DNA from: an uncultured Candidatus Saccharibacteria bacterium
GTDB lineage: Bacteria; Patescibacteriota; Saccharimonadia; CAILAD01; GCA-016700035
DNA: 64,000 bases
Reading direction: 5' to 3'
Assembly: GCA_964646575.1 (NCBI GenBank)
Contig: CAZYFT010000001.1
Location: 8,118 to 72,117 of the forward strand
Shown piece after piece: positions 1-64,000 of the stretch. Every line of letters begins with the position of its first letter. Within the stretch, counting starts at the first letter, position 1. The translations under genes and the position numbers were made by a program. The notes beneath the pieces were generated by a model. The model was not told where the DNA came from. It ran no database searches and worked only from the letters and a program-made list of their open reading frames with translations.

Positions 1-41
1 TAATTCGTGCTTTAAGTTACGACTATACACTTTGGGATGAA

Positions 42-971
42 ATGGTTGACGCGATTTCTAGAGAAAATCAGGTGTGGTTTAGAGAAAACATAACGCCTGC
101 ACTTGAGACCTATAAGGTCGATGCAGCTTGGGTGTTTACATCGGATTATGAGCAGATCTATAGGGTTGATCGAGGGGGTCGGGGTCTGGAGTTTCCACTA
201 CAAGATTTTGCACAGGAGCAGGCGCAGCTATTTCGAGATGGTAATTTTGTAAATTTTTATTCTGTAATTCAAGGAGACTTGTATCAAATACTTGGAGCAC
301 CTGCACAGCCTACAATCGATGTTGGGCGAGTAACTAGCCCGCAGGGCTACTTTTTTGTAGCAAGAAAACTTGATAGGCCAGATATTTTGAACCGACTGGA
401 GAGTCTGGGCGATGTTGATGTAAAAATATCAACAAAAACTTCCATTCAAGATAGTTTGATTGTCCCTCGTCAGGGTACATTTATGTTTGAAGACCCTATT
501 TATGGATATAACGGGGAGCAAGTGGGCGTGTATAATGTCTCGGGTTACTCGTCGTACATGGAAAGAACTGCTAATCTCCTGTATGGACAGTACCTTGTGT
601 TTATTGTTGTAATTTTATCATTTTTAATGGTGATTGGTGTAACGATCTATTTGGTAATAACACATCCTTTGCGTCGGCTTTCAAAAGGTATTGCCAATCG
701 TGATCCGAAGGCGCTAGCATACCTTAGGCGACGCCATGATGAGTTAGGCCAAGTTGCAGATCTTATCGTGCAGGAACAGGATCAGGAATTAGCGCTGCAG
801 GCTACCCAAAAGGAGCTTGAGTTAGCACAACTAAAACTTGAAAAACAATTACGTGAGTCCGAAAGGATGAATGATTTGATGGTTGGTCGCGAGCTGAGGA
901 TGATTGAGTTAAAAAATCAGTTATCGGAGTTGAGGAAAGGAAAACCAAAGAAGAAGGGTGAATCTCGATGA
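42..971 (+). CDS. Sensor-like membrane protein. An N-terminal extracytoplasmic-type domain is followed by one TM helix and a C-terminal coiled-coil. The N-terminus may extend upstream of the window. The stop overlaps the start of the downstream histidine kinase.
   Basis: Hydrophobic stretch LVFIVVILSFLMVIGVTIYLVI is followed by a charged heptad-like region (QEQDQELALQATQKELELAQLKLEKQL). The 4-nt ATGA overlap with the HK gene suggests co-transcription. No recognisable catalytic motif. Confidence 0.4.
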   Translation: MVDAISRENQVWFRENITPALETYKVDAAWVFTSDYEQIYRVDRGGRGLEFPLQDFAQEQAQLFRDGNFVNFYSVIQGDLYQILGAPAQPTIDVGRVTSPQGYFFVARKLDRPDILNRLESLGDVDVKISTKTSIQDSLIVPRQGTFMFEDPIYGYNGEQVGVYNVSGYSSYMERTANLLYGQYLVFIVVILSFLMVIGVTIYLVITHPLRRLSKGIANRDPKALAYLRRRHDELGQVADLIVQEQDQELALQATQKELELAQLKLEKQLRESERMNDLMVGRELRMIELKNQLSELRKGKPKKKGESR

Positions 972-2854
972 GCCGTATGGGCATATATTTTGATCGATTA
1001 TTAAGTGCAGGAATTGATCCTCAATCCGTCGAGATGACTGAGCTTCGACGGATTAAGTTTTTCTATGCCTATATCTTTATAGGTATATTTGCCTGTGCCG
1101 GATCGGCATTGGTTTTATTAATGTCTCAGCCGGCAGGCTATAGTTATCTTGCACTCGTTATTACATTGATTATACTTGTCTCGCTCGGGTTGATCTTACG
1201 TTTTCTCAAAAGAACCGACATTGTCGTGCAGTTGTTGTTACTCTTCTTTTGTGGTTTAGCTTGGTTTATATTAACCCAAAGTCAGACTGCTACAGGGATT
1301 TTTTGGCTTTATGTGTATGCCCCAATTGCTGCCTTACTTTTGCCGCGTAAGGTTGCGTTTTTCTGGGTGATATTATTTGCGGCTTGGGTTGTATTGATGG
1401 CGACATTTGCGTGGTTCGGCAAGGTGACTTATTCTGAAATTCAGATCTATGCTTTTCTTGCTTCCTTTTTGCCGATCTCGTTATTCATGATTACATATCA
1501 GCAGATTACAGAGAAAGCAGAACGTGAAGTTTATGAGAAAGATATCCAGCTTCAAGAATTAACTAATAAGCTTGAAGCTGAGTTGCAGTTCGCCTCTCGT
1601 TCTAAGCAGCAGCTAGATGGGTTGAGTGTGGCTCTATCTAAGCAAAACAAAAAGCTTACTAATAGTAAAACTGCACTTCTTAACCTTTTAGAGGATGCAC
1701 GCAAGCTCGAGGGTGAGTTGAAGCGGTCTAAAGCTAATGTTGAGCGCCAAGTGGAGGATCGCACTAAAGAGCTATCAGTAGAAAGGGCTCGTCTTGCATC
1801 AACACTCGAAAGTCTGCCGATTGCCGTGGTGCTTATTGATAGGCATGGTGAAGTTGCTGAGGCTAACGGTAGGGCATATGAGTTAATTGATATTGCTCAG
1901 ACACGTCATGGTACGACGACTGCACGTAAAAAAGTCCAGGCTTTTTTAGATAAAAAATTGAATTTGATGAAATTTATACAGCAATGTTCTCGCTCTGCTT
2001 CCTGTGTGATGATTCCAGAGATTACCTATCAGGGCAATTTTTATAAGATTGCACTCGGTCCTGTCGAGTCACAGGATAGCGATACGCGGGGTGGTGTAGT
2101 AATCGTGATTGAGGACATTACTTCACAAAAACTTCTTGAGCGCTCAAAAGATGAATTTCTGATGATCGCGTCACACGAGTTGCGAACTCCACTGACTGCA
2201 ATTCGCGGTGATGCAGCTGTTTTGGCAAAATACCTAGATGGCGAAATGCATAAAAAAGATGCTCAAGAGCTTATCCAGGACATAAGAGGATCGAGCGATA
2301 GATTACTCGGTGTAGTGAATGATTATTTGGAGCTTTCAAGCTTAGAGCAGGGTAAGATCCCATTTGATATTCAGCGTTTAGACGTTGTGCCACTTTGTAA
2401 GCAAATAGTAGCCGAGAACCGGCCATTGGCACGTGAAAAAAAATTGAAACTAGAGTTTAGGAAACCTCGTAACGCAAGTATGTACGTTGGGGCTGACCCT
2501 AAGCGTGTTGCTCAGATTGTCCAAAACTTACTTTCAAACGCCATTCATTATACCCAGCGTGGCACTGTGACGTTGGAGTTGTCGTCGAGTAACGAAAAAG
2601 TAATCTGTAGAGTTAGAGATACTGGAGTAGGGATTTCAAAACTTAGTCAGAAAAATCTTTTCGATAAGTTTAACCAGGCTCAAGAGAACCTTCTTACTCG
2701 TGACCCTGAACGTAGTACAGGCCTGGGGCTCTATATTGCTAAGTTGTTGGTCGAAAAAATGCAGGGTAGTCTTGTGCTGGAATCTTCGGTACTAAAGAAA
2801 GGTTCAGTCTTTACTTTTAGTTTGCCAGTTTATCAGAAATCTAAGGAACAGTAG
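968..2854 (+). CDS. Sensor histidine kinase. Multi-TM N-terminal sensor region, coiled-coil, PAS-like segment, HisKA and HATPase_c.
   Basis: H-box ASHELRTPLTAIRGDAAVL. G-boxes DTGVGI and GLGLYIAKLLVEKMQGSL. About 6 predicted TM helices at the N-terminus. A PAS-like segment is LESLPIAVVLIDRHGEVAEANGRAYELI. Confidence 0.85.
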   Translation: MSRMGIYFDRLLSAGIDPQSVEMTELRRIKFFYAYIFIGIFACAGSALVLLMSQPAGYSYLALVITLIILVSLGLILRFLKRTDIVVQLLLLFFCGLAWFILTQSQTATGIFWLYVYAPIAALLLPRKVAFFWVILFAAWVVLMATFAWFGKVTYSEIQIYAFLASFLPISLFMITYQQITEKAEREVYEKDIQLQELTNKLEAELQFASRSKQQLDGLSVALSKQNKKLTNSKTALLNLLEDARKLEGELKRSKANVERQVEDRTKELSVERARLASTLESLPIAVVLIDRHGEVAEANGRAYELIDIAQTRHGTTTARKKVQAFLDKKLNLMKFIQQCSRSASCVMIPEITYQGNFYKIALGPVESQDSDTRGGVVIVIEDITSQKLLERSKDEFLMIASHELRTPLTAIRGDAAVLAKYLDGEMHKKDAQELIQDIRGSSDRLLGVVNDYLELSSLEQGKIPFDIQRLDVVPLCKQIVAENRPLAREKKLKLEFRKPRNASMYVGADPKRVAQIVQNLLSNAIHYTQRGTVTLELSSSNEKVICRVRDTGVGISKLSQKNLFDKFNQAQENLLTRDPERSTGLGLYIAKLLVEKMQGSLVLESSVLKKGSVFTFSLPVYQKSKEQ

Positions 2855-2901
2855 CCGACAGAATATGCAAAAACCTATACAATACATGAGAAGGAGTTAT
2901 T

Positions 2902-3273
2902 ATGGCTAAGAAGAAAATTCACTTAATCGAAGATGATCCGTTACTGTCGCGTATGTATGAACGATTGTTTGCTATCCACGGTTATGATTTTCTAGTTGAT
3001 CTAGATTCTCAAGTGGGTTTGGAGCGGGTTAAAACTGAAAAGCCAGATTTAGTTTTATTAGATATTATGATGCCCAATCTCAATGGGCTTGAAGTATTGA
3101 AGCTCTTAAAGTCCGATGATGCTACGAAGGCTATTCCGGTTGTATTAATCACTAATGTAGAGGATGAAGACACGCAGAAGCAGGCAAAGGAGTTGGGTGC
3201 GGATGGTTATTTGATAAAAAGTCGGTTTGATCCAGATGAGACTGTGGAATATGTAGCGAAAAAACTTAAATAA
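2902..3273 (+). CDS. Single-domain response regulator (CheY-like receiver).
   Basis: KIHLIEDDPLLSRMYERLF...DLVLLDIMMPNLNGLEVLKLLK matches the REC domain acidic pocket and phospho-acceptor Asp (LLDIMMP). Also has K at a 'GADGYLIKS'-like position. 123 aa, no output domain. Confidence 0.85.
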   Translation: MAKKKIHLIEDDPLLSRMYERLFAIHGYDFLVDLDSQVGLERVKTEKPDLVLLDIMMPNLNGLEVLKLLKSDDATKAIPVVLITNVEDEDTQKQAKELGADGYLIKSRFDPDETVEYVAKKLK

Positions 3274-3280
3274 TGCGTAT

Positions 3281-4516
3281 TTATAAATAGGTATTAATAT
3301 AGGCTTGGTATGTTTCCTTAAGGTCTTTAGAGGCACCAAAGGGAACACGTTTAATTATCTGGGACTCCATATTCATCATGAGTGCCGGGGTAAGTGTGAA
3401 CTCACCATATGTATTGTTAATAGCATCGGTTGCTTGAGCGACCTGTCGCTGACGAGTGGTTACGGTATCAAAAAGCTCTAGTTGTTCAGGCATGGTGGGT
3501 TCGAGTGCGAAAACAGAGATACCGAGTTTAGCAATTGGTCGTTTACTAGGGCGTTGAGCGAATAATTGCATAATCGTTGTAAAAATATCATTAGTTGAGT
3601 AAATTGTTCGATGGGTTTTAGTCGATTTATGCCAGTAGCTATGGTTGTTGTAGAGAAGCCAAAGGTGAGCACCACGAGCAATCGAATTATGGCGACGCAG
3701 ACGACGGCCAGTCTTTTCAGAAAGTTTCATGAGGTAGCGGGCTAGCTCTTGAGGGTTTTCGGTGGCAATATGAATTGCAAAGTCATTACCGAAGCTCTTA
3801 CGTCCGTAATTTATACTGTCGACCTCCCAGCCTCGCAGTCGATGATACCAGCGATAACCCTCGATGCTACGAAACACTTTGCGATGGAGTGTTTCTGCAG
3901 AGGCGCTAAGGAAATCGAGGGGAGTAAATATACTATATGCATTTAAGCGTGCTTCATAGCGGTAGTTGATACCGCAAAGATCGCGCAACGAGAGTTTCCT
4001 GAGGGTGGTTTCGAGATTTTGCGCATTGATGATGTCTAGGCCATCCGGCTTATGAAGGCCGGCAGCTGTTTTTGCGAGGAACCGGTTGGTTCCGATTCCA
4101 ATATTGACTCGCATATAATTGCCAAGCTCTTTGCGGATGGCCTGTTTGATCTTTCTAGCCACAACCGACAGCGGCGACTTGTGTATCTGTCGGCTCTTAG
4201 AGAAATCGATAACGAACTCATCGATTGAAAGTGGCGTGAGATCGCTTGTGTAGCGATAAAGGAGAGCGTAGAGGCGAGCATTTACATAGAAGTATTTATC
4301 CGGATCGGGCATAAGGAAAATCATATCGGGACAAATAGTTCGGGCTGTACGGACAGGGGTTCCTACGCCGATACCAAGTGCTTTGGCTTCATACGATGCG
4401 GCAAGAACGATACCTCCCGGTGTAGTGTAAGAACACACACCCACGGGTTTGTCTCGTAGCAGGGGGTTGGCTTGCTGCTCAATTGTCGCAAAGGCACTAT
4501 TGAGGTCGATATGCAT
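3281..4516 (-). CDS. Y-family (DinB/UmuC/UvrX-type) translesion DNA polymerase. The likely true start is the internal Met (MHIDLNSAF...); the ORF track extends to 4567.
   Basis: N-terminal MHIDLNSAFATIE (conserved D..F) and catalytic SIDEFVIDFS (DE). Length about 410 aa. Little-finger-like C-terminus. Confidence 0.8.
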   Translation of the reverse strand: MHIDLNSAFATIEQQANPLLRDKPVGVCSYTTPGGIVLAASYEAKALGIGVGTPVRTARTICPDMIFLMPDPDKYFYVNARLYALLYRYTSDLTPLSIDEFVIDFSKSRQIHKSPLSVVARKIKQAIRKELGNYMRVNIGIGTNRFLAKTAAGLHKPDGLDIINAQNLETTLRKLSLRDLCGINYRYEARLNAYSIFTPLDFLSASAETLHRKVFRSIEGYRWYHRLRGWEVDSINYGRKSFGNDFAIHIATENPQELARYLMKLSEKTGRRLRRHNSIARGAHLWLLYNNHSYWHKSTKTHRTIYSTNDIFTTIMQLFAQRPSKRPIAKLGISVFALEPTMPEQLELFDTVTTRQRQVAQATDAINNTYGEFTLTPALMMNMESQIIKRVPFGASKDLKETYQAYINTYL

Positions 4517-4550
4517 AACTTGCGGCTCGGCTTGATTGAGATTTGGGGCT

Positions 4551-4808
4551 TCATTGAGGTAGGCCATCGGATATTGCCTCTAGAGTCCATTGTAGGCTCT
4601 CTGTGTTATAGCTGAGGCGCAGGGCTAATGCACCGGTAGAGCCTTCAAAGATGTGATGCAGTACACGGCCTTCACGCTTAGGGTGCACAAGCCCGATTTG
4701 ATTCATTGAGTAATAGCGATTGCGCCACTTAATTTTTACTGGGACCACAATGCCGCGCCCACGTTTCGAGACGGTAAGTACATCGACTACTTCGTTAACT
4801 TCATGCAT
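4551..4808 (-). CDS. Small protein immediately upstream of the Y-family polymerase, in the positional equivalent of UmuD/YolD. No S24 peptidase Ser-Lys motif is recognisable. Start placed at the Met of MHEVNEV (ORF track 4551..4844).
   Basis: 85-97 aa ORF in operonic arrangement with the polymerase. No recognisable family signature by eye. Confidence 0.35.
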   Translation of the reverse strand: MHEVNEVVDVLTVSKRGRGIVVPVKIKWRNRYYSMNQIGLVHPKREGRVLHHIFEGSTGALALRLSYNTESLQWTLEAISDGLPQ

Positions 4809-4821
4809 AGAATAATTATAC

Positions 4822-4836
4822 GAACATACTACGAAC
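4822..4836. promoter_or_regulatory. GAAC-N7-GAAC direct repeat (cGAACatactacGAACat) in the divergent promoter between the Y-polymerase operon and the SRAP gene. Candidate SOS/LexA-type operator of the direct-repeat class.
   Basis: Read directly from the sequence at 4822-4836. The GAAC/GTTC-N7-GAAC/GTTC direct-repeat architecture is known for LexA boxes in some lineages (e.g. Alphaproteobacteria). Its location between two DNA-damage genes is suggestive. Confidence 0.3.
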
Positions 4837-4869
4837 ATTTTCAAGTGTTAAATCGTGTATTATGGGGGT

Positions 4870-5550
4870 ATGTGCGGACGATTCGCTTTAGCAGATACTA
4901 AGGAATTAAAGAGCCGATTTCATACTCAGAATGCGGCTCCAAGGGACGTGCGCCCAAACTATAATGCTGCTCCAACCCAAAGCTTGCCAGTGATTGTGGA
5001 GGTCGGTGGCCGAGCTGAGATTAAGGTGATGCATTGGGGAATTGTCCCAGCATGGGCAAAGGATAAGCCACGATTTGCTTTTTCTACGTTTAATGCTCGG
5101 GCAGAATCTTTGCTGGAGAAGCCAATGTGGAAGAAAGTATTCCCATCAAGGCGTTGTTTGGTTCCCGCCACTGGTTTTTATGAGTGGCAAAAGAAGGATA
5201 ACGAGACGCGCCCATATTACATTCATGTAGGAGAACGTGAGATTTTTGTAATGGCAGGTCTGTATGATGAATGGGTAGATACAGAAACCGGAGAGGTGTT
5301 TGATTCTTTTACGATTATAACCACGCGACCGAATTCGGTGATGCGTAAGATACATGATCGAATGCCCGTAATCCTTGATGTTGACGAAGAGGCGACGTGG
5401 CTCGATGCAGATGTGAGTAGTCCGGAGGATTTACTCGCCATGTTAGACCCTTATGATGAAAAAGATACCCTAGCTTATCCAGTAGGTCAAAAAGTGGGGA
5501 ATGTTCGTAATAATTCGCCCGATCTCATCCAGCCGCTAGAGACTGCTTGA
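4870..5550 (+). CDS. SOS-response-associated peptidase (SRAP/YedK/HMCES family, abasic-site crosslinking protein).
   Basis: Begins MCGRF (invariant catalytic Cys2 after Met) with the rest of the SRAP/DUF159 fold. The ORF track starts at an upstream GTG (4855); the true start is probably the ATG at 4870. Confidence 0.8.
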   Translation: MCGRFALADTKELKSRFHTQNAAPRDVRPNYNAAPTQSLPVIVEVGGRAEIKVMHWGIVPAWAKDKPRFAFSTFNARAESLLEKPMWKKVFPSRRCLVPATGFYEWQKKDNETRPYYIHVGEREIFVMAGLYDEWVDTETGEVFDSFTIITTRPNSVMRKIHDRMPVILDVDEEATWLDADVSSPEDLLAMLDPYDEKDTLAYPVGQKVGNVRNNSPDLIQPLETA

Positions 5551-5590
5551 AAAAATGCGCTTTTTCAGATATGATAGCCCCGCTTTTATT

Positions 5591-5660
5591 GGGTCCTTAG
5601 CTTAGTTGGCTGTCGCGATACTTTGCGCCGTAGGAGAACGCGCTCTAGCCCATAAAAGAG
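5591..5660 (+). pseudogene. tRNA-Val-derived fragment mosaic. A 21-nt direct copy of the tRNA-Val 5' end (20/21 identical) lies next to an 11-nt inverted copy of its D-arm. It has no 3' acceptor half and is not a functional tRNA.
   Basis: gggtccttagcttagttggct (5591-5611) versus gggtccttagctcagttggct in the tRNA-Val at 5697. gcgctctagcc (5640-5650) is the reverse complement of ggctagagcgc in the same tRNA. Confidence 0.4.
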
Positions 5661-5696
5661 AGCTCGGTGTATGTAGGGGATTTGAAAATTATATGT

Positions 5697-5773
5697 GGGT
5701 CCTTAGCTCAGTTGGCTAGAGCGCTTCCTTGACGTGGAAGAGGTCAGAGGTTCGAGTCCCCTAGGACCCACCA
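5697..5773 (+). tRNA. tRNA-Val (anticodon GAC), with encoded CCA.
   Basis: Cloverleaf folded by hand: acceptor gggtcct/aggaccc, D-stem gctc/gagc, anticodon stem cttcc/ggaag with loop ttGACgt, T-loop ttcgagt, discriminator A, CCA. Confidence 0.85.
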
Positions 5774-5982
5774 TTTGAATAGTTTATACTAAGTACATAA
5801 ATGAATAGGGCGTAAAAAGTAGCCTCACCATCTACTTAAGGCCTCGTAGCTGCGGGCGTAACACGTAGCACAACAGTGATTTACCTTTCCTGGTAAGTAA
5901 GTCTGGTGGAACCCCCCATATTTTTTGGGGCCAGACATATTGGGATAGGTGTTTTTATTTAAATGGAGAAGGAGAAAGGCTC

Positions 5983-7785
5983 ATGAGCAAAGATATTCAT
6001 GCAATGCGACATAGTGCTGCACATGTATTGGCAGCTGCACTGCAAAAGCTCTATCCAGGAGCAAAGTTTGGGGTTGGTCCGGTTATTGAGTACGGCTTCT
6101 ATTATGATGTCGCTTTCCAAGAAGCAATTTCAGATAAGGATCTGAAGAAAATTCAAAAGGAGATGCGCTCAATTGTGAAGCGTAATCTGCCAATTGAACG
6201 TGAGGAATGGCCGATTGAGCGGGCAATAGACTACTTTGCAAATAATGATCAGCCTTTCAAAGTCGAGCTATTGCGAGATTTACAACAGCATGGCACAACA
6301 AGCATAAAAAATATAGACTCTTCTGACTTAGGAATTGATGACACTGATGAAAAAATAACAACGGTTTCAGTATATAAAATCGGTGACTTTGTAGATTTAT
6401 GCCGTGGCCCTCATGTAGTAAGCACAGGAGAAGTAGGCGCATTTGAGCTAACTCGTCTGGCCGGAGCGTATTGGCGTGGTGATGAGGCGAGAGATCAATT
6501 GCAGCGTGTGTATGGCATTGCGTTTGAGTCTGAAGAGGAGCTCGAAAAGCACAAGGCTATGTTAGAGCTTGCTAAAGAGCGAGACCACCGCAAGTTGGGG
6601 CGAGAGCTAGATCTGTTTACTTTTTCAGAATTGGTAGGCCCTGGCTTACCACTATGGACTCCGAGAGGCACAGTAATTCGCAATGAGTTAGATGCGTTTA
6701 TACAAGAGTTGCGGGCGGAGTATGGCTTTGAAGAGGTGACGATTCCGCATATCACAAAGAAAGAACTCTATATGCGGAGCGGGCATTGGGATAAGTTTGA
6801 AGATGAGCTATTTAAGATTACTTCGCGTGATGGGCATGAGTTTGCTTTAAAGCCAATGAATTGTCCGCATCACACCCAGATTTTTGATTCTCGACCACGG
6901 AGCTATCGAGAGATGCCGGTACGTTATCGCGAGACAACCATGGTGTATCGCGATGAACAAAGTGGTGAGCTGCATGGGCTTTCGCGTGTTCGGTCAATTA
7001 CACAGGATGATGCTCACACGTTTTGTCGACCAAGTCAGGTAGAAGATGAAGTAATGAACGTTTGGAATGTGATTGAGCAATATTGGAAGGCATTTGGAGT
7101 AAGCTTGCGAGTGCGTCTATCTACGCATGATCCGAAGAATATGAAGGGTTATCTCGGGACTGAAGAGCAGTGGGAGTCGGCGGTTGCACAATTGCAATCA
7201 GTAATTGTGCGTCAGGGCGTAGAGTTTGAACTTGGAGAAGGTGAGGCGGCTTTCTACGGACCCAAGATCGACTTTATAGGTTCGGATGCGCTCGGTAGAG
7301 AGTTTCAAGCGTCAACTGTTCAGCTAGACTTTAATATGCCAGAACGTTTTGATTTGGCGTGTATTGATGAGAGTGGAGTTCGCGAGACTGTTGTGATGAT
7401 TCACTGCGCCATCGCTGGCTCGGTCGAGCGTAGTATTGTCTTGCTCCTCGAACATTTTGGAGGTAATTTCCCTGTTTGGCTTGCTCCACAACAAGTAGCG
7501 GTTCTGCCAATATCCGAGAAATTTATAAAATATGCTGATAAAATTACAACAGTATTGAAAGAGCAGGGTGTGAGAGTCGATGTGAGTGCTGAGAACGAAT
7601 CGCTAGGCAAGCGTATACGGTCGGCAGAAGTGAGAAAAATACCATATACGCTCATTGTCGGAGAGAAAGAAGTGGCTGACGAGACGGTGGCTGTACGAAG
7701 ATTTGGTGAGGGTGATTTGGGAGCCATGAAAGCAGATGAGTTTACAGAAAAAATCACCAAAGAAATTCACAACCGCAGTCTCTAG
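5983..7785 (+). CDS. thrS: Threonyl-tRNA synthetase (class II). It lacks the N-terminal TGS domain but retains the N2 editing-type domain.
   Basis: Motifs include HSAAHVLAAA, DHRKLGRELDLF, MNCPHHTQIF, TQDDAHTFC and GPKIDF. Anticodon-binding C-terminus. Confidence 0.9.
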   Translation: MSKDIHAMRHSAAHVLAAALQKLYPGAKFGVGPVIEYGFYYDVAFQEAISDKDLKKIQKEMRSIVKRNLPIEREEWPIERAIDYFANNDQPFKVELLRDLQQHGTTSIKNIDSSDLGIDDTDEKITTVSVYKIGDFVDLCRGPHVVSTGEVGAFELTRLAGAYWRGDEARDQLQRVYGIAFESEEELEKHKAMLELAKERDHRKLGRELDLFTFSELVGPGLPLWTPRGTVIRNELDAFIQELRAEYGFEEVTIPHITKKELYMRSGHWDKFEDELFKITSRDGHEFALKPMNCPHHTQIFDSRPRSYREMPVRYRETTMVYRDEQSGELHGLSRVRSITQDDAHTFCRPSQVEDEVMNVWNVIEQYWKAFGVSLRVRLSTHDPKNMKGYLGTEEQWESAVAQLQSVIVRQGVEFELGEGEAAFYGPKIDFIGSDALGREFQASTVQLDFNMPERFDLACIDESGVRETVVMIHCAIAGSVERSIVLLLEHFGGNFPVWLAPQQVAVLPISEKFIKYADKITTVLKEQGVRVDVSAENESLGKRIRSAEVRKIPYTLIVGEKEVADETVAVRRFGEGDLGAMKADEFTEKITKEIHNRSL

Positions 7786-8650
7786 TCCGCAAGGTAAGCT
7801 TTTGGCGATTGTCGGACCAACGGCTGCTGGCAAAACGAGTGTTGTATTGAGTTTAGCCGGACAATACCCAATTGAAATTATTTGCGCAGACTCTCGCACG
7901 ATCTATCAAGGAATGGACATTGGTACAGCAAAGCCAACTTTGGAAGAGCAAGCTCAGGTGCCGCACTGGGGTTTAGATCTTGTTAAACCTGGTGAGTCGT
8001 ATTCAGCGGCTCAGTTTGTAAAATATGCCGAGCAGAAAATGCAGGACATATGGGAGAGGGGTAATACTGCCGTGATAGTTGGTGGAAGTGGGATGTATAT
8101 CGATGCCTTGCTTTTTGGCTATAAGTTTCGTTCGCCTGCTGCGCAGCCACAAGATTTTAGCATGATGCCACATAGTGACTTAGTGGCGTTAGCTCAAAGC
8201 CAGTATCCTGACGAGATACGGCATATTGATGTAGAAAATACTAGACGATTAGTGCAGCTATTAGAGAAAGGGCCCGCAAACAGAGCAGATCGTAATGAGC
8301 TAAAATATCAGGTTACAATTATCGGTATTGACCCATCGAAGGACGATCTCCAGATGAAAATTGAGAAACGTACAGATGAAATGTTGAAACAAGGATTTGT
8401 TCAAGAGTGTAAAACACTAGTTAATGTATACGGAAACAGGTGTTCGACACTCCAGACTACGGGTTACTCGGCTGTTGTCAGCTACTTGCAGGGCGAAGCC
8501 GGCTACGAGGATATGCGGCAAAGAATTGTAATAGATACAAGGAGGCTCGCAAAGAAGCAGCGCACATGGTTTCGTCGTAACTCACACATAGAGTGGTCTA
8601 CCGATGAAGAGAAAGCCCTAGTAATTGCAGCCTCCTACTTGGAAGCGTAA
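7736..8650 (+). CDS. miaA: tRNA dimethylallyltransferase. The real start is probably a downstream TTG/ATG after the thrS stop; the ORF-track start overlaps thrS by 50 nt.
   Basis: P-loop LLAIVGPTAAGKTSV plus CADSRTIYQGMDIGTAKP. Typical MiaA length. Confidence 0.85.
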   Translation: MSLQKKSPKKFTTAVSSPQGKLLAIVGPTAAGKTSVVLSLAGQYPIEIICADSRTIYQGMDIGTAKPTLEEQAQVPHWGLDLVKPGESYSAAQFVKYAEQKMQDIWERGNTAVIVGGSGMYIDALLFGYKFRSPAAQPQDFSMMPHSDLVALAQSQYPDEIRHIDVENTRRLVQLLEKGPANRADRNELKYQVTIIGIDPSKDDLQMKIEKRTDEMLKQGFVQECKTLVNVYGNRCSTLQTTGYSAVVSYLQGEAGYEDMRQRIVIDTRRLAKKQRTWFRRNSHIEWSTDEEKALVIAASYLEA

Positions 8651-8661
8651 CAAGGTACAAT

Positions 8662-10020
8662 ATGTATATGAAGCGTTTGCGAAATGCACTAGGGATAACT
8701 GTCGGTAAAACTACCGGCCGCTCCATGAAGTTGCTTGGTCGACATAGTACCGCACTTCCGGGGTTTGTTGCTGAGCTCATAGGAAATCAGCCGTTGGAAC
8801 ACTACATGCGTAAGCGTTCTTACGCAAAGACCATCTTAGTCACTGGAACGAACGGGAAGACCACCACCACCATGCTGATTGCGAGCGTGTTCCGCGAGGT
8901 CGGCTATGAAGTGGTGAATAATGGCTCTGGATCTAACTTAACTCGAGGGGTACTAACAGCGCTACTAGACGACAAGCGTCAGGGCGATGACTCGGTGCTA
9001 CTTCTCGAAGTTGACGAAGCTAGCATGCCAGCAGTTTGTAAAGCTACGAAGCCGGATATTATTGTTGTATCAAATATTTTTCGAGATCAGCTAGATAGAT
9101 ATGGAGAAGTAGATACGACAAGAAAACTACTTGAACAAGCGCTTGGTTTTGCCACGGATGCACACCTCGTACTCTGTGCTGATGATCCGCATGTAGCTCG
9201 ATTGGGGCTAGATGAGGGCCGAGCCGTGAACTACTTTGGCCTCAATGCATCTGGAATAAGTGCCTTGCCACACGACCATGCCAGTGATGTGCCGCTTAGT
9301 CCGGTGACCGGGGCGCCTCTTGTGTACTCGCGCAGATATTTTGGACATGTTGGCGCATATAAGGCTACCGACGGGAGCTTTGCCCGACCAATTCCAGATG
9401 TATCTGTAGAGGCTATATCGCGTGGATCGCAGGCGCAAGTGGTAACGATGAAGTTGCACGGACACGACCAGCCGTTGGTAGTTCGGAGTAGTCTGGTGGG
9501 GACGTATAACACCTATAATTTGGCTGCCGCAGTGACGGTAGCAGTCACTTGTGGGCTCGATATGAAGCAAGTAACAAAAGCTTTACAGCATAAAAATACA
9601 GCCTTTGGTCGCCAAGAGACGGTGCATTTTGAGGGAAAGCGCTGTACGTTTTTGCTTATTAAAAATCCGACTGGCTTTAATCAAGTAATTCAGTCATTCT
9701 TTCAGGCGAGGACTACTAGGCCGGTTTTGATTGTAATTAATGATAATTTTGCAGATGGGAAGGATATATCTTGGCTGTGGGATGCGGCTCTAGAAGACCT
9801 GGCTACAACCGGTCAAATTATTGTGTCGGGGTTGCGAGCTTACGATATGGCATTGCGCCTTGAGTATGCGGGTAAGAAGTGTCGAGTAATAGAAGATCCT
9901 ATTCAAGCTTTACGTACTCTCTCTAAAAGTGATGCCGAAGAAGTTTTGGTATTGCCGACATATACTGCGCTCTTAGAGATGCGCAAAAAGCTCGCCCTCA
10001 AATTGGAGCATAGATTATGA
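8662..10020 (+). CDS. murT: Mur-ligase-family protein MurT (lipid II isoglutaminyl synthase subunit).
   Basis: Mur ligase P-loop ILVTGTNGKTTTT plus a DUF1727-like C-terminal domain. Immediately followed and overlapped by a GatD-type amidotransferase. Confidence 0.8.
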   Translation: MYMKRLRNALGITVGKTTGRSMKLLGRHSTALPGFVAELIGNQPLEHYMRKRSYAKTILVTGTNGKTTTTMLIASVFREVGYEVVNNGSGSNLTRGVLTALLDDKRQGDDSVLLLEVDEASMPAVCKATKPDIIVVSNIFRDQLDRYGEVDTTRKLLEQALGFATDAHLVLCADDPHVARLGLDEGRAVNYFGLNASGISALPHDHASDVPLSPVTGAPLVYSRRYFGHVGAYKATDGSFARPIPDVSVEAISRGSQAQVVTMKLHGHDQPLVVRSSLVGTYNTYNLAAAVTVAVTCGLDMKQVTKALQHKNTAFGRQETVHFEGKRCTFLLIKNPTGFNQVIQSFFQARTTRPVLIVINDNFADGKDISWLWDAALEDLATTGQIIVSGLRAYDMALRLEYAGKKCRVIEDPIQALRTLSKSDAEEVLVLPTYTALLEMRKKLALKLEHRL

Positions 10021-10736
10021 CGCACCCACAAAAAATCACCATTCTTTACTTGTATCCCCACGAGATGAATACCTATGGCGATTGGGGGAATGTGCTAGTT
10101 TTGCAGAAACGTTTAGAGTGGCGAGGCTACACGGTTGAGGTGGTAGAACATCGGCCCGGTGATACTCTTAAGATTGAGCCAAACTTGATATTTTTTGGCG
10201 GCGGTCAGGACAGTGGTCAAGGTCTAATCTTACAGGATCTTGGCCGCATAGCGGATCGATTAAAAGCTTGGATTGAAGATAGCATGCCGGTGCTGGCTAT
10301 CTGTGGAGGCTATCAGCTATTGGGGCGTGAGTTTATTACATTTTCAGGCGAAGAGCTTCGAGGTGTTGGTGCGTTGCCGGTTACCACTGTTGCTGAATCT
10401 GAACGGTTGATAGGCAATGTAGTGCTCCAAAGTGATTTGTTTGGCGAAGTAGTGGGATTTGAGAATCATTCAGGCCGCACATCTTTTCTTAATGAGGAAT
10501 TGGTAGCTCTTGGGCAAGTTCAAAGGGGAGGCGGAAATAATGGCGTGGATGGGAAAGAGGGGATTATGTATAAATCAACGATTGGCACATACCTCCATGG
10601 GCCTCTGTTACCAAAAAACCCCCAAGTAGCTGACTGGCTGATTGCCAGAGCCTTGGGAGTTTCGAACAAAGAATTAGTTCAGCTACCAGACACTTTTGTT
10701 GCTCAGGCACGGGCTGCAGTAACAAGAAAAAAATAG
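10017..10736 (+). CDS. gatD: CobQ/CobB-type glutamine amidotransferase GatD (partner of MurT).
   Basis: Catalytic Cys in LAICGGYQLLG and His near YLHGPLL. 4-nt overlap with murT. Confidence 0.75.
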   Translation: MTHPQKITILYLYPHEMNTYGDWGNVLVLQKRLEWRGYTVEVVEHRPGDTLKIEPNLIFFGGGQDSGQGLILQDLGRIADRLKAWIEDSMPVLAICGGYQLLGREFITFSGEELRGVGALPVTTVAESERLIGNVVLQSDLFGEVVGFENHSGRTSFLNEELVALGQVQRGGGNNGVDGKEGIMYKSTIGTYLHGPLLPKNPQVADWLIARALGVSNKELVQLPDTFVAQARAAVTRKK

Positions 10737-10829
10737 CTGTGTTCGTTTGAAAAGCAGATAGGTTCATTCTCTTAACCAACTAAACTTCTTGATATATATT
10801 GAGCTTCTGAATCTATTTCGTGTACACTA

Positions 10830-11573
10830 GTGAGTAAGAAAAATATTGAGGGAATCTGCCATATGCAAATCGAGTCGCTTTTTGGTTCAAAGACCCGGGT
10901 AAAATTATTGAGCCTTTTTTATAACAATCCCGAGCGTCCGTTTTATGTGCGTGAGATTACCCGCAAGATTAATGAGCAGATTAACTCTGTACGTCGTGAG
11001 CTTCAGAATCTCCTCAATATTGGGATCGTAAAGTCTGTTAATCAGTCGAATCGGCTTTATTACGAGATAGACCCATCGTTCAAATTTCATAGTGAGCTGA
11101 TGTCGATCTTCCAGCGAATTCCCGCAAAATCTAAAGAGATACGCGAAACGAAGGAAGAAGATCAAATCCTCAAGAAAATTCAGAAGGCCGGCAATGTTAA
11201 AGTGCTCTTTCTCTCGGGTGCGTTTGTGCGTGGCAGCATGCAAAACGTTGATATCTTCATTGTGGGTGATATGAATAAGGCTAAGTTAGCTCAGGTAATT
11301 GGCGATATGGAGTCGGCTATGAATCGAGAACTCAATTACACGGCCTTCCGGTTAGAGGATTTCGATTATCGACGTAATTTGAATGATCGATTCCTGCTCG
11401 ATATGCTCGATGCTCGCAAGATTGTATTACGGGATGACCTTAAAATATTCGATAAAGCAACCAAACAGCCTGCAGATGGAGTGGAGTCAGTCAGTCCGGT
11501 ACAAGTGAATGTTTCAGCGCCGCATCCAGAAATTACCACAGAAGAGGCAATTCGTATGGCGGAGTTAGGTTAG
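10830..11573 (+). CDS. Winged-HTH domain fused to a nucleotidyltransferase-like domain. Putative regulator.
   Basis: N-terminal ArsR-like wHTH (YVREITRKINEQINSVRRELQNLLNIGIV). Central NTase-like motif FLSGAFVRGSMQNVDIFIVGD. Confidence 0.4.
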   Translation: MSKKNIEGICHMQIESLFGSKTRVKLLSLFYNNPERPFYVREITRKINEQINSVRRELQNLLNIGIVKSVNQSNRLYYEIDPSFKFHSELMSIFQRIPAKSKEIRETKEEDQILKKIQKAGNVKVLFLSGAFVRGSMQNVDIFIVGDMNKAKLAQVIGDMESAMNRELNYTAFRLEDFDYRRNLNDRFLLDMLDARKIVLRDDLKIFDKATKQPADGVESVSPVQVNVSAPHPEITTEEAIRMAELG

Positions 11574-11580
11574 GTTTATT

Positions 11581-12648
11581 GTGGCTGCTTCAAAACCATC
11601 TCCGACAATAACGATTCAAATCTCCTGGAAGACCATCTTTGCGATTGCTGGCTTGGTGCTCGGTGCTTGGGTTGTATACACAATCGGCAATTTTCTGATC
11701 TTACTATTTGCAAGTATTGTGGTGGCTACTGCTCTAGCTCCATACGTGCGGTCTCTCGAAAAGAAGGGGCTGCCGCGTTGGGCGGCTGTTGCGGCAATAT
11801 ATCTGGCGATTTTTTTGGTACTTGGCCTGATTTTAGTTTTGGTAGTTCCAACTATCTCAAAGCAAGTGAGTGACTTGATAGAGAATTGGCCAAATATCAA
11901 CCGTTCTTTGCAAGCCAGCCTTAGTCAAAACGATGCCCTGCGAGGGCTTTATGATTCCTTCACGGCGGGATCTGCTGACGGTGGGTCTATATTCTCACAG
12001 GTAGTGAACATCACCTCTGTTTTTGTGAATGGTGTAGCAACTACGGTGCTCTTCTTTGTGCTAACTTTTTACCTATTGATGAACGGTCGGAAGCTAGCCC
12101 ACTTCTTAGTGGGTCTCGTGCCGCAAGGCAAGGAGCGTGAGCGTTATGGCAGGTTAATTGCGAATATGTCTGAGCGTATGGGTTTTTGGTTTCGGGGGCA
12201 GTTTATTATCTCTCTCATGACTTTTCTTGTAGTATGGGCGGCACTTTCTTTGCTGAAGGTGGAGTATGCTTTGACCTTAGCCCTCATAACCGGAGTAGCT
12301 GAGTTCATTCCGCTCGTTGGCTCCTGGATTGGGGCAACCCCCGCAGTGCTTGTTGCCTTTGGTCAGGCGCCGATAGTGGCGTTGTTTGTGGTGATTTTCT
12401 TCTTTGCCTGGCAGTCATTTCAGGGATACATCATTAGTCCGCAAGTAATGCGTCGAGCAATTGGCGTGCCTTCAATTTTTATCCTTATTTCTGTATTAAT
12501 TCTGGCAAATCTGATTGGCTTTGTCGGTGTTTTTTTGGCGGCGCCGATTGCAGCTGCTGTTGCGGTGCTTGTAGAGGAGTATGCAGAGGGTGTTCACTCG
12601 CAGCTCAAGCGGGGCTTGGCTGCTAGAAGTGGGCAACGCAAGAGCTAA
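11581..12648 (+). CDS. AI-2E family (PerM/YhhT-like) membrane transporter.
   Basis: About 8 TM helices with a characteristic C-terminal GFVGVFLAAPIAAAVAVL segment. Confidence 0.75.
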   Translation: MAASKPSPTITIQISWKTIFAIAGLVLGAWVVYTIGNFLILLFASIVVATALAPYVRSLEKKGLPRWAAVAAIYLAIFLVLGLILVLVVPTISKQVSDLIENWPNINRSLQASLSQNDALRGLYDSFTAGSADGGSIFSQVVNITSVFVNGVATTVLFFVLTFYLLMNGRKLAHFLVGLVPQGKERERYGRLIANMSERMGFWFRGQFIISLMTFLVVWAALSLLKVEYALTLALITGVAEFIPLVGSWIGATPAVLVAFGQAPIVALFVVIFFFAWQSFQGYIISPQVMRRAIGVPSIFILISVLILANLIGFVGVFLAAPIAAAVAVLVEEYAEGVHSQLKRGLAARSGQRKS

Positions 12649-12666
12649 TCTGATATACTAGCATTC

Positions 12667-13197
12667 ATGGATATTTCACTCGGAAAAGACACAACTTTAT
12701 TTTTGCACGGGCGCGACGTTACTATGGCTATTGGCCCAAGTCTCGAAATTAAAACAGATGTTTTTTTTACAACAAAAGGCACAGGACCGAAAGCTGAGGT
12801 GGGTAAGTTCTTTCAGGGGGCAGGTGAGTACGAAGTGCAAGGAGTGATGGTCGACGGTGTTTCAACTGGGAAAGGGCTGACCTCATACCATGCCATATAT
12901 GATGGGGTGAGTATTGCAGCGGTCACATTACAAAAAGCCGAAGATCTAACAGATGAAATGCTAGAGCACTTGCAGCCTTCGCATGTGCTGGTACTGTGGC
13001 TTGAAGACGGTACGGCGCAAGATGTAGCTCAGTTAATGGCCCGCTTTGACGCCTATCAGCTGATTCCGGCCCAGGTTCCGTGTGATGGTGAATCTTTGGA
13101 GAAAGAGCTGCAGCTTAAGTCTGAGGGAATTCCAAAACTGAAGCTGTCTACAAAAAATTACACGGACGGCATTCGGTTGCTTACGACCTTAAGCTAG
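12667..13197 (+). CDS. Hypothetical protein.
   Basis: 176-aa ORF in an operonic position. No recognisable motifs. Confidence 0.4.
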   Translation: MDISLGKDTTLFLHGRDVTMAIGPSLEIKTDVFFTTKGTGPKAEVGKFFQGAGEYEVQGVMVDGVSTGKGLTSYHAIYDGVSIAAVTLQKAEDLTDEMLEHLQPSHVLVLWLEDGTAQDVAQLMARFDAYQLIPAQVPCDGESLEKELQLKSEGIPKLKLSTKNYTDGIRLLTTLS

Positions 13198-13215
13198 ATA
13201 TAGATACTGTATACT

Positions 13216-13247
13216 AAAAAACCACCCAAAGTTGCGGGTGGTTTTTT
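13216..13247. terminator. Bidirectional intrinsic terminator between convergent genes.
   Basis: aaaaaaCCACCCaaagttgcGGGTGGtttttt. An A-run and a T-run flank a 6-bp GC-rich stem. Confidence 0.7.
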
Positions 13248-13262
13248 AGTGAAAAAGAGTGG

Positions 13263-13481
13263 CTACGCAGTAGTGAGTTCGTCTTTGCCGAGATCTTTCG
13301 CGTGCTTCTTGAGGGTGCGAATTGTAGAGGCAGCCAACTTAACACGAACCTTCTCACCATTAATGATGAGAGTTTTCTTCTGGAGGTTTGGTTTCCAGAC
13401 CTTTGGGGTGGCGCGCATAGAGTGGCTCACGTTGTGGCCAAATTGCTTACCTTTTCCTGTGATGTCGCATTTGTAAGACAT
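13263..13481 (-). CDS. rpmB: 50S ribosomal protein L28. Start placed at MSYKCDITGKGK; the ORF track extends to 13541.
   Basis: KCDITGKGKQFGHNVSHSMRATPKVWKPNLQKK...VRVKLAASTIRTLKK is the L28 signature. Confidence 0.8.
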   Translation of the reverse strand: MSYKCDITGKGKQFGHNVSHSMRATPKVWKPNLQKKTLIINGEKVRVKLAASTIRTLKKHAKDLGKDELTTA

Positions 13482-13567
13482 AGTAAAAATTCCTAACCCA
13501 AGCATAATAACAGATACAGGCCAGTTTGACAAGTCTGACATAGGTCCAAAGCTGGTATACTAAACCT

Positions 13568-14188
13568 ATGAATTTCTTAGAGATTATTAATTTACTCTTC
13601 ATCTACGTGGTAGCTATCACGATCCATGAATATAGCCATGCTGCGGTGGCGCACAAGCTGGGAGATCCTACCGCGAAGCAGGAAGGGCGGTTAACGCTCA
13701 ACCCTATGGCCCACATTGACCCGCTTACTACATTGGCACTGCCGGTTTTACTGATTTTAGCTGGAAGTCCAGTTATTTTTGGGGCTGCTCGGCCAGTTCC
13801 ATTTACGCCATATCTGGTTCGAGGCGGTAAAAGAGGCGCTGCCTTGATTGCGTTAGCTGGCCCAGTGAGCAACTTGATCTTGGCCGCTCTGGTGGCGATA
13901 GCAATTCGCTTGGTTCCAAGTCTTGCAGCAGCTGGAAGCGGACTGCTTATTTCGATGATGACTGTGAATATTGCTCTGGCACTCTTTAATTTGCTTCCAA
14001 TTCCACCTCTCGATGGATCGAGGGTGCTTTACGCTTTTGTGCCTGCGGGAATGCAAGAAGCGATGGAGCGTTTCGAGCGTACTGGCCCAATTGTGATTCT
14101 CGTAATTTTTCTCGTGGGCTATCCGTTTATTGCGCCGTACCTAGGCACGGCAACGCGGGCAATTACGCGCTTTCTTCTCGGGCTATAG
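13568..14188 (+). CDS. Site-2 protease family (peptidase M50) membrane zinc metalloprotease.
   Basis: HExxH motif within a TM helix (ITIHEYSHAAVAHKLGD). Multiple TM helices, with an LDGSRVL-type motif downstream. Confidence 0.7.
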   Translation: MNFLEIINLLFIYVVAITIHEYSHAAVAHKLGDPTAKQEGRLTLNPMAHIDPLTTLALPVLLILAGSPVIFGAARPVPFTPYLVRGGKRGAALIALAGPVSNLILAALVAIAIRLVPSLAAAGSGLLISMMTVNIALALFNLLPIPPLDGSRVLYAFVPAGMQEAMERFERTGPIVILVIFLVGYPFIAPYLGTATRAITRFLLGL

Positions 14189-14375
14189 GACTGATATACT
14201 AGATATAACCCTCGGGCGCGCGATACAAGCTTATATTTTTTCTGCTTAGAGAATAAAACGGGAGACCTAGATTGCGCTTCATCTTAGCTCGCTAGGAATG
14301 GAGTGGCTGCGGACACCCACCTGGAATTTTTGCCAGGGAAAATATTCTGCTTACCGGCGCCAAGGGGGATTTTAT

Positions 14376-14933
14376 TTACAGCTTAAAGCGCTTCTTCCAT
14401 ACTGTTGGCTGCGATATAGAGTCAGCTCGGAGGATATCAATGTGGGATTCTATTTGGAGGTGTTGGGCAATTTTACGGATTTGCCCGCTAATGTCATAAG
14501 GAAAGATCCAGAGTGCTGAGCTAAAACGTAAAAAACCGAGTCGTTTAAGTTCAATAAGAAACTGATTACGAGCAATTTTGTGTGACTCCGGGATTTGATA
14601 GGTGACAAAAAGCCAGCGTTTATTCCAGTTTTTTGGTGAATGAATCGAGAGAGTCGTGGGCTTATGAAGTTCGCCACGCTTCAGAAGTGCAGTGCCGCGA
14701 CTGGTAATTTTATAGAGCTTCTCTGTATCGATTCGGCCCTGCGTGAGCGCTCCTTGGCGCGAAAGGATGGCTAGAGTGTCTTTGATGCGGGCTCGTGGTG
14801 CGCGGGCAGTATTCCAACTAAAAAGCTCTAAAAGTGCCTTGTCTTCCAGTAGCGAAGTTTCGGTAGCGACGCCTTTTTGAGCAACTTTTTTAAGCAGTTC
14901 CTGGGATTTAGATATTTTTTTCATATTTGTCAT
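14376..14933 (-). CDS. wHTH protein with a C-terminal Cas2-like/PaaX_C-like domain. Likely a transcriptional regulator.
   Basis: The C-terminal WLFVTYQIPESHKIARNQFLIELKRLGFLRFSSALWIFP matches the Cas2 pattern (vlVtYDI..RRkl.k.L...G.RvQ.SVF). N-terminal wHTH-like helices. Confidence 0.4.
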   Translation of the reverse strand: MTNMKKISKSQELLKKVAQKGVATETSLLEDKALLELFSWNTARAPRARIKDTLAILSRQGALTQGRIDTEKLYKITSRGTALLKRGELHKPTTLSIHSPKNWNKRWLFVTYQIPESHKIARNQFLIELKRLGFLRFSSALWIFPYDISGQIRKIAQHLQIESHIDILRADSISQPTVWKKRFKL

Positions 14934-14998
14934 GCTTAAGCATGATTATTATGTATAGAGTACTGATAAGTCAACCTGGTTTGATACAATACAGAGAG

Positions 14999-15075
14999 CG
15001 GGGTGTGGCGCAGTTGGCTAGCGCGTACGGCTGGGGGCCGTGAGGTCGCAGGTTCGAGTCCTGTCACCCCGACCA
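14999..15075 (+). tRNA. tRNA-Pro (anticodon GGG), with encoded CCA.
   Basis: Hand-folded cloverleaf: acceptor cggggtg/caccccg, anticodon loop ctGGGgg, T-loop ttcgagt, CCA end. Confidence 0.85.
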
Positions 15076-15105
15076 GGTTTTATTTGCTACAATAAGTACA
15101 TATCT

Positions 15106-15519
15106 ATGTCAGAAACCTCAGTTTTTACAAAAATTCGTCAAGGTGAACTACCAGGAGAGATTATCTATCAGGATGAGCGGGTATTTGTCATCATGACGAT
15201 TGCCCCGCATAACCCCGGGCATTGCTTAGTTATACCTGTTGATGAAATCGGAAACTTTGAAGAAGTGCCAGAAAATCTCTACTTGCACCTGATGAGGGTG
15301 GCGCAGCAGTTGGCCAGGCTTCAGCGTAAAATCTACATGTCCCCTAAGGTGGCGATGGCTGCAGTTGGGATGTCAGTTGATCATACTCATATTCATGTTT
15401 TTCCTCTCTATGCAGAAAAAGATATGGATCCGGATGGAGCCAAACATCCGCCATCTGAAGAAATAACTGTAGAGGCAGAAAAATTACGAGCAGCCTTGTT
15501 GGAGCATCCAATAGTATGA
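15106..15519 (+). CDS. HIT-family (histidine triad) nucleotide hydrolase. Start placed after the tRNA-Pro; the ORF track starts inside the tRNA at 15040.
   Basis: Histidine triad DHTHIHVFP. Confidence 0.8.
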   Translation: MSETSVFTKIRQGELPGEIIYQDERVFVIMTIAPHNPGHCLVIPVDEIGNFEEVPENLYLHLMRVAQQLARLQRKIYMSPKVAMAAVGMSVDHTHIHVFPLYAEKDMDPDGAKHPPSEEITVEAEKLRAALLEHPIV

Positions 15520-16295
15520 TCTGGGCCTTTTTACTTGGCATTGTTCAGGCAATTACGGAATTTCTACCGATTTCTTCAAGTGCACATCTCCTCATTACCC
15601 CTTGGCTGTTCGACTTTCCGCGCCAGGGCTTGGCCTTTGATGCAGCCTTACATCTCGGCACTTCACTAGCGCTCCTTTTGTTCTTTTGGCGTGATTTTTG
15701 GGGAATGATTCAGAAGAGAGATAAATTTTTGTGGTACATCCTGATTGCCTCCATTCCAGGTGCAGCCATTGGCTTCTTTGGAGATAAGCTTATCGAACAA
15801 TATCTGCATGAGGGGAGCCTCGCTATCCTGATTGCGGCTATCGGCATGATTTTGATGACGGGTGTGATTTGGTATGTAGATGCTACGGCCAAACTTAAGA
15901 AAGACCTTACGCAAATGACACGTAAAGAAGCGTTTTGGGTCGGGTTGGCGCAAGCTTTGGCGCTCATTCCAGGCATGTCGCGGTCTGGGGCTACGATTGC
16001 TGCTGGATTAGCTGCAGGGTACACTCGAGAGGCTGCGGCTCGTTTTAGCTTTTTAATCGGTACGCCTATTGCTTTGGGAGCGGGGCTGTATAAGGCTACC
16101 GACATTATCCAGGCACAACCATCAAGCTCGGAGGTTATGCAGCTGATAATCGGGGTTGTTACAGCGGCGATTCTTGGGTTTGCGGTGATTCGGTGGCTCC
16201 TTGGGTACGTGCAGAAGCATAGCCTGCGAGTGTTCCTAATCTACCGCTTGGTATTTGCTAGTACAGTGATAATTATTTGGTTACTGCGCTCATGA
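15516..16295 (+). CDS. uppP: Undecaprenyl-diphosphatase (BacA/UppP).
   Basis: N-terminal AITEFLPISSSAHL, a PGxSRSG-like motif (PGMSRSGATI), and 7-8 TM helices. Confidence 0.85.
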   Translation: MIWAFLLGIVQAITEFLPISSSAHLLITPWLFDFPRQGLAFDAALHLGTSLALLLFFWRDFWGMIQKRDKFLWYILIASIPGAAIGFFGDKLIEQYLHEGSLAILIAAIGMILMTGVIWYVDATAKLKKDLTQMTRKEAFWVGLAQALALIPGMSRSGATIAAGLAAGYTREAAARFSFLIGTPIALGAGLYKATDIIQAQPSSSEVMQLIIGVVTAAILGFAVIRWLLGYVQKHSLRVFLIYRLVFASTVIIIWLLRS

Positions 16296-16696
16296 CAGGA
16301 CGTGTGCGTATTCACGGCGACGGTGGCTCTCGAGGCAATCCAGGCCCAGCTGCAGGCGCTGCCGTCTTGCTTAGTGTTGATGGTCAAGTGCTTGAAAAGC
16401 GAGCGGAGTATATGGGGGTAGCCACCAATAATCAGGCTGAATATCTAGCAGTCGAGCTTGGGCTGCAGGCAATGCATGACCTGAAGATCTCAGAGGCCGA
16501 TTTTTATTTAGATAGTCAGCTGGTGGTTCGGCAACTTAATGGCCAGTATAAGGTGAAGCACCCTGACATGAAGGCGGCGTTTAATCGGGTCCAGGAGCTC
16601 AAGCAGGGGTTGGATGTGACTTTTACGCATGTGTTGCGGGCGCAGAATACCATAGCCGATACGGCGGTTAACGAATGCTTGGATGCTCACGCCTAG
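16277..16696 (+). CDS. Ribonuclease H (RNase HI-like).
   Basis: GDGGSRGNPGPAAGAAV...NNQAEYLAV...DSQLVV matches the RNase H fold with D/E/D catalytic residues. Confidence 0.7.
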   Translation: MVTALMTGRVRIHGDGGSRGNPGPAAGAAVLLSVDGQVLEKRAEYMGVATNNQAEYLAVELGLQAMHDLKISEADFYLDSQLVVRQLNGQYKVKHPDMKAAFNRVQELKQGLDVTFTHVLRAQNTIADTAVNECLDAHA

Positions 16697-16734
16697 AATA
16701 TAGACATTTCTTGTAAAATCTTGTAAAATAATAT

Positions 16735-17122
16735 AGCAAGTAAGCAGATGATCGCTCCATTTTTGGAGAGGAAAGTCCGAACAGTTCGAGTACAGGATGG
16801 TTGCTAACGGCAACCCGGGGCAACCCGAGGGAAAGTGCCACAGAGACAATACCGCCAGGCGTTAAGCCTGGTAAGGGTGAAAAGAGGGCGGTAAGAGCGC
16901 CCAGCTTGTGCTGGTGACAGCATGAGGAGGTAAACCCCATCTGCTGCAAGGCTTATGGATCCCGACAATGTCAAAGCGTGCTCGCTTTTCCTTGTATGAG
17001 GAGGGATATGTCGCATGATTGTGGGGGAACCACAACACTGTGTTCCACAGAGATAGATGATCATCACCTTTTTAGACAGGCTAAAAGGGGACAGAATTCG
17101 GCTTATCGCTTGCTTGCCCGCA
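16735..17122 (+). ncRNA. rnpB: RNase P RNA (bacterial type A).
   Basis: Conserved GAGGAAAGTCCG, taagggtgaaaagagggcggtaagagcgccc (P10-P12 region) and a 3' ACAGAAttCGGCTTATCG. P1 pairs agcaagtaagc (5') with gcttgcttgc (3'). The ORFs predicted on both strands here are spurious. Confidence 0.8.
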
Positions 17123-17179
17123 AAAGTTCCAGTGCTCTGGGATTTTTGCAGATAACTTTATCCTGGTACAATAGAGAAA

Positions 17180-18592
17180 ATGCGCAAACGTAGCGAGTTA
17201 TTTTTTAACCTTTTATTGGTCCCGCTGGATGCCGCGGCTGTACTTGCAAGCTTTGTAATTGCTTATATTATTCGTGTTGAATATTCATTAAAGCCAACTG
17301 TTTATCAGGTGCCCGGTTGGGAATATTTGTATGCCTTAGTGGCGCTCTTGCCATTTGCAGTCTTCTTTTTTGCACTAGCGGGATTGTATCGTTACGAGTC
17401 AATGCGTAGTCGCTGGCGTGAATATTCCCAGGTTGTGATTGCTGTTTCGGCAAGTACCATGTTTTTAATTATTGTTGACTTTTTCTCAACAAAACCACTC
17501 TTTCCATCAAAGGCAGTAGTTTTTTATGGGTTTGCGCTAGCGATTGTTTTGGTGGTGGCGGAGCGTTTTATTGTGAATCTTTTTCAGCGTTGGCTCTTCC
17601 GCTTTGGTATCGGTATCCGTCAAGTAGTTGTTGTTGGTGTTGGGCGAGTTGCCGATGACGTGACATATGCTCTGCAGCGCAATCCAGGTTTTCGTTTGGT
17701 GCGTGTCCTAGAGCGCAAGAAAGATACTCTCGAAAAGCTTGAGAAGCTCGCAAAGAAGGATCACATTGACGAACTATTTATTGCCGACAAAACTCCAGCC
17801 GAGACAGATCAGCTGGAGTATATACGGTTTGCCCATAATAACCATATTGCCTATAAGTTTATTCCAAGCCTTGCTGGCATTTATCAGACGCGAAGTCAGC
17901 CGTCATTATATGCAGACTATCCGGTACTAGAAATCGTGCGAACGCCGCTTGATGGTTGGTGGCGAATCTATAAAACGGTTTTTGATTATTTAGGAGCGTT
18001 CTTGGGTGTTATTCTACTGAGTCCAGTATTTCTTATAGTGGCAATGGTGATTACGTTAACCGATGGCGGTAAGGTGTTCTACCGTCATGCTCGTATTGGG
18101 AGGCATGGTAGGGTTGTACGAGTTTGGAAGTTTCGTTCGATGTATGCGAAATATTCTACTGGAGGGGCCTTTAGTGGTAAGTCTGACTTGGAAATTCTAC
18201 GCGAAATTGGTGGTGCGAATATGGTTGAAGAATTTAAACGTGACCAAAAACTTAAAAAAGATCCTAGGGTCACTCCGATTGGACGTTTTCTTCGAGCAAC
18301 CAGCATCGACGAATTGCCACAGTTGTTCAATGTACTGATGGGTGAGCTGAGCTTGATTGGGCCACGTCCAGTCACAGAAGCCGAGCTAGCGCGATACAAG
18401 GATAAGGCACCAACTTTTCTCCTTATTAAGCCGGGGATCACTGGTTTATGGCAAGTATCCGGCCGAAACGATGTGAGCTATGATGAGCGCATTAAGCTTG
18501 ATGTGTATTACGTAGAAAACTGGAAGGCATCCCTCGACCTGCGTATTCTCTTCCGTACAATAGGGGTGATTTTTAAACGGAAAGGGTATTAG
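17180..18592 (+). CDS. Polyprenyl-phosphate sugar phosphotransferase (bacterial sugar transferase / WbaP-CpsE family).
   Basis: C-terminal catalytic domain with PGITGLWQVSGR, DELPQLFNVLMGELSLIGPRP and KLDVYYVENWS-like motifs. 4-5 N-terminal TM helices. Confidence 0.85.
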   Translation: MRKRSELFFNLLLVPLDAAAVLASFVIAYIIRVEYSLKPTVYQVPGWEYLYALVALLPFAVFFFALAGLYRYESMRSRWREYSQVVIAVSASTMFLIIVDFFSTKPLFPSKAVVFYGFALAIVLVVAERFIVNLFQRWLFRFGIGIRQVVVVGVGRVADDVTYALQRNPGFRLVRVLERKKDTLEKLEKLAKKDHIDELFIADKTPAETDQLEYIRFAHNNHIAYKFIPSLAGIYQTRSQPSLYADYPVLEIVRTPLDGWWRIYKTVFDYLGAFLGVILLSPVFLIVAMVITLTDGGKVFYRHARIGRHGRVVRVWKFRSMYAKYSTGGAFSGKSDLEILREIGGANMVEEFKRDQKLKKDPRVTPIGRFLRATSIDELPQLFNVLMGELSLIGPRPVTEAELARYKDKAPTFLLIKPGITGLWQVSGRNDVSYDERIKLDVYYVENWKASLDLRILFRTIGVIFKRKGY

Positions 18593-18598
18593 CTTACT

Positions 18599-19753
18599 AT
18601 GGCGGTCCGCGATATTGGCACTTTGCGAGTGGCGGTAGTGCACGATTGGCTTACCAACATAGCTGGTGCTGAAAAAGTGGTGTTTGAAATACTGAGAGTA
18701 TTTCCACAAGCCGAGGTATTTACCAGTGTGTATCGGCCAGAGGCGTTTGGGGATGCTTTGAAGGGGCATAAGGTCCATACATCTTTTCTTCAGAGAGTAC
18801 CTTTGGCTCGAAAGAAGCACCAGCTTTTTCCAGTTCTACGGCGATACGCCTTCGAGAGCTTCGATTTTTCGGGCTTTGATTTGGTGATAAGTTCATCAAC
18901 AGCAGAGGCAAAGGGTATCATCACTCCAGAATCTACGCTGCACATATCATATACCCACACTCCGACGCGATATTTTTGGAGTCATTATGATCAGTACCTG
19001 AAGGATCCTGGGTTTGGGGCACTTGATCCGATTGTTCGTTTTCAGCTCAAGCGCACCATCAAGGCGTCGCGTCAGTGGGATTTTGCTGCAGCGCAGAGGC
19101 CAGATGTGTTGCTGGCAAACTCTGCAACTGTGCAGAAGCGCATAGAGAAATATTATAAGCGTACTGCTGAAGTACTGTATCCACCGGTTGATACGGAGCG
19201 CTTTGCTAAGCCCCATGTAAGACCCAGCGATGCGCCTGATAGCTACTTTGTGGTTGCATCTCGCCTCATCCCATATAAACGCTTTGATATTGCCATACAG
19301 GCATCTCAGAAGGCCGGTAAGCGGCTCGTAGTTGTGGGCGGTGGCAGTGAGCTTAAGAAACTCAAAGAGATGGCCGGTGACAGCGTAATATTTAAGGGGC
19401 ATGCCACAGATAGCGATTTGGTAGCGTATATGCAGCATGCAGAGGCATTGCTTTTCCCTGGCGAGGAAGATTTTGGCATAGCTCCAGTCGAGGCAATGGC
19501 CGCGGGTACTCCAGTAATAGCCTATGCTGCTGGTGGTGCGACCGAAACTGTTATTCCTGGAAAAACTGGCGAGCTCATACCATCTCAATCAGTAGGTGCT
19601 TTTACGCAGGCTCTTAAAGAGTTTGACGCTCAAAAATACTCAAAACAGTCTTTGCAGAAACATGCTCAGAATTTTAGTGAATTGAATTTTAGTGAACGGT
19701 TGCGGCAACTGGCAGGCGAGGGGCTTAAGCGTGCAGGTTCATCTCATACGTAG
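18599..19753 (+). CDS. GT4-family glycosyltransferase.
   Basis: GT-B C-terminal motif EDFGIAPVEAMAAGTPVIAYAAGGATETV (E-x7-E). Confidence 0.8.
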   Translation: MAVRDIGTLRVAVVHDWLTNIAGAEKVVFEILRVFPQAEVFTSVYRPEAFGDALKGHKVHTSFLQRVPLARKKHQLFPVLRRYAFESFDFSGFDLVISSSTAEAKGIITPESTLHISYTHTPTRYFWSHYDQYLKDPGFGALDPIVRFQLKRTIKASRQWDFAAAQRPDVLLANSATVQKRIEKYYKRTAEVLYPPVDTERFAKPHVRPSDAPDSYFVVASRLIPYKRFDIAIQASQKAGKRLVVVGGGSELKKLKEMAGDSVIFKGHATDSDLVAYMQHAEALLFPGEEDFGIAPVEAMAAGTPVIAYAAGGATETVIPGKTGELIPSQSVGAFTQALKEFDAQKYSKQSLQKHAQNFSELNFSERLRQLAGEGLKRAGSSHT

Positions 19754-21128
19754 AAAAACGCTTGCTGTTTCTCTCGTGATATTTGGCTTATTTCTAGTTA
19801 TCACTCAACCTTTGTATAAGGTTCTTGCTCCTACACAATCGCTTCAGCTACAAAAAAAGCCGGCATATCAGCTGTATTCGGCGTTGGCACAGGCTGATCG
19901 ACCCACTCGAACCCTTCTGGTGTTTGCAAATCATGCGGAGCAACGCATCGGCGGCGGGTTTGTTGGTAGTGTTGGGGTTCTTGAGGGAAGGAACGGTTCG
20001 CTCAAGCTCGAATCGGTGCGGAGTGTGTACTATTACGATCACCGTACCGAGGAGAAGGGGGCGTTTGTTGAGCCCCCAGAGTATTTAAAAAACCTTACAG
20101 GTAATTTAGCAGCTCGTGACTCGCTTATTGCCACTGACAGTGGTACGAATGCGCGGCTTTTTAGAGATTTATTTGCACGCGAAACAGGTGAGTATATTGA
20201 TAACGTTGTTATAATTACACCAAAAGTACTCTCATTAATTCTCTATTACACGGGCCCGATTGATTTACCGGAGTACTCGTTGACGGTTACGCGAGATAAT
20301 ATTTTATCTACTCTGCAACAGGAGGTAGAAGCCGGTCAAGATAAAGTTGCAGGTAAGGATCCGAAAACTATATTAAAAGTATTGGCAGATAAGATGTTTG
20401 AAAAATTGCCTCAACTAAATACCACTCAACTAGCTCAACTAGGCGACGACGTTACGGGACTGATGCAAACGCAGCAACTCTACGCATATTTGGACGATGA
20501 AGGAGTCATGAAGGAGTTGTCTAGCTATCAAGCCCCAATCGCTAAGCCTGGTAATTTGAATACGTTACAGGTGGCTGCAGCAAATCATGCGGCAAATAAA
20601 TCCTCGCAGGCAATTGTTCAAGCCGTAAAATTCAGATTAAAGGTTGCGGATGACGGACAAGCGCGACTGCTCGTGGAGATACTTCGTAAGCATCAGTCAG
20701 ACTATGCGGGTTTCTATATAGACCCAAAAAGCGGTGGTCAGAATTTCATTGTGGGTGATGATTTAAGTTGGCTACAGATAACATTGCCGGCTGGTGCCAT
20801 GGATATTTTACCGACGGGGCTCGCGCAGCAGAAAGATCCCACCGTTTTTGGTGCAGATATACTTACAAAACCCCTTACGACAAGTTCCGTGTCGGAAGAA
20901 TTTATGCTGCCGGGGCGCTACGTCATGTCGGATGAGGTGGTGATTGATCAGACGCTTTTAGCGCAGTTTGGATGGTTTGGACAGCAGGTAGACTTTCAGG
21001 TTGAAGTACCAGAAGGATATGCATTTGCAAGGGGTTCTGATGGCGTGCAAGGTGAGGGCCACACAGCTGGTCGCCAGTTTTTTCAGATAGATGATGAAAA
21101 ACTACAGTTTGTATTCATAAAACAATAG
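19692..21128 (+). CDS. DUF4012-like membrane-anchored extracytoplasmic protein. Start uncertain; the ORF track overlaps the upstream gene by 62 nt.
   Basis: N-terminal TM, then LLVFANHAEQRIGGGFVGSVGVL resembling the DUF4012 hallmark (NAELRATGGFIGSYG). Commonly found beside polysaccharide genes. Confidence 0.55.
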   Translation: MNGCGNWQARGLSVQVHLIRRKTLAVSLVIFGLFLVITQPLYKVLAPTQSLQLQKKPAYQLYSALAQADRPTRTLLVFANHAEQRIGGGFVGSVGVLEGRNGSLKLESVRSVYYYDHRTEEKGAFVEPPEYLKNLTGNLAARDSLIATDSGTNARLFRDLFARETGEYIDNVVIITPKVLSLILYYTGPIDLPEYSLTVTRDNILSTLQQEVEAGQDKVAGKDPKTILKVLADKMFEKLPQLNTTQLAQLGDDVTGLMQTQQLYAYLDDEGVMKELSSYQAPIAKPGNLNTLQVAAANHAANKSSQAIVQAVKFRLKVADDGQARLLVEILRKHQSDYAGFYIDPKSGGQNFIVGDDLSWLQITLPAGAMDILPTGLAQQKDPTVFGADILTKPLTTSSVSEEFMLPGRYVMSDEVVIDQTLLAQFGWFGQQVDFQVEVPEGYAFARGSDGVQGEGHTAGRQFFQIDDEKLQFVFIKQ

Positions 21129-21172
21129 TGACCCTTTCGAGGGGTCACTATTGAGTCGGCTATTGTACGGAT

Positions 21173-21523
21173 TTATTTCGAATTAGCTGAAGCTTTTACA
21201 ACTGCCGAGAACGCTTGCGGTTCGCGAGCAGCAATTTCTGCAAGCATCTTGCGGTTGAGGGTAATATTAGCTTTACCTAGGTCAGCAATAAGCTGAGAGT
21301 AAGTGGTTCCTTCTTGGCGTGCAGCCGCATTGATGCGGGCAATCCAAAGTGAGCGGAAGTCGCGCTTTTTATTGCGGCGATCACGGTAGGCGTAGCTCAG
21401 TGACTTAAGTACGGCTTCATGGGCCTTGCGGTAAGAGGCACGACGAGTATGCCCCATACCTTTGGTCATCTTGAGGATTTTTTTATGTCGACGACGGGCG
21501 GTTACAGAACGTTTGACGCGCAT
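21173..21523 (-). CDS. rplT: 50S ribosomal protein L20.
   Basis: [22 protein letters not shown]...[14 protein letters not shown] is the L20 signature. Confidence 0.9.
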
Positions 21524-21720
21524 TATTTGGCTCCCAGCATTTTCTTAATTGCTTTTACATTTGCTGCTTCAACAGCATGCTCCTTCGAGTACATGCGTTT
21601 ACGTGCTCCGCTCTTCGCAATCAGCTTGTGGGTACGATAGGCGCGACGACGAAGTAGAGTACCTTTAGCGGTAATCTTAAAGCGCTTTGCAGCGGTCTTG
21701 CGGGTCTTAACTTTTGGCAT
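21523..21720 (-). CDS. rpmI: 50S ribosomal protein L35.
   Basis: [33 protein letters not shown]. Confidence 0.9.
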
Positions 21721-22291
21721 CTTTTTTCCTTGCTAATACTGTCGACATTTCTCGTCCGCTTAGAGCGATTGGCTGCTCAACGGTAGCTTCGTCCGTAAGC
21801 TGCTCTACAAAGCGCTCGAGAACACCGCGACCCAGATCCGGGTGAGTGATCTCGCGACCACGAAAGCGTAGGTTAATCCTTACCTTATGGCCTTGATTGA
21901 GAAATTTGCGGGCTGCCTTTACCTTAGTTTCGATATCATGCGTATCGGTCTTGAGGCCAAGGCGCACCTGCTTGATGTCGGCTTGTTTCTGATTGCGTCG
22001 ACTTTTTTGCAGGTGTTTATCCTGCTCGTAACGATACTTACCCCAGTCGATGACGCGAACGACGGGTGGAGTTGACTGAGGAGCAACCTCAACTAGGTCG
22101 AGGCCAGCGTTTTCGGCTTCCTGGAGAGCTTTCTCGAGGGAGACGACTCCGAGCTGTTCGGATTCCGCACCAATCAGACGCACCTCACGGGCTGTTATCT
22201 GGCGGTTGATGCGAATGCGCTTCTTATTAATGCTTTCAGTACTCCTGTTCGTTTGTAGCACCATCATACCACTGAACTCCGAGAAAATCAA
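21707..22291 (-). CDS. infC: Translation initiation factor IF-3. The N-terminal start is uncertain; IF-3 often uses a non-canonical start.
   Basis: INRQITAREVRLIGAESEQLGVVSLEKALQEAENAGLDLVEVAPQSTPPVVRVIDWGKYRY. Confidence 0.85.
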   Translation of the reverse strand: MIFSEFSGMMVLQTNRSTESINKKRIRINRQITAREVRLIGAESEQLGVVSLEKALQEAENAGLDLVEVAPQSTPPVVRVIDWGKYRYEQDKHLQKSRRNQKQADIKQVRLGLKTDTHDIETKVKAARKFLNQGHKVRINLRFRGREITHPDLGRGVLERFVEQLTDEATVEQPIALSGREMSTVLARKKDAKS

Positions 22292-23127
22292 TATTTTAAG
22301 ATGTCGTTTTTCTCGGTAATCATCTTGATTGAGAATTTAGCGGGCTCTACGCGGAATTTTTCAGGCAAATTTTTAGAAAAAGCTTCGCTTATGAAGTGAT
22401 GAGGAGTCTGAACATCCATTCTTGAAGCCTGTATATGAAATACATCCTCCGTAGTTTTTTGAACAGTTCTTGTTTTCAATTTATTCTCCAAGAGATTTGT
22501 GTCTTTCTCCTGGAGTTTAGTGGCGTGAATAGTGTGTCTTTTCTCGGCTGTAACTGTAATAACATGCTGTTCTCGACTAGTAATATCTTCGTGAACACTG
22601 ATTGTTACGAGTTCAACCGGAGCGTTAATGCGTAGTTCGCTCCCATTTGGGGTATAAACGAGAAAGCGGCTAGGAGCTTCAGTGGGGGTATCATTTTTGA
22701 TGCGCAAAGTATGGGTAAACCAAATAGTATCTGAGCAGACAAAGGCCTTTTGCTCAGTGATTTTGCGGGCGGCGATAGCCTGTATGGATCGCTTGAGGCC
22801 ACGCTCCATGTACGGAGCGATACGCCAGGTGAGGGCTAGCTTTTCTGGAGGAGAGATGTGAGCAAAAATTGGTGTCCCACTTTGGTGAGCATGCGACAGA
22901 CGGCAGGATTCTGAAATAATGGTATCGAGCCAAGAAAATCCTCCTAGTGCGATGATCGTATTTGGGTTTTTTGACAGGGCTTGCTCTAATTTTTGAGGAA
23001 GCTCTTTTTTGTTTGGCGGCTGAATGATGTCAACTTGCAGGCGAGCCTCAAGGGCAAGCTTTTGCAAGGACTGCACTAATTTTTGGGTGTCAAACGGTAG
23101 ATCTGGCTCTATGAAGAGGCTATTCAT
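22288..23127 (-). CDS. Hypothetical protein. Has a weak DAG-kinase/NAD-kinase-like N-terminal fold signature, probably non-catalytic.
   Basis: IIALGGFSWLDTII sits at the position of the GGDGT motif. Otherwise no recognisable motifs. Co-oriented and overlapping with infC and bactofilin. Confidence 0.35.
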   Translation of the reverse strand: MNSLFIEPDLPFDTQKLVQSLQKLALEARLQVDIIQPPNKKELPQKLEQALSKNPNTIIALGGFSWLDTIISESCRLSHAHQSGTPIFAHISPPEKLALTWRIAPYMERGLKRSIQAIAARKITEQKAFVCSDTIWFTHTLRIKNDTPTEAPSRFLVYTPNGSELRINAPVELVTISVHEDITSREQHVITVTAEKRHTIHATKLQEKDTNLLENKLKTRTVQKTTEDVFHIQASRMDVQTPHHFISEAFSKNLPEKFRVEPAKFSIKMITEKNDILKY

Positions 23128-23495
23128 GCAGTGGGCTCTCTCTTACTGTTTGGCCGTTTTAGGCGTGCATCGATTTCTGATCCAGCATCTATACTGACAC
23201 GGGGTGTAAGCAACACGCCCCGTACTTTTGCTGATTTTTTTACAACAATAGAGTCTCTTCCGGTTACTTCTCCATCTACTACGCCCAACAGGGTGACGTT
23301 GCGTGCCTCAATTGAGCCGTTAAGCTTTCCATTTTCGCTAATCTCGCAAAAACCATTCGTGGTTATCTCGCCGGTGTACTCGCCATCTATAACAATGTCT
23401 TCTTGTTCTTGAATTTTACCTTCTATCTTAGCGAGGGCAGAGAAGTAGAAGCCGGCGGTTTGCCGGTAGTCGAACGGCGATCTTTTAGCTGGCAT
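23124..23495 (-). CDS. Bactofilin-family cytoskeletal protein. Start placed at MPAKRS; the ORF track extends to 23657 in a frame overlapping the DUF4446 gene.
   Basis: Beta-helical repeat pattern IVIDGEYTGEITTNGFCEISENGKLNGSIEARNVTLLGVVDGEVTGRDSIVV. About 123 aa. Confidence 0.6.
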   Translation of the reverse strand: MPAKRSPFDYRQTAGFYFSALAKIEGKIQEQEDIVIDGEYTGEITTNGFCEISENGKLNGSIEARNVTLLGVVDGEVTGRDSIVVKKSAKVRGVLLTPRVSIDAGSEIDARLKRPNSKREPTA

Positions 23496-23979
23496 GTAGT
23501 TCGCGTGGATTTTGCTTATTGGCCTTAGCAAGGGCGGCAGCCTCTTCTTCTGATAAATTGTGGGAGCTATGTCCGTGCTGAATTTGTTTGGCATACACTC
23601 GAGTGCCGGTTCGGGCATGGATACTTGATAGTACGTAGCCGTTTCCGCGGGCATCAATAATTGCTAGGCAGAAGCTTTGATCTCCACCGGTGTCATTAAA
23701 TGGATTAAAGCGTACGAAGCCGAGGCGTGTACCAGCTTTTTCGGCTAGAATAGTTGTTTCTTTCAGGGAATGTTGGAGGTTTTCAATATCTTTTGTTTGT
23801 TGTTGGATCTGGCTAGCGTATTGATTGAGGGCACGCATTACCGGTTGGGGTTGGGCATTGTTAAAGAAAATGCCAAACTCCTTCTCGATTTTGAGTAATT
23901 TATAGATGAGCCAGCCACAGATGCTAGCTAACGCCACCACACACACAATCAAAAAGATATCCAATTCATTCCCCTTCAA
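23485..23979 (-). CDS. DUF4446-family protein with an N-terminal TM and coiled-coil.
   Basis: C-terminal GFVRFNPFNDTGGDQSFCLAIIDARGNGYVLSSIHARTGTRVYAK matches the DUF4446 core. Confidence 0.55.
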   Translation of the reverse strand: MKGNELDIFLIVCVVALASICGWLIYKLLKIEKEFGIFFNNAQPQPVMRALNQYASQIQQQTKDIENLQHSLKETTILAEKAGTRLGFVRFNPFNDTGGDQSFCLAIIDARGNGYVLSSIHARTGTRVYAKQIQHGHSSHNLSEEEAAALAKANKQNPRELHAS

Positions 23980-24053
23980 ACTTTATACTCATTATAGTCC
24001 TTCAGATAAAAGCTTGGCAAGATAAGGAGGAGACCGTAGAATAAAGGGAAATA

Positions 24054-24401
24054 GTGCAGAAGGAGGCTCGCGTGGCACGCAAAAAACAACATTTACGATA
24101 TCAGGCCAAAAAAGGCCGGATGCATACTGTGGCCTCGGCCGACGAAGTCTCAACTCCTGCTGCAGCGTCTCAAGTTGAGACTGAAAAAAGAGATAGCGTT
24201 GATAAAAAAACAATCACTAAAGAGCAAAAACAAGAGTTTACTAAGTTGCCAGAGAGTGAAACTCAGTTTGTTCGCAGGGAGATAATCTATATCGGCTTTA
24301 TCGCATTGGTACTGCTTGCTTTTTACTTAGTGATCTTTCTTGTATTCCGCTTTACAGCTGTGGATGAGTGGCTCAGTGGACTTATTCAGCTAAAAAACTA
24401 G
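24054..24401 (+). CDS. Small hypothetical protein: lysine-rich N-terminus, single C-terminal TM.
   Basis: ORF with TM IIYIGFIALVLLAFYLVIFLVF. No homology recognisable. Confidence 0.3.
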   Translation: MQKEARVARKKQHLRYQAKKGRMHTVASADEVSTPAAASQVETEKRDSVDKKTITKEQKQEFTKLPESETQFVRREIIYIGFIALVLLAFYLVIFLVFRFTAVDEWLSGLIQLKN

Positions 24402-25929
24402 CTGTTTGAGAGAGGCTTTTTCGAGTGAGCCCATTCCTAAACTGAAGAGCCTCAGAGAGGTGCACTGCTTCAATTTTTGATGATCTTTCTAAATCAGCAA
24501 TGGTTCGGCTAATTTTTAAGACGCGAGCTGCGCCTCTTTGTGATATGTGTTGTCTGCGCAGGGCATCCTCTAGAAGATTTTGCGCATCGCTAGAGGCGCC
24601 ACAAAAAGTAGTAAGTTCATGAGAGGGGATTTCACTATTTGTTGTTATTTGATGCATCTTAAAGCGGTGTGCCTGCAAGTCTCTAGCAAGCTCTACCCGT
24701 TTGAGGATCGCGTTAGATGATGTAGCTTCTGAGGCGGTCTCGAATGGACTTGTAATGGACGGTTCAGTAATGGAGCAATGCATATCAAAGCGATCTAGGA
24801 GTGGTCCGGAGATTCTGGCTTGGTAGCGGTTTATGGTGGCGGTGCTGCATGCACAAGCTTGTTTCGCGGACCCGGCGTATCCACATGGACACGGGTTCAT
24901 CGCGGCAATGAGTATGAATTTAGCCGGATAGGTGAGGGCGTTTTGCGCGCGAGAAATATGTACTTCTCCATCCTCAATCGGTTGACGGAGTGCTTCTAAT
25001 ACCGATCGACGAAATTCTGGCAGCTCATCCAGGAATAGTACTCCACGGTGCGCCAAGGTTACTTCTCCGGGCTTTGGTATTTGCCCGCCACCTACGAGTG
25101 CAACGTCGCTAGAAGTGTGGTGGGGTGACCGGATGGGTCTTGATTGAAGGTGCTGGGCACTGGGGTTATGGATGCCGTGGAGGTAGGCTACTTCGGTAAG
25201 CTCGTCTGTATCAAGTTCTGGGAGAATTGTAGGAAAAGCATGAGCTAGGAGGGTTTTACCGCTGCCGGGCGGGCCAATAAATAGCACATTGTGGCCACCA
25301 GCGGCAGCGATTTCTAGCGCTCGCTTAGGCACTTCCAGGCCTTTTATCGATGAAAAATTAACTAATGATGTTTTTTTATCAACATTTTGTGTTGGTTCAG
25401 GATTGTCTGGGCATGGGGCTTCATCGATAAGCCAGCGATACAGTTCCCGGAGATTTTTTATGCGAACCACTGTCGCTTGCGTTTTGATTGATTCTGGAAT
25501 GGGCGGGGCATCACACGCAATAATGAGAGTTTTGCATGCTACTTGTTGAGCTGAAATAACACTGGCCGCACTATCACGAGCTGGCCTCAGAGATCCATCT
25601 AATGAGAGCTCCGCAGAAAACAATATATCTTCGGGCTGTGGTGGTATTTGCTTTGATGCAATCAAGATACCAACTGCCATTGCGAGTTCAAAGCCAGTTC
25701 CGTACTTAGCAGTGTCGGCAGGTGCAAGGTTGAGAACGATTTTACGCATAGGAAATTCTAGCCCGCTATTACGTATGGCGCTTCGTAATCTTTCACGTGA
25801 CTCCTCGACACTTTTTGTGGGTAGGCCGACAAGTGATATTCCGGGCAGACCGGCAAAAATATCGGTTTCAATGGTGATGCGGTGGGGTCGCGCACCATAG
25901 TGGGTGATGGCATGTGTGCGAGCAAGCAT
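24382..25929 (-). CDS. comM: Mg-chelatase-like AAA+ ATPase, YifB/ComM family.
   Basis: Walker A NVLFIGPPGSGKTLLA, Walker B VLFLDELPEF, and an N-terminal Lon-protease-like subdomain. Confidence 0.85.
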   Translation of the reverse strand: MLARTHAITHYGARPHRITIETDIFAGLPGISLVGLPTKSVEESRERLRSAIRNSGLEFPMRKIVLNLAPADTAKYGTGFELAMAVGILIASKQIPPQPEDILFSAELSLDGSLRPARDSAASVISAQQVACKTLIIACDAPPIPESIKTQATVVRIKNLRELYRWLIDEAPCPDNPEPTQNVDKKTSLVNFSSIKGLEVPKRALEIAAAGGHNVLFIGPPGSGKTLLAHAFPTILPELDTDELTEVAYLHGIHNPSAQHLQSRPIRSPHHTSSDVALVGGGQIPKPGEVTLAHRGVLFLDELPEFRRSVLEALRQPIEDGEVHISRAQNALTYPAKFILIAAMNPCPCGYAGSAKQACACSTATINRYQARISGPLLDRFDMHCSITEPSITSPFETASEATSSNAILKRVELARDLQAHRFKMHQITTNSEIPSHELTTFCGASSDAQNLLEDALRRQHISQRGAARVLKISRTIADLERSSKIEAVHLSEALQFRNGLTRKSLSQTASFLAE

Positions 25930-25993
25930 AGCTGTGTTCCTGGTTAATTACGAACACTATACCGAACAAAAAACTACACCACAAGCTTGAGAA

Positions 25994-27055
25994 CTATACG
26001 CTTGAGCGGTACCATTCTGCAGCTGCTTCTGGGGGGATGGTGTTGATAATTATCCCGGTCGAAACTTCTAAGCCACCCCATGGAGAGACTACATTACGCC
26101 CCTTAAACTTAAAAGCTAGGCGCTGGTGGCTCACAAGCCCCTCTTCGATTGAAAGATTAAAATTAATGCTGTTGCTATTAAGCTTTTCAGCAATCTGTTT
26201 AACAAGGGGTGCTAAAGAAGCAATCTCGTGACCCTCAAGATCGCTCATATGGACTTTACTCAGTTTGGGCAGAATCCAGGCTTCCATTTGCCACTGTGGC
26301 GCATAGGGAGCAAATGAGATCCATTCCTGATTCTCGGCGATTATGCGTAAGTTTTCACGTTTTTCAAAGTGGATGATATCGTCATACGGGTCGCGGCTGT
26401 TTTCGAGAACGAATTGCTGTATAGCGTGGGCTTCAGCACGCAAGCGAGGAGGCTCAAAAGGGAGCGCAAAAATTTGTGAGTGGGCATGGGCTAGTGAAGC
26501 GCCGGCTTCAAAGCCATCATTGCGAAAGATGCTGACGTAACGGATATGTGGCATGTCATGTAGGGCCTGTGATCGGGCCCGATAGGTAAGAAGTATTTTT
26601 TCAACTTGTTCCACTGGTAGTTCGCCAAATGCAGTGTTGCGTAGTGGTGTATCAATCACGATTTCCTGAGCACCGTACGCGTCTGGGTTGTCGACGGTGA
26701 GGGCCGGGAATTTGTTTGCCACCACTTTAACTGCCCAGCCGTCCGCTTTGTCATTTGGTAGAGTGTAAACTTCTTCTTGCAGATCGAGACGGGGTGAGCT
26801 TGATGTTTCGACGAGTGGATGGTCGCTAGTGGCTGCATCGTACGGTCGGCCGGCACGTTTAGGGGCGATGAGGACATAGTAGTCATGAATATAGTCACGA
26901 CGTACCTCGGTTTTCATGCCCTCCGTATTCAGATTGAGTCGATTATGATGAGTGTCATCTGGTTTTTGCGGAACCGCAGATAAAGGGGCGCCAGTTTCCT
27001 GATGCCCCCCTGAATGTTCTGTACTGTTAAATGGCTGTGGTATGAATTCATCCAT
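25994..27055 (-). CDS. GalT-like HIT-superfamily nucleotidyltransferase (galactose-1-phosphate uridylyltransferase-like).
   Basis: HAHSQIFALPF resembles the GalT HPHGQ active-site motif. Two half-barrel repeats. The N-terminal ~50 aa are disordered. Confidence 0.5.
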   Translation of the reverse strand: MDEFIPQPFNSTEHSGGHQETGAPLSAVPQKPDDTHHNRLNLNTEGMKTEVRRDYIHDYYVLIAPKRAGRPYDAATSDHPLVETSSSPRLDLQEEVYTLPNDKADGWAVKVVANKFPALTVDNPDAYGAQEIVIDTPLRNTAFGELPVEQVEKILLTYRARSQALHDMPHIRYVSIFRNDGFEAGASLAHAHSQIFALPFEPPRLRAEAHAIQQFVLENSRDPYDDIIHFEKRENLRIIAENQEWISFAPYAPQWQMEAWILPKLSKVHMSDLEGHEIASLAPLVKQIAEKLNSNSINFNLSIEEGLVSHQRLAFKFKGRNVVSPWGGLEVSTGIIINTIPPEAAAEWYRSSV

Positions 27056-27094
27056 TGCCCTTATGATACCCGAACCAGAGAAAAAACGTAAGAG

Positions 27095-28240
27095 CTATGA
27101 TTTTTTGTGCTCGAGACGGCGGGCGAGGAATTCAATAATTAAGCGGGCTGCCTCCGGATTACTGAGAGTCGTAAGCCTGTCCGTGTAGCTGTCGTAGTCC
27201 TTATATATCTCATTGAGGGCCGTTACAATTTCACTACTTTTGCGGGCAATGTGTCCTAATTTATAGCGCTCAACGAGTTCGGCGTTACCTTCTTCTTGTC
27301 CAGGTATGATCTTATTTATTACCAATGGTTTTTTTGCGGCAATACATTCCATGACAGTTGAACCGCCAGCCTTTGTAATGACAATGTCGCTGGCTTTTAT
27401 GAGTTCTGGCATGTTCTGAGTCCAGCCAATGAGGTAGCTGTGGGGTGCTGACCATAGCGCGCCGTTTCGAATTTGTTTATGCAAATCTTTGTCTCGCCCC
27501 GTAATTACTATCAAGCTATGGTCGGGATAATTTGAGATAATTGCGGAGCTAACGCGTCGCACATAAGAAGCACGCAAGGCGGAGGCACTGAACAAAATAA
27601 TTTTTCGATTATTCGGCATTTCTATATCTGTTGGAAAAGGTTTAGCGCTTGAATTATTAGTCAAAAAACTTTCGTGTACTGGGTAGCCTAGGGCGTGAAT
27701 TTTGTCGTTTTTCACCCCAAGGGTATGTAGGCTAGATGCCGTTGGTTCATTGGAGACTATGTAGAAGTCGCTGTCTGGAATAACCCAAGATGAATGTACG
27801 GAAATTGAGTCGGTGATTAGTGTTGCAAATTCAACATCCGGAAAATTCTTCTTAGAAATTTGCAAAGCGAGATATTGCCAAATTGGATAATTAGAAATAA
27901 TGAGATCTGGGTGTTGTGAGGCTAGGAGCTTTTTGAGGTGGCCTTGTCTTAAAGGAAAACTCAAGAGATTGGCAAGACGTATAGGGGTGTGGGTTATATC
28001 TGTTGAGACATACATCCATTTATAAAGAGCGGGTAGGTGTTTTGTATTGATCTCATACATTTTTTTTGAAGTCTTGTTAAAGAGTTTTCCGATTTCTTCT
28101 GAGAAATCGATAATTTTTACATCAATATTATGTTCAGGATGGTTTTGAGCGGCACTTTCTAGGGCACGGGCGGTTGCCATGTGTCCCTGTCCAAAAGAAG
28201 AAGACAGAATTAATATTGTTTTTTTTACACTATTAGCCAT
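27095..28240 (-). CDS. GT28-family glycosyltransferase (MGDG synthase / UgtP-like diacylglycerol glycosyltransferase).
   Basis: N-terminal ILILSSSFGQGHMATARAL and C-terminal ITKAGGSTVMECIAAKKPLVI. Confidence 0.75.
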   Translation of the reverse strand: MANSVKKTILILSSSFGQGHMATARALESAAQNHPEHNIDVKIIDFSEEIGKLFNKTSKKMYEINTKHLPALYKWMYVSTDITHTPIRLANLLSFPLRQGHLKKLLASQHPDLIISNYPIWQYLALQISKKNFPDVEFATLITDSISVHSSWVIPDSDFYIVSNEPTASSLHTLGVKNDKIHALGYPVHESFLTNNSSAKPFPTDIEMPNNRKIILFSASALRASYVRRVSSAIISNYPDHSLIVITGRDKDLHKQIRNGALWSAPHSYLIGWTQNMPELIKASDIVITKAGGSTVMECIAAKKPLVINKIIPGQEEGNAELVERYKLGHIARKSSEIVTALNEIYKDYDSYTDRLTTLSNPEAARLIIEFLARRLEHKKS

Positions 28241-29462
28241 ATTTTTTCAGCGTTCTCATGTAAATTTCTTCAAGTTTGGCTGCCTGTCTATCAATAGTAA
28301 ATTCAGAAGCTTTATTGTGGGCGGCGTCCCCCATCTTTTTGCGTAATTTTGGGTCATGAGCAAGCTTGAGTAGGGCCTTGCTGAATGCTTCAGGCTTTGG
28401 CGGGGCGAGTATACCGGATATAGCATCTTCGGCGACCAGGGAAATGTCGGGATCGGAGTAAACAAGGGGTACACGCATGTAGGCGGCCTCATTGAGCACA
28501 AGTGCTTGGGTATCGGTCATAGATGGGAATGCAAAAATGTCGGCGTAATTATAGCGCTCCAGGGCTTCTTTTCTTGGGAGGCCCCCAGTAGTGACTACGG
28601 CGCGACTGATGCCCAGTTCGCGAACTCGAGAACGCATATGTGGGAGGTATGGGCCTGGGCCCACAACACAAAGCCGAAGAGAGTCATCTTGCCTGTAGGC
28701 AAGAGAGAAGGCCTTTAAGAGTACGTTCATATTTTTTTCTTTCGCTACTCGACCGACATAGAGTATCGTTGTAGTTTTATCATCTTTACGCTGTGTAGAA
28801 TTGCCGTTACGAGGAAATTCATGAGGATTCATCCCTGTTGGGAGAATATTTATTGGTCGAGTTACCCCATAGCTTATGAGTTTGTCTTGCATCTTAGCCG
28901 AAGGAACAATAATTTCGTCGAAGTGGTCCACGGATGCCCGAATGAGATTTTGCACCATTGTTTGGTTCCATTGCTCGAAGGAGCGCTTTGGTCGTACTCC
29001 TTGTAGGGTTTCTGGCCAGGCCTTTGGTTGCTTTACAAGTAGCGGACCGATAAGTGAGGCGGTGAGGATCCCGGCCCACATGCCACGATAGACTTTAGCG
29101 TACTCTTCGTAGTCGGTGTGGTAGCTAAAAACAGACGGAATATTTCCCTCAAACATGAGTCGCATGCCGGCAAGTCCGGTTTGCCCATTGGTATGGAAGT
29201 GGTAGAGGTCGGCGTTAAGCTCCTTAATAATTCGGCCGTATTTTGGTGTGAGAATACCGTCACGCAAGCCTTTATGCCATACACTAGGGATAGAAGGTAG
29301 GCGAATGACGTCAGGATGGTCATGTACGGGTACGTCGCTGCCAGGAGCGACTATATAGACCCTGTGACCTCGGTCGCGCAGAGCGTTGGCAAAGAGATCA
29401 ATGGCGGCAGTAACCCCGTTGAGTGACGGGGTATAAAAATCCGTAAAGAATACTATCTTCAT
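28233..29462 (-). CDS. GT4-family glycosyltransferase.
   Basis: MKIVFFTDFYTPSLNGVTA... plus a C-terminal GT-B domain. Confidence 0.8.
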   Translation of the reverse strand: MKIVFFTDFYTPSLNGVTAAIDLFANALRDRGHRVYIVAPGSDVPVHDHPDVIRLPSIPSVWHKGLRDGILTPKYGRIIKELNADLYHFHTNGQTGLAGMRLMFEGNIPSVFSYHTDYEEYAKVYRGMWAGILTASLIGPLLVKQPKAWPETLQGVRPKRSFEQWNQTMVQNLIRASVDHFDEIIVPSAKMQDKLISYGVTRPINILPTGMNPHEFPRNGNSTQRKDDKTTTILYVGRVAKEKNMNVLLKAFSLAYRQDDSLRLCVVGPGPYLPHMRSRVRELGISRAVVTTGGLPRKEALERYNYADIFAFPSMTDTQALVLNEAAYMRVPLVYSDPDISLVAEDAISGILAPPKPEAFSKALLKLAHDPKLRKKMGDAAHNKASEFTIDRQAAKLEEIYMRTLKKYG

Positions 29463-30481
29463 GAGTAGTCACCAGCAAGGCTCTTGTAGAGGGTTTCGTA
29501 GCGATGTACAAGTGTCTTTGAGGCGTAACGAAGGGCGAGTTCTTCTGAAAATTTCTGTTGTTTTTTATACATCGCAGGTTTTGTAATGAGGTCAACAATG
29601 TGTCCAACAAACTCTTTATTCGTTTTTCCTTGTAAATAGGTGCCAGCAAAAATGTCTTTATATACGGGGATATCCCGCAAGATTACTGGTAGGCCACAGG
29701 CAGCGGCTTCAACTACCACGAGTCCAAATGTTTCTTGGTAGGAGGGTAGCCAAAATACGTCAGCTAGGTGGTAGAGTTTGCGGGCTGTTTCAAGTTCGAC
29801 AACACCTGTAAAGGTTACGTTTTCTGGGGCTGTGGCCATCATCTGTTCCATATCGGCGGTTTTATCAGCGAATTTACCAAACGGAATGCCGCCAATCCAG
29901 AGAAAATGATAATCAGTAAGCTGTTCGGCTACTAAGCGCCAATCAGCCACACCTTTACGCGGTTGTACCTGGCCGCTGCAGACAATCACAGGCTTATCAG
30001 CCGGCACATTAAAGTGGCGACGCAGGGCTGAGAGTTCGTGCTCGGCGGGACGCTTGAAGTGAGATAGCTCCACCATATTTGGTATGACGCTCATAGGTTT
30101 GTGAATACCGAGTTCTCGGAGCTCCATCTCGGTATTGGGGCTCACGCAAATGATGTGGTCGGCCTGATTGTAGACAAACTTGAGGTACCAGCGCGCAAAA
30201 GGTGCCCACAGCTTGGCGGCCTTGAGACTACCGATGAAAGACTCAGGGGTAACGTGGGCATTAATCACTCGCCCGTGGGTGGCTTGGCGGAATTTGCGCC
30301 ATCCGTAAGGCCCGACAGTGTGTACGTGTACAATATCGGTTGGGCGCTTGGAGTTTATTTTTACAGAATAATCGGTATAGCTCTTAAGGGCATTAACATG
30401 CTCTTCGAAGGCCGTGTGAACACCGTGCCCGCGAACAGTAAACACGCTCTCGCTAACGACATTCACGCTAAGTTGTTTCAT
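29459..30481 (-). CDS. GT4-family glycosyltransferase.
   Basis: ETFGLVVVEAAACGLPVILRDIPVYKDI. Confidence 0.8.
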   Translation of the reverse strand: MKQLSVNVVSESVFTVRGHGVHTAFEEHVNALKSYTDYSVKINSKRPTDIVHVHTVGPYGWRKFRQATHGRVINAHVTPESFIGSLKAAKLWAPFARWYLKFVYNQADHIICVSPNTEMELRELGIHKPMSVIPNMVELSHFKRPAEHELSALRRHFNVPADKPVIVCSGQVQPRKGVADWRLVAEQLTDYHFLWIGGIPFGKFADKTADMEQMMATAPENVTFTGVVELETARKLYHLADVFWLPSYQETFGLVVVEAAACGLPVILRDIPVYKDIFAGTYLQGKTNKEFVGHIVDLITKPAMYKKQQKFSEELALRYASKTLVHRYETLYKSLAGDYS

Positions 30482-30540
30482 ACCCTAAATCCTACCATAT
30501 TTCTCCAGAAAGCTTGAGCATTTACGCATTGTTAGTAAAA

Positions 30541-30549
30541 TGGTATAAT
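30541..30549 (+). promoter_or_regulatory. Extended -10 element (TGgTATAAT) positioned about 10 nt upstream of the tmRNA 5' end.
   Basis: Sequence tggtataatg at 30541-30550. A weak -35 (tttacg) sits 17 nt upstream. Confidence 0.45.
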
Positions 30550-30559
30550 GCATGTTCTT

Positions 30560-30962
30560 GGGGCTGACTATTAGCTTCGACAGGGTGATCATTGACAAGC
30601 ATAACTTGCAGGCCGGGTTGAGATGAACGTTATCCGTCTCAAACCAATAAGTGTAAACTCACTTGCAAGCAAGGTACGCAGTGCTTTTTCAGCACCCGCT
30701 CTTGCACCAGCTTTCGCCTAAACCCGAAAGCCATCCAGTAAGCTTACGCCAACTGTAGCTTCGTCGGGTGTTATACTTTTGTTGGCTGCCCATGATGTGT
30801 TCTGCGTCCGCAGCATGGTAAGTTACCAGATTGCAGGAAAGGCTCGGGGATTGGTTCGCTTGTTCTCCCGTCGTCTTTCTCAAAACACGTAAGCGAACTA
30901 AGCTTGTAGACAGTATGCGAGTCACACACTGGACGAGGGTGCGATTCCCTCCAGCTCCACCA
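30560..30962 (+). ncRNA. ssrA: tmRNA (SsrA), one-piece. Predicted tag ORF gca...gcc taa, encoding (ASKVRSAFS)APALAPAFA*.
   Basis: 5' GGGGCTGActattagcTTCGACAGGGtgAT matches the canonical tmRNA 5' end. 3' GGACGAGGGTGCGATTCCCTCCAGCTCCACCA is the tRNA-like T-arm plus acceptor. 5'/3' acceptor pairing ggggctg/cagctcc. Confidence 0.8.
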
Positions 30963-31069
30963 TAAAGAGATCAGCGATTTTTGTTGGTCTTTTTATTTTT
31001 GGTCAAGATTTATTGATATGCCTTCTTGGGGGAAACCAGATATACTAGAAGGTAACAAAGGAGGCGATC

Positions 31070-31924
31070 ATGACAATGCCAATCGATTTAGTCCTGGTTC
31101 GTCACGGCCAGTCAGAGCAGAATAAAGCCTTAAAAGCAGTGAGGAGTGGCAATCAGTCGCTTATTACTCACGGGTTTTTACATACCCCAGATTCTCAATT
31201 TCGTTTAAGTGCGCTTGGGAGAGAGCAGGCTCAGATAACCGGCAGATGGTTACAGGAGAAAGGATTGGGCTTTTTTGATAGGCGCTACGTTTCAGATTAT
31301 GCTCGTGCCAAAGAAACAGCAGCGCTCCTGGATTTGGAGGGTCCAAATTGGTATGTTGAGCCTACTTTGCGTGAGCGTGAATGGGGTGTTCTTGATTCGT
31401 TAAGCTGGGAAGAGCGTGAAGAAAAGATGATTGTTGAATCACGCAAAAAGGAAACGGACCCGTTCTATTGGGTTCCACCTAACGGTGAATCTATCGCTCA
31501 AATGACGGTGCGCCTGCGAGGACTTCTCGACACGCTCCACCGCGAGTGCAGTGATAAGCGGGTTATTGTAGTGTGTCATGGAGAAGTTATGTGGGGTATG
31601 CGTTTTATGCTTGAGAGGATGTCGACTACGAAGTGGATACAATTGGAGCGTTCGCAAGAACCAGGAGTAAGAATATATAATTGCCAAGTACTGCATTATA
31701 CCCGGCGTAATCCCGAAACGGGGAGCTCTCGGCTCACTTTGATTGGATGCGCTCAGAGTGCCCTCAACAGCCAGAGAATTGTGGTCCTGGGTGGCAGCAA
31801 GTCGCGCGCGAGACGTTTTCGAATGAAGAACTCTTGCTGCAAGCTGAAAAATCTCCACATTTGTTTGAGTAAATTCATTATCATGGTGACTCGAAAGAGC
31901 TACTTTTTTATATATAATGCTTAA
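31070..31924 (+). CDS. Histidine phosphatase superfamily protein (phosphoglycerate-mutase-like). The last ~40 codons are low-complexity and may be read-through.
   Basis: LVLVRHGQSEQN (RHG motif) and a downstream catalytic His (VVCHGEVM). Confidence 0.7.
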   Translation: MTMPIDLVLVRHGQSEQNKALKAVRSGNQSLITHGFLHTPDSQFRLSALGREQAQITGRWLQEKGLGFFDRRYVSDYARAKETAALLDLEGPNWYVEPTLREREWGVLDSLSWEEREEKMIVESRKKETDPFYWVPPNGESIAQMTVRLRGLLDTLHRECSDKRVIVVCHGEVMWGMRFMLERMSTTKWIQLERSQEPGVRIYNCQVLHYTRRNPETGSSRLTLIGCAQSALNSQRIVVLGGSKSRARRFRMKNSCCKLKNLHICLSKFIIMVTRKSYFFIYNA

Positions 31925-31926
31925 GG

Positions 31927-31955
31927 TTGTAAAAAACGCATCATAATTGTATAAA
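31927..31955 (+). promoter_or_regulatory. Sigma70-like promoter (TTGTAA-N17-TATAAA) for the downstream small-protein operon.
   Basis: Read from the sequence: ttgtaa aaaacgcatcataattg tataaa, about 25 nt before the 31947 ATG. Confidence 0.4.
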
Positions 31956-32351
31956 TATACTGTTTCGTACCTCGAAGAAAGTAGAATCATGAGCTGTATT
32001 ACTCTCGATATTTGGAAGAACCACGAGGGGACTGGTAGATGGAAGCTCGTTTGCTCTGAAGAGCTATTCGTACCAGATCTACTCCAGAAAACTGATTACA
32101 CCGCTGATGAGTTAGCAAGTTTGGAGAAGGCGCTTTTCCCAGCTGGCAAGCAGATTGTTCTCGCTCTCGGGTTGTTTTATGGCGTCACAACCCACTTCAA
32201 CGTGGATGAGCCATGTGCCGTCGAATTTTCTGTCCCACCAGACGTTGATCCAGCCCTAGTCGAGGTGTCATATCGACAACGTATCGACAGCCTTTCGGTT
32301 TCGATGGTATTCGAATCAGGAAAGACACTTGTAGGAAGTTATCGAGACTGA
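31947..32351 (+). CDS. Small hypothetical protein, paralog A.
   Basis: Shares GRWKLV.., HFNVDEPCAVEFSVPPDVDPALVEV and IDSLSVSMVFE blocks with the protein at 32753. Confidence 0.45.
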   Translation: MYKYTVSYLEESRIMSCITLDIWKNHEGTGRWKLVCSEELFVPDLLQKTDYTADELASLEKALFPAGKQIVLALGLFYGVTTHFNVDEPCAVEFSVPPDVDPALVEVSYRQRIDSLSVSMVFESGKTLVGSYRD

Positions 32352-32360
32352 GGAGGCACC

Positions 32361-32639
32361 ATGTCCTATGCATATCCAATCCTCGATGGATGTACGCGCC
32401 ATGAGAATGGTGAATTCACCCACAATGCATGCGGTACCAAGATCATGACTGCCACTGTGCGTCATTCAGTACATGATGGTCCATTTCCGCTTTCTGGTAG
32501 CGGAGATGTAGAGCTTGAACTTGTGCCGTATTGTCCTACTTGCGAGGAAAAGCCGAGCGAGCATGGCGCCCCGGTGGGCCGACGACAAGTGGATGTTGAC
32601 GAAGCGGCAATTCTGCGACGGATGCGCGAACAGCGCTAA
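32361..32639 (+). CDS. Small Cys/His-rich (zinc-ribbon-like) protein.
   Basis: DGCTRHENGEFTHNAC ... CPTCEE metal-ligand spacing. 92 aa. Confidence 0.4.
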   Translation: MSYAYPILDGCTRHENGEFTHNACGTKIMTATVRHSVHDGPFPLSGSGDVELELVPYCPTCEEKPSEHGAPVGRRQVDVDEAAILRRMREQR

Positions 32640-32752
32640 TTTCTACAGGCAGCTTTATTGAGCTTGCCTGTTTTTTACTTACTGAATTATGTTATGCGAA
32701 ATCTGCTCATGGTTGACTATGGCCTTTTTGAGAGTAAATACTGGGAGGGTTA

Positions 32753-33181
32753 TTGTACCTTTTCCGAGGAGTAGCTATGGAGCAGGCGACCCTTACGGAG
32801 CCGGCAAGACTCATAGTCGAACCCGACTTTACTAGAGATGGTGGTTGGAGGTTGACGTTTTCCAAGCCACTAGTTAACGCGGACAAATGGGCCGCACGCC
32901 GAGCGAGAAAGTTGAGTGCCTGTGAAGTTCAGGAGATGGCGCGTGGAGTACATTTTACCTACGACGGTGGCTTGATATTGCGCACCTTCCTCAATGAGGG
33001 GTGTCGTATCGAGGTGCTGGTTGATCCTGACGCTCCCAACATGTTGTTGATCGAGCCGACCGAAGAGGAGATAGACAGTATCAGCCTTGAAATTAGTTTT
33101 CGTTGCTGCATCAGTATGATTTCTGATGCTTTTAAGTTTGAGCGCCTGCTCGAAGTTGAGGTGCGCTATATCGAGCTGTAG
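32753..33181 (+). CDS. Small hypothetical protein, paralog A'.
   Basis: DGGWRLTFS, HFTYDGG...GCRIEVLVDPDAPNMLLIEP and IDSISLEISFR blocks align with the 31947 protein. Confidence 0.45.
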   Translation: MYLFRGVAMEQATLTEPARLIVEPDFTRDGGWRLTFSKPLVNADKWAARRARKLSACEVQEMARGVHFTYDGGLILRTFLNEGCRIEVLVDPDAPNMLLIEPTEEEIDSISLEISFRCCISMISDAFKFERLLEVEVRYIEL

Positions 33182-33363
33182 CAGGTCGATTCTCACGGGT
33201 AGTCCTATGTATATAGGGCTACTTTTTACTAGTCTGGCGCTTAGCTTCGGTGATGTAGTCGTAGAACTAAACTCAACTTTACTAGACGAAAATCTTCTTC
33301 TGGTAGAAGCTTATGGTGGACGAAGCGCGCATGGTCTTCTCATAATCAGTAATAGGAGAGAAC

Positions 33364-34077
33364 ATGATGGGTTTAGACATCAATATTCACAGCGCTCAGA
33401 CGAGCATCTTGCGAGAGTTGCTATTTCACCCGCAGGCGAACTATGCGGCGCTGCAAAAGCCAACTGGCTTAACTAGTGATCATTTTAATTTTCATATTTC
33501 TCGGTTGGTTGAGCTGGGTCTAGTGAAGAAGACGGCTCGTGGTATGTATTCGCTCACGATTCAGGGTAAGGAGTATGCGAATCGACTGGATACCGATAAT
33601 AATACGGTGGAGCGGCAGCCAAAGACGGCGGTTTTACTGGCGATTGAGCGTGATGTGGGCGGTAAGCGCCAGTGGGTGTTTCAGCAACGCTTAAAGAACC
33701 CGTATTTTGGCTTTTGGGGATTGCCGAGTGGCAAGATTCGTTGGGGTGAAACGGTTGTGCAAACGGCCGAACGGGAAAGCCTGGAGGAAACTGGGTTGAG
33801 TGCGGATTGGCGAGTGGCTGGCGTGTATCACGAGATAGTCGTGCAGAAGGAAACAGGCGAGATGCTGGAAGATAAAATATTCTTTGTGGTGCATGGCACG
33901 AATCCGAAAGGCGACTTACAGGAGGATTTTGAGGGCGGACATAATGAGTGGCTCGTTCGGGAGAGGGCGAATGTGCAAGAAAAGATATTTGATAGCTTTA
34001 ATATCGAGCTCGATATGGTAGACAGTGGTGAGTGGCTGGTAGAGCGGACAACGAGCTATAGCCAGGATGTATTTTAA
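33364..34077 (+). CDS. N-terminal wHTH fused to a NUDIX hydrolase domain.
   Basis: Nudix box GKIRWGETVVQTAERESLEETGL (GX5EX7REUXEEXGU). N-terminal HTH ILRELLFHPQANYAALQKPTGLTSDHFNFHISRLVELGLV. Confidence 0.7.
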   Translation: MMGLDINIHSAQTSILRELLFHPQANYAALQKPTGLTSDHFNFHISRLVELGLVKKTARGMYSLTIQGKEYANRLDTDNNTVERQPKTAVLLAIERDVGGKRQWVFQQRLKNPYFGFWGLPSGKIRWGETVVQTAERESLEETGLSADWRVAGVYHEIVVQKETGEMLEDKIFFVVHGTNPKGDLQEDFEGGHNEWLVRERANVQEKIFDSFNIELDMVDSGEWLVERTTSYSQDVF

Positions 34078-34158
34078 GCTTGCATTCCTGGGGTGAGGGG
34101 CTACAATGGCACAATATAGTTTGTACCTTGTAGCTTCTCACTCCTTGGAGGTCTGACG

Positions 34159-34479
34159 ATGTCGACTGTTGTAGGTTTCTTGATGATTGGTGTGTCGGTG
34201 ACCTGTGCATTTGTGATATTCGCTGCTCTGGATGAGAGGCCTCCGCCATCTGAGAGCGTAGCCCAGAAGCTTAGGGGTGGCTTAGTAGGAGCAGCTTTGC
34301 TGTTAGTGCCGGGGCTAGCCTTACTTGAGAGCCTTTCGCTCATCATGGCAACAGTAGGAGTCTTGTTGTTGATATGGTCTTCACGACGTGAAGATAAGAT
34401 CACTTCATTCGTAGCTGTGGGGTTCATGGGGTTCTCGCTAGCAATTCAATACAGCTGGGTCTTTCAGTCTTCCTCTTAG
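34159..34479 (+). CDS. Small membrane protein (3 TM), hypothetical.
   Basis: Hydrophobic segments throughout. No motif. Confidence 0.3.
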   Translation: MSTVVGFLMIGVSVTCAFVIFAALDERPPPSESVAQKLRGGLVGAALLLVPGLALLESLSLIMATVGVLLLIWSSRREDKITSFVAVGFMGFSLAIQYSWVFQSSS

Positions 34480-34489
34480 TTGAGGAGGG

Positions 34490-36244
34490 CTAATTTGTAA
34501 TTATGACAGTCTTTTCACGGGCCATACTTTGAATACCGGTATTGGTAATAATGAAGTTCTGCAGTATCCAGGTTCCAGTGGAGAGGCTGGCAGTCGAAAT
34601 ATCTTGCCGTAGGCTCCGCGTGCCACTTGGAGTGAGCCCACTAGCAATAGTGATTGATTGATTTGTAGATGTATTTATAGCTCGTGTTGTGCAGGTTACA
34701 TCAACAAGTATAGATGTACAGGTAGAGTTAAATTTATCAAACTCATAATCTGTGAGTTCTGTATCGAGTTCGCTAAGAGATATGCGTGAGGCAGAGAGTG
34801 GTGAACCTATAGACGTTGTAGCAGATACATCATTAAGTGCTCCATAGGTGTTGAGAAGGCCATGCCCGTAGAGATTCGTGAAGTTTATATTGTTCATGGG
34901 TGCAAGTTTAGTGGCAGTTCCCGTTAGAGCGACACTGACTTGAGTGGGTGTAAGCGTGGGGTTTTGCGAAAGCAGTAGCGCTGCAGCGCCAGCAACAAGA
35001 GGGCTAGAGAATGATGTTCCGTTCAAGCCACAGGCGTTAAGGCCGGATTGTGCGGCGTTAGTCCATACTGTTGAGCACAACCCAGCGCCAGGAGCAACTA
35101 GATCTAAATTATTTCCATAATTGGAGAAACTGGCAATTGAATTGTCGGCATTCGTGGCCCCAACTGCAATTACATCTGGATACCGAGCGGGGTAGGAAAT
35201 ACAGTTACAGCCATCGTTCCCAGATGCAGCCACCACGACTACTCCATTTTGTGTTGCGTAATCTATTTGTTCGGACACCAAAGGGTCGTCAGCTTCTGCG
35301 CCTAAGCTCATATTGATGATACTCGCACCTTGGTCTACTGCATAACGTATACCGAGTGCTACAGATATTGTGTAGCCATCTCCATAATCATCAAGAGCTT
35401 GAATGGGCAGGATTTTAGCACCCCAGCTCATACCAGCGCCGCTAGCGTTGTTGTTGGCTTGTGCGGCAATTAGGCTTGATACAGTCGTGGCATGGTATGC
35501 ACCACTGGCGGTAGGGGCGGTTTGGCCGGCACTTACATTGTTGGTGTCGTCGCTAAAATTCCAGCCAAGGTAATTATCTATATAGCCATCGTTATCATCG
35601 TCGAGATTATTACAGCGTTTATCAACAGATAGGGAACGACTGGTACAGTTGGGGGCTGGGCCTTCGGTGGTGGTTGTACCAACTTCAGCAGCGTTTTCTG
35701 CCCACTTATTCGTTAAATCTGTTACTTGCAGGCCAAATCCGGTGTCTATCACTGCTATCGTTACGTCAGAATTGCCAGATTGATGGTTCCAAGCTGGAAG
35801 GGTATTGGTGTTTGTGAGGTGCCATTGGTTTGAAGCGAGGGGGTCAGTTGGAGTGAGAAAAGCAGAATAGCGCTGGTTAATAAAAGTTTTTACCCCTGAA
35901 GTCGCAATAATATTTTGGGCACGCACACCATACACACCCAAGGCTTCAATATATTTTAAATCAGATAGCTCAAGATTGTTTGCAGTGAGGAATTCTTCCT
36001 GCGCTAATTCATCTTGAAAGCGGAGGATGTATTGTGTGTTCTTAGACTCTATGTGGGCCGAATTTCCATCAAGAGATTGGGTGTTTTCTAGGCTTACAGG
36101 TTGTAAGCTTTCTTTAGCAGGGGCATTGGGTGGATTCGGCAGAGGGTCCCCCGGAGCATGAACTGGAGTAGCGAACAGTATAAGGAGTAATCCAGCGCTA
36201 ATCCCTGCCGTTGAGAGTTTTGCGTTTCGCAGGTGTAATTTCAT
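34490..36244 (-). CDS. Secreted subtilisin-like serine protease (peptidase S8) with a signal peptide and a C-terminal extension.
   Basis: Catalytic triad motifs VIDTGF (Asp), HATTVSSLIAA (His) and GTSFSSPLVAGAAALL (Ser). N-terminal signal peptide LLLILFATPVHA. Confidence 0.85.
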   Translation of the reverse strand: MKLHLRNAKLSTAGISAGLLLILFATPVHAPGDPLPNPPNAPAKESLQPVSLENTQSLDGNSAHIESKNTQYILRFQDELAQEEFLTANNLELSDLKYIEALGVYGVRAQNIIATSGVKTFINQRYSAFLTPTDPLASNQWHLTNTNTLPAWNHQSGNSDVTIAVIDTGFGLQVTDLTNKWAENAAEVGTTTTEGPAPNCTSRSLSVDKRCNNLDDDNDGYIDNYLGWNFSDDTNNVSAGQTAPTASGAYHATTVSSLIAAQANNNASGAGMSWGAKILPIQALDDYGDGYTISVALGIRYAVDQGASIINMSLGAEADDPLVSEQIDYATQNGVVVVAASGNDGCNCISYPARYPDVIAVGATNADNSIASFSNYGNNLDLVAPGAGLCSTVWTNAAQSGLNACGLNGTSFSSPLVAGAAALLLSQNPTLTPTQVSVALTGTATKLAPMNNINFTNLYGHGLLNTYGALNDVSATTSIGSPLSASRISLSELDTELTDYEFDKFNSTCTSILVDVTCTTRAINTSTNQSITIASGLTPSGTRSLRQDISTASLSTGTWILQNFIITNTGIQSMAREKTVIITN

Positions 36245-36262
36245 GCCTGCAATGTCGTTAAG

Positions 36263-36300
36263 GTGATCATTACGACCCCACAGACGTAATGATCACCAGC
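36263..36300. promoter_or_regulatory. Perfect 13-bp inverted repeat (GGTGATCATTACG-N10-CGTAATGATCACC) immediately upstream of the S8 protease start. Candidate operator.
   Basis: Read from the sequence. No T-run follows it, so an operator is more likely than a terminator. Confidence 0.3.
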
Positions 36301-36585
36301 TACTTTATATTGCTGTATGAATGAATGATTTTGTACTGAAGACTGGAAGCAAATAGGTCTTACCAGTATTTTTTTATTGTTAAGTTTAGTGTTTTTGTGT
36401 AGCATTTGATGTTTACGTTTAAGCTTGTTGTATGTATTGCTCTCTACTTTATATACATATGACTGCAGAGACAATAGTTTTTATGCTTAAATGAGTTTTT
36501 TTGACGCAAAAAAGTATTCATTTTGTTCTTCTTGGTATGATATAGTGATTGTGAGTTACATAAGCGTTTCATACGCAAAAAAGTC

Positions 36586-39500
36586 ATGAAAGAATCCAAA
36601 AAGCAAATCCCGCAGAAATCTATTCGTTCAGTCGATGCAGTTCGTCAAGCGGCTGTTTCTGTGCGTAAAGACTCACAGTCGTATGCTCCTATCCAGCACA
36701 TGACGAGGCTCGGTGCAGTTTTTATTGCTGTAAGGTGCTTAGTGCGGCGTGCACCCGAAAAGCTTGAGATATTTAAGGACAGAATAAGGCTAAGCAGCCA
36801 GCGCATAGCTAGCAAGTTGGTTTCTAAGCTTCCAAAGGTATCTGTTCCCCGAATACAAACGTCTAACAGGTTAAAAAGTGTTGTAGCCAGTACATCATTA
36901 GCGCTTATGATGGTTCTGATGTTCTTCAATTTGGGAATTGGTAACATTGCACGAGCGTTCGAGGATCTTAACCAGTCTGATTGGTCTGGTGGGGTTGGCG
37001 CCAGTCCAGTTGATCAGTACAGTGCCGGCGAAAATGTTGTAACCACTACACCAAATAGAATAGAGCTTGGCGTCGATCAACAGAACCAGTGGTGTAATAC
37101 TGCGTTATGTGATAACCAGTGGCAGTATCGGAAATCAGTATGGTTACCACAATATTCAGTTGATCTTACTGGACGCAGCTCAGTTCAACTTGAGTTTGAT
37201 TTGGAATACACGGCAGCAATGAAGTCTGACTTTAGTGATGTCCGCTTTGTAAGCGCCAATGACAGTCAAGATATACCATATGTAATCACAAGCAAGACTA
37301 ATGGTGGGAGCGCTCACTTTATTGTTAAGGTGCCGGTAGTAAATGGCGATTCACCCGAGATGCTACGAGTGTATTACGGAAATGCTAATGCCAGCTCAGT
37401 TGAAAATAAGGCAGGTACTCTCGATATATGGGATGAGTTTGATCAAGGGCGGAGCTGCCCTGCCGGCAATCCAATAGGCTGTACTCCCAATACAGCCGTT
37501 GTAAATATGGGTGAATTGGAAATCAATTCCTCCGATTATTATCCGGCGAGTAATTATGTTCTCTCGAAGGGAATTGATAGGATTTTTCAAATCGATATAA
37601 AGCCACGGGATGCATTTGGCTGTGATTACAACAACTATGTGTCTTACATGTCACTAGGGAAAAATAATTGGTGGCAAGATCCTTCTGGTACTGTCAGTAT
37701 GTATACTTACGGGCGTGGTGGTGGTCAGGGGTGTTCTACTGCGAAAAGCCAACATCAACTCGCAATTATCCAGTCCAGCTGGTTCAGGGATAGTCAAAAT
37801 TATGGTGGTGGGGGATGGTTAGATAATGACCAAATACTTAGGCATACTACTGAAGACACCGAGTGGTTGACTATCCGCACAGTGATGAAGGCTGCTGGAG
37901 GGTATGACGTTTATACGAGCACCAATGGGGGTGCTAGTTTTCGTTTAGTTGGCCAAAATATAAGCTCAAAAGAAACTTTCTTGACCGACTTTGATAGATG
38001 GTATATCTCAACGCAGAGCTCGATGCCGCTGAGTGTGAAAAATATTCGCAGCTATAGCTACGTACCGAACGCACAGCCTGTATCTGTAGGTGTGCAAGAA
38101 AAGTTAGGGGGCTATACAGGTTACTTAGATTCAGTAGAATACGATCTTGGTCAGAATGGCGTATATGTTGGTCAAATTACAGCAGAGACGGTCGGTTCGG
38201 GAAAAATTAGTTTTCGTGTTGTTGGGTCTTCTGTGGAGGGTGGGACAAGTCAGTTTGGTGACGCGCGCCATTGTAAGATTATAGAGAACGGTGGGGATGC
38301 AGGGGCGAGTAACTGCATGGAGGCTAATTCGAGGTACGTAAAATATTTAGCAATCATTCAGGATGATGATGGGAATAAGGATTTTGCCGTAACAAATATT
38401 CGTCTTCAATATGGTTTTGATGATCAATCGCCGAATGCAGCGGGAGGGATAAATGTACGTAGAGAGGGTGCAAGTGGACCGCTTGTTACCACTGGCTGGA
38501 TTAATACTTCACCGTACTTTGGCTGGAGTGCAGCTAGCGATAATCAGGGTGGCAGTGGTGTGGTTGGGTATTGTCTCTATTTTGGGAGCGATGAATCTGC
38601 AGATCTAGCAACCACGCAGGGCATACTTCCTGTTTTGAGCCCTCTGGAAACCAATGACCGTTGTCAGTATGCGGTCTCCGGTACCTCACTCAACATGTCG
38701 CAGCTTGATCTGCAGGCGCAATTAAGTAGTGACACAGTCTACTACCTAAAGATACGAAGTATTGATAAAGTTGGGAATTTGTCTAATGAGTCCGTGTTAA
38801 CAATTGGCTATGATACCGAAGAGCCTGAGTTTAATACCTTGGCAACAGGACCAAATGGCGCTGTGAATTCACCGCTTGCTAATATTAACTGGCTAACGAC
38901 ACCGCCGGCAGGTGCGGATGATAGTGGGGGATCTGGTATCGCGGGTGTTAGATATTGTGTTAATTATTTTGGTAGTGTACTTCCGGAGTGTAACTTAGAA
39001 ACTGGAGGTGGCGAAGATACCCCGGACTGGATATGGTTTGGGGCTTCGGGCAATCCGGGCGGACTATATGATTTATCGGATACCATTCCATTTACAGATG
39101 GAGGATTTCAGATATCCACGAACGCACTTTCTCATTTGACGAATGAAGGCATAAATTATGCCTATGTCGTATTGCTTGATAGAGCTGGTAATGTTGGCGG
39201 TGGTGGCGTGGGTTATATTAATACCACCCAACAGACTGCTTCACCACCCCGAAATCTAGTAGTATCTCCGCCTATTAGCAGTCAGAACCAGTTCTCTTTT
39301 AGCTGGGAGGCGCCTTCCAGCCTGACCGGTCCAGCTAGTGAGGTAGATTACTGCTGGACTGTAAACGCTCCAATATTGCAGGACGCTAGCAATTGTAATT
39401 GGACTGGCAAGGGAATTACCCAGCTGGCGAATGGTGCTTATGCGACGCAGCAGGGGGAGAATACGATGTATGTTATGGCGAAAGATCAATCGCAGAACTT

Positions 39501-41085
39501 CTCGAATATGAATGTGGCAACGGTAAAATTTACAGCATTTACGACAGCACCAGGTGCTCCGCAAAATCTTGAGCTGTCTGATGTGTCTACTCGGGCGACT
39601 GCGAGCTGGAAAATTGCCCTAAGCTGGAGCGCGCCACAGCTGCCGGGTTCCGGTGTGACAGGCTATAAGATTTATAGGTCTACCAATAATGTAGATTTTA
39701 CTGAAGTCGGCACCACGTCAAATACCAATCTTAGCTTTATAGATTCTGGTCTCTCGCAAACTGACTACTATTATTATGTAAAAGCCTGCGATAGCGCTAA
39801 TAGCTGTGGTGTAGCCAGTAATACTGAGATAGAGTATCCGAGTGGTCGATATACCACACCAGCTCGACTAACCGATGACACCGATCAGCCGAAAATCCGA
39901 GATATCGGTACGCGTAAAGCTACAGTTTATTGGTTTACTGACCGAGCAAGTGATTCTAAGATAGCTTATGGTACCGCGCCTGGACAGTATTTCCCTGAAG
40001 AGGTCGGTAATTCGGCACAAATTTCTACACATGTTGTAAATCTTACAAATCTTGAGCCTGGTAAAACATATTATTATGTAGCTCGGTGGACAGATGAAGA
40101 TGGCAATATGGGGGTTTCCACAGAGAGATCTTTCACAACGCTACCAGCGCCAACCGTAAAGGAAGTTTCGGCATCAAATCTGACCATAGGTTCTGCTGTA
40201 GTTAATTTTACAACTGATAATGCACATAAGGCTAATGTATATTTTGGAGCCAATGATGCCTTTGGTGGCGTGAAGAGTGTTAATACTTCAACATCATCTT
40301 CTAGCTATAGTTTAAGTTTGGATAATCTGCGGGATGGGCAGAAATACTACTTTAAGATCAGTACGGTCGATGCCGATGGCTATGAATATCAGGGAGATAT
40401 TTATAGCTTTACCACACCAGCTCGTCCACGGATTATAAATTTGCGCTTTGATACGGTCGAAGGTGAGCCAAGTAGCACCCAGAAGATTGTTTGGACGACC
40501 AATGTTCCGACTACTAGTGAGGTGGTGTATGGTCTGAGGGATGGTAAGCAGATCGAAGCCGTAGACTCGGTGCTTGTGGTGGAGCATGAGATGGTGGTTC
40601 GTGGACTTGAAGACGATGCGGATTATCAGCTAGTTGCCCGCTCGCGCGATGCTGCTGGCAATCTGGCAATATCTGATCGGCAATCTTTCCAGACTGCCGA
40701 GGACACGCGTGCTCCAAAGATTAGTAACTTGAAGATTGAGACAGATATTCGTGGATCCGGAGGCGAAGCTCGAGGCCAGGTGATTGTGTCTTGGCGCACC
40801 GATGAGCCGGCGACCAGCCAAGTAGCCTTTGCTAAGGGTCGCACCGATGAGCTAAGTAATCGATCACAACAAGATACACGTCTAACGACTGAGCATGTGG
40901 TGGTGGTGTCAGATCTGACGACCTCGAGTATTTATCAGGTTCAGGCGGTCTCATCTGATAAGGCTGGTAATGAGTCATCTTCGGATGCTCAAACTGCAAT
41001 CATTGGTCGTGGTACAGACAGTATTTTTAGCGTTATCTTTAATGCCCTGCAAGCAATCTTCGGCTTTGGGGATTCTAGTATATGA
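36586..41085 (+). CDS. Giant (~1499 aa) cell-surface protein. It has an N-terminal signal/anchor, a DUF2341-like (concanavalin/LamG-like) domain, and at least 5 tandem FN3 / purple-acid-phosphatase-N-like beta-sandwich repeats. The annotated start may lie downstream.
   Basis: FSDVRFVSANDSQDIPYVI...MLRVYYGNANA is the DUF2341 signature. Repeated modules end in YYYVKA / YYYVARWTD / YYFKISTVD / YQLVARSRD / YQVQAVSSD (FN3-like). Confidence 0.75.
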   Translation: MKESKKQIPQKSIRSVDAVRQAAVSVRKDSQSYAPIQHMTRLGAVFIAVRCLVRRAPEKLEIFKDRIRLSSQRIASKLVSKLPKVSVPRIQTSNRLKSVVASTSLALMMVLMFFNLGIGNIARAFEDLNQSDWSGGVGASPVDQYSAGENVVTTTPNRIELGVDQQNQWCNTALCDNQWQYRKSVWLPQYSVDLTGRSSVQLEFDLEYTAAMKSDFSDVRFVSANDSQDIPYVITSKTNGGSAHFIVKVPVVNGDSPEMLRVYYGNANASSVENKAGTLDIWDEFDQGRSCPAGNPIGCTPNTAVVNMGELEINSSDYYPASNYVLSKGIDRIFQIDIKPRDAFGCDYNNYVSYMSLGKNNWWQDPSGTVSMYTYGRGGGQGCSTAKSQHQLAIIQSSWFRDSQNYGGGGWLDNDQILRHTTEDTEWLTIRTVMKAAGGYDVYTSTNGGASFRLVGQNISSKETFLTDFDRWYISTQSSMPLSVKNIRSYSYVPNAQPVSVGVQEKLGGYTGYLDSVEYDLGQNGVYVGQITAETVGSGKISFRVVGSSVEGGTSQFGDARHCKIIENGGDAGASNCMEANSRYVKYLAIIQDDDGNKDFAVTNIRLQYGFDDQSPNAAGGINVRREGASGPLVTTGWINTSPYFGWSAASDNQGGSGVVGYCLYFGSDESADLATTQGILPVLSPLETNDRCQYAVSGTSLNMSQLDLQAQLSSDTVYYLKIRSIDKVGNLSNESVLTIGYDTEEPEFNTLATGPNGAVNSPLANINWLTTPPAGADDSGGSGIAGVRYCVNYFGSVLPECNLETGGGEDTPDWIWFGASGNPGGLYDLSDTIPFTDGGFQISTNALSHLTNEGINYAYVVLLDRAGNVGGGGVGYINTTQQTASPPRNLVVSPPISSQNQFSFSWEAPSSLTGPASEVDYCWTVNAPILQDASNCNWTGKGITQLANGAYATQQGENTMYVMAKDQSQNFSNMNVATVKFTAFTTAPGAPQNLELSDVSTRATASWKIALSWSAPQLPGSGVTGYKIYRSTNNVDFTEVGTTSNTNLSFIDSGLSQTDYYYYVKACDSANSCGVASNTEIEYPSGRYTTPARLTDDTDQPKIRDIGTRKATVYWFTDRASDSKIAYGTAPGQYFPEEVGNSAQISTHVVNLTNLEPGKTYYYVARWTDEDGNMGVSTERSFTTLPAPTVKEVSASNLTIGSAVVNFTTDNAHKANVYFGANDAFGGVKSVNTSTSSSSYSLSLDNLRDGQKYYFKISTVDADGYEYQGDIYSFTTPARPRIINLRFDTVEGEPSSTQKIVWTTNVPTTSEVVYGLRDGKQIEAVDSVLVVEHEMVVRGLEDDADYQLVARSRDAAGNLAISDRQSFQTAEDTRAPKISNLKIETDIRGSGGEARGQVIVSWRTDEPATSQVAFAKGRTDELSNRSQQDTRLTTEHVVVVSDLTTSSIYQVQAVSSDKAGNESSSDAQTAIIGRGTDSIFSVIFNALQAIFGFGDSSI

Positions 41086-41888
41086 GTCAGGCACTAGTAG
41101 AGTTTCAAAAGGTGTCGCGTGATTTTAGGGCGGTTGATGGCACGATAAGTGTTTTAAAAGATATAAACTTTAAGGTGGAGACTGGTAGCTTTACGATTAT
41201 CTATGGACCTTCTGGTAGTGGCAAGACGACGATTTTAAATATGATCTTGGGGCTTTTACCGCCAACCAAAGGGGATGTTGTGGTAAGCGGAGAGAAGTTA
41301 TATGGTTTGACACAAGATGGTCGTGCAAAATTCAGGGCAGCCCATTATGGTATTGTGAGTCAGGTTAATAACTGGATATTGAGTATGAATGTGCAGGAAA
41401 ATGTAGCTTTGCCGTTGTATCTTTCTGGTACTCCGCGTCATGAAGCGCTTAAGAAGGCTGCTGCCAGCATTGAGCGCGTCGGGCTTGCGAAGTATATGCG
41501 CTATAATCCGGCGGTGTTGTCGGTTGGTCAACAGCAACGTATTTCGATGGCGCGGGCGACAGTTAAAACGCCACGGCTTTTAATTGCTGATGAGCCTACT
41601 GGTAACCTCGATACGACAAATGGCGACATGATAATGCAGCTCATGACTAGCTTTAGAAATCATGAGAATACAACCGTAATACTGGTGACTCATAATTTGA
41701 GTTATCTTTCATTGAGTAGTCATCGACTCTTCTTGAAAGACGGCGTTTTATCAGTGGATGAGGGTGGCTTCCAGCTAGAAGAAGAGCGTCGACGTATGTT
41801 GATGACAAGCTTTTTGGAGGCTAATAAAACGGACACTGCTCAACAGGGCAAGGCGGCGTCTGTGAAGAAAGGCGGCAAGCGTGGCTGA
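41082..41888 (+). CDS. ABC transporter ATP-binding protein (MacB/LolD/FtsE type).
   Basis: Walker A GPSGSGKTT, signature LSVGQQQRISMARA, Walker B LLIADEPTGNLD. 4-nt overlap with the upstream giant protein gene. Confidence 0.85.
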   Translation: MSQALVEFQKVSRDFRAVDGTISVLKDINFKVETGSFTIIYGPSGSGKTTILNMILGLLPPTKGDVVVSGEKLYGLTQDGRAKFRAAHYGIVSQVNNWILSMNVQENVALPLYLSGTPRHEALKKAAASIERVGLAKYMRYNPAVLSVGQQQRISMARATVKTPRLLIADEPTGNLDTTNGDMIMQLMTSFRNHENTTVILVTHNLSYLSLSSHRLFLKDGVLSVDEGGFQLEEERRRMLMTSFLEANKTDTAQQGKAASVKKGGKRG

Positions 41889-43164
41889 GCGTAACCATAA
41901 AACCAATGAGAAAGCGAATGAATTGAAGGTTATGCCTAGGCTAAAAAAGCACCGATTTAAGAGAGAAGGCGTGGTGGCAACATCCATTCTGGTGCGTATG
42001 GCGGCCCAGAATCTTTTCTTTAAGAGGCTACGAACTACGCTGACCATTCTTGGCGTGGTGATTGGTATTGGTGCGGTGATATTTTTGCTCTCGTTTGGGT
42101 ATGGTTTGCAGAATTTAGTTAGCCGTCAAGTGATTGGGGCAAAATCGGTTAAGAGTATTGATGTCAATAAGCCACGCTCGACAGCCATTAAATTTGATGG
42201 TGAAAATATTACTCGGCTCAAAAATATTGGTTCGGTGGAATCGGTGGCTCGCGTTTTTACCGAAGCTGCTAAAGTAAAATCGGGTAGCTCACAGATTGAT
42301 TCGGTGCTGTTTGGCGTTGATTCAGAATATCTAAACCTAGCCTCCGTACGCGTGGTGACTGGCAAAAGTTTATTGGCGGGCGGCTCGACGGATGAGACCC
42401 TAATCAATACTTCACTTGCAAGAGCAGTGGGCTTACCACAAGGCGATGAGGTACTCGGCAAGGTGATTAATATGAGTTTTGATGTTGTGCAGGCTGATGG
42501 GGTCAAGAAAACTGTTCAGAAGGACATGAGAATTATCGGCCTTGTTGAAGGGAGTGGGGGTGCTGAAGTTTTTGTGCGTAGTCAGCTATTTATTGATAAT
42601 GGTGCCCAAGATGCCGGTCAAGTAAAGATACTGGCAACTGATCGGGCGGCTGTACCGCAGATTCGTAAGGAGATTGAAAGTATTGGCTTCGCTACCGCGT
42701 CACCACTTGATACTCTAGACCAGATTTCTCAGGTGTTCGGTTTGCTACAGATGGTCTTTATTGGTTTTGGAGGGATTGGTATGGTGATTGCGATACTCGG
42801 GATGTTTAACACGCTGACTATTTCTTTATTGGAGAGGACTCGGGAAATTGGGCTCCTGATTGAGTTTGGTGCGCGACGACGAGATATTAAACGGCTATTT
42901 ATCATTGAGTCTTTAATGTTATCAATATTGGGTGGCCTAATTGGGTTAATTAGTGCCTTCATGCTCGGTAAGATCGCTGATGTGGCAATTAGTAGCTTTG
43001 CGCGTAGTCGAGGAGTGCAGGAGTCGGTGTCAGCTTTTATGGTGACACCTCAGTTAGCAATTATGACGTTGGTATTGAGCGCATTGTTTGGGCTGGCAGT
43101 TGTTTATTTTCCGGCGCGTCGGGCATCACGAATTGATCCGATTGACGCATTGCGTTACGAATAA
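41881..43164 (+). CDS. ABC transporter permease, MacB/FtsX family. It has a large extracytoplasmic domain between TM1 and TM2.
   Basis: FtsX-type C-terminal 3 TM bundle (EIGLLIEFGARRRDIKRLFIIES...). An N-terminal TM is followed by a ~220-aa loop. Overlaps the ATPase gene by 8 nt. Confidence 0.8.
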   Translation: MAERNHKTNEKANELKVMPRLKKHRFKREGVVATSILVRMAAQNLFFKRLRTTLTILGVVIGIGAVIFLLSFGYGLQNLVSRQVIGAKSVKSIDVNKPRSTAIKFDGENITRLKNIGSVESVARVFTEAAKVKSGSSQIDSVLFGVDSEYLNLASVRVVTGKSLLAGGSTDETLINTSLARAVGLPQGDEVLGKVINMSFDVVQADGVKKTVQKDMRIIGLVEGSGGAEVFVRSQLFIDNGAQDAGQVKILATDRAAVPQIRKEIESIGFATASPLDTLDQISQVFGLLQMVFIGFGGIGMVIAILGMFNTLTISLLERTREIGLLIEFGARRRDIKRLFIIESLMLSILGGLIGLISAFMLGKIADVAISSFARSRGVQESVSAFMVTPQLAIMTLVLSALFGLAVVYFPARRASRIDPIDALRYE

Positions 43165-43475
43165 TTTTTTTGAGACTAGTCGCACAATTAATTTGGGTAC
43201 GACTTTTTTATTTTGAGCCAAGAACTTTGACTGAGCTCTAGTATTAATTATTTTTGTAGCTTTGATTAATGACGTGTTGGTATGCAGTTTGTAAAATATA
43301 TTCTGCGCGTGAATAAGTTAAGAAGAGAATAAAAAGTATGCAATAAAGAAACCAGGTTAGGGTGGTTGTGGGGACCGTCCTAACCTGGAGAAGTGTCTTG
43401 TGTGTTTGTTTTTGAGTAATATATGTGTGCAGCAGCACTACACCGATAATACGGCTTATACATAACCTTTGTCAA

Positions 43476-43506
43476 CAAAAAAGTTGTGGATAACCACAAC
43501 TTTTTT
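43476..43506. terminator. Bidirectional intrinsic terminator downstream of fba (minus strand), also usable from the plus strand.
   Basis: aaaaaaGTTGTGGataaCCACAACtttttt. Confidence 0.6.
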
Positions 43507-43527
43507 GTGTGAATGGGTATTTACAGG

Positions 43528-44571
43528 TTAGCTATCCTGTGTGGCGCTGACAAAGTTATCTGTTGGGCCTGAATTAGCAACCTTAAACTGACCAAGTCGA
43601 GCCTCGGCGCAGGCTTTAGTGAGTTCAAAATAGATTTTCTGAGCCTGACTTACATTTTCATTTTTACCGGCCCACGCTTTCATGGCTGGGTCTTGCACGG
43701 CACGTGAGAACGAAAAGGTGATTGGCCACGGTTGTTTGCCGGCGGCTCCAATGGCCTGGAGGTTATCGCGGGCTTGTTCGGGGGTTTGGCCGCCGGAGAG
43801 GAATACGATGCCACCCATAGTGTCTGGAATGGTCTCATGAAGGGCGGCTAGGGTATGTTCAGCAACCTCTGCTGGCGTGGACTCGACTCCAGACCGTTTA
43901 CCGGCCAACACCATGCTGGTTTTTACGATGCAGCCCGTGAGCTCGACGCGATAGGCCTTAAGCATCTGTACGAGAAGCTTTAGAATGTCTGCTGTCATTT
44001 CGTGGGCCCTTGAGAGGTCCTGAGGGCCGTCGTACAGGACTTCTGGCTCTACAATGGGTACGATGCCGGCTGACTGGCATAACGTGGCGTAGCGCGCCAT
44101 TGTGTGCAAATTAGCATGCATTGCGCCTTGGGTTGGGGTGGTATCGGAAATAGGGAAGGCAGCGCGCCATTTTGCGAATCGAGCACCAAGGTCGTAATAC
44201 TCTTTCAGTCGTTCGGCTAGACCGTCGAGACCTTCTGTAATTGTTTCGCCAGCAAAGTTATCAAGATCAACAAGTCCCTTATCTACTTTAATGCCAGGCA
44301 CAATACCTTTGCTTTGGAGGTATTGGGGGAATGGAGTACCATCGTCCGTAGTTTGGCGGATAGTCTCGTCGTAAAAAATAACACCCGAAAGGTATTCTTC
44401 GATTCCTGGCGCTGTCATGAGCATTTGTCGGTACTGTCGACGAGTTTCGTCGGTGCAAGGTATGCCCAGCGCGTCAAAGCGCTTTTGTGCACTTTTGCTA
44501 CTTTCGTCGGCGGCCAAGAGGCCTTTTTTATCTGCAAATAATGCTTGCACGGTGTCTTGAAGCTGTCCCAT
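43528..44571 (-). CDS. fba: Fructose-bisphosphate aldolase, class I.
   Basis: KGLLAADESSKS (class I aldolase ILAADES motif), plus a Schiff-base Lys region and the IVFLSGGQ motif. Typical 347-aa length. Confidence 0.85.
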   Translation of the reverse strand: MGQLQDTVQALFADKKGLLAADESSKSAQKRFDALGIPCTDETRRQYRQMLMTAPGIEEYLSGVIFYDETIRQTTDDGTPFPQYLQSKGIVPGIKVDKGLVDLDNFAGETITEGLDGLAERLKEYYDLGARFAKWRAAFPISDTTPTQGAMHANLHTMARYATLCQSAGIVPIVEPEVLYDGPQDLSRAHEMTADILKLLVQMLKAYRVELTGCIVKTSMVLAGKRSGVESTPAEVAEHTLAALHETIPDTMGGIVFLSGGQTPEQARDNLQAIGAAGKQPWPITFSFSRAVQDPAMKAWAGKNENVSQAQKIYFELTKACAEARLGQFKVANSGPTDNFVSATQDS

Positions 44572-44692
44572 ATATATTCCTTTACCTTATTACCTATATT
44601 CTAACGAGGGTAGTAAAGGTGGTCAAACTACTTATGGTTACTTCGAGAAAAATGCACAAATTTTACATAAAAATAGTGCTAGAGCATTAATA

Positions 44693-45148
44693 TTATGTAT
44701 TTAATCGACGCTTTGCTTCAAGAGCAGCATCGATTTTCATAGTCTTTTTGCGCGATGCCTCCCGTTTGTCATAATGTTTTTTGCCGCGCCCAAGAGCGAT
44801 TTCTACTTTAATAAGACCGTGCTCCACACCAACAGCAACAGGCACCACCGCCAGTCCAGCCCCGCGTTTTTCGGCTTCGAGGTTGTCAATTTGCTTACGA
44901 TGCAAAAGAAGCTTGCGCGATCGGGTGGGGTCATGCTCTTTCAGATTGGCGGCGTGGCTATACCGTCGTATATGGGCATTCACCAGATAGGCTTCATGAT
45001 TCTGGAAGTGCACAAAGCTGCCCTTGAGGCTAATTTGTCCGGCTCGCACGCTTTTTACTTCATGTCCCAACAGGGAGATTCCAGCCGTGATGCGCTCGAT
45101 AATTTCGTAGTCATGGAAAGCACGACGATTTTTGGCAATAACTTTCAT
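44693..45148 (-). CDS. smpB: SsrA-binding protein.
   Basis: IAKNRRAFHDYEIIERITAGISLLGHEVKSVRAGQISLKGSFV. Confidence 0.9.
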   Translation of the reverse strand: MKVIAKNRRAFHDYEIIERITAGISLLGHEVKSVRAGQISLKGSFVHFQNHEAYLVNAHIRRYSHAANLKEHDPTRSRKLLLHRKQIDNLEAEKRGAGLAVVPVAVGVEHGLIKVEIALGRGKKHYDKREASRKKTMKIDAALEAKRRLNT

Positions 45149-45200
45149 GTCACTAGTATACCTGGTTTGTGGGTAATCTATCAGATATAATGGAGGAGAT

Positions 45201-46814
45201 ATGTTTTTAGCAGCCTATGAAAAGATTCTTGATAATTTACGTTTGGGTGCCGAAAAGGCACTGGGCGATGATTTGGAGAACGAAGATATCGCTCGATCGG
45301 TATCATTTTGCGACATGCGTTTTGGGGATATTGCCACTAATGTTGCGTTGCAGCAAGCGAAAGAAGCCGGTCGTAATCCCCGAGACCTTGCAGAAGCCAT
45401 CGTAAGTGAGCTGCAGAAATTAGACACCTTTGCTTCTGCTGAGGTTGCTGGACCAGGCTTTGTAAATATACGTTTGCATGAAGCTGATTACATACAGCTT
45501 TTGCACGAACTTAAGCCTGGTTTTTTTCGAACCGAAAAGGGAGCGGGACGACGGGTGAATGTGGAGTTTATTAGTGCTAATCCCACCGGTCCATTGGTAT
45601 TGGTGAATGCTTGGGGAGGGTACTACGGCGATATCTTGGCAAGTCTCTACGAAAGTCAAGGATATGATGTTGAGCGTGAGTATTATTTGAATGATGGTGG
45701 CAACCAAATTGCGCAGTTAGGGCGGGCAGTTCAGCAGGCTGCCGGTGCAAAGTTTAGCGCTGAAGAGTCGGCTGAATTGTATCGGGGCGAATATGTAGAT
45801 GTATTAGCACAGAGTTTGGCAGAAGAATTTGGCGGTACTGATCAGCTTATCGCTAAGGATCCTCAAGAAGTGGGCGATAAGGCTCAGGCAATCATTTTGG
45901 CCGATTATATTAAACCTACACTCAAGCGGCTGGGTATTAACCACGACGAAATCTATCCGGAGTCCAGCCTGGACAATCGAGCGACAATCGAGCGACTGCG
46001 ACAGGCGGGGGCTATTCTAGAGAAGGATGGGGCGATATGGTTGAGCGGAGAAAAAGCTGGCCTAGATAAAGATGAAGTACTCGTGCGCTCCACCGATGGA
46101 CAGGAAACATATTTCTTAAAAGATATAACCTATCAACTTACAAAGCTCGAGGATCGACGTTTTGATACCGCAATTACCATTGTGGGGCCAGATCATCACG
46201 GGCAAGAACAGCGGCTGCTCGCGGCATTGAGTCTCTTGGGCCATGATGGTTTCGTCCCACTCTGGACGCAGACGGTACGTCTTACGAAGGACGGCCAGGA
46301 GTACAAGATGAGTAAACGTCGTGGAAATTACATCGTACTTGATGAATTCCTCGATATGGTCCCATCGCAAACCGCGCGGTTTTTCTTTGCCTTGCGAGAT
46401 ACCAATAGTCACTTTGATCTAGATCTAGATTTAGTAGCATCACAAAATAAACATAATCCACTCTTTTACGTTATGTACTCATATGTTCGTGCAAGTTCAG
46501 TGCTAGCTAAATTTGGCGAGATTGCAGAGCCCACTGAGATTGCACTAGACGTTGAGCAAAAGCAAATCTTGAGAAGTTTCATAGAAGTTTCGGAATTAAT
46601 TACCCAGGCGACCGTGACGCAACAAGTGCATTCGGTGTTGCATCGTATGATAGAAATCGCTCGCTACTTCCATGATTGGTATGAGAAGAATCCAGTCCTT
46701 AAAGAAGAATCCGAGGAGCTCCGTATGGCTCGGGCATACTTCGTGGAAAAATATCGTGATAGTCTGAAGAGTCTGCTTAAGCTTATTGGGGTAAAACCGC
46801 AAGAACGCATGTAG
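45201..46814 (+). CDS. argS: Arginyl-tRNA synthetase (class I).
   Basis: HIGH-type EFISANPTGPLVLVNAWGG and KMSKR (YKMSKRRGN). DALR anticodon-binding C-terminus. Confidence 0.9.
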   Translation: MFLAAYEKILDNLRLGAEKALGDDLENEDIARSVSFCDMRFGDIATNVALQQAKEAGRNPRDLAEAIVSELQKLDTFASAEVAGPGFVNIRLHEADYIQLLHELKPGFFRTEKGAGRRVNVEFISANPTGPLVLVNAWGGYYGDILASLYESQGYDVEREYYLNDGGNQIAQLGRAVQQAAGAKFSAEESAELYRGEYVDVLAQSLAEEFGGTDQLIAKDPQEVGDKAQAIILADYIKPTLKRLGINHDEIYPESSLDNRATIERLRQAGAILEKDGAIWLSGEKAGLDKDEVLVRSTDGQETYFLKDITYQLTKLEDRRFDTAITIVGPDHHGQEQRLLAALSLLGHDGFVPLWTQTVRLTKDGQEYKMSKRRGNYIVLDEFLDMVPSQTARFFFALRDTNSHFDLDLDLVASQNKHNPLFYVMYSYVRASSVLAKFGEIAEPTEIALDVEQKQILRSFIEVSELITQATVTQQVHSVLHRMIEIARYFHDWYEKNPVLKEESEELRMARAYFVEKYRDSLKSLLKLIGVKPQERM

Positions 46815-46840
46815 CGAGTGGAGTAGGAGGGGTTATTGTA

Positions 46841-49705
46841 GTGAAAAAAACTACATCAAAGTATATTGAAGGGCTTAACCCTGAACAGAAAGCAGCCGTG
46901 TGTCATCTGGAAGGCCCTGCAATGGTAATCGCCGGTGCTGGCACTGGTAAGACTAAGGTTATTACTTCACGTATTGCGTATCTCATCGAGCAAAAACATG
47001 CACAGCCTGAAGAGATTTTGGCCCTCACATTTACCGAGAAGGCTGCTGTTGAGATGGAAGAGCGAGTGGACATGCTTTTGCCATACGGGTACGTTGATAC
47101 GCATATCAAGACCTTTCATGCACTTGGTTATGAAATCTTGCAGGAATATGGCTTCGAGCTGGGGCTGCCACCAAATCTGAAGGTGATTTCTAGCTTACAG
47201 CAACACATTATCTTGCAGGAGGTTCTTGAGGACTTTGAGGATATCATGCATTTCCGTCCAGCCCACAATCCGGGGCAGTTTCGTGCGGCTTTACTGCAAT
47301 TATTTTCTCGACTAAAAGATGATGGCCTCATGCCAGGGGAGTATGCCGAGCAGCTAAAATCACTTTATGAAGAGCAAACGGAATTGCTAGATGAAGAGGG
47401 CTGGCAAAAATACCACGAGGCTGCCAAAATATACGGACAATATCAAGCGCGTTTGCAGGAAAAAGGCTTGATTGATTATGGTGATCAGCTTTTATATGTG
47501 TATACTTTGCTGCAAAAAAAACAACATATACGTGATATTTATCAAAAAATGTACAAGTTTGTACTCGTTGATGAGTATCAGGATACTAACCGGCTGCAAT
47601 CAAAAATCGTACATCTTTTATTGAGCTCGCAGCAAAATCTCATGGTTGTCGGTGATGACGATCAGTCGATATATCGCTTTAGGGGGGCGGATATAGACAA
47701 TATGCTTGGATTTAAGGAGGCATACCCTAAGACTCAGTTTTTTGTGCTATCCGAGAACTATCGTTCTAGCCAGCATATTGTTGATGCAGCTTATTCACTT
47801 ATACAACACAACAATCCGGCGCGTCTGGAGGTTCAGACAGGTCTAAATAAGAAGCTTCATGCCCAGTCTCGTGGACGTCGGCCGGTGGTACAGCAGTATA
47901 AAGATAGCCATGAAGAATTTCACGCTATTGCTGCTGATATAAAAAAACGGAAATCGGCTGGAGAGGCGTTGGGGGGTGTTGCGATATTGTGTCGGAATAA
48001 TTCCCAAACTGAAGAAATGATACATTATTTACAACATTTAGGTATATCTGTAGCTACGCAAGCCAACGGCAACTTATTACATATACCGGTCGTGCGACAG
48101 TGCATAGATTTCGTACGCGTTTTACACGACGTAGAGGATTCTGCGGCTCTATATCGTTATCTGGTTTCACCAAAGATACTAGCCAGCACGCCAAAAGTTA
48201 TGGAGTTAAGTGCTGAGGCACAGCGTAATAGGATTCCACTGAGTGATGTGATAGTAGATAGGCGCGAAGAAGCTACATATGAATACAATGCGGTGAAAGC
48301 TCTTGAGGCATATCGAGAAATTGCCCACAACCATACCATTGGTGAGATATTGTATAAATTTATAACAGATGGGGGCTATCTTGATAGCCTGGCTAATCAG
48401 GCGCTCTCAGAGAGCCAGGCTGCTCAGTCGGTTCAGCAGCTTGCAGCTTTTTTCACACTAGTTAAAGAATTTGAGGCTGTTGAGAAGCATCGTGATAGTT
48501 ATCATTTTTGGAATTACATTCAGGACATGTATAGCTCCGATGTGCTTCAGGATGTTGAACTTATGGATGAAGCACAGGGTGTTCATGTTCTGACCGTACA
48601 TCGCTCTAAAGGGCTAGAATTTGAAACAGTGTACTTATACGACATGACTGAGGGGAATTTTCCAGCTACTCGAAGATCGGACAGTATTAAAAATCTCACA
48701 GATTTAACGGCAGAGCCCAAGGATGTTGCCTTGCGCCATGAACAAGAAGAGCGTCGCTTAATGTATGTGGCGATGACGCGCGCTAAAAAGAACCTTATAC
48801 TAACTTTCTCCCCCGATCACGGGGGCAAGCGGGCTCGTAAGGCCTCTCGCTTTTTGCTAGAGGCATTTGGGACGAGCCTAGCCGTTCAGGACAACGAGGG
48901 GAGTGGTGGGCTGCCCGCAATTTTAACCCGCTATGGGCCGAAGAGGCAGTCTGGAACCGAATTGCCAGCCTTCCCGGTGTCGGAAGACGGATATATAACA
49001 CTCACACCTAATCAGATAGCAGATTACTTGGCTGATCCTTCGCGGTTTTTTGTACGCCATGTTCTTAGATTCCCCATGCCACCATCACACCAAATGGTAT
49101 ATGGTATCTCGATTCACGCCGCTTTAGAATATTTTTATACCGAGAAACTTTCTGGACGTGTGCCGAGAATCGAGATAATGCTTGATGTTTTTCGTAGTGC
49201 CTGGCGCAGTGAAGGGTTTGTCTCAATCCGTCATGAAAATGAACGTCGTAAGCAAGGTGAAGTGAGCCTAAAGCAGTATTATTCACATCATATAGATGTG
49301 GCCGAACCGATTGTCGCAGTAGAGCAGGAGTTTACTCTGGAGATCGAGGAGTTCAAAGTAAATATTCGGGGAAGGTATGACCTTGTTGTGAAAAATACAG
49401 ATGTTGATGGTGTATCAATTAGGGATTTCAAGACGAGTCATGTTGCCAACGAGCGGGTAGCAAAAGACAAAGTTCGCGACTCGATTCAGATGGGGATCTA
49501 TGCCTTAGCGTGGGACCAGCTCAATACCGATAAAACGGCGTCTATTGCCCTCTACTTTACTGAGTCACAGTTGCTGGCTGAGCGCACTAAGATTGAACAC
49601 GAAAAGACGCTGAAGAAGATAGCCGAGGCGGTGACCGGTATCCGCGATGGGAGATACCCACGTCGCGGAAACCTAACCGATCTGGAGACTGAGGGGCTTA
49701 TATAA
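46841..49705 (+). CDS. UvrD/PcrA-family SF1 helicase with a C-terminal PD-(D/E)XK (RecB/Cas4-like) nuclease domain.
   Basis: Walker A AGAGTGKTKV. Helicase motifs VDEYQDTN, GDDDQSIYRFRGA and VHRSKGLEF. C-terminal GRYDLVVKNTDVDGVSIRDFKTS nuclease core. Confidence 0.75.
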   Translation: MKKTTSKYIEGLNPEQKAAVCHLEGPAMVIAGAGTGKTKVITSRIAYLIEQKHAQPEEILALTFTEKAAVEMEERVDMLLPYGYVDTHIKTFHALGYEILQEYGFELGLPPNLKVISSLQQHIILQEVLEDFEDIMHFRPAHNPGQFRAALLQLFSRLKDDGLMPGEYAEQLKSLYEEQTELLDEEGWQKYHEAAKIYGQYQARLQEKGLIDYGDQLLYVYTLLQKKQHIRDIYQKMYKFVLVDEYQDTNRLQSKIVHLLLSSQQNLMVVGDDDQSIYRFRGADIDNMLGFKEAYPKTQFFVLSENYRSSQHIVDAAYSLIQHNNPARLEVQTGLNKKLHAQSRGRRPVVQQYKDSHEEFHAIAADIKKRKSAGEALGGVAILCRNNSQTEEMIHYLQHLGISVATQANGNLLHIPVVRQCIDFVRVLHDVEDSAALYRYLVSPKILASTPKVMELSAEAQRNRIPLSDVIVDRREEATYEYNAVKALEAYREIAHNHTIGEILYKFITDGGYLDSLANQALSESQAAQSVQQLAAFFTLVKEFEAVEKHRDSYHFWNYIQDMYSSDVLQDVELMDEAQGVHVLTVHRSKGLEFETVYLYDMTEGNFPATRRSDSIKNLTDLTAEPKDVALRHEQEERRLMYVAMTRAKKNLILTFSPDHGGKRARKASRFLLEAFGTSLAVQDNEGSGGLPAILTRYGPKRQSGTELPAFPVSEDGYITLTPNQIADYLADPSRFFVRHVLRFPMPPSHQMVYGISIHAALEYFYTEKLSGRVPRIEIMLDVFRSAWRSEGFVSIRHENERRKQGEVSLKQYYSHHIDVAEPIVAVEQEFTLEIEEFKVNIRGRYDLVVKNTDVDGVSIRDFKTSHVANERVAKDKVRDSIQMGIYALAWDQLNTDKTASIALYFTESQLLAERTKIEHEKTLKKIAEAVTGIRDGRYPRRGNLTDLETEGLI

Positions 49706-50134
49706 ATGATGTCCGTGAGTTATCGTGACCAAGAGTGGCTCGAGAATTTACTGGCTGATATTTGGTATCAGCACTTTCGGGATGTTGAGCAGAACAATGA
49801 TGTGATGATTATTTGGGCTAAGCGCGCCAAGCGCCGTCTGGGCTCCATTGAGATGGATAGTCGTGACGGACGTACCTCGATTATTAAGGTGAATAGGCTT
49901 TTTCAGGATCTTGCCGTACCGGAGTATGTAATACGGGCTACTATTGTTCACGAAATGACGCACTATGCTCATGGTTTTGGTTCGCCTCATGAACAGAAGC
50001 AGAAGCATCCGCATAGTGGAGGCGTGATTCGCAAGGAGTTTGCAGAAAGAGGCTTGGTGGATTTGTATTTGAAGCAGAAGCGCTGGCTGAAGGATAACTG
50101 GCGCGACTTTTTACTGGAACGAGGCATGTTGTAG
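49706..50134 (+). CDS. DUF45/YgjP-like zinc metallohydrolase (SprT/WLM-like HExxH protein).
   Basis: IVHEMTHYAHGFGSPH...WLKDNW. The start codon directly abuts the helicase stop (TAAATG). Confidence 0.45.
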   Translation: MMSVSYRDQEWLENLLADIWYQHFRDVEQNNDVMIIWAKRAKRRLGSIEMDSRDGRTSIIKVNRLFQDLAVPEYVIRATIVHEMTHYAHGFGSPHEQKQKHPHSGGVIRKEFAERGLVDLYLKQKRWLKDNWRDFLLERGML

Positions 50135-50150
50135 GCATTTTGTTCGTTTT

Positions 50151-51254
50151 TTGAGGTATACTGGTAGTGTTATGGAAGTCGTATTAATCATACTTTTGGT
50201 TGTTATCGTAGCAGCCCTTATATTCTTAATTATTCGTAGCCTAAAGCCTGCCAGTGCACCTTCTGCTGAGCTAGATGTGGCATCGGTGCAGCTGCTAAAG
50301 CAAGATTTGCAGGGAATGCAGCAGCTCTTGGCGCAGACTCAGTCAGCCATGCAGGACAGGCTTGATAAGAATAATGCCAATGTACAGGAAAGTGTCCATC
50401 AGCAAATGCGTCAATCATCAGAAATCATCCGGCAGGTTACAGAACGTTTAACCCAACTAGATGAGACCAATAAGCGCGTTGTGGATATTACATCGGAACT
50501 TAAAACCTTACAGAATGTTTTACAAAACCCCAAGCAACGTGGAGTCCTGGGGGAGTACTATCTGTCACAAGTTTTAGAAAATGTTTTACCGCCTACGCAG
50601 TATAAATTACAATATGGCTTCAAAAATGGGGATATTGTTGATGCTGTTATCTTTTTAGATAAAGGAAAGATTTTGCCGGTCGACTCTAAGTTTAGTTTAG
50701 AGAACTATAATCGCCTGGTTGAATGCAAGGATGCTGCCGAACGGGAGCGTCTCGTGCGTCAGTTTAAGCAAGATTTAAAGGGCCGTATAGATGAGACATC
50801 AAAATACATTCGTCCTCATGAGGGCACTATGGACTTTGCTTTCATGTTTATTCCTTCAGAGGCAATTTATTACGATCTATTAGTGAATAAGGTGGGGGCT
50901 GCCAATACTACCGCACGCGACCTTATTGAGTATGCGTTTAGAGATAAGCATGTCATCATTGTGTCCCCAACGTCTTTCATGGCTTACCTGCAGACTGTCT
51001 TGCAAGGGTTGCGTTCTTTGCAGATAGAGGAGCAGGCACGGGAGATTCAGGAGAGGGTTGGTTTGCTTGCACGACACCTGAAGAGTTACGATACGTACAT
51101 GCAGAAGATGGGGAATTCGCTCTCTACAACTGTTGGTCATTACAATACTGCCTATAAGGAGTTTAAGAAAGTAGATAAAGATGTCGTGAAGATTGCTGAG
51201 ACCGAACAGGCAATCGAGCCACTGTTGGTTGATAAACCATCGGCTGAAGACTAA
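50151..51254 (+). CDS. rmuC: DNA recombination protein RmuC.
   Basis: N-terminal TM, long coiled-coil, and a C-terminal RmuC nuclease-like domain (QRGVLGEYYLSQVLE...DAVIFLDKGKILPVDSKF). Confidence 0.8.
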   Translation: MRYTGSVMEVVLIILLVVIVAALIFLIIRSLKPASAPSAELDVASVQLLKQDLQGMQQLLAQTQSAMQDRLDKNNANVQESVHQQMRQSSEIIRQVTERLTQLDETNKRVVDITSELKTLQNVLQNPKQRGVLGEYYLSQVLENVLPPTQYKLQYGFKNGDIVDAVIFLDKGKILPVDSKFSLENYNRLVECKDAAERERLVRQFKQDLKGRIDETSKYIRPHEGTMDFAFMFIPSEAIYYDLLVNKVGAANTTARDLIEYAFRDKHVIIVSPTSFMAYLQTVLQGLRSLQIEEQAREIQERVGLLARHLKSYDTYMQKMGNSLSTTVGHYNTAYKEFKKVDKDVVKIAETEQAIEPLLVDKPSAED

Positions 51255-51269
51255 TTTGAAGGAAGTTTT

Positions 51270-52262
51270 ATGAAAAAACGCGTATTATCAGGAATTAAGC
51301 CAACCGGAGATGTCCATCTTGGAGGATATCTTGGAGCGATGCGTGAGTGGCCTAAATATCAGTCGCCCGACAATGAGGTGTTTTATTTTATCGCCGATTT
51401 GCATGCCCTCAATACTCGCCCTAAACCTAGTGAACTACGAGATAAGACTTATGATTTGGTGGCATGGCTACTGGCCCTCGGTATCGACAGCGAACGCAAT
51501 CCAATCTATTTACAGTCGCAGATCCCGGAGCACAGTGAACTGTGTTGGCTCTTAAATAACTTCGTTACCATGGGTGAGCTTTCGCGTATGACCCAATATA
51601 AGGACAAGGCCAAGAAAGGCGGCTCTGAGGGCCAGCTAGTGGCGTTATTTACGTACCCTGTATTAATGGCTGCTGATATCTTGCTGTATAGTGCTGATGA
51701 GGTGCCAGTAGGTGAGGATCAGACGCAGCATGTAGAGCTCACTCGAGATATTGCACAGCGCTTTAACGGTGTATATGGGGATGATTTCTTGAAGCTGCCA
51801 GCCTTTACAAACCCGGCTCATTCAGCACGAGTGATGATGCTAGATGATCCACTGCGCAAGATGAGTAAAAGTGAAGGAGGGGATGGCTGTGTGTATCTAG
51901 CCGATTCTGATGAGGTTATTATGCGCAAGTTTAGCCGGGCTGTAACTGATTCTGAAGCAACCGTGCGCTTCGATAGGGGGAAACAGCCAGGAGTGAGTAA
52001 TCTTCTCGAGATATTTGCTGCTATAAAGGGTAAGGATACGGAGGAGCTTGAGAGGGAATTTGCAGGAGTAGGTTACGGGGACTTCAAGAAAGCGGTTGCT
52101 CAGGCTGTGCTCACCGAGCTAGGACCAATCAAGGCAGAATATAGCCGCCTGCGCTCAGATGAGGGGTATTTGGATCGCGTTCTTCAGCGTGGTCGAGAGC
52201 GGGTAAGTAGTGAGGCTCGTTCAAGACTCGTTGAGTTGAAGCAAACAATTGGACTATTGTAA
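51270..52262 (+). CDS. trpS: Tryptophanyl-tRNA synthetase (class I).
   Basis: HIGH-type GIKPTGDVHLGGYLG, KMSKS (RKMSKSEG), YPVLMAADIL. Confidence 0.9.
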   Translation: MKKRVLSGIKPTGDVHLGGYLGAMREWPKYQSPDNEVFYFIADLHALNTRPKPSELRDKTYDLVAWLLALGIDSERNPIYLQSQIPEHSELCWLLNNFVTMGELSRMTQYKDKAKKGGSEGQLVALFTYPVLMAADILLYSADEVPVGEDQTQHVELTRDIAQRFNGVYGDDFLKLPAFTNPAHSARVMMLDDPLRKMSKSEGGDGCVYLADSDEVIMRKFSRAVTDSEATVRFDRGKQPGVSNLLEIFAAIKGKDTEELEREFAGVGYGDFKKAVAQAVLTELGPIKAEYSRLRSDEGYLDRVLQRGRERVSSEARSRLVELKQTIGLL

Positions 52263-52314
52263 AAAATACACCAGCTTTTTACAGAGTAAACAGTCGAAAA
52301 ATACCCAAAACTTA

Positions 52315-52343
52315 TTGACAAAGCATAAGGACTTTGCTAAACT
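52315..52343 (+). promoter_or_regulatory. Near-consensus sigma70 promoter (TTGACA-N17-TAAACT) inside an ORF-free region.
   Basis: ttgaca aagcataaggactttgc taaact, read directly from the sequence. Confidence 0.45.
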
Positions 52344-52413
52344 AGAGTCAATCTAGTTCATTCAAAACCAAAAACAAAAACCAAGTTACATTCCTTTTCT
52401 ATAAATAACGCCG

Positions 52414-52454
52414 CAAGTCGCTTGGTCTCAATAAAGAGCGACTTGTATTTTTTA
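52414..52454 (+). terminator. Intrinsic terminator (9-bp stem plus T-run) about 100 nt downstream of the promoter. Together they define a candidate ~100-nt small RNA.
   Basis: CAAGTCGCTtggtctcaataaagAGCGACTTGtattttttat. Confidence 0.5.
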
Positions 52455-52875
52455 TAGCTGAACAGTAGGGTAACTCCGACCTGTAGACACCCCCCTTGTC
52501 TCGGGTCGGGCTTCCCCTACTGTTCTAGGGTGCCTCATCGAGAGAGGCGACCATTCCCGACAGATAAATCCTTGTTTAAAGCACGAGAAGACGAGCATCC
52601 CGCACGCCTCTTTATACGCTTTAAGTCTGATCAGTCAGTCCAAACAACCGAAACTGATCAACGAAGATTTGCCTAGACGAATGGTAGGGAAACCGGAGCA
52701 GACGAAAAAAAAACAACTAAACGCACCTTTCGTCTCGAACAAAGTCTGCACCAAAACTTGGATACCTAGGCTTCATCAAGCTTAGATACCCCTCACCGGG
52801 GCAGCACGTGCCAATTGAATCTTTCTCTTTAGGGCAGATGTGACTGCCCCGTAACCACTTACTTACTCATCAGAA

Positions 52876-52904
52876 ATCACCCGTTTGTCAGGGTGATTTT
52901 TTTG
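52876..52904 (+). terminator. Intrinsic terminator.
   Basis: ATCACCCgtttgtcaGGGTGATttttttt. Confidence 0.55.
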
Positions 52905-53101
52905 TTAGCGAATTGCAGTCCTGTGAGAGCACGTGCATTGTACGCTCTGGCCTCAAACTTATACGGTGCAGGGTCTGCATTGCCATAATGGCAAAAAGGG
53001 AAGAGCGGAATTATTGGGCAATTAGTTTACTCATAAGTATGAATAAAAATAGTAGTCAAAACAAAAATCGAAAATAGAAAAATATATTTAGTGTTCATAT
53101 T

Positions 53102-53563
53102 TTGGCAAAAAGTATTCAAATGTGGATACTGTGGAAAAAGCATTGGAAAATAGAGATAATAGAGTCTATGCGAGACGCATCCTACAAACAGCTAGGGCTC
53201 TACATATCTGTCACAATTTTTTCGCTCATTCTGTCTTTGAGTGTAGTGGCATTTCTCTTGCTAGCAACTTCACCGAGAGACATAGGTGCTTTAGGCGTAA
53301 CAGTTTGGTTTATAGGCCTATTTGTACTGGCTACATCTTCTATTTTGTTGGTGCGTTATAATTTTGGAAGACATCGACATCCTGAGCCCCAGGAGCGTTT
53401 TGCGGTGTATAAACGCTCGCTCAGAGGGAGTGCCGTGATGGGGCTTTTTTTTGCAATTGCTCTTGCGATGCAAAGTTTGAGGATGCTGAATCTGGGGGAT
53501 ATACTGCTCTTCCTGCTAACTCTTGCTATAATTGAACTATATTTCCGCACGAAAAAATCATGA
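53102..53563 (+). CDS. Small membrane protein (3-4 TM), hypothetical. Its stop overlaps the pheS start.
   Basis: Hydrophobic helices SVTIFSLILSLSVVAFLLL, VWFIGLFVLATSSILLV and GLFFAIALAM. No motif. Confidence 0.4.
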   Translation: MAKSIQMWILWKKHWKIEIIESMRDASYKQLGLYISVTIFSLILSLSVVAFLLLATSPRDIGALGVTVWFIGLFVLATSSILLVRYNFGRHRHPEPQERFAVYKRSLRGSAVMGLFFAIALAMQSLRMLNLGDILLFLLTLAIIELYFRTKKS

Positions 53564-54561
53564 ATGACACTCAAACAGAACTGCGTCAGGTTCAATCTGA
53601 CTTTACTGCTCGTTTAGCTGAGGTGAAGACCCAGCCAGATTTGCTTACTTTAAAATCGGACTTTCTCGGTAAAAAGGGGAGGCTGCAGGCCATTTTGAAG
53701 TCTCTGAGCGCGCTTTCAGTAGATGAGCGGCGGGATATTGGCGCTCGGGCCAATGCATTAAAGAAGGAAATAGAGGGGCAGCTAGCGCGGCAAGAGTTTG
53801 TTATTGCAGAGAGCGCTGACGCGTCACTCTCTTCAGTTGATCTATCTTTACCTATACGTAGCGAGCAGCGGGTGGGGCATGGACACCCTACACAGCTTGT
53901 TTTAGACGATATTTATGAAGTGTTCTTGCGCTTGGGCTTCGCGGTTGTTGATGGGCCTGAGGTAGAGACTGATTGGTATAACTTTGAGGTCCTTAATATG
54001 CCGGCAGATCACCCAGCCCGGGATATGCAGGATACGTTTTATTTGGAGGCTGAAGAAGGCGCGGTGCCTTTGGTGCCGAGAACACACACCTCGGCTTCGC
54101 AAATTCGCTATCTGGAGACTCATAAGCCACCGTTTAAGATTATCGTGCCCGGGAAAGTCTATCGCAATGAAGATGAGGATAGAACTCACTCCTGGACATT
54201 TTATCAGGTGGAGGGCTTGGTGGTTGGCGAGGGTGTGAGCATGGCGGATCTAAAGGGCACATTGTTACACTGCGTACAATCTTTGCTTGGTTCAGATGTG
54301 AAGATTCGCTTTAGGCCAAGCTTTTTCCCATATACCGAGCCGTCTGTTGAGGTTGACGTGTGGTATCAAAATGAGTGGCTTGAGGTTGGCGGTGCTGGTA
54401 TGGTGCACCCACATGTTTTGGCGCGTGGTGGAGTGGATCCGGAGCACTTTTATGGGTTTGCTTTTGGGTTTGGTCCAGATCGGTTGGCGCTTATTCGCTA
54501 TGGCTTAACGGATTTGCGCAAGCTATGGCGCCCCAATCTTCTGATGAGTGAGGATTTATGA
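53560..54561 (+). CDS. pheS: Phenylalanyl-tRNA synthetase alpha subunit.
   Basis: Class II motifs FRPSFFPYTEPSVEVDV and GAGMVHPHVL. Confidence 0.9.
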   Translation: MNDTQTELRQVQSDFTARLAEVKTQPDLLTLKSDFLGKKGRLQAILKSLSALSVDERRDIGARANALKKEIEGQLARQEFVIAESADASLSSVDLSLPIRSEQRVGHGHPTQLVLDDIYEVFLRLGFAVVDGPEVETDWYNFEVLNMPADHPARDMQDTFYLEAEEGAVPLVPRTHTSASQIRYLETHKPPFKIIVPGKVYRNEDEDRTHSWTFYQVEGLVVGEGVSMADLKGTLLHCVQSLLGSDVKIRFRPSFFPYTEPSVEVDVWYQNEWLEVGGAGMVHPHVLARGGVDPEHFYGFAFGFGPDRLALIRYGLTDLRKLWRPNLLMSEDL

Positions 54562-57383
54562 AAATAGCAATTGCTACACTTAATCGATACTTGAAAAAGC
54601 CACGATCAACCGACGAAATCGTGGAGCTTATGGCGCGCACAGAAATTGAGGTAGAGGAAATTATTCGCTCGGATAGTTTGGATGCAAAGATTATTTTAGT
54701 GAAGACTGTTGAAGTTGAACCGCATCCCAATGCCGATCGACTTCGCCTTGTGACGGTAACAAATGGCACAGATAAGATTAGGGTTGTGTGCGGAGCGCCA
54801 AATGTTACGGTTGGTCAGCGCGTTGGTTTGGTGCAGCCGGGTGCAAAATTGCCAGACGGAACAAAGATTGGTGTATCGAAGATCCGCGGCGAGGTTTCGC
54901 ATGGCATGCTCGCAAGTGCTCAGGAGCTTGGCTTGAGCGATGATCATTCTGGCATCTTTGTTTTTGAAGAAGACTCACATAGGCTCGGTACATCATTGTG
55001 CGACATTGTGTTTTTCGGGGATGTGCTAGACATAAAGACACCTGCAAATAGATGGGATTACCTAAGTGGGGTAGGGCTAGCGCGCGAATTGGCCGCCCAT
55101 GATGAAGGGCAGGGGGTAGTGGAGCCCGCAGTTGGCGAGTATTCATATAAAAACACCGACTACGTAAATGTCAAGGCGAGGGAAGAGAATAGACGGTTTG
55201 TTTCGGCGAAACTCAGAGTTAAGAATGATGTAAAAAGTCCTGCATGGCTTGTGGATAACTTGGCGGCGAATGGAATCGCCACTCATAATCCAGTTGTTGA
55301 TATTACAAACTTTGTGATGCTTGAACTTGGTCAGCCGAGTCACGCCTATGATGCTACAGCATTGACTGGCCCACTCGAGGTTCGCTATGCCGAGAAAGGT
55401 GAAAAAATTACCACACTCGATGATGAGACGCGTGAATTAACCGAGCAGGATCTTGTTGTATGCGATGCAACTGGTCCGGTTGGCTTGGCTGGCGTAATGG
55501 GCGGAGCTTCTAGCCAAATTGGGATAGAAACTACCGAAATTGTACTTGAGGCTGCACACTGGGATAAGTCGTGCATCCGCAAGACTGCTGTGCGACACGG
55601 TTTGCGCACGGAAGCTTCGTCTCGGTTTGAGCGCCCTATCCCACTCCCCTTGCCACAAAAAGCTTTTTCAAGACTCTTAGATTTGCTCACAGAAATTTGT
55701 GAAGCTGAAATTATTGAAGGACCGTATGATCAGCTGCATGGCTGGCCGTGGCAACAATTTTTGGGCGTTCGAGTTCGTCAAGCCGAACGGTTTTTGGGGA
55801 TTACTCTGGATGAGAAGCAGGTTGTTAAGGACCTAAAGAAGCTAGGATTTTCGGTTGAGCACTTCTCTATCACTAAAGAGCTGAGAAGCCATGTCGGAAA
55901 ACCATATCGTTGGGGTGCGAATTTTCGTCAAGATGGCGAGGAGGCCTTTGATTGCTCATATCTGGTGGATCGCATCTATTCTAAGCTTGGTATTTTTGTT
56001 GGTCATACGGCCTTGGGGCAAATTCATACAGGTCGACCAGTTGAAGCAAACGAGCTCAAGCCTGGAGATGTGTTGTTTTATGAGGGGAAAATTGAGAAAT
56101 CTGTAACTGATCATTATTATTTAATGAATCCTGATGGCACTAAGACCAGATACGATCTGGAGAAGCCAGAAAAAGTTGGACATAACGGCATTTATCTAGG
56201 CGGTGGCCAAGTGGTTCAGGCAGCGCAGTATAAATACCAGCAGGGCGAATGGGTGCGTCGCGATGAGGGCGGTGTGATCATCTCCCCCGTTGAGGAATTT
56301 ATCGAGAACCCCGGCTATCTGGGTGCGCGGCGTTATGTTGAAAGTTTCAATCATATTCTGGCGGTAGAAGTCCCCTGGTGGCGCAGTGACATTCGCTTAG
56401 AGGCGGATATGTTTGAGGAGATTGCCAAGTTGGTTGGATACGACAAGATGTCCGAGACATTGCCTGATATCGCGCCGATGCCGGATTCTAGCCAGTCGCC
56501 ACTAGTTGCAATGCGTGAATTGCGCCGGCGGTTGAGACATATTGGAGGCACCGATGTCGCAACATACAGCTTCATATCAGAGACCGACGCCAAAGCCTCT
56601 AAGTTAGCCATCGATAGTTTGCCTACGGTAGCTAATCCACGCTCCCCTGAACAGAAATATTTGCGGTCTGATCTACTGGCAAGTCATCTGACGATGTGGC
56701 AAAAGAATAGCGTATCTAAGACTGGTCAGGTGGCCTTTGAGCTTTCTAGGGTTTTTGATGGCTCGGGCAGAGACGGCAAGCTACCTAAAGAAAAATGGGT
56801 GTTGGCAATAAGTACTCATGGATCGGACTCTTTGAGTCAATTGCAGGCGTACGTACACCATTTCCTGGCTGGCCTACATGTACAGGCAAAGTTTCAAGTT
56901 GATGAGCGTGCTGATGACAGGTTGGTGCCTCAGCGATCGGCACAGCTGATGGTCGGTGGTGCTAAGCTTGGTGTAATTGGTCAAGTAAGTACTCCTATCT
57001 GGAAGCAGTTCGGCCTCACTCAACCTGCTAGTTATTCACTTCTTGATATTAAGGTGCTTTTGGAGGTCATCGCTACACCACGAGTAAAAACACTCCCAGA
57101 TTATCAGTTGGTACAGCGAGATATGAGCCTAGAAATGAGCGAGGTAACGAGCTGGCAGTCAATTACAGAAGTTGCACTTGAGCAGGCTGGACTCGTAAGC
57201 TGGGAATATCTATCCAGTTACCGCGATGCTGAACTTGAGCAGGCTGGACGAAAGGTAATCACGATAAAGGTAAGATTTGATCTTGGCCCGCGCCCAGAGG
57301 CAAGTGAGATTACGCGTATAGAAACAGACTTGGTGGCTGCATTGCAGTCTGTCTGTCCGTCGGCCGAGTTAGTGGTTCGGTAA
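54558..57383 (+). CDS. pheT: Phenylalanyl-tRNA synthetase beta subunit. Carries a ~160-aa NlpC/P60-type cysteine peptidase domain inserted within the B5 domain (residues ~441-598).
   Basis: PheT modules are all present: tRNA-binding domain (EPHPNADRLRLVTV), B3/4 (ATHNPVVDITNFVMLELGQPSHAYDA), B5 (VPWWRSDIRLEADMFEEIAKLVGYDKM), and FDX-ACB C-terminus. The protein is 941 aa versus ~800 aa typical. The insert carries DCSYLVDRIY...GDVLFYEG...GHNGIYLGGGQVVQA (NlpC/P60 Cys-His-His). Confidence 0.9.
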   Translation: MKIAIATLNRYLKKPRSTDEIVELMARTEIEVEEIIRSDSLDAKIILVKTVEVEPHPNADRLRLVTVTNGTDKIRVVCGAPNVTVGQRVGLVQPGAKLPDGTKIGVSKIRGEVSHGMLASAQELGLSDDHSGIFVFEEDSHRLGTSLCDIVFFGDVLDIKTPANRWDYLSGVGLARELAAHDEGQGVVEPAVGEYSYKNTDYVNVKAREENRRFVSAKLRVKNDVKSPAWLVDNLAANGIATHNPVVDITNFVMLELGQPSHAYDATALTGPLEVRYAEKGEKITTLDDETRELTEQDLVVCDATGPVGLAGVMGGASSQIGIETTEIVLEAAHWDKSCIRKTAVRHGLRTEASSRFERPIPLPLPQKAFSRLLDLLTEICEAEIIEGPYDQLHGWPWQQFLGVRVRQAERFLGITLDEKQVVKDLKKLGFSVEHFSITKELRSHVGKPYRWGANFRQDGEEAFDCSYLVDRIYSKLGIFVGHTALGQIHTGRPVEANELKPGDVLFYEGKIEKSVTDHYYLMNPDGTKTRYDLEKPEKVGHNGIYLGGGQVVQAAQYKYQQGEWVRRDEGGVIISPVEEFIENPGYLGARRYVESFNHILAVEVPWWRSDIRLEADMFEEIAKLVGYDKMSETLPDIAPMPDSSQSPLVAMRELRRRLRHIGGTDVATYSFISETDAKASKLAIDSLPTVANPRSPEQKYLRSDLLASHLTMWQKNSVSKTGQVAFELSRVFDGSGRDGKLPKEKWVLAISTHGSDSLSQLQAYVHHFLAGLHVQAKFQVDERADDRLVPQRSAQLMVGGAKLGVIGQVSTPIWKQFGLTQPASYSLLDIKVLLEVIATPRVKTLPDYQLVQRDMSLEMSEVTSWQSITEVALEQAGLVSWEYLSSYRDAELEQAGRKVITIKVRFDLGPRPEASEITRIETDLVAALQSVCPSAELVVR

Positions 57384-57511
57384 TATTCCCTAAAATCTTC
57401 GAGAAAAAAAGTGACTTTTGGTGCTGCGAGGTATGCTATGATGAGTGCAAGATAAGCACAAGAGGTTTTGTATCATCATGGAGTTGATGCTGAGCTCTAA
57501 CCAAGAGTTGT

Positions 57512-58942
57512 ATGCCTGAGGGAACAAAAAAACAAGTAGTACGCACTAAGCATTGGTTTTTGGTGCTTTTGCCATTATTTTTGCTCTTGCTGGCCAACGC
57601 GATGGCGGCGGCCTATGTAGAAGGCGTGATTTACCCTGGAGTCAAAGTAGCTGGCCAGGATGTTTCGGGTCTCACGCGCCAGCAGGCAGTTTCGCTGTTG
57701 CAGTCAAAGCCGCTGGGTAAACAAGTAAAGCTCACAGTTGCTGGCCAAGAATTTGTGGCGAGCAATGAAACAATTGGCGCGAGTTATGACGTACCAGCCA
57801 CGGTCGAGCTCGCCTACCAAAGCGGTCGCCAACATAAGCTACCGCTTGTTGGGGTTATCGATTCTATGCGTCAATCCGGTGACCTTGGTTACGCCTTTGA
57901 GCTTGATTATCGTAAGTTGAGCGCATTTACGAATCAGGTAGTTGAAAAGGTTGGGCAGCCAGCTAAGAATGCTGCACTAATTGTGCAAAACGGACAGGTG
58001 GTGGTGCAGCCGGATAGTGATGGGCTAGGTCTAGATAAGACCGAAGTTACACAGCTAGTTTCAAGTGCCCTTGCTGAAGCTCAAGATGGTGAGTTCTCGC
58101 TCGAGACAAAGCCAGTCGAAGCGCCTATTCAGGCGGCAGCCGTCGAGCCCGCAAAAATAGAAGCTGAGACATTGCTTACTCGCACTATTAAGCTCACCTA
58201 CAGTGGTCGCGTGTTTCAGCCGAGTGCAGTAAACATTGGCTATTGGGTAACGGCGAACCCAGATGATGAGGTAAATCCAAGCAAGTTACAGGTAGGCTTA
58301 TCTGAAGCTCAGATTAAGGGTTACGTGCAGTCGGTTGCCAACGAGATTGATAAGGCGCCAGTGAATAAAAAAGTTGTCGTAAAAAATGGCACCTCAACCG
58401 TGGAGCGTGAGGGTCAGGATGGTTTAGCCCTCAACCAAGATGTGGCGGCAGCAGAAATACTTCGAGCAATGCAAGAAGGTCGGGATGCTGAAATTGCATT
58501 GCAGACGAGCAGCGTGCCATTTAAGACTGAAACGATTAGAACAACGAGTCTAGATTCGCCAAAGTACATTGAAGTAAATCTTTCTCGGCAGTATATGTGG
58601 GCATATGAAAATGGTCAGGTTGTACATTCGGCACCAATTACCAGCGGGGCGACTGGTGCGGGGCTCGGCACTGTTACTGGGCTATTCGCAATCTACTCGA
58701 AGCGTACGAATACGTATCTCAATGGCTCTCAGTATGGCTATGATTACAACGTGTTTGTAAATTACTGGATGCCCTTCCATAAGGGCTTTGGATTGCATGA
58801 TGCGAGCTGGCGCAATGGTCGTTTTGGTGGTCAGGATTATTACTATAACGGCTCGCATGGTTGTGTAAATCTACCGGCGGGAACCGCGGCGTTTATCTAC
58901 GGGTGGTCGGATATAGGCACGCCAGTGTGGGTGCATAATTAG
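57512..58942 (+). CDS. L,D-transpeptidase (YkuD domain) with an N-terminal signal anchor and a VanW/PG-binding-like region.
   Basis: C-terminal catalytic SHGCVNL with FHKGFGLHDASWR. N-terminal TM WFLVLLPLFLLLLANAMAAA. Confidence 0.8.
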   Translation: MPEGTKKQVVRTKHWFLVLLPLFLLLLANAMAAAYVEGVIYPGVKVAGQDVSGLTRQQAVSLLQSKPLGKQVKLTVAGQEFVASNETIGASYDVPATVELAYQSGRQHKLPLVGVIDSMRQSGDLGYAFELDYRKLSAFTNQVVEKVGQPAKNAALIVQNGQVVVQPDSDGLGLDKTEVTQLVSSALAEAQDGEFSLETKPVEAPIQAAAVEPAKIEAETLLTRTIKLTYSGRVFQPSAVNIGYWVTANPDDEVNPSKLQVGLSEAQIKGYVQSVANEIDKAPVNKKVVVKNGTSTVEREGQDGLALNQDVAAAEILRAMQEGRDAEIALQTSSVPFKTETIRTTSLDSPKYIEVNLSRQYMWAYENGQVVHSAPITSGATGAGLGTVTGLFAIYSKRTNTYLNGSQYGYDYNVFVNYWMPFHKGFGLHDASWRNGRFGGQDYYYNGSHGCVNLPAGTAAFIYGWSDIGTPVWVHN

Positions 58943-58999
58943 CGAGAAGCGTTTTGCTCGGTGCAGAGGTAGGTAAAAACCTCTATAATCATAAGTAGT

Positions 59000-59329
59000 A
59001 TGAATGAAACTCAAAAATCTCAGGTTCAAACAGGTCGGGTGCAGGTAATCAGCAACCCTTTTCCTGAATCTACGTCGCACAATATTGAGTCGCCACCAGT
59101 TGCGGAGCATGATCAAGCTAAGGCACAGCCAGATGCGGCGAATGCGAATTCCTCCACTTCCCCATCGGCAGCCGCAGATAGCGACTTAATAGAGAAAACC
59201 TGGATAAGCGCTGTGGATAAAATTTCTCGTGATCATGGAGACGACCCGTTTACGTTGCAGCAAAAACAGGCTGAACTTACGCGTGATTATCTGAAAAAGC
59301 GGTTTGGTCGGGAGATAAAAGCATCGTGA
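59000..59329 (+). CDS. Small acidic, low-complexity protein. Translationally coupled (GTGA overlap) to the downstream ATPase.
   Basis: ORF with a disordered Ser/Ala/Pro-rich middle and a conserved-looking C-terminus. No motif. Confidence 0.3.
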   Translation: MNETQKSQVQTGRVQVISNPFPESTSHNIESPPVAEHDQAKAQPDAANANSSTSPSAAADSDLIEKTWISAVDKISRDHGDDPFTLQQKQAELTRDYLKKRFGREIKAS

Positions 59330-61818
59330 ATGCAGTGATGGTGCTGGCGACATTTTTGGTATTGGCATTTATTGCCGTTGCAGCAATTGGCGCGGCATTA
59401 TTTGCACGACGTTCGCAGCACGCGAAAGATATTGAGCGCGGCTTAAAAATGGTCCCATTACTACTTAAGCTCCCCCCTGCCGAGGAGGATGAGAGTCAAC
59501 GTGATGATCGTGAAAAAATTAAAGAGAATATTTCTAAAGCCGAGGGAATATTTACGTTACTATCGGGGCTCGCAACAAAGCGTAAGCTCTATTCGCAGCG
59601 ACATATTGCGTTTGAAATTGTGGCCCGTGGCGAGCAGATATATTTTTATGTAGGTGTTCCCGCGGCCTTGACGAGCGCTGTGGAGAAGGCGTTAGTCTCG
59701 GCTTACCCCACTATTCAGATCGAGCAAGCGTCTGAGCATAATATCTTCAGTCAACAGGGCAAACTAGCAGGAGTGGTTGGGGGTGAGCTAAATTTGACTC
59801 AAAAAAATATCTACCCAGTGCAAACCTATAAGACACTCGAGTTTGACCCTATGAGCGGCATGATTGCTTCGTTGTCGAAGCTGACACAAGATGAAGGTGC
59901 TGCAATTCAGATAATGGTTCGTCCAGCTCCTGCTAAGTGGGCGAAGGGTGCCCGTGAGTATGCGAAGGGGCTACTCAATCCCCAGAGAGCCAAATCGAAC
60001 GATCCGATGCACATCGCAACACAAATAGCTAAGGCGCCATTTTCAACACCAGATTGGCAGGCTAAAGAGCAGATGCATGATCCGACTAAGCAGGCCGATA
60101 CTATTGATCAAAAGCAGGCTCAAGCAATCGAAGAAAAGGCCAGTGAACCGGCCTTTGAGACATTAGTGCGGGTTTTGGCGAGTTCGAGCGATCAGGCCCG
60201 CAGCCAGCTTGTTGTTCAGGATATCGTCAACGGTTTTGCGCAGTTTAATCAGCCGGGTAGTAATGGTTTTGTATATGCGCCGGCCAACACACCGCGGGAG
60301 TTAGCGCATGATTTTATATTTCGAATTTTCCCCAGGAATCGTAAGGGCGTTATATTAAACTCTACTGAGCTTGCCACGATCTTTCATTTGCCAGACGTCG
60401 CAGCCGAGATTGGAACTCCCCTGGAGCGCAAAGGCCGGCGCGAGGTTTCAGCTCCAGCCGAGTTACCAAGCCAGGGCGTCGTGATTGGCTCAAACTTCTT
60501 TCAGGGTAAGGAAAAAGTTGTGCGGCTTTCTGATGAGGATCGTAAGCGCCACATGTATATCATTGGGCAAACTGGTACTGGTAAGTCAGTGACGCTAGAA
60601 GATCTTATTGTGCAAGATATGGCGCTTGGCAAGGGGCTGTGTGTGATCGATCCGCACGGTGAGCTAGCTGATGCGGTGCTCGCTAAGGTACCGCGGAGCA
60701 GAATTGATGATGTGATTTACTTTAATCCGGCAGACCTAGCTGTGCCTCTTGGTCTAAATATTATGGAGTTTGATCCTGAGCATCCAGAGCAGAAAGACTT
60801 CATCATTCAAGAAGTAATTAACATGCTCTATAAGCTGTACGACCCAGATAAGCAGGGAATTATTGGACCCCGCTTTGAGCATTGGTTCCGCATGGCGTCG
60901 CTGACAATTATGTCCGACCCTCAGGGAGCGACATTCCTAGAGGTGCCAAAGCCGTTTGTAGATGATGAGTATCTGAAAGAGAAATTTAAGCATGTGAAAG
61001 ATACGACTGTGCAGGATTTTTGGATAAATGAGATGGGTCAGACTTCGGATTACCACAAGAGTGAGATGCTTGGTTGGTTTGTGTCCAAGTGGGGTGCGTT
61101 CCAGTCTAACGAAGTGATGCGCAATATTATCGGGCAACATAAGAGCGCTTTTAATTTTACTGAAATCATGGACTCAAATAAGATTTTGATTGTGAATCTC
61201 TCAAAGGGACAAACAGGTACAGAAAATTCGCGTCTTTTGGGCATGATTTTTGTGATCAAGCTCCTAGCGGCTGCACTTGCTCGATCTGGTCGCGAGAAAA
61301 GTCAGATGCCGCAGTTTACGCTCTATGTAGACGAGTTCCAAAACTTCTCGACGGACAGTTTTGCGACTATCCTCTCCGAAGCCCGTAAATACAACCTGTG
61401 TCTCGTGGTTGCCAACCAGTTTATAGGACAGCTGTCTGAAGAAATCAAAGGCGCGGTGTTTGGTAATGTTGGAACACTGTTTACGTTTCGCTGCGGGCCT
61501 GAAGATGCCGAGTTTTTGGAGAAGCAATTTGAGCCAAGCTTTGATCGCAATGATTTGGTCAATATCCCGAACTTACAAGGTGCCATTAAGCTGATGGCCA
61601 ATGGCCTGCCAACAGTGCCGTTTACGATCCATCCGGTGTTTCCGCCGGTAGGCAAGGCAAATGTAGAAGTTGCGATGCAACTTAAGGAACTGACGCGCAA
61701 GCGGTTTGGTCGTCCAAAAGCCGAAGTTGAAGAAGAAGTCCGCCAGCAATTGCGTACGCGCGATGGTGAAACGAGCACCGCTGCCGAAAAGAAGCCAGCT
61801 CCAGCCCCTGTTGGTTAG
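59326..61818 (+). CDS. Membrane-anchored T4SS-type P-loop ATPase (VirB4/TraC- or VirD4/TraD-like; DUF87/AAA_10-like).
   Basis: N-terminal TM. Walker A IIGQTGTGKSVTL followed by VIDPHGELAD. Walker B/TraM-recognition-like FTLYVDEFQNFS...ARKYNLCLVVANQFIGQL. 830 aa. Confidence 0.6.
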   Translation: MNAVMVLATFLVLAFIAVAAIGAALFARRSQHAKDIERGLKMVPLLLKLPPAEEDESQRDDREKIKENISKAEGIFTLLSGLATKRKLYSQRHIAFEIVARGEQIYFYVGVPAALTSAVEKALVSAYPTIQIEQASEHNIFSQQGKLAGVVGGELNLTQKNIYPVQTYKTLEFDPMSGMIASLSKLTQDEGAAIQIMVRPAPAKWAKGAREYAKGLLNPQRAKSNDPMHIATQIAKAPFSTPDWQAKEQMHDPTKQADTIDQKQAQAIEEKASEPAFETLVRVLASSSDQARSQLVVQDIVNGFAQFNQPGSNGFVYAPANTPRELAHDFIFRIFPRNRKGVILNSTELATIFHLPDVAAEIGTPLERKGRREVSAPAELPSQGVVIGSNFFQGKEKVVRLSDEDRKRHMYIIGQTGTGKSVTLEDLIVQDMALGKGLCVIDPHGELADAVLAKVPRSRIDDVIYFNPADLAVPLGLNIMEFDPEHPEQKDFIIQEVINMLYKLYDPDKQGIIGPRFEHWFRMASLTIMSDPQGATFLEVPKPFVDDEYLKEKFKHVKDTTVQDFWINEMGQTSDYHKSEMLGWFVSKWGAFQSNEVMRNIIGQHKSAFNFTEIMDSNKILIVNLSKGQTGTENSRLLGMIFVIKLLAAALARSGREKSQMPQFTLYVDEFQNFSTDSFATILSEARKYNLCLVVANQFIGQLSEEIKGAVFGNVGTLFTFRCGPEDAEFLEKQFEPSFDRNDLVNIPNLQGAIKLMANGLPTVPFTIHPVFPPVGKANVEVAMQLKELTRKRFGRPKAEVEEEVRQQLRTRDGETSTAAEKKPAPAPVG

Positions 61819-61880
61819 TTGTCAGAACTTGGTTGACGGGCTACAATCTTAAGTAACATAACAGGTAAGGGTGAAAAATA

Positions 61881-63434
61881 ATGCTGTTTCGCGACGTAGT
61901 CTCAAATATTTCGCTTGGTAGAGAAAGCAAAAATGTACTTGGCTTTTACATTAAACGAATTGCCGATGAGCAGTCGACGCGTGTCATCACGGCCGTATTG
62001 GCGCTCATCATGGTCGCTTTTCAGTCGGTGACATTTATTGCGCCACCAAAAATATCAGAAGCCAGTTCGGGTTCGTCAAACGATATACTCTACGGTGGGT
62101 ATAGTTCCAAAAATGATTTGTTGCGTAAGTTTGATTCTAACCCGGAGCTAAGGGCGATATACACCCGGGTTGGTATTGGACGTGATGAAATTGTTCGGGC
62201 GACCAACAGTCGTGTGAATTCATCGTGGGATGTGTGGTCGATGGGGCGAAGGCGTCATGGCGAGCAGAATGTCCAGCTCGATATTCCAGGTGCGCACACT
62301 GCTATTTATTTGCGGCCACTGAGGGTGTGGGGCAATAATAAATGGTTCTCTGGCCTGGAGGGCAAGACGGCTGCCGGGAAGCAGTTTTGGATACTCTATG
62401 ATTGTGGTAACCCAGTGTTTGCTGCTAACACTCCAGGCGAGAAGGTGCCAGCACCATCAACGCCACCTCCACCTCCTCCTCCGCCACCACCTCCACCAAC
62501 TACTCCCCCGCCACCGCCAGCCATAAGCTACGCCTGTCAGAGCTTGGCCGCCTACATAGACACGGCCAATAGCGGCAAGAATCCGCCACTCAAAGTAACC
62601 TTTGCTGGCGTTGCACAAATTGCCAATACTAAACTGAAGAACTACATTTTCGATTTTGGAGACGGAGAACGGATCTCAACTGATAAATCTCAAGTTGAAC
62701 ACACCTATAAAAAGTCAGGAACATATGTTGCTCGCTTGAGGATTGAAACTGCCGCAGGTACAACCAATAACTCAACCGCTTGCTCGCAAACAATTCGTGT
62801 TGTGGATGCCAAACTAACTTACAATAAGCAAGCAGTTAATCTGTCTATTAAGGACAAAAGCGGCAACCCAATACAGGCCAGCGGCACTACGGCTCAGGCT
62901 GGTAACGAAATTCGCTACAGTATCTCGGCGACCAATACAGGTACGGGTATTATTTCTGGGTTTGTATTCGAAGAAGCTATCGCCGATATCCTAGAATACG
63001 CTGACGTGCAGGATTTAGGTGGGGCTCAGCTAATTGAGAAGCCAATTCCGGGACAAGAAGACAAGCTAGTGGAGCGTACATTAGTGTGGGGTAAGGTAGA
63101 CATTAAAGGTGGTGAGACGGTTACCAAGCAGTTTGTAGTTCGGGTAAAAAACCCTATCCCTACCACGCCAACTGGCGTGAGTGATCCAAGCTCTTACGAC
63201 CTCAAAATAGAAAATATATTCTTTAACAACCGAGTCGAAATTCTGTTAGAGCAGCCACCTGTGAAGAGAGTCGAGGAAGTTGCTCAGACGCTGCCGCAAA
63301 CTGGTGTCGGATTGGCAACCACCAGCATGGCATTCTTTACGAGTGGTATGGTGTTCATCTTACTGCGTAATCGATTGATTAAGCGCGAGCTTGAAATTAT
63401 CGCTGTGACTGATCAAGGAGGCACCCATGGCTGA
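61881..63434 (+). CDS. Surface protein with an N-terminal signal anchor, a poly-Pro linker, a PKD domain, a DUF11-like repeat and a C-terminal LPXTG-type sorting signal.
   Basis: PKD motif FDFGDGE...HTYKKSGTYVARL. Linker PPPPPPPPPPPPTTPPPPP. C-terminal LPQTG is followed by a hydrophobic stretch and RNRLIKRE. Confidence 0.6.
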   Translation: MLFRDVVSNISLGRESKNVLGFYIKRIADEQSTRVITAVLALIMVAFQSVTFIAPPKISEASSGSSNDILYGGYSSKNDLLRKFDSNPELRAIYTRVGIGRDEIVRATNSRVNSSWDVWSMGRRRHGEQNVQLDIPGAHTAIYLRPLRVWGNNKWFSGLEGKTAAGKQFWILYDCGNPVFAANTPGEKVPAPSTPPPPPPPPPPPPTTPPPPPAISYACQSLAAYIDTANSGKNPPLKVTFAGVAQIANTKLKNYIFDFGDGERISTDKSQVEHTYKKSGTYVARLRIETAAGTTNNSTACSQTIRVVDAKLTYNKQAVNLSIKDKSGNPIQASGTTAQAGNEIRYSISATNTGTGIISGFVFEEAIADILEYADVQDLGGAQLIEKPIPGQEDKLVERTLVWGKVDIKGGETVTKQFVVRVKNPIPTTPTGVSDPSSYDLKIENIFFNNRVEILLEQPPVKRVEEVAQTLPQTGVGLATTSMAFFTSGMVFILLRNRLIKRELEIIAVTDQGGTHG

Positions 63435-64000
63435 AAAACTTACTCATAATCCCGAGCAAGATGCTGGTAGTAAACATGAAAAGCCAGAGCTTAAGGTGGA
63501 GGCCACGCAGCAGAATGTAGAAAAAGCTCATGAAAAGCCAGAAAATCGACAGGAAAAAGAGAAGTCTGTCGAGAAGAGCCGAGAGAAACTAGAGAAAGCT
63601 CTAGATAAAGAAGCTGAGAAGGCTCGTGAGAAACAGCCTAAGCCACAGGAGGCCCGTGAGCCACAAACGATAACGCGCGCTAAGCGTGATGCGGCCTTTA
63701 ATTCAACTATGAAAACAGTGCGGACACAGCTTTCTCCGGTGCAGCGAGGGTTTTCTAAATTTGTGCATGCTAAACCAGTTGAGGTTGTGAGCGAGCTTTT
63801 AGAGGAAACAATCTTTCGGCCGAGTTTTCTGTGGGGCGGTGTAATTGGCGGCCTAATTTTAGGCGCTAGCTTGTATCTATTCGCTCGAGCGCAAGGTTTT
63901 CGTCTCTCGGGTTCGGAGTTTATCGTTGGCATGTTTATTGGTGGAGTAATTGGGATAATTTTTGAAAAGCTATTTGGACGGAAGAAGTCAGCCAAAAACC
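63427..64000 (+). CDS. Partial CDS running off the window end. Lys/Glu-rich N-terminus with C-terminal TM helices. Overlaps the upstream stop by 8 nt.
   Basis: Open frame from the ATG at 63427 with no stop before 64000. Translation: MAEKLTHNPEQ...FLWGGVIGGLILGASLYLF...IVGMFIGGVIGIIFEKLF. It is not in the ORF track because it lacks a stop. Confidence 0.4.
   Translation, partial: MAEKLTHNPEQDAGSKHEKPELKVEATQQNVEKAHEKPENRQEKEKSVEKSREKLEKALDKEAEKAREKQPKPQEAREPQTITRAKRDAAFNSTMKTVRTQLSPVQRGFSKFVHAKPVEVVSELLEETIFRPSFLWGGVIGGLILGASLYLFARAQGFRLSGSEFIVGMFIGGVIGIIFEKLFGRKKSAKN

Follow-up and report, generated by a model that had tools for sequence, protein, structure and literature searches.

Introduction

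Large folded bacterial RNAs supported by covariation are rare, the known examples being the rRNAs, RNase P RNA, tmRNA, group I and group II introns, OLE, GOLLD, ROOL, HEARO and raiA, and to our knowledge each of them either performs unusual chemistry or assembly or is still an open puzzle. ROOL and GOLLD are large ornate RNAs that form RNA-only multimers and often lie near tRNAs and phage DNA. Among smaller RNAs, 6S RNA (about 180-200 nt) adopts a rod-like fold with a central bubble, and the RsaE/RoxS type comprises regulatory sRNAs of Gram-positive bacteria with C-rich loops. Saccharibacteria live as ultrasmall epibionts, and their genomes, of about 1 Mb, have lost many pathways. OapA, the membrane partner of OLE RNA, is a small 4-TM protein with a basic cytoplasmic loop that is related to the CNNM/DUF21 transmembrane domain (PMC12265935).

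Here we describe a locus 3' of trpS in DNA of an uncultured Candidatus Saccharibacteria bacterium, of which a stretch of 64 kb (the window) was analysed. The locus is probably one ncRNA gene of ~555 nt (52350-52904, + strand) belonging to an uncatalogued family conserved across the class Saccharimonadia. The RNA resembles OLE RNA (RF01071, about 600 nt) in size, in its many-helix and highly conserved architecture, and in being a stand-alone RNA; as with OapA, a gene for a small 4-TM protein with a basic cytoplasmic loop adjoins it in most genomes. It differs from OLE in that the OLE model fails to match it at every threshold used (window, 1.1-kb region and six members), and its host phylum is Patescibacteria, OLE being an RNA of Bacillota. 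The 4-TM protein also differs from OapA in having no CNNM/DUF21, other Pfam or fold match, and in locus L106 its gene stays with pheS and not with the RNA. By analogy, OLE/OapA is a weak lead for the RNA and the 4-TM protein. With ROOL and GOLLD the RNA shares large size (>500 nt) and an ornate, covariation-supported structure, and an RNA-only assembly is possible; it differs from them in matching neither CM (window, region and six members), in having no adjacent tRNA and no phage-like DNA nearby, and in occurring as a single copy 3' of trpS.

Results

A conserved locus between trpS and the pheS operon

Positions 52263-53101 hold no ORF of at least 60 aa on either strand, as the initial annotation had stated for a region of ~840 nt. 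At 839 nt this is the longest ORF-free stretch of the window, the next measuring 432 nt. The gene on its upstream side had correctly been read as trpS (PF00579, 4.6e-71); the next gene downstream had been given as pheS but is actually the 4-TM protein ORF, which overlaps pheS by 4 nt. The order RmuC-trpS-RNA-(4-TM)-pheS-pheT is kept in all long loci, and at each locus with enough upstream sequence the RNA lies directly 3' of trpS, in one copy and at a fixed site. Since this neighbourhood is syntenic class-wide, position says little about the function of the RNA. The features of the region are as follows.

52315-52343, + strand: predicted sigma-70 promoter, with -35 hexamer TTGACA (52315-52320), 17-nt spacer with TG extension and -10 hexamer TAAACT (52338-52343)
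52350-52904, + strand: probable RNA gene of ~555 nt, recognised from the conserved block between promoter and terminator, 26 homologues, CM strand scores and non-coding substitutions
52873-52904, + strand: predicted intrinsic terminator, with 10-bp stem, 8-nt loop and U7
52905-53167, + strand: spacer and control region of the downstream operon, outside the RNA, poorly conserved (52-58% identity)
53168-53563, + strand: conserved orphan 4-TM protein gene, its ORF open from 53102 and its likely start ATG at 53168

Predicted boundaries of the RNA gene

The near-consensus promoter previously noted upstream holds up on inspection: TTGACA-N17-TAAACT matches the consensus at 10 of 12 positions, carries the TG extension, and is unique in the window. 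Full-length clade A-D homologues retain the two hexamers and the spacer motif AAGCATAAG..TTTG but not the sequence 5' of the -35 box, and distant lineages have a promoter of this type as well. At the other end, a hairpin followed by U7, earlier proposed as a second terminator, is present at 52873-52903, but a simple terminator scan flagged neither this hairpin nor the first one; the terminator is assigned by reading, folding and the conservation of a terminal hairpin among homologues. Such a hairpin, differing in sequence, precedes a U run in nearly every homologue (the run being interrupted in L097 and L095), and the terminator stem has covarying pairs. From these signals in the DNA and their conservation we infer the promoter, a transcription start site near 52350 and the terminator of the RNA gene. 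The conserved block extends from the -35 box to just past the terminator in six close relatives, and likewise in more distant ones, so that the locus has what is generically expected of an ncRNA gene, its own promoter and terminator at a conserved position among relatives.

Conservation and selection

The 26 homologues are 45-98% identical and come from Saccharimonadia genomes and metagenomes. Nine clade A-D genome loci hold full-length homologues; another four genome loci and 18 metagenome loci hold more distant ones. In L006, L007, L008 and L011 the homologues are more diverged but share the promoter type, the P1 loop and the 3' hairpin, and L013 carries a shortened version. Among 39 metagenome pattern matches, 21 were rejected as chance matches in unrelated, mostly coding-looking DNA. 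Searches with CMs covered 1.0 Mb, including loci of Firmicutes, Streptomyces and other Patescibacteria, and gave matches only 3' of trpS in Saccharimonadia loci, with scores of 65-86 bits on the + strand versus 28-41 on the - strand. Model R1 found P1, and model R2 matched P7, only in Saccharimonadia loci; model R3 did not reach clade A, including the window copy.

Both flanking genes, trpS and pheS, are less conserved than the RNA, whose nucleotide identity to L002, L004 and L003 is 98.7, 94.9 and 89.1%, against 84, 73 and 76% for trpS. Mismatches counted by position modulo 3 are 16/22/22 in the RNA versus 47/26/165 in trpS; the RNA shows no codon periodicity, and its indels are of 1-2 nt and break the frame. 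At the level of substitution patterns, these comparisons demonstrate stronger purifying selection on the RNA than on its protein-coding neighbours. The same observations bear on whether the stretch could be a decayed protein gene, as the initial annotation had allowed, or the remnant of a mobile element or intron. Such an origin would fit the length of the ORF-free stretch in so compact a genome and a stop-free frame of ~104 codons, without a start codon, that crosses 52474-52785. However, conservation above that of the neighbouring genes, mod-3-even substitutions and frame-breaking indels are not those of a decaying gene, and the small ORFs of the region matched no Pfam family. A mobile remnant is further at odds with there being one copy at each locus, always in the same place, and with Rfam scans that returned no intron or repeat family; two viral-contig pattern matches, considered for a phage origin, were chance matches in unrelated DNA. 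We give decay or a mobile origin almost no credence.

Architecture of the RNA

The + strand folds far better than its shuffles (z = -6.3; none of 100 folds as well). The parts follow one another as 5' leader, P0, P1, P2/P2a, Pc, P3 domain, hub, P5, P6, P7, tail and terminator, with these positions:

52350-52412, + strand: 5' leader, A/C-rich, mostly single-stranded by prediction, with motifs (U)AGUUCAUUCAAAAC and AAAAACAAAAA kept in all clades
52413-52453, + strand: hairpin P0 and U6 run, helix 52413-52423 with 52436-52446
52460-52525, + strand: P1, a long three-part hairpin with basal helix gaacaguaggg/cccuacuguuc
52528-52566, + strand: junction with P2 (tentative), hairpin P2a and motif M2
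52550-52556, + strand: 5' strand of closing helix Pc, ACCAUUC
52562-52674, + strand: P3 domain, branched in the window lineage, with helices 52562-75/52661-74, 52576-82/52618-24 and 52628-35/52653-60 (window MFE)
52679-52685, + strand: 3' strand of closing helix Pc, GAAUGGU, overlapping the hub motif
52683-52691, + strand: hub motif GGUAGGGAA, near-invariant, fourth base A, U or G
52695-52752, + strand: P5, a long-range hairpin with variable interior, GGAGCAGAC with GUCUGCACC
52766-52785, + strand: P6 hairpin, CUAGGCUU with AAGCUUAG
52797-52851, + strand: P7, the 3' hairpin cggggcag/ctgccccg; its GA bulge (52837-52838) is conserved and its small apical hairpin covaries
52851-52857, + strand: tail motif GUAACCA, invariant across clades A-D and missing from the lineages of L006-L008 and L011

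P0 has covarying pairs in clades A/B (alignment pairs 72-77/98-103). It had earlier been taken as a first terminator ending a separate ~100-nt sRNA; the hairpin (52413-52446) and its U6 are there, but we reread them as a hairpin within the longer RNA. An arrangement of two RNAs, with an sRNA of ~100 nt (52350-52454) followed by a structured RNA of about 450 nt, is quite unlikely. The U6 after P0 occurs in the window and its closest relatives, and some premature termination to a short form is therefore plausible. Against two genes, the U run is interrupted in L003 and absent outside clade A, P0 being a plain hairpin in clades B-D; only 6 nt lie between the U run and P1, and conservation is unbroken across the junction. 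No promoter-like site lies within 52343-52460, so that the 450 nt downstream would be made only by reading through P0, and with no second promoter before this conserved segment the locus is read as one RNA of ~555 nt.

In P1, the 11-bp helix with nested hairpins that had been picked out by eye is confirmed (52460-52470 with 52515-52525), and the apical loop CCCCCUU (52490-52496) is invariant. Like the loops of RsaE/RoxS-type sRNAs this C-rich loop is anti-Shine-Dalgarno-like and could, by analogy, pair with G-rich sites; unlike them it is a single C-rich loop inside a 555-nt multi-domain RNA. In the adjoining junction the tentative helix P2 may form between GGG (52528-52530) and CCC (52557-52559), the pair types across clades being GGG/CCC, GGA/UCC and GGU/ACC with exceptions in L103 and L106. 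P2a (52531-52536 with 52544-52549) covaries between GCCUC/GAGGC and GCCAC/GUGGC, M2 (52556-52566) is a conserved YCC-GNN-RG motif, and the clade D helices of this region pair 208-215 with 287-295. The closing helix Pc occurs as UUC/GAA, UCC/GGA and UAC/GUA across clades. P3 in clade D is a single 49-nt hairpin, and L107 has a further insertion there of roughly 100 nt.

The hub repeats GUAGGG from the 5' strand of P1 and complements the 3' strand of that hairpin; judged by base complementarity it may form alternative pairings with three different segments. P5 and P6 recur as the same hairpins with different sequences in 22 of the 22 RNAs folded, and the stem of P7 is as previously noted. Across the RNA the invariant nucleotides cluster in loops and junctions.

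Covariation of the helices

The helices P0, P1, Pc, P3, P5, P6 and P7 covary, with about 95% of cells pairing versus 25-50% when the alignments are slid, the control for all paired-cell figures; the clade D model was also set against 500 shuffles. P1 (21 sequences) has 90% of cells paired versus 37-47% slid, with 9 pairs changed on both sides, and P7 (19 sequences) 94.9% versus 25-51%, with 6 covarying pairs. For Pc in clade D the figures are 85.7% versus 29-52%, and one pair changes from A-U to G-C. P5/P6 (13 sequences) reach 95.9% versus 36-50% with 12 covarying pairs, both sides having changed in 8 of 11 pairs of P5 helices 2-3 (13 sequences) and in 4 of 6 pairs of P6. The whole clade D model of 100 pairs has 96.3% of cells paired versus 39-47% slid and 27 pairs changed on both sides versus 3-9 in the slid controls, with none of the 500 shuffles reaching any of five measures; in its helix 4, within P3, both sides have changed in 17 of 21 pairs. 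The covariation check that had been proposed thus comes out positive for P1, P7, Pc, P5/P6 and the clade D model, and compensatory changes back the structure as is generically expected of an ncRNA gene.

Cross-clade MAFFT alignment with RNAalifold gave no consensus for the P5-P6 region, because these helices have no shared sequence. The middle of the molecule does not align between clades at the sequence level, and its cross-clade model comes from per-sequence folds and a CM-fitted alignment, the latter biased towards structure. P2, a proposed pseudoknot and a helix closing the 5' and 3' ends are weakly supported. Three predicted pairings were discarded. GCCAC of the 5' leader with GGUGG of the terminator (RNAalifold, clade D) fails in L012, which keeps the leader motif with a different terminator; a long-range GGG/CCC pairing predicted for clades A/B is not kept in clade D; and a GGU..GG/CC..GCC helix, which truncated context had imposed on model R3, clashes with P7 and never varies.

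Comparison with known RNA families

Rfam 15 (4227 families) returned nothing for the window copy or other members. The Infernal/Rfam check that had been suggested found no family at the gathering score for the RNA in the window or at 11 related loci; permissive scans, of 52150-53250 at E <= 10 and of six further members at E <= 1, returned only noise (IRE, rliA and mir-460, E about 1-2.5). The earlier failure to recognise SRP RNA, 6S RNA or a T-box is upheld by these scans. Within the 64-kb window RNase P RNA and tmRNA were found, and no SRP or 6S RNA. Our literature search found no Saccharibacteria or Patescibacteria ncRNA of such kind described.

Like 6S and SRP RNA, the RNA has its own promoter and terminator, class-wide conservation and, presumably, abundance and stability. 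That it could be a very divergent, expanded SRP or 6S RNA missed by the Rfam models is very improbable. Its conservation across reduced genomes and its strong promoter are housekeeping-like, and the 64 kb of the window contain RNase P RNA and tmRNA with neither SRP nor 6S RNA. Nevertheless, the models for SRP RNA (RF00169, RF01854) and 6S RNA (RF00013) match neither the window, nor the 1.1-kb region at E <= 10, nor six members at E <= 1. The RNA also has no conserved GNRA-capped hairpin like helix 8, its only GNRA-like loop, GGGAAACC (52687-52694), not being conserved in clade D; its consensus, of 500-620 nt, is a string of hairpins with a branched domain rather than a rod with a central bubble; and it is two to five times as long as SRP or 6S RNA.

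The downstream operon and cis regulation

The last 260 nt of the ORF-free stretch are the control region of the 4-TM-protein/pheS/pheT operon. Conserved exceptions within this spacer are the short motif TTTAGTGTTCA, a DnaA-box-like site and GATAATAG; DnaA boxes show no enrichment, this being the one box-like site that the spacer has. Promoter-like sites lie at 53102-53130 and 53132-53160. The 4-TM protein gave nothing significant, CNNM/DUF21 included, against Pfam, NCBIfam and PDB sequences, nor did a fold search with its model (pLDDT 84). We regard its gene as a neighbour of the RNA and do not claim it as a proven member of an RNA system. In L106 the RNA and the pheS operon are separated by a 2-kb insertion carrying a 125-aa ORF and a purD-like gene, the RNA still being next to trpS and the 4-TM gene still tightly linked to pheS.

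It is unlikely that the RNA acts in cis as a leader (an attenuator, a riboswitch or a T-box-like element) controlling terminator read-through into the 4-TM/pheS/pheT operon, and the riboswitch-like leader of the initial annotation is unlikely too. In favour, the RNA is co-oriented with and upstream of the aminoacyl-tRNA synthetase operon in nearly all loci, ends in a terminator, and contains a hub with alternative pairing partners. A UGGU and an ACCA element are further features in common with T-box leaders. Yet no T-box or riboswitch model matched at any threshold, RF00230 giving no CM match in the window, at 11 loci, in the region at E <= 10 or in six members at E <= 1. The T-box sequence AGGGUGGNACCGCG has no match with up to 3 mismatches in 52263-53101, its 10 matches elsewhere in the window being the chance expectation, and the Stem I/specifier architecture is not recognised by eye. 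T-box terminators lie immediately 5' of, and tied to, the regulated gene; here conservation ends at the terminator, a poorly conserved spacer of 200-500 nt with its own promoter-like sites follows, and L106 shows that RNA and operon are separable. Homologues differ in the sequence of the terminator, and it is overlapped by no conserved anti-terminator element. Finally, the RNA has its own strong promoter, and its 555 nt and at least 8 helices go far beyond known leaders.

Discussion

The suggestion of a novel ncRNA in the initial annotation is strongly supported, by the promoter and terminator of its own, the conservation and covariation, and the lack of any Rfam family. Since this single RNA of ~555 nt matches no catalogued family, we propose it as a candidate for a new class of large bacterial RNAs. 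Novelty is claimed for the RNA family, for which our searches returned no catalogued relative, and not for a mechanism.

On anatomy and analogy to other large bacterial RNAs only, the RNA would be stable, abundantly made and acting in trans, and is probably a scaffold or the RNA subunit of a ribonucleoprotein. One or more partners would probably contact its invariant single-stranded elements, namely the GUAACCA tail, the GGUAGGGAA hub and the CCCCCUU loop at the tip of P1; the three segments available to the hub make a conformational switch possible. We consider it conceivable, though doubtful, that the RNA represents a new large ornate class, the first specific to Patescibacteria/CPR, and that it serves as the RNA subunit of an essential machine (an RNP, an RNA-only assembly or a ribozyme) with switching at the hub.

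The family is now defined well enough for direct testing. Kept class-wide in ~1-Mb genomes and better conserved than its synthetase neighbours, this 555-nt RNA is likely important to the biology of these organisms, and if the reading is true it would have been retained in such small genomes as part of an essential, lineage-specific machine.

ORF-free stretch between trpS and the pheS operon

The closest relatives of the window's TrpS are all 'Candidatus Saccharibacteria', Saccharimonadales or Patescibacteria MAGs, and the source is a Saccharibacteria (TM7) genome. The ORF-free region described in the initial annotation is present, with no ORF of at least 60 aa on either strand of 52263-53101. 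Its flanks had been given as trpS and pheS; trpS is indeed the 5' neighbour, but a 153-codon ORF intervenes before pheS.

Features of the region
51270-52262: trpS, 5' neighbour (PF00579, 4.6e-71)
52350-52904 (+): proposed RNA gene, ~555 nt
52905-53167: spacer, outside the RNA
53102-53563: 153-codon ORF, 3' neighbour of the stretch, 4-nt overlap with pheS
53560-54561: pheS, 4-nt overlap with pheT
54558-57383: pheT, starting inside the end of pheS (4 nt)

At 839 nt this is the longest stretch in the window lacking such an ORF (runner-up 432 nt), and the gaps beside tmRNA and RNase P RNA rank lower than both. GC skew is negative across the stretch and positive in the + strand genes around it. Four other stretches of 340-400 nt each (32352-32752, 13198-13567, 43165-43527 and 36245-36585) have no ORF of at least 100 aa on either strand and no Rfam match at gathering score.

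A single predicted transcription unit conserved 3' of trpS

BLASTN and nhmmer searches of the stretch against trpS loci of relatives recovered the whole region in five loci (L001-L005) and diverged copies in three (L012, L019, L042), every copy lying directly 3' of trpS. When the six closest sequences are aligned, conservation starts sharply at the -35 box, spans both 'halves' of the region and ends a few bases past the U-run of the second hairpin. The promoter TTGACA-N17-TAAACT is present as annotated, with a TG extension, and is common to all full-length homologues, which keep both hexamers, the 17-nt spacing and the spacer motif AAGCATAAG...TTTG; the sequence upstream of it is not kept. The + strand folds far better than shuffled sequence (z = -6.3). 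The second annotated terminator, a terminal hairpin followed by U7, is borne out: nearly all homologues end in a hairpin of differing sequence and a U run, which is broken in L097 and L095. Neither hairpin is picked up by a simple terminator scan; the assignment as a terminator is based on inspection of the sequence, its folding and its conservation.

The first annotated terminator (52413-52453) is a hairpin followed by U6, as described, but its terminator role is not upheld: only the window's own clade has the U-run, and in L003 it is already broken. The hairpin itself (P0, 52413-52446) is retained in other clades with covarying pairs. Because no promoter-like site lies between P0 and the next hairpin, P1, and conservation in the six-sequence alignment is uninterrupted across P0, the downstream 450 nt must be made by read-through of P0; a ~100-nt species would be at most a by-product in the window's lineage. 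The proposal of one or more novel ncRNAs stands as to novelty, but the RNA is a single one of ~555 nt, not several.

A search with a 20-base pattern taken from the 3' hairpin (AGGGCAGAT-N5-14-CCCGTAACCA) returned 39 metagenome stretches. Of these, 18 are complete or partial homologues and 21 are chance matches in unrelated DNA, as are the two matches in viral contigs. The non-redundant set holds 22 full-length and 2 partial RNAs in four clades (A-D, the window copy in A) with identities of 45-98%. Distant Saccharimonadia (L006, L007, L008, L011) carry a recognisable version at the same site, with the promoter type and the CCCCCUU-looped P1 hairpin in common and a related hairpin at the 3' end. 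The divergent Saccharibacteria locus L013 has a shortened RNA (7020-7365, ~310 nt) that keeps the promoter type and a terminator, is A-rich at its 5' end and has a related 3' hairpin (covariance model of hairpin P7, E = 0.004); the P1 CCCCCUU hairpin was not recognised there. With covariance models built for P1 and P7, + strand scores are 65-86 bits and - strand scores 28-41. In 1.0 Mb that includes Firmicutes, Streptomyces and other Patescibacteria loci, these models match Saccharimonadia loci only, and they find a single copy in the window.

Covarying helices and invariant loops

The annotated 11-bp helix is present (52460-70/52515-25) with nested hairpins inside, as is the cggggcag/ctgccccg stem, and the covariation check suggested for such helices shows that they covary.

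Covariation of helices: cells paired, against slid controls
P1, 52460-52525: 21 sequences; 90% vs 37-47% slid; 9 pairs changed on both sides
P7, 52797-52851: 19 sequences; 94.9% vs 25-51% slid; 6 pairs changed on both sides
Pc, 52550-56 with 52679-85: 8 sequences; 85.7% vs 29-52% slid; 2 both-side changes
P5/P6, alignment fitted to the covariance model and hence biased towards structure: 13 sequences; 95.9% vs 36-50% slid; 12 both-side changes (slid 2-3)
Whole clade D model, 100 pairs: 8 sequences; 96.3% vs 39-47% slid; 27 both-side changes (slid 3-9)

None of 500 shuffles attains the observed value of the clade D model on any of five measures, and within that clade the long hairpin P3 alone has changes on both sides in 17 of its 21 pairs. 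Pc pair types match across clades (UUC/GAA, UCC/GGA, UAC/GUA). Sequence alignment of P5 and P6 between clades was not achievable; each of 22 RNAs folds alone into the same two hairpins with differing sequences. The window's lineage has an expanded P3 region that forms a branched domain, and some 100 nt more are inserted there in L107 (about 4930-5110), which indicates that the domain tolerates expansion.

The hub, a near-invariant motif at 52683-52691, repeats the P1 5' strand, is complementary to the P1 3' strand and also forms Pc; in clade D it is able to pair with an adjacent CUACC. It may possibly act as a conformational switch. A candidate P2 (GGG 52528-30 with CCC 52557-59; one covarying position, two exceptions) would form a pseudoknot with Pc. 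One compensatory change, in L107, speaks for a candidate 5'-3' closing helix (52381-87 with 52755-61), of which other clades show no sign.

Selection on a non-coding sequence outside known families

Nucleotide identity to the window
RNA: L002 98.7%, L004 94.9%, L003 89.1%
trpS: L002 84%, L004 73%, L003 76%
pheS: L002 83%, L003 72.5%
Spacer after the terminator: L002 58%, L004 56%, L003 52%

The suggestion of a decayed gene is not supported: the RNA is more conserved than trpS or pheS, its mismatches between window and L003 fall evenly modulo 3 (16/22/22, against 47/26/165 in trpS), and small ORFs of the stretch have no Pfam match. Indels are mostly of 1-2 nt. This pattern indicates that the RNA region is non-coding and under strong selection. 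A stop-free frame of ~104 codons with no early start codon crosses the RNA (52474-52785) and is taken as chance, the substitution pattern being non-coding.

Rfam 15 identified RNase P RNA, tmRNA and two tRNAs in the window and nothing within 52263-53101; a permissive scan of 52150-53250 gave noise only (E about 1-2.5), six other members gave nothing at E <= 1, and eleven whole loci gave tRNAs only. The earlier failure to match SRP RNA, 6S RNA or a T-box is upheld by these scans and by structure, the RNA lacking a conserved SRP helix 8 and the rod shape of 6S RNA and the stretch containing no T-box sequence. Such an RNA was not found described in the literature for Saccharibacteria or Patescibacteria. 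It lies outside every catalogued family, and we rate it a new class among the large structured RNAs of bacteria.

Relation to the downstream operon

An orphan protein with four transmembrane helices (4-TM) and a basic loop is conserved 3' of the RNA in every lineage, L013 included. Its gene (53102/53168-53563 in the window; the pre-pheS ORF in L001-L013 and L094-L119) is translationally coupled to pheS in all Saccharimonadia lineages examined, and the order RmuC-trpS-RNA-(4-TM protein)-pheS-pheT is seen in all loci of sufficient length. The family (signature ..SPRDIGxxGVTxWF ... SLRxLxLxDxxLFxLTxxIIELYFRTRK; AF2 model pLDDT 84) comprises 37 known clusters, all hypothetical Patescibacteria proteins without a Pfam domain, and searches of Pfam, NCBIfam and the PDB, the last by sequence and by fold, gave no match for the protein. 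The pheT product (PheRS beta, 941 aa) carries an NlpC/P60 cell-wall-hydrolase-like insert (PF00877, 4e-12, residues 447-519) between its B3_4 and B5 domains, unusual for this enzyme.

The constant position of the RNA upstream of pheS would suit an operon leader, the riboswitch-like reading in the initial annotation. In L106, however, a 2-kb insertion (1653-3331; a 125-aa ORF and a purD-like phosphoribosylamine-glycine ligase gene), the sole break of local synteny seen, separates the RNA from the 4-TM gene, which stays fused to pheS, and the leader reading is not supported. The fixed genomic partner of the RNA is the 3' end of trpS. An RNA adjoining a 4-TM protein with a basic loop recalls OLE RNA, which is paired with OapA (PMC12265935); the 4-TM protein, however, has no match in the databases named above and in L106 is parted from the RNA.

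The spacer is poorly conserved except for the short motifs TTTAGTGTTCA, one DnaA-box-like site and GATAATAG before the start codon, and contains promoter-like sites for the downstream operon. Across clades (window 52905-53167; L094, L115, L119, L098, L112 and L103 downstream of the RNA), the conserved short motifs include TTTAGTGTTCA and (C)AGATAATAG, the latter immediately 5' of the 4-TM start codon. Clade D spacers carry TGTCA-N8-10-TGACA palindromes and a consensus DnaA box, TTATCCACA; the box-like TTTTCCACA lies at 53130-53138 on the - strand of the window, which shows no enrichment of DnaA boxes.

Proposed mode of action

The RNA is an independent, conserved and structured RNA gene. Its invariant elements are the CCCCCUU apical loop of P1, a junction motif YCC-GNN-RG, the GGUAGGGAA hub, the P7 GA bulge and the GUAACCA tail (52851-52857). 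Variable helices combined with invariant loops and junctions are typical of RNAs that adopt a tertiary fold and interact with partners. Because the helix sequences vary freely and the invariant nucleotides lie in loops and junctions, and because the gene has a consensus promoter, its own terminator and conservation that ends at that terminator, the RNA would be a stable, abundant molecule acting in trans.

Follow-up and report, generated by a model that had tools for sequence, protein, structure and literature searches.

Type IV secretion system (T4SS) coupling proteins (T4CPs) of monoderm and archaeal conjugative elements include those annotated as DUF87 proteins, "TraM recognition domain" proteins, or "type IV secretory system conjugative DNA transfer family" proteins, whose genes adjoin Replic_Relax genes on plasmids of Bacillus, Embleya/Streptomyces, and haloarchaea. 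The classical diderm coupling proteins TrwB/VirD4/TraD, DotL, and Cagbeta are membrane tethered, usually have two TM helices, and are encoded with relaxase or T4SS genes. DotL has the small partners IcmS and IcmW. A small regulatory or adaptor partner, CagZ, accompanies Cagbeta (title of PDB entry 8dol).

Bacteria of the CPR (Patescibacteria) account for a large share of bacterial diversity and depend on their hosts through poorly understood envelope machines. The CPR T4SS has been reported to be essential, yet without a recognized coupling protein or relaxase; in Southlakia epibionticum ML1, the T4SS is essential and a coupling protein is unrecognized in its locus (PMC10633639). A survey of 2,918 Patescibacteria genomes found 5,713 VirD4-like homologues, only 148 of them near virB4; the authors held exaptation of these homologues possible and noted that T4CP genes are often away from virB4 in ordinary systems too (PMC12102498).

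Gene layout of the locus

The window, the whole 64,000-nucleotide stretch of DNA that was analyzed, is chromosomal DNA of a Saccharibacteria (CPR) member with housekeeping gene content, and the epibiotic, reduced-genome lineage suspected by a sequence-only reading of the DNA was borne out. All four ORFs described in that reading were found on the + strand, together with the motifs quoted for them. The features of the locus are as follows.

59000..59329, +, small acidic partner protein, 109 aa (ORF call; stop overlaps the ATPase start, GTGA)
59326..61818, +, DUF8128-family ATPase, 830 aa, GTG start (FtsK-HerA superfamily, VirB4/VirD4 [T4SS] branch)
59332..59403, +, one TM helix at the N-terminus (residues ~3-26), then RRSQHAK (hydropathy)
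59443..60465, +, N-terminal DUF8128 domain (residues ~40-380; fold resembling the N-terminal domain of VirB4)
60478..61665, +, P-loop motor domain, residues ~385-780 (Walker A, DPHGE, Walker B, VVANQ strand)
60565-60588, +, Walker A, GQTGTGKS
61321-61335, +, Walker B, LYVDE, residues 666-670
61819..61847, +, promoter-like site TTGTCA-17-TACAAT in the gap between the ATPase and surface-protein genes (consensus scan, 10/12 matches; a consensus match alone, function not implied)
61881..63434, +, sortase-type surface protein, 517 aa (Pfam and hydropathy)
62580-62777, +, PKD domain (Pfam E 3e-12; PDB PKD matches, ColH)
62856-63158, +, DUF11/CLIPPER-like (DUF11/DUF7927-like) domain (weak, under the Pfam cut-off)
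63291-63305, +, LPQTG, residue 471, followed by a hydrophobic segment (476-494) and an RNRLIKRELE tail
63427..64000, +, KE-rich protein, 191 codons, cut by the window end (translation)

The genes had been described as overlapping, which is the case at two of the three junctions: the small-protein and ATPase genes share 4 nt (GTGA), and the surface-protein and KE-rich genes share 8 nt. The ATPase and surface-protein genes are instead separated by 62 nt, and downstream of the promoter-like site in this gap lies an AAGGGTG sequence, 7 nt ahead of the surface-protein ATG.

As the sequence-only reading had stated, the window holds no further T4SS parts. Pfam scans assigned only housekeeping and envelope functions to 44 other window ORFs and detected no VirB-type protein, relaxase, or sortase among them. 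No relaxase or mating-pair-formation genes were present among 48 scanned window ORFs or within 10 kb downstream in the related loci L002, L081, and L085; no integrase was found in the window itself or in the 10 kb that follow; and neither the window nor the flanking DNA of related loci had VirB3/PrgI, VirB6, or pilin genes beside the ATPase. The locus has no nuclease or Sir2 partner and no tRNA boundary, and the GC content of the genes (0.48, versus 0.42 to 0.49 in the rest of the window) is unshifted. Since full T4SSs are reported to be encoded elsewhere in CPR genomes (PMC12102498, PMC10633639), the absence of partners here can be explained without invoking a "minimal system."

The ATPase and its small partner

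The quoted ATPase motifs were located at residues 414 (Walker A, GQTGTGKS), 442 (DPHGE), 667 (YVDEFQNF), and 687 (RKYNLCLVVANQ). K420, S421, D669, and E670 were invariant across 38 homologues, as were the Walker A, Walker B, and DPxG motifs. The structure model has a helix over residues 3 to 40, and an N-terminal hydrophobic segment was present in 73 of 75 full-length homologues. The anchor is one strong hydrophobic helix, where coupling proteins typically have two, and the positive-inside rule predicts that the bulk of the protein is cytoplasmic. The DUF8128 (PF26449) call follows a precomputed annotation, which a database protein of 100% identity (P0001) shares with every close homologue.

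The proposal that the protein is a T4SS-type ATPase was confirmed, because both of its domains match VirB4/VirD4-type structures and its homology to plasmid genes in the coupling position runs end to end. In Foldseek searches, the whole length of the ATPase aligned to TrwK, and a VirB4-type N-terminal domain was recognized. The VirB4 profiles did not follow: PF03135 (CagE_TrbE_VirB) had no match to the ATPase, and TIGR00929 (VirB4) scored 19.7 bits against a cut-off of 643.1. Sequence profiles favored coupling proteins of the TrwB/TraD/CedD type, with TrwB and DotL ranked top among PDB entries, and the motor carries a helical insertion (residues ~480 to 616) of the TrwB-like, all-alpha kind. 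PF10412 (TrwB_AAD_bind) reached 30.9 bits against a cut-off of 20.5, but over 63 of its 387 profile positions; PF12696 (TraG-D_C) reached 21.7 bits against a cut-off of 22; PF02534 appeared only as a "faint" precomputed match; and all scores for the NCBIfam TraD/VirD4 models were far under their cut-offs.

The sequence-only reading had allowed that the ATPase might prove to be a housekeeping FtsK or HerA protein in a conserved chromosomal context. The context is indeed conserved, but the class assignment did not hold. FtsK/SpoIIIE was rejected because the ATPase does not show the combination of a PF01580 motor, alpha and gamma domains, and a four-TM N-terminus. A HerA repair helicase was rejected because the combination of a HAS-barrel N-terminus, a motor of the HerA type, and a nuclease or effector partner gene was likewise not found.

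Matches to the ATPase were found in 276 plasmid records and 42 phage records, the latter including SPO1-like Bacillus phages, which are without a T4SS. On a Bacillus subtilis plasmid, the gene for the homologue (residues 87 to 790 of the ATPase, 23% identity, BLASTP E 3e-40) is immediately followed by a Replic_Relax gene and by genes for conjugal transfer. An Embleya plasmid (tblastn E 6e-56) has the order PrgI, ATP-binding protein, homologue, Replic_Relax, NlpC/P60, and a Haloterrigena plasmid homologue lies within a conjugation locus. All of the closest characterized contexts of homologues are conjugation loci. It is well supported that the ATPase is a chromosomal descendant of monoderm/archaeal conjugative coupling-type ATPases, corresponding to the T4CP position, and that the neighboring relaxase and mating-pair genes have been lost.

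The closest relatives of the ATPase are in Saccharibacteria and other CPR metagenome-assembled genomes, and more than 7,000 database clusters match it. A small acidic ORF is directly upstream of the ATPase gene in 62 of 75 loci, mostly overlapping it or separated by fewer than 20 nt. Across CPR classes, the pair is kept at fixed housekeeping positions (38 to 99% identity), with L21, PrmC, RmuC, EF-P, pheST, and the atp operon as neighbors rather than virB4. The well-supported core of the locus is a CPR-wide, two-gene unit, in which translational coupling joins a small acidic protein to a DUF8128 ATPase tethered to the membrane by its N-terminus.

The small protein has the size first described, but with a pI of 5.5 it is just mildly acidic, and hydropathy analysis revealed no TM segment in it. 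A disordered, P/Q/S-rich N-terminus precedes a conserved helical C-terminal region of ~50 aa with the pattern A.D.D.IEK.W...DPY/F....L.RDYLKKRF (alignment of 11 orthologues). No match was found in Pfam, NCBIfam, PADLOC, or PHROG, and the 782 database clusters of the protein are all annotated as "hypothetical," none with a Pfam domain. In distant CPR, a counterpart family (c1) is encoded directly upstream of the ATPase; its similarity to the Saccharibacteria protein is weak (hhalign probability 60%, E 8.7e-5), and the DPY motif is common to both.

The surface-protein pair and the counterparts in S. epibionticum

In the surface protein, a signal anchor (residues 35 to 53) is followed by a conserved domain of ~140 aa and a poly-Pro linker. 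The anchor, linker, PKD domain, and LPQTG motif previously reported for this protein were all recovered, whereas the DUF11-like region remained weak and below the cut-off. The complete C-terminal sorting signal is present; LPQTG, LPATG, or LPRTG occurs in eight of nine complete orthologues, and the TM segment and basic tail that follow it are also conserved. The KE-rich protein was correctly described as a membrane protein: it has a C-terminal two-TM hairpin and is complete at 194 aa in a 99%-identical contig (L002). Its orthologues always follow the surface-protein gene, even where the pair is inverted. Related S. epibionticum has two sortases, SEML1_0327 and SEML1_0711 (ML1 gene table).

The probable ML1 counterparts of the four genes, judged from gene order, sizes, and domain content, are SEML1_0141 to SEML1_0144. 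In ML1, genes for proteins of 139, 1,019, 193, and 535 aa (the last with Ig and DUF11 domains) are followed by gyrB (Wang et al. 2023). Locus L085 bridges this arrangement to that of the window, since its four proteins are homologous to those of the window, whereas its surface pair is inverted and followed by gyrB, as in ML1. In published Tn-seq data, SEML1_0141 (139 aa) was scored GD/ES/ES; SEML1_0142 (1019 aa), a member of a core and Patescibacteria-enriched family, ES/ES/ES; and SEML1_0143 and SEML1_0144 NE, although in an obligate epibiont a need for host interaction and a need for viability look alike.

ML1 also has a second paralogue, SEML1_0293, which is non-essential and whose pattern of Pfam matches resembles that of the ATPase. 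Quinonero-Coronel et al. (2025) discussed one ML1 t4cp homologue and called it not essential (PMC12102498); presumably this is SEML1_0293, because it is the only such ML1 gene with an NE call in the Tn-seq table.

Possible functions and comparison with known systems

We infer that the protein is a coupling-type ATPase that has been domesticated, has no relaxase, and serves the CPR T4SS that is encoded elsewhere, a function to which we give roughly even chances. Against it speak the near absence of the gene from the vicinity of virB4 in CPR (PMC12102498), the non-essential ML1 paralogue with similar Pfam matches, and the weak similarity of the small partners between Saccharibacteria and other CPR. 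The ATPase ring would assemble at the cytoplasmic face of the membrane, with the small partner as its putative adaptor or regulator, and ATP hydrolysis would drive the hand-over of protein, or less likely DNA, to the relaxase-less T4SS channel, which would be the one encoded elsewhere in CPR genomes and required for epibiotic growth. In Saccharibacteria, the second pair would have a separate promoter and provide a Sec-exported, sortase-anchored PKD/DUF11 protein and a small two-TM protein.

It is somewhat unlikely that the ATPase and small partner, after exaptation of a coupling protein, became a CPR-specific machine that stands alone and works without a T4SS; it might dislocate membrane proteins or pilins in a VirB4-like manner, take up host macromolecules, or have an envelope or cell cycle role. 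The position of the pair among housekeeping genes rather than beside virB4 fits such a machine, as do the rarity of virB4 linkage and the exaptation raised in the published survey (PMC12102498), the complete VirB4-like architecture of two domains plus a TM anchor, the essentiality and core-family membership of the probable ML1 counterpart, and the homologues in phages that have no T4SS. However, distance from virB4 is common for T4CP genes in ordinary systems, the closest characterized contexts are conjugation loci throughout, and no conserved neighbor hints at an alternative substrate. Furthermore, a canonical FtsK is present in ML1 and ComEC-dependent competence is dispensable in S. epibionticum (PMC12857230), so that two obvious alternative jobs are taken or non-essential. 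A particular form of this proposal, which we consider unlikely, is an essential, CPR-wide, membrane-tethered VirB3/VirB4-like motor, derived from a plasmid coupling protein, that might extract or insert membrane or surface proteins or import host macromolecules where epibiont and host meet, with the sortase-anchored neighbor in Saccharibacteria as a possible client or docking partner.

The sequence-only reading had suggested a minimal or novel translocation/adhesion module. In a self-contained module of four genes, the ATPase might energize export, anchoring, or function of the LPxTG protein with the assistance of the KE-rich protein. Saccharibacteria loci with enough sequence all keep the four genes side by side, and this adjacency survives inversion and changed flanks (L085 and the ML1 table), which goes beyond passive synteny. 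Yet the surface and KE-rich proteins accompany the ATPase in Saccharibacteria only; elsewhere in the CPR, the downstream genes are unrelated and only the small protein and ATPase travel together. A promoter-like site divides the two pairs, Tn-seq of the probable counterparts separates an essential ATPase pair from a dispensable surface pair, and the surface protein, which brings a Sec-type signal anchor and a sortase signal of its own, requires no dedicated ATPase. A single module therefore seems quite improbable. The LPxTG protein looks like an ordinary sortase-anchored surface protein that happens to be stable in its position beside the ATPase pair, and the surface and KE-rich proteins are probably an adhesin-type accessory outside the motor, linked to it by position and maybe by joint use at the host interface. 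Homologues on plasmids and phages, together with HerA/mad8 matches in PHROG and PADLOC, could also point to an integrative conjugative element in decay, to a gene left by a prophage, or to an anti-phage ATPase of the HerA/DptH type. This is highly improbable for a pair that is conserved across CPR classes at fixed housekeeping sites, has an essential probable counterpart in ML1, and shows no integrase, relaxase, nuclease, Sir2, tRNA boundary, or composition shift.

The gene pair is a CPR-wide candidate for the missing T4SS motor and adaptor; if it does not have this role, a conjugation ATPase has been re-used in another essential job. Because the probable counterpart is essential in the sole genetically tractable Saccharibacterium, the question is directly testable. 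The ATPase combines a VirB4-like N-terminus with coupling-protein features, and its relatives occur on plasmids of Gram-positive bacteria and archaea as well as in SPO1-like phages, which also bears on the relationship between the VirB4 and VirD4 families.

The patescibacterial T4CP homologues surveyed in 2025 resemble the ATPase in organism group, annotation class, and lack of virB4 linkage; the VirB4-like N-terminal domain, small partner, and link to a surface pair are in neither Quinonero-Coronel et al. (2025) nor Wang et al. (2023). VirB4 proteins (TrwK of R388 and VirB4 of Thermoanaerobacter pseudethanolicus) have the same two-domain architecture, but the ATPase is not beside VirB3 or VirB6, and CPR genomes encode a separate bona fide VirB4 (SEML1_0008 in ML1). 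The classical diderm coupling proteins share the membrane tether and are without the VirB4-like N-terminal domain of ~350 aa. With the plasmid T4CPs, the ATPase has in common the N-terminal domain, G..G.GKS, DPHG, a Walker B with DE, and a next strand ending in Q. It does not have the long, acidic tail found at the C-terminus of the B. subtilis plasmid protein, and no relaxase, VirB4, PrgI, or cell-wall hydrolase is encoded nearby. Unlike the plasmid T4CPs, the ATPase clearly starts with a TM helix and has a small acidic partner conserved upstream, and it is chromosomal, set in a housekeeping context, and vertically conserved across the CPR.

The four genes and their chromosomal setting

ORF calling and translation showed that the four ORFs claimed for the end of the window by the sequence-only reading are all real:

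59000-59329: small protein, 109 aa
59326-61818: ATPase, 830 aa
61881-63434: surface protein, 517 aa
63427 to past the window end: KE-rich ORF (two TM segments)

The motifs quoted for the ATPase were located at residues 414 (GQTGTGKS), 442 (DPHGE), 667 (YVDEFQNF), and 687 (RKYNLCLVVANQ), and the LPQTG of the surface protein was found at residue 471. All of the genes had been described as overlapping, but overlap is confined to two junctions, small protein/ATPase (GTGA, 4 nt) and surface protein/KE-rich protein (8 nt). The 62-nt gap between the ATPase and surface protein genes carries a ribosome-binding site as well as a promoter-like sequence, TTGTCA-17-TACAAT. The small protein is acidic, as proposed, but only mildly so (pI 5.5); it had no match in Pfam, NCBIfam, PADLOC, or PHROGs, and a profile search with it recovered only "hypothetical" proteins. 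In Pfam the ATPase matched DUF87, TrwB_AAD_bind, and TraG-D_C, and the surface protein matched PKD (E 3e-12) and, weakly, DUF11/DUF7927. The proposed LPXTG sorting signal is genuine: LPQTG, LPATG, or LPRTG, a TM segment, and an RNRLI+ELE tail are kept in orthologues. The KE-rich gene is invariably 3' of the surface protein gene, even where the pair is inverted. Assignment of the KE-rich protein to DUF5353 or AtpZ was rejected, with no significant Pfam match (PF09527, E 0.098, not meaningful).

The nearest relatives are Saccharibacteria metagenome-assembled genomes, among them locus L002 (contig CAZOVH010000007.1; 99% protein-level identity). The remaining genes of the window have housekeeping and envelope functions:

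directly upstream of the four genes: L,D-transpeptidase
elsewhere in the window: several tRNA synthetases (including pheST), MurT/GatD, IF-3, bactofilin, YifB
elsewhere in the window: glycosyltransferases, subtilase
elsewhere in the window: 1499-aa fn3 surface protein and MacB-type ABC transporter
elsewhere in the window: UvrD/AddB-like protein, RmuC

Base composition is uniform across the window. Scans of the window ORFs detected no other type IV secretion system (T4SS) component, relaxase, integrase, or sortase, in agreement with the sequence-only reading, and no VirB6, VirB8, relaxase, or sortase was found in the window or within 10 kb downstream in L002 and two further related loci, L081 and L085. 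Past the window end, L002 completes the KE-rich gene and then encodes a 277-aa membrane protein and F-type ATP synthase subunits b, delta, alpha, gamma, beta, and epsilon.

Several other features of the region were recorded. GC skew is positive over the whole window (1-64000) and the + strand encodes nearly every long gene, which is consistent with one replichore and genes biased to the leading strand. The window also encodes a tmRNA (30560-30962). An apparent second module for the envelope or surface lies at 36586-43164: the 1499-aa secreted protein combines DUF2341, fn3, and purple-acid-phosphatase N-terminal domains, and its gene overlaps those for the MacB-type ABC ATPase and an FtsX-like permease. 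In pheT (54558-57383), an NlpC/P60 peptidoglycan-hydrolase-type domain (residues 447-519; Pfam E 4e-12) is inserted between B3_4 and B5; such a match was likewise recorded for the L081 orthologue and is absent from the 667-aa L085 PheT. In the 277-aa protein (L002 14719-15552, just past the window end; counterpart gene, L081 11038-11841), a signal peptide is combined with a two-TM hairpin at the C-terminus; the hairpin is loosely like the c subunit of ATP synthase, with a GRNPL loop and an ...IIGRG end, but lacks the carboxylate. The resemblance amounts to 25% identity to a c-subunit sequence and is weak, with no Pfam match. The gene occupies the expected place of the a and c subunit genes, directly before atpF-H-A-G-D-C; neither was seen at that locus, and both are present in Southlakia epibionticum ML1, a cultivated Saccharibacterium.

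Conservation of the ATPase and its small partner

Gene order was surveyed in 80 loci, each from a different species genome. Twelve Saccharibacteria loci, in which ATPase identity was 52% or more, shared the order YkuD, small protein, ATPase, surface protein, KE-rich protein, and L081 (55% identity) kept it, with the pheST and atp genes included. The other loci, from Parcubacteria, Moranbacteria, Staskawiczbacteria, and others (37 to 42% identity), had unrelated genes downstream of the ATPase and were embedded in other housekeeping genes (L21, PrmC, RmuC, EF-P, P-type ATPase). Directly 5' of the ATPase in 56 of these non-Saccharibacteria loci was an acidic protein of 120 to 165 aa (cluster c1), which has a C-terminal "DPY" helix motif in common with the Saccharibacteria small protein (hhalign probability, 60%; E 8.7e-5). 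The sequence comparison is suggestive of homology between the two.

An N-terminal hydrophobic helix was kept in 73 of 75 full-length ATPases. The acidic partner was directly 5' in 62 of the 75, mostly overlapping or at most 20 nt apart, so that gene order is conserved across the candidate phyla radiation (CPR) for the small protein and ATPase, whereas the surface pair (surface protein and KE-rich protein) follows only in Saccharibacteria. Because the small partner persists where the downstream genes differ, the conserved unit is the small protein plus the ATPase.

Domain architecture and relatives of the ATPase

A 100%-identical database protein is annotated as PF26449 (DUF8128). The AlphaFold2 model of the ATPase (pLDDT 79) has the following parts:

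N-terminus: TM helix
residues ~40-380: alpha/beta domain
residues ~385-780: P-loop domain with a helical insertion (~480-616)
C-terminus: disordered tail

The N-terminal domain lies just past the N-terminus in every one of 1645 representative clusters. TrwB and DotL were the top PDB sequence-profile matches, and the best NCBIfam matches were SXT TraD, CedD, and CD1115-type VirD4, every one far under the cut-off; the sequence profiles thus lean towards coupling proteins. Identity as FtsK or as a HerA repair helicase was excluded by profile scores, by the N-terminal fold, and by the separate FtsK of ML1. Many Saccharibacteria orthologues are longer, at 1000 to 1415 aa (L085 8470-12711; database matches P0084-P0120), the added length being a low-complexity, proline-rich extension of the C-terminus, missing from the 830-aa protein.

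Searches with tblastn matched 276 plasmid and 42 phage records; a single match spanned at least 80% of the query in 57 plasmid and 36 phage records (20 to 30% identity). PHROG 5156 matched the ATPase end to end (E 2.5e-77). A 27.5-kb Bacillus subtilis plasmid encodes an 885-aa homologue (BLASTP E 3e-40 over residues 87-790, including the N-terminal domain) directly 5' of a Replic_Relax gene, which is followed by genes for conjugal transfer and for a large ATP-binding protein. The order on an Embleya plasmid is PrgI, XF1762, ATP-binding protein, homologue, Replic_Relax, NlpC/P60, and on a haloarchaeal plasmid the homologue comes after a "conjugal transfer protein." Thus, the family takes the coupling-protein position in bona fide conjugation loci that have a separate VirB4.

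On Haloterrigena plasmid pHTS138 (L088 5860-10153) the tblastn match was split between a 399-aa "hypothetical protein" and the next, "TraM recognition domain" protein, so that this plasmid may encode the VirB4-like N-terminal domain as a polypeptide of its own. Of the 42 phage genomes, nearly all belong to phage G or to large SPO1-group myophages of Bacillus, and they have no T4SS context; the phage homologues are full length, with 20 to 23% identity over 85 to 89% of the query (Bacillus phage G gp156; SP8 QPX71692.1, L089 3276-5996).

Probable counterparts in S. epibionticum and possible roles

Gene and transposon-sequencing (Tn-seq) tables are available for ML1 (Wang et al. 2023, PMC10633639).

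ML1 genes and Tn-seq calls (ES, essential; NE, non-essential; PMC10633639)
SEML1_0141, + strand: 139 aa, hypothetical; GD/ES/ES
SEML1_0142, + strand: 1019 aa, "TraM recognition domain," core, Patescibacteria-enriched family; ES/ES/ES
SEML1_0143, minus strand: 193 aa; NE
SEML1_0144, minus strand: 535 aa, Ig and DUF11; NE
SEML1_0145, + strand: gyrB; ES/ES/ES

L085, on a 915-kb Saccharibacteria contig, is a syntenic bridge between the window and ML1 arrangements. Gene by gene, it reads pheS, pheT, YkuD, a 207-aa protein (minus), the 139-aa small protein, and the DUF8128 ATPase, then a 184-aa protein (minus), a 449-aa DUF11/LPQTG protein (minus), two ORFs, and gyrB, and it encodes homologues of all four window proteins (43, 50, 33, and 32% identity). 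By this synteny, SEML1_0141 to SEML1_0144 are very probably the counterparts of the four genes. A C-terminal tail like that of the longer orthologues might be where SEML1_0142 tolerates its few transposon insertions. ML1 also encodes a second, non-essential paralogue of the ATPase (SEML1_0293, 921 aa), a canonical essential FtsK, and two sortases (PMC10633639).

The family has been catalogued by Pfam, counted among "T4CP homologues" (type IV coupling proteins; PMC12102498), and listed in the Tn-seq table (PMC10633639). Literature searches on DUF8128 and SEML1_0142 found no paper on either, none describing the VirB4-like N-terminal domain or the conserved small partner, and none on the contrast in essentiality between the two pairs or the SPO1-like phage relatives.

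That the four genes form one module, as first proposed, seems unlikely. They stay adjacent across at least two rearrangements, which argues for selective linkage of some kind, but the surface pair has its own export route, probably its own promoter, and a non-essential phenotype in ML1 (SEML1_0143/0144, by synteny). A mobile-element or defence remnant is highly improbable: PADLOC returned HerA/mad8 matches, but defence partner genes are lacking and the housekeeping context is conserved.

Quinonero-Coronel et al. counted 5,713 VirD4-like homologues in 2,918 CPR genomes, just 148 of them near virB4, reported that the t4cp homologue of ML1 is not essential, and left exaptation possible (PMC12102498). 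Among such ML1 genes, the Tn-seq table has an NE call for SEML1_0293 alone, which is therefore presumably the gene meant; on our reading, the essential paralogue was overlooked. A motor exapted to work independently of any T4SS is a tentative alternative. The reading we favour, at about even odds, is an ATPase that couples substrates to a T4SS, and the question of the ATPase and its small partner is directly testable in S. epibionticum. Such a coupling ATPase would assemble as a ring in cytoplasmic orientation and serve a CPR T4SS encoded at a distance, with the small partner as a putative adaptor, comparable to CagZ for Cagbeta or to the adaptors of DotL. The relatives in coupling position fit the published descent of the CPR T4SS from the monoderm MPF-FATA class (PMC12102498).
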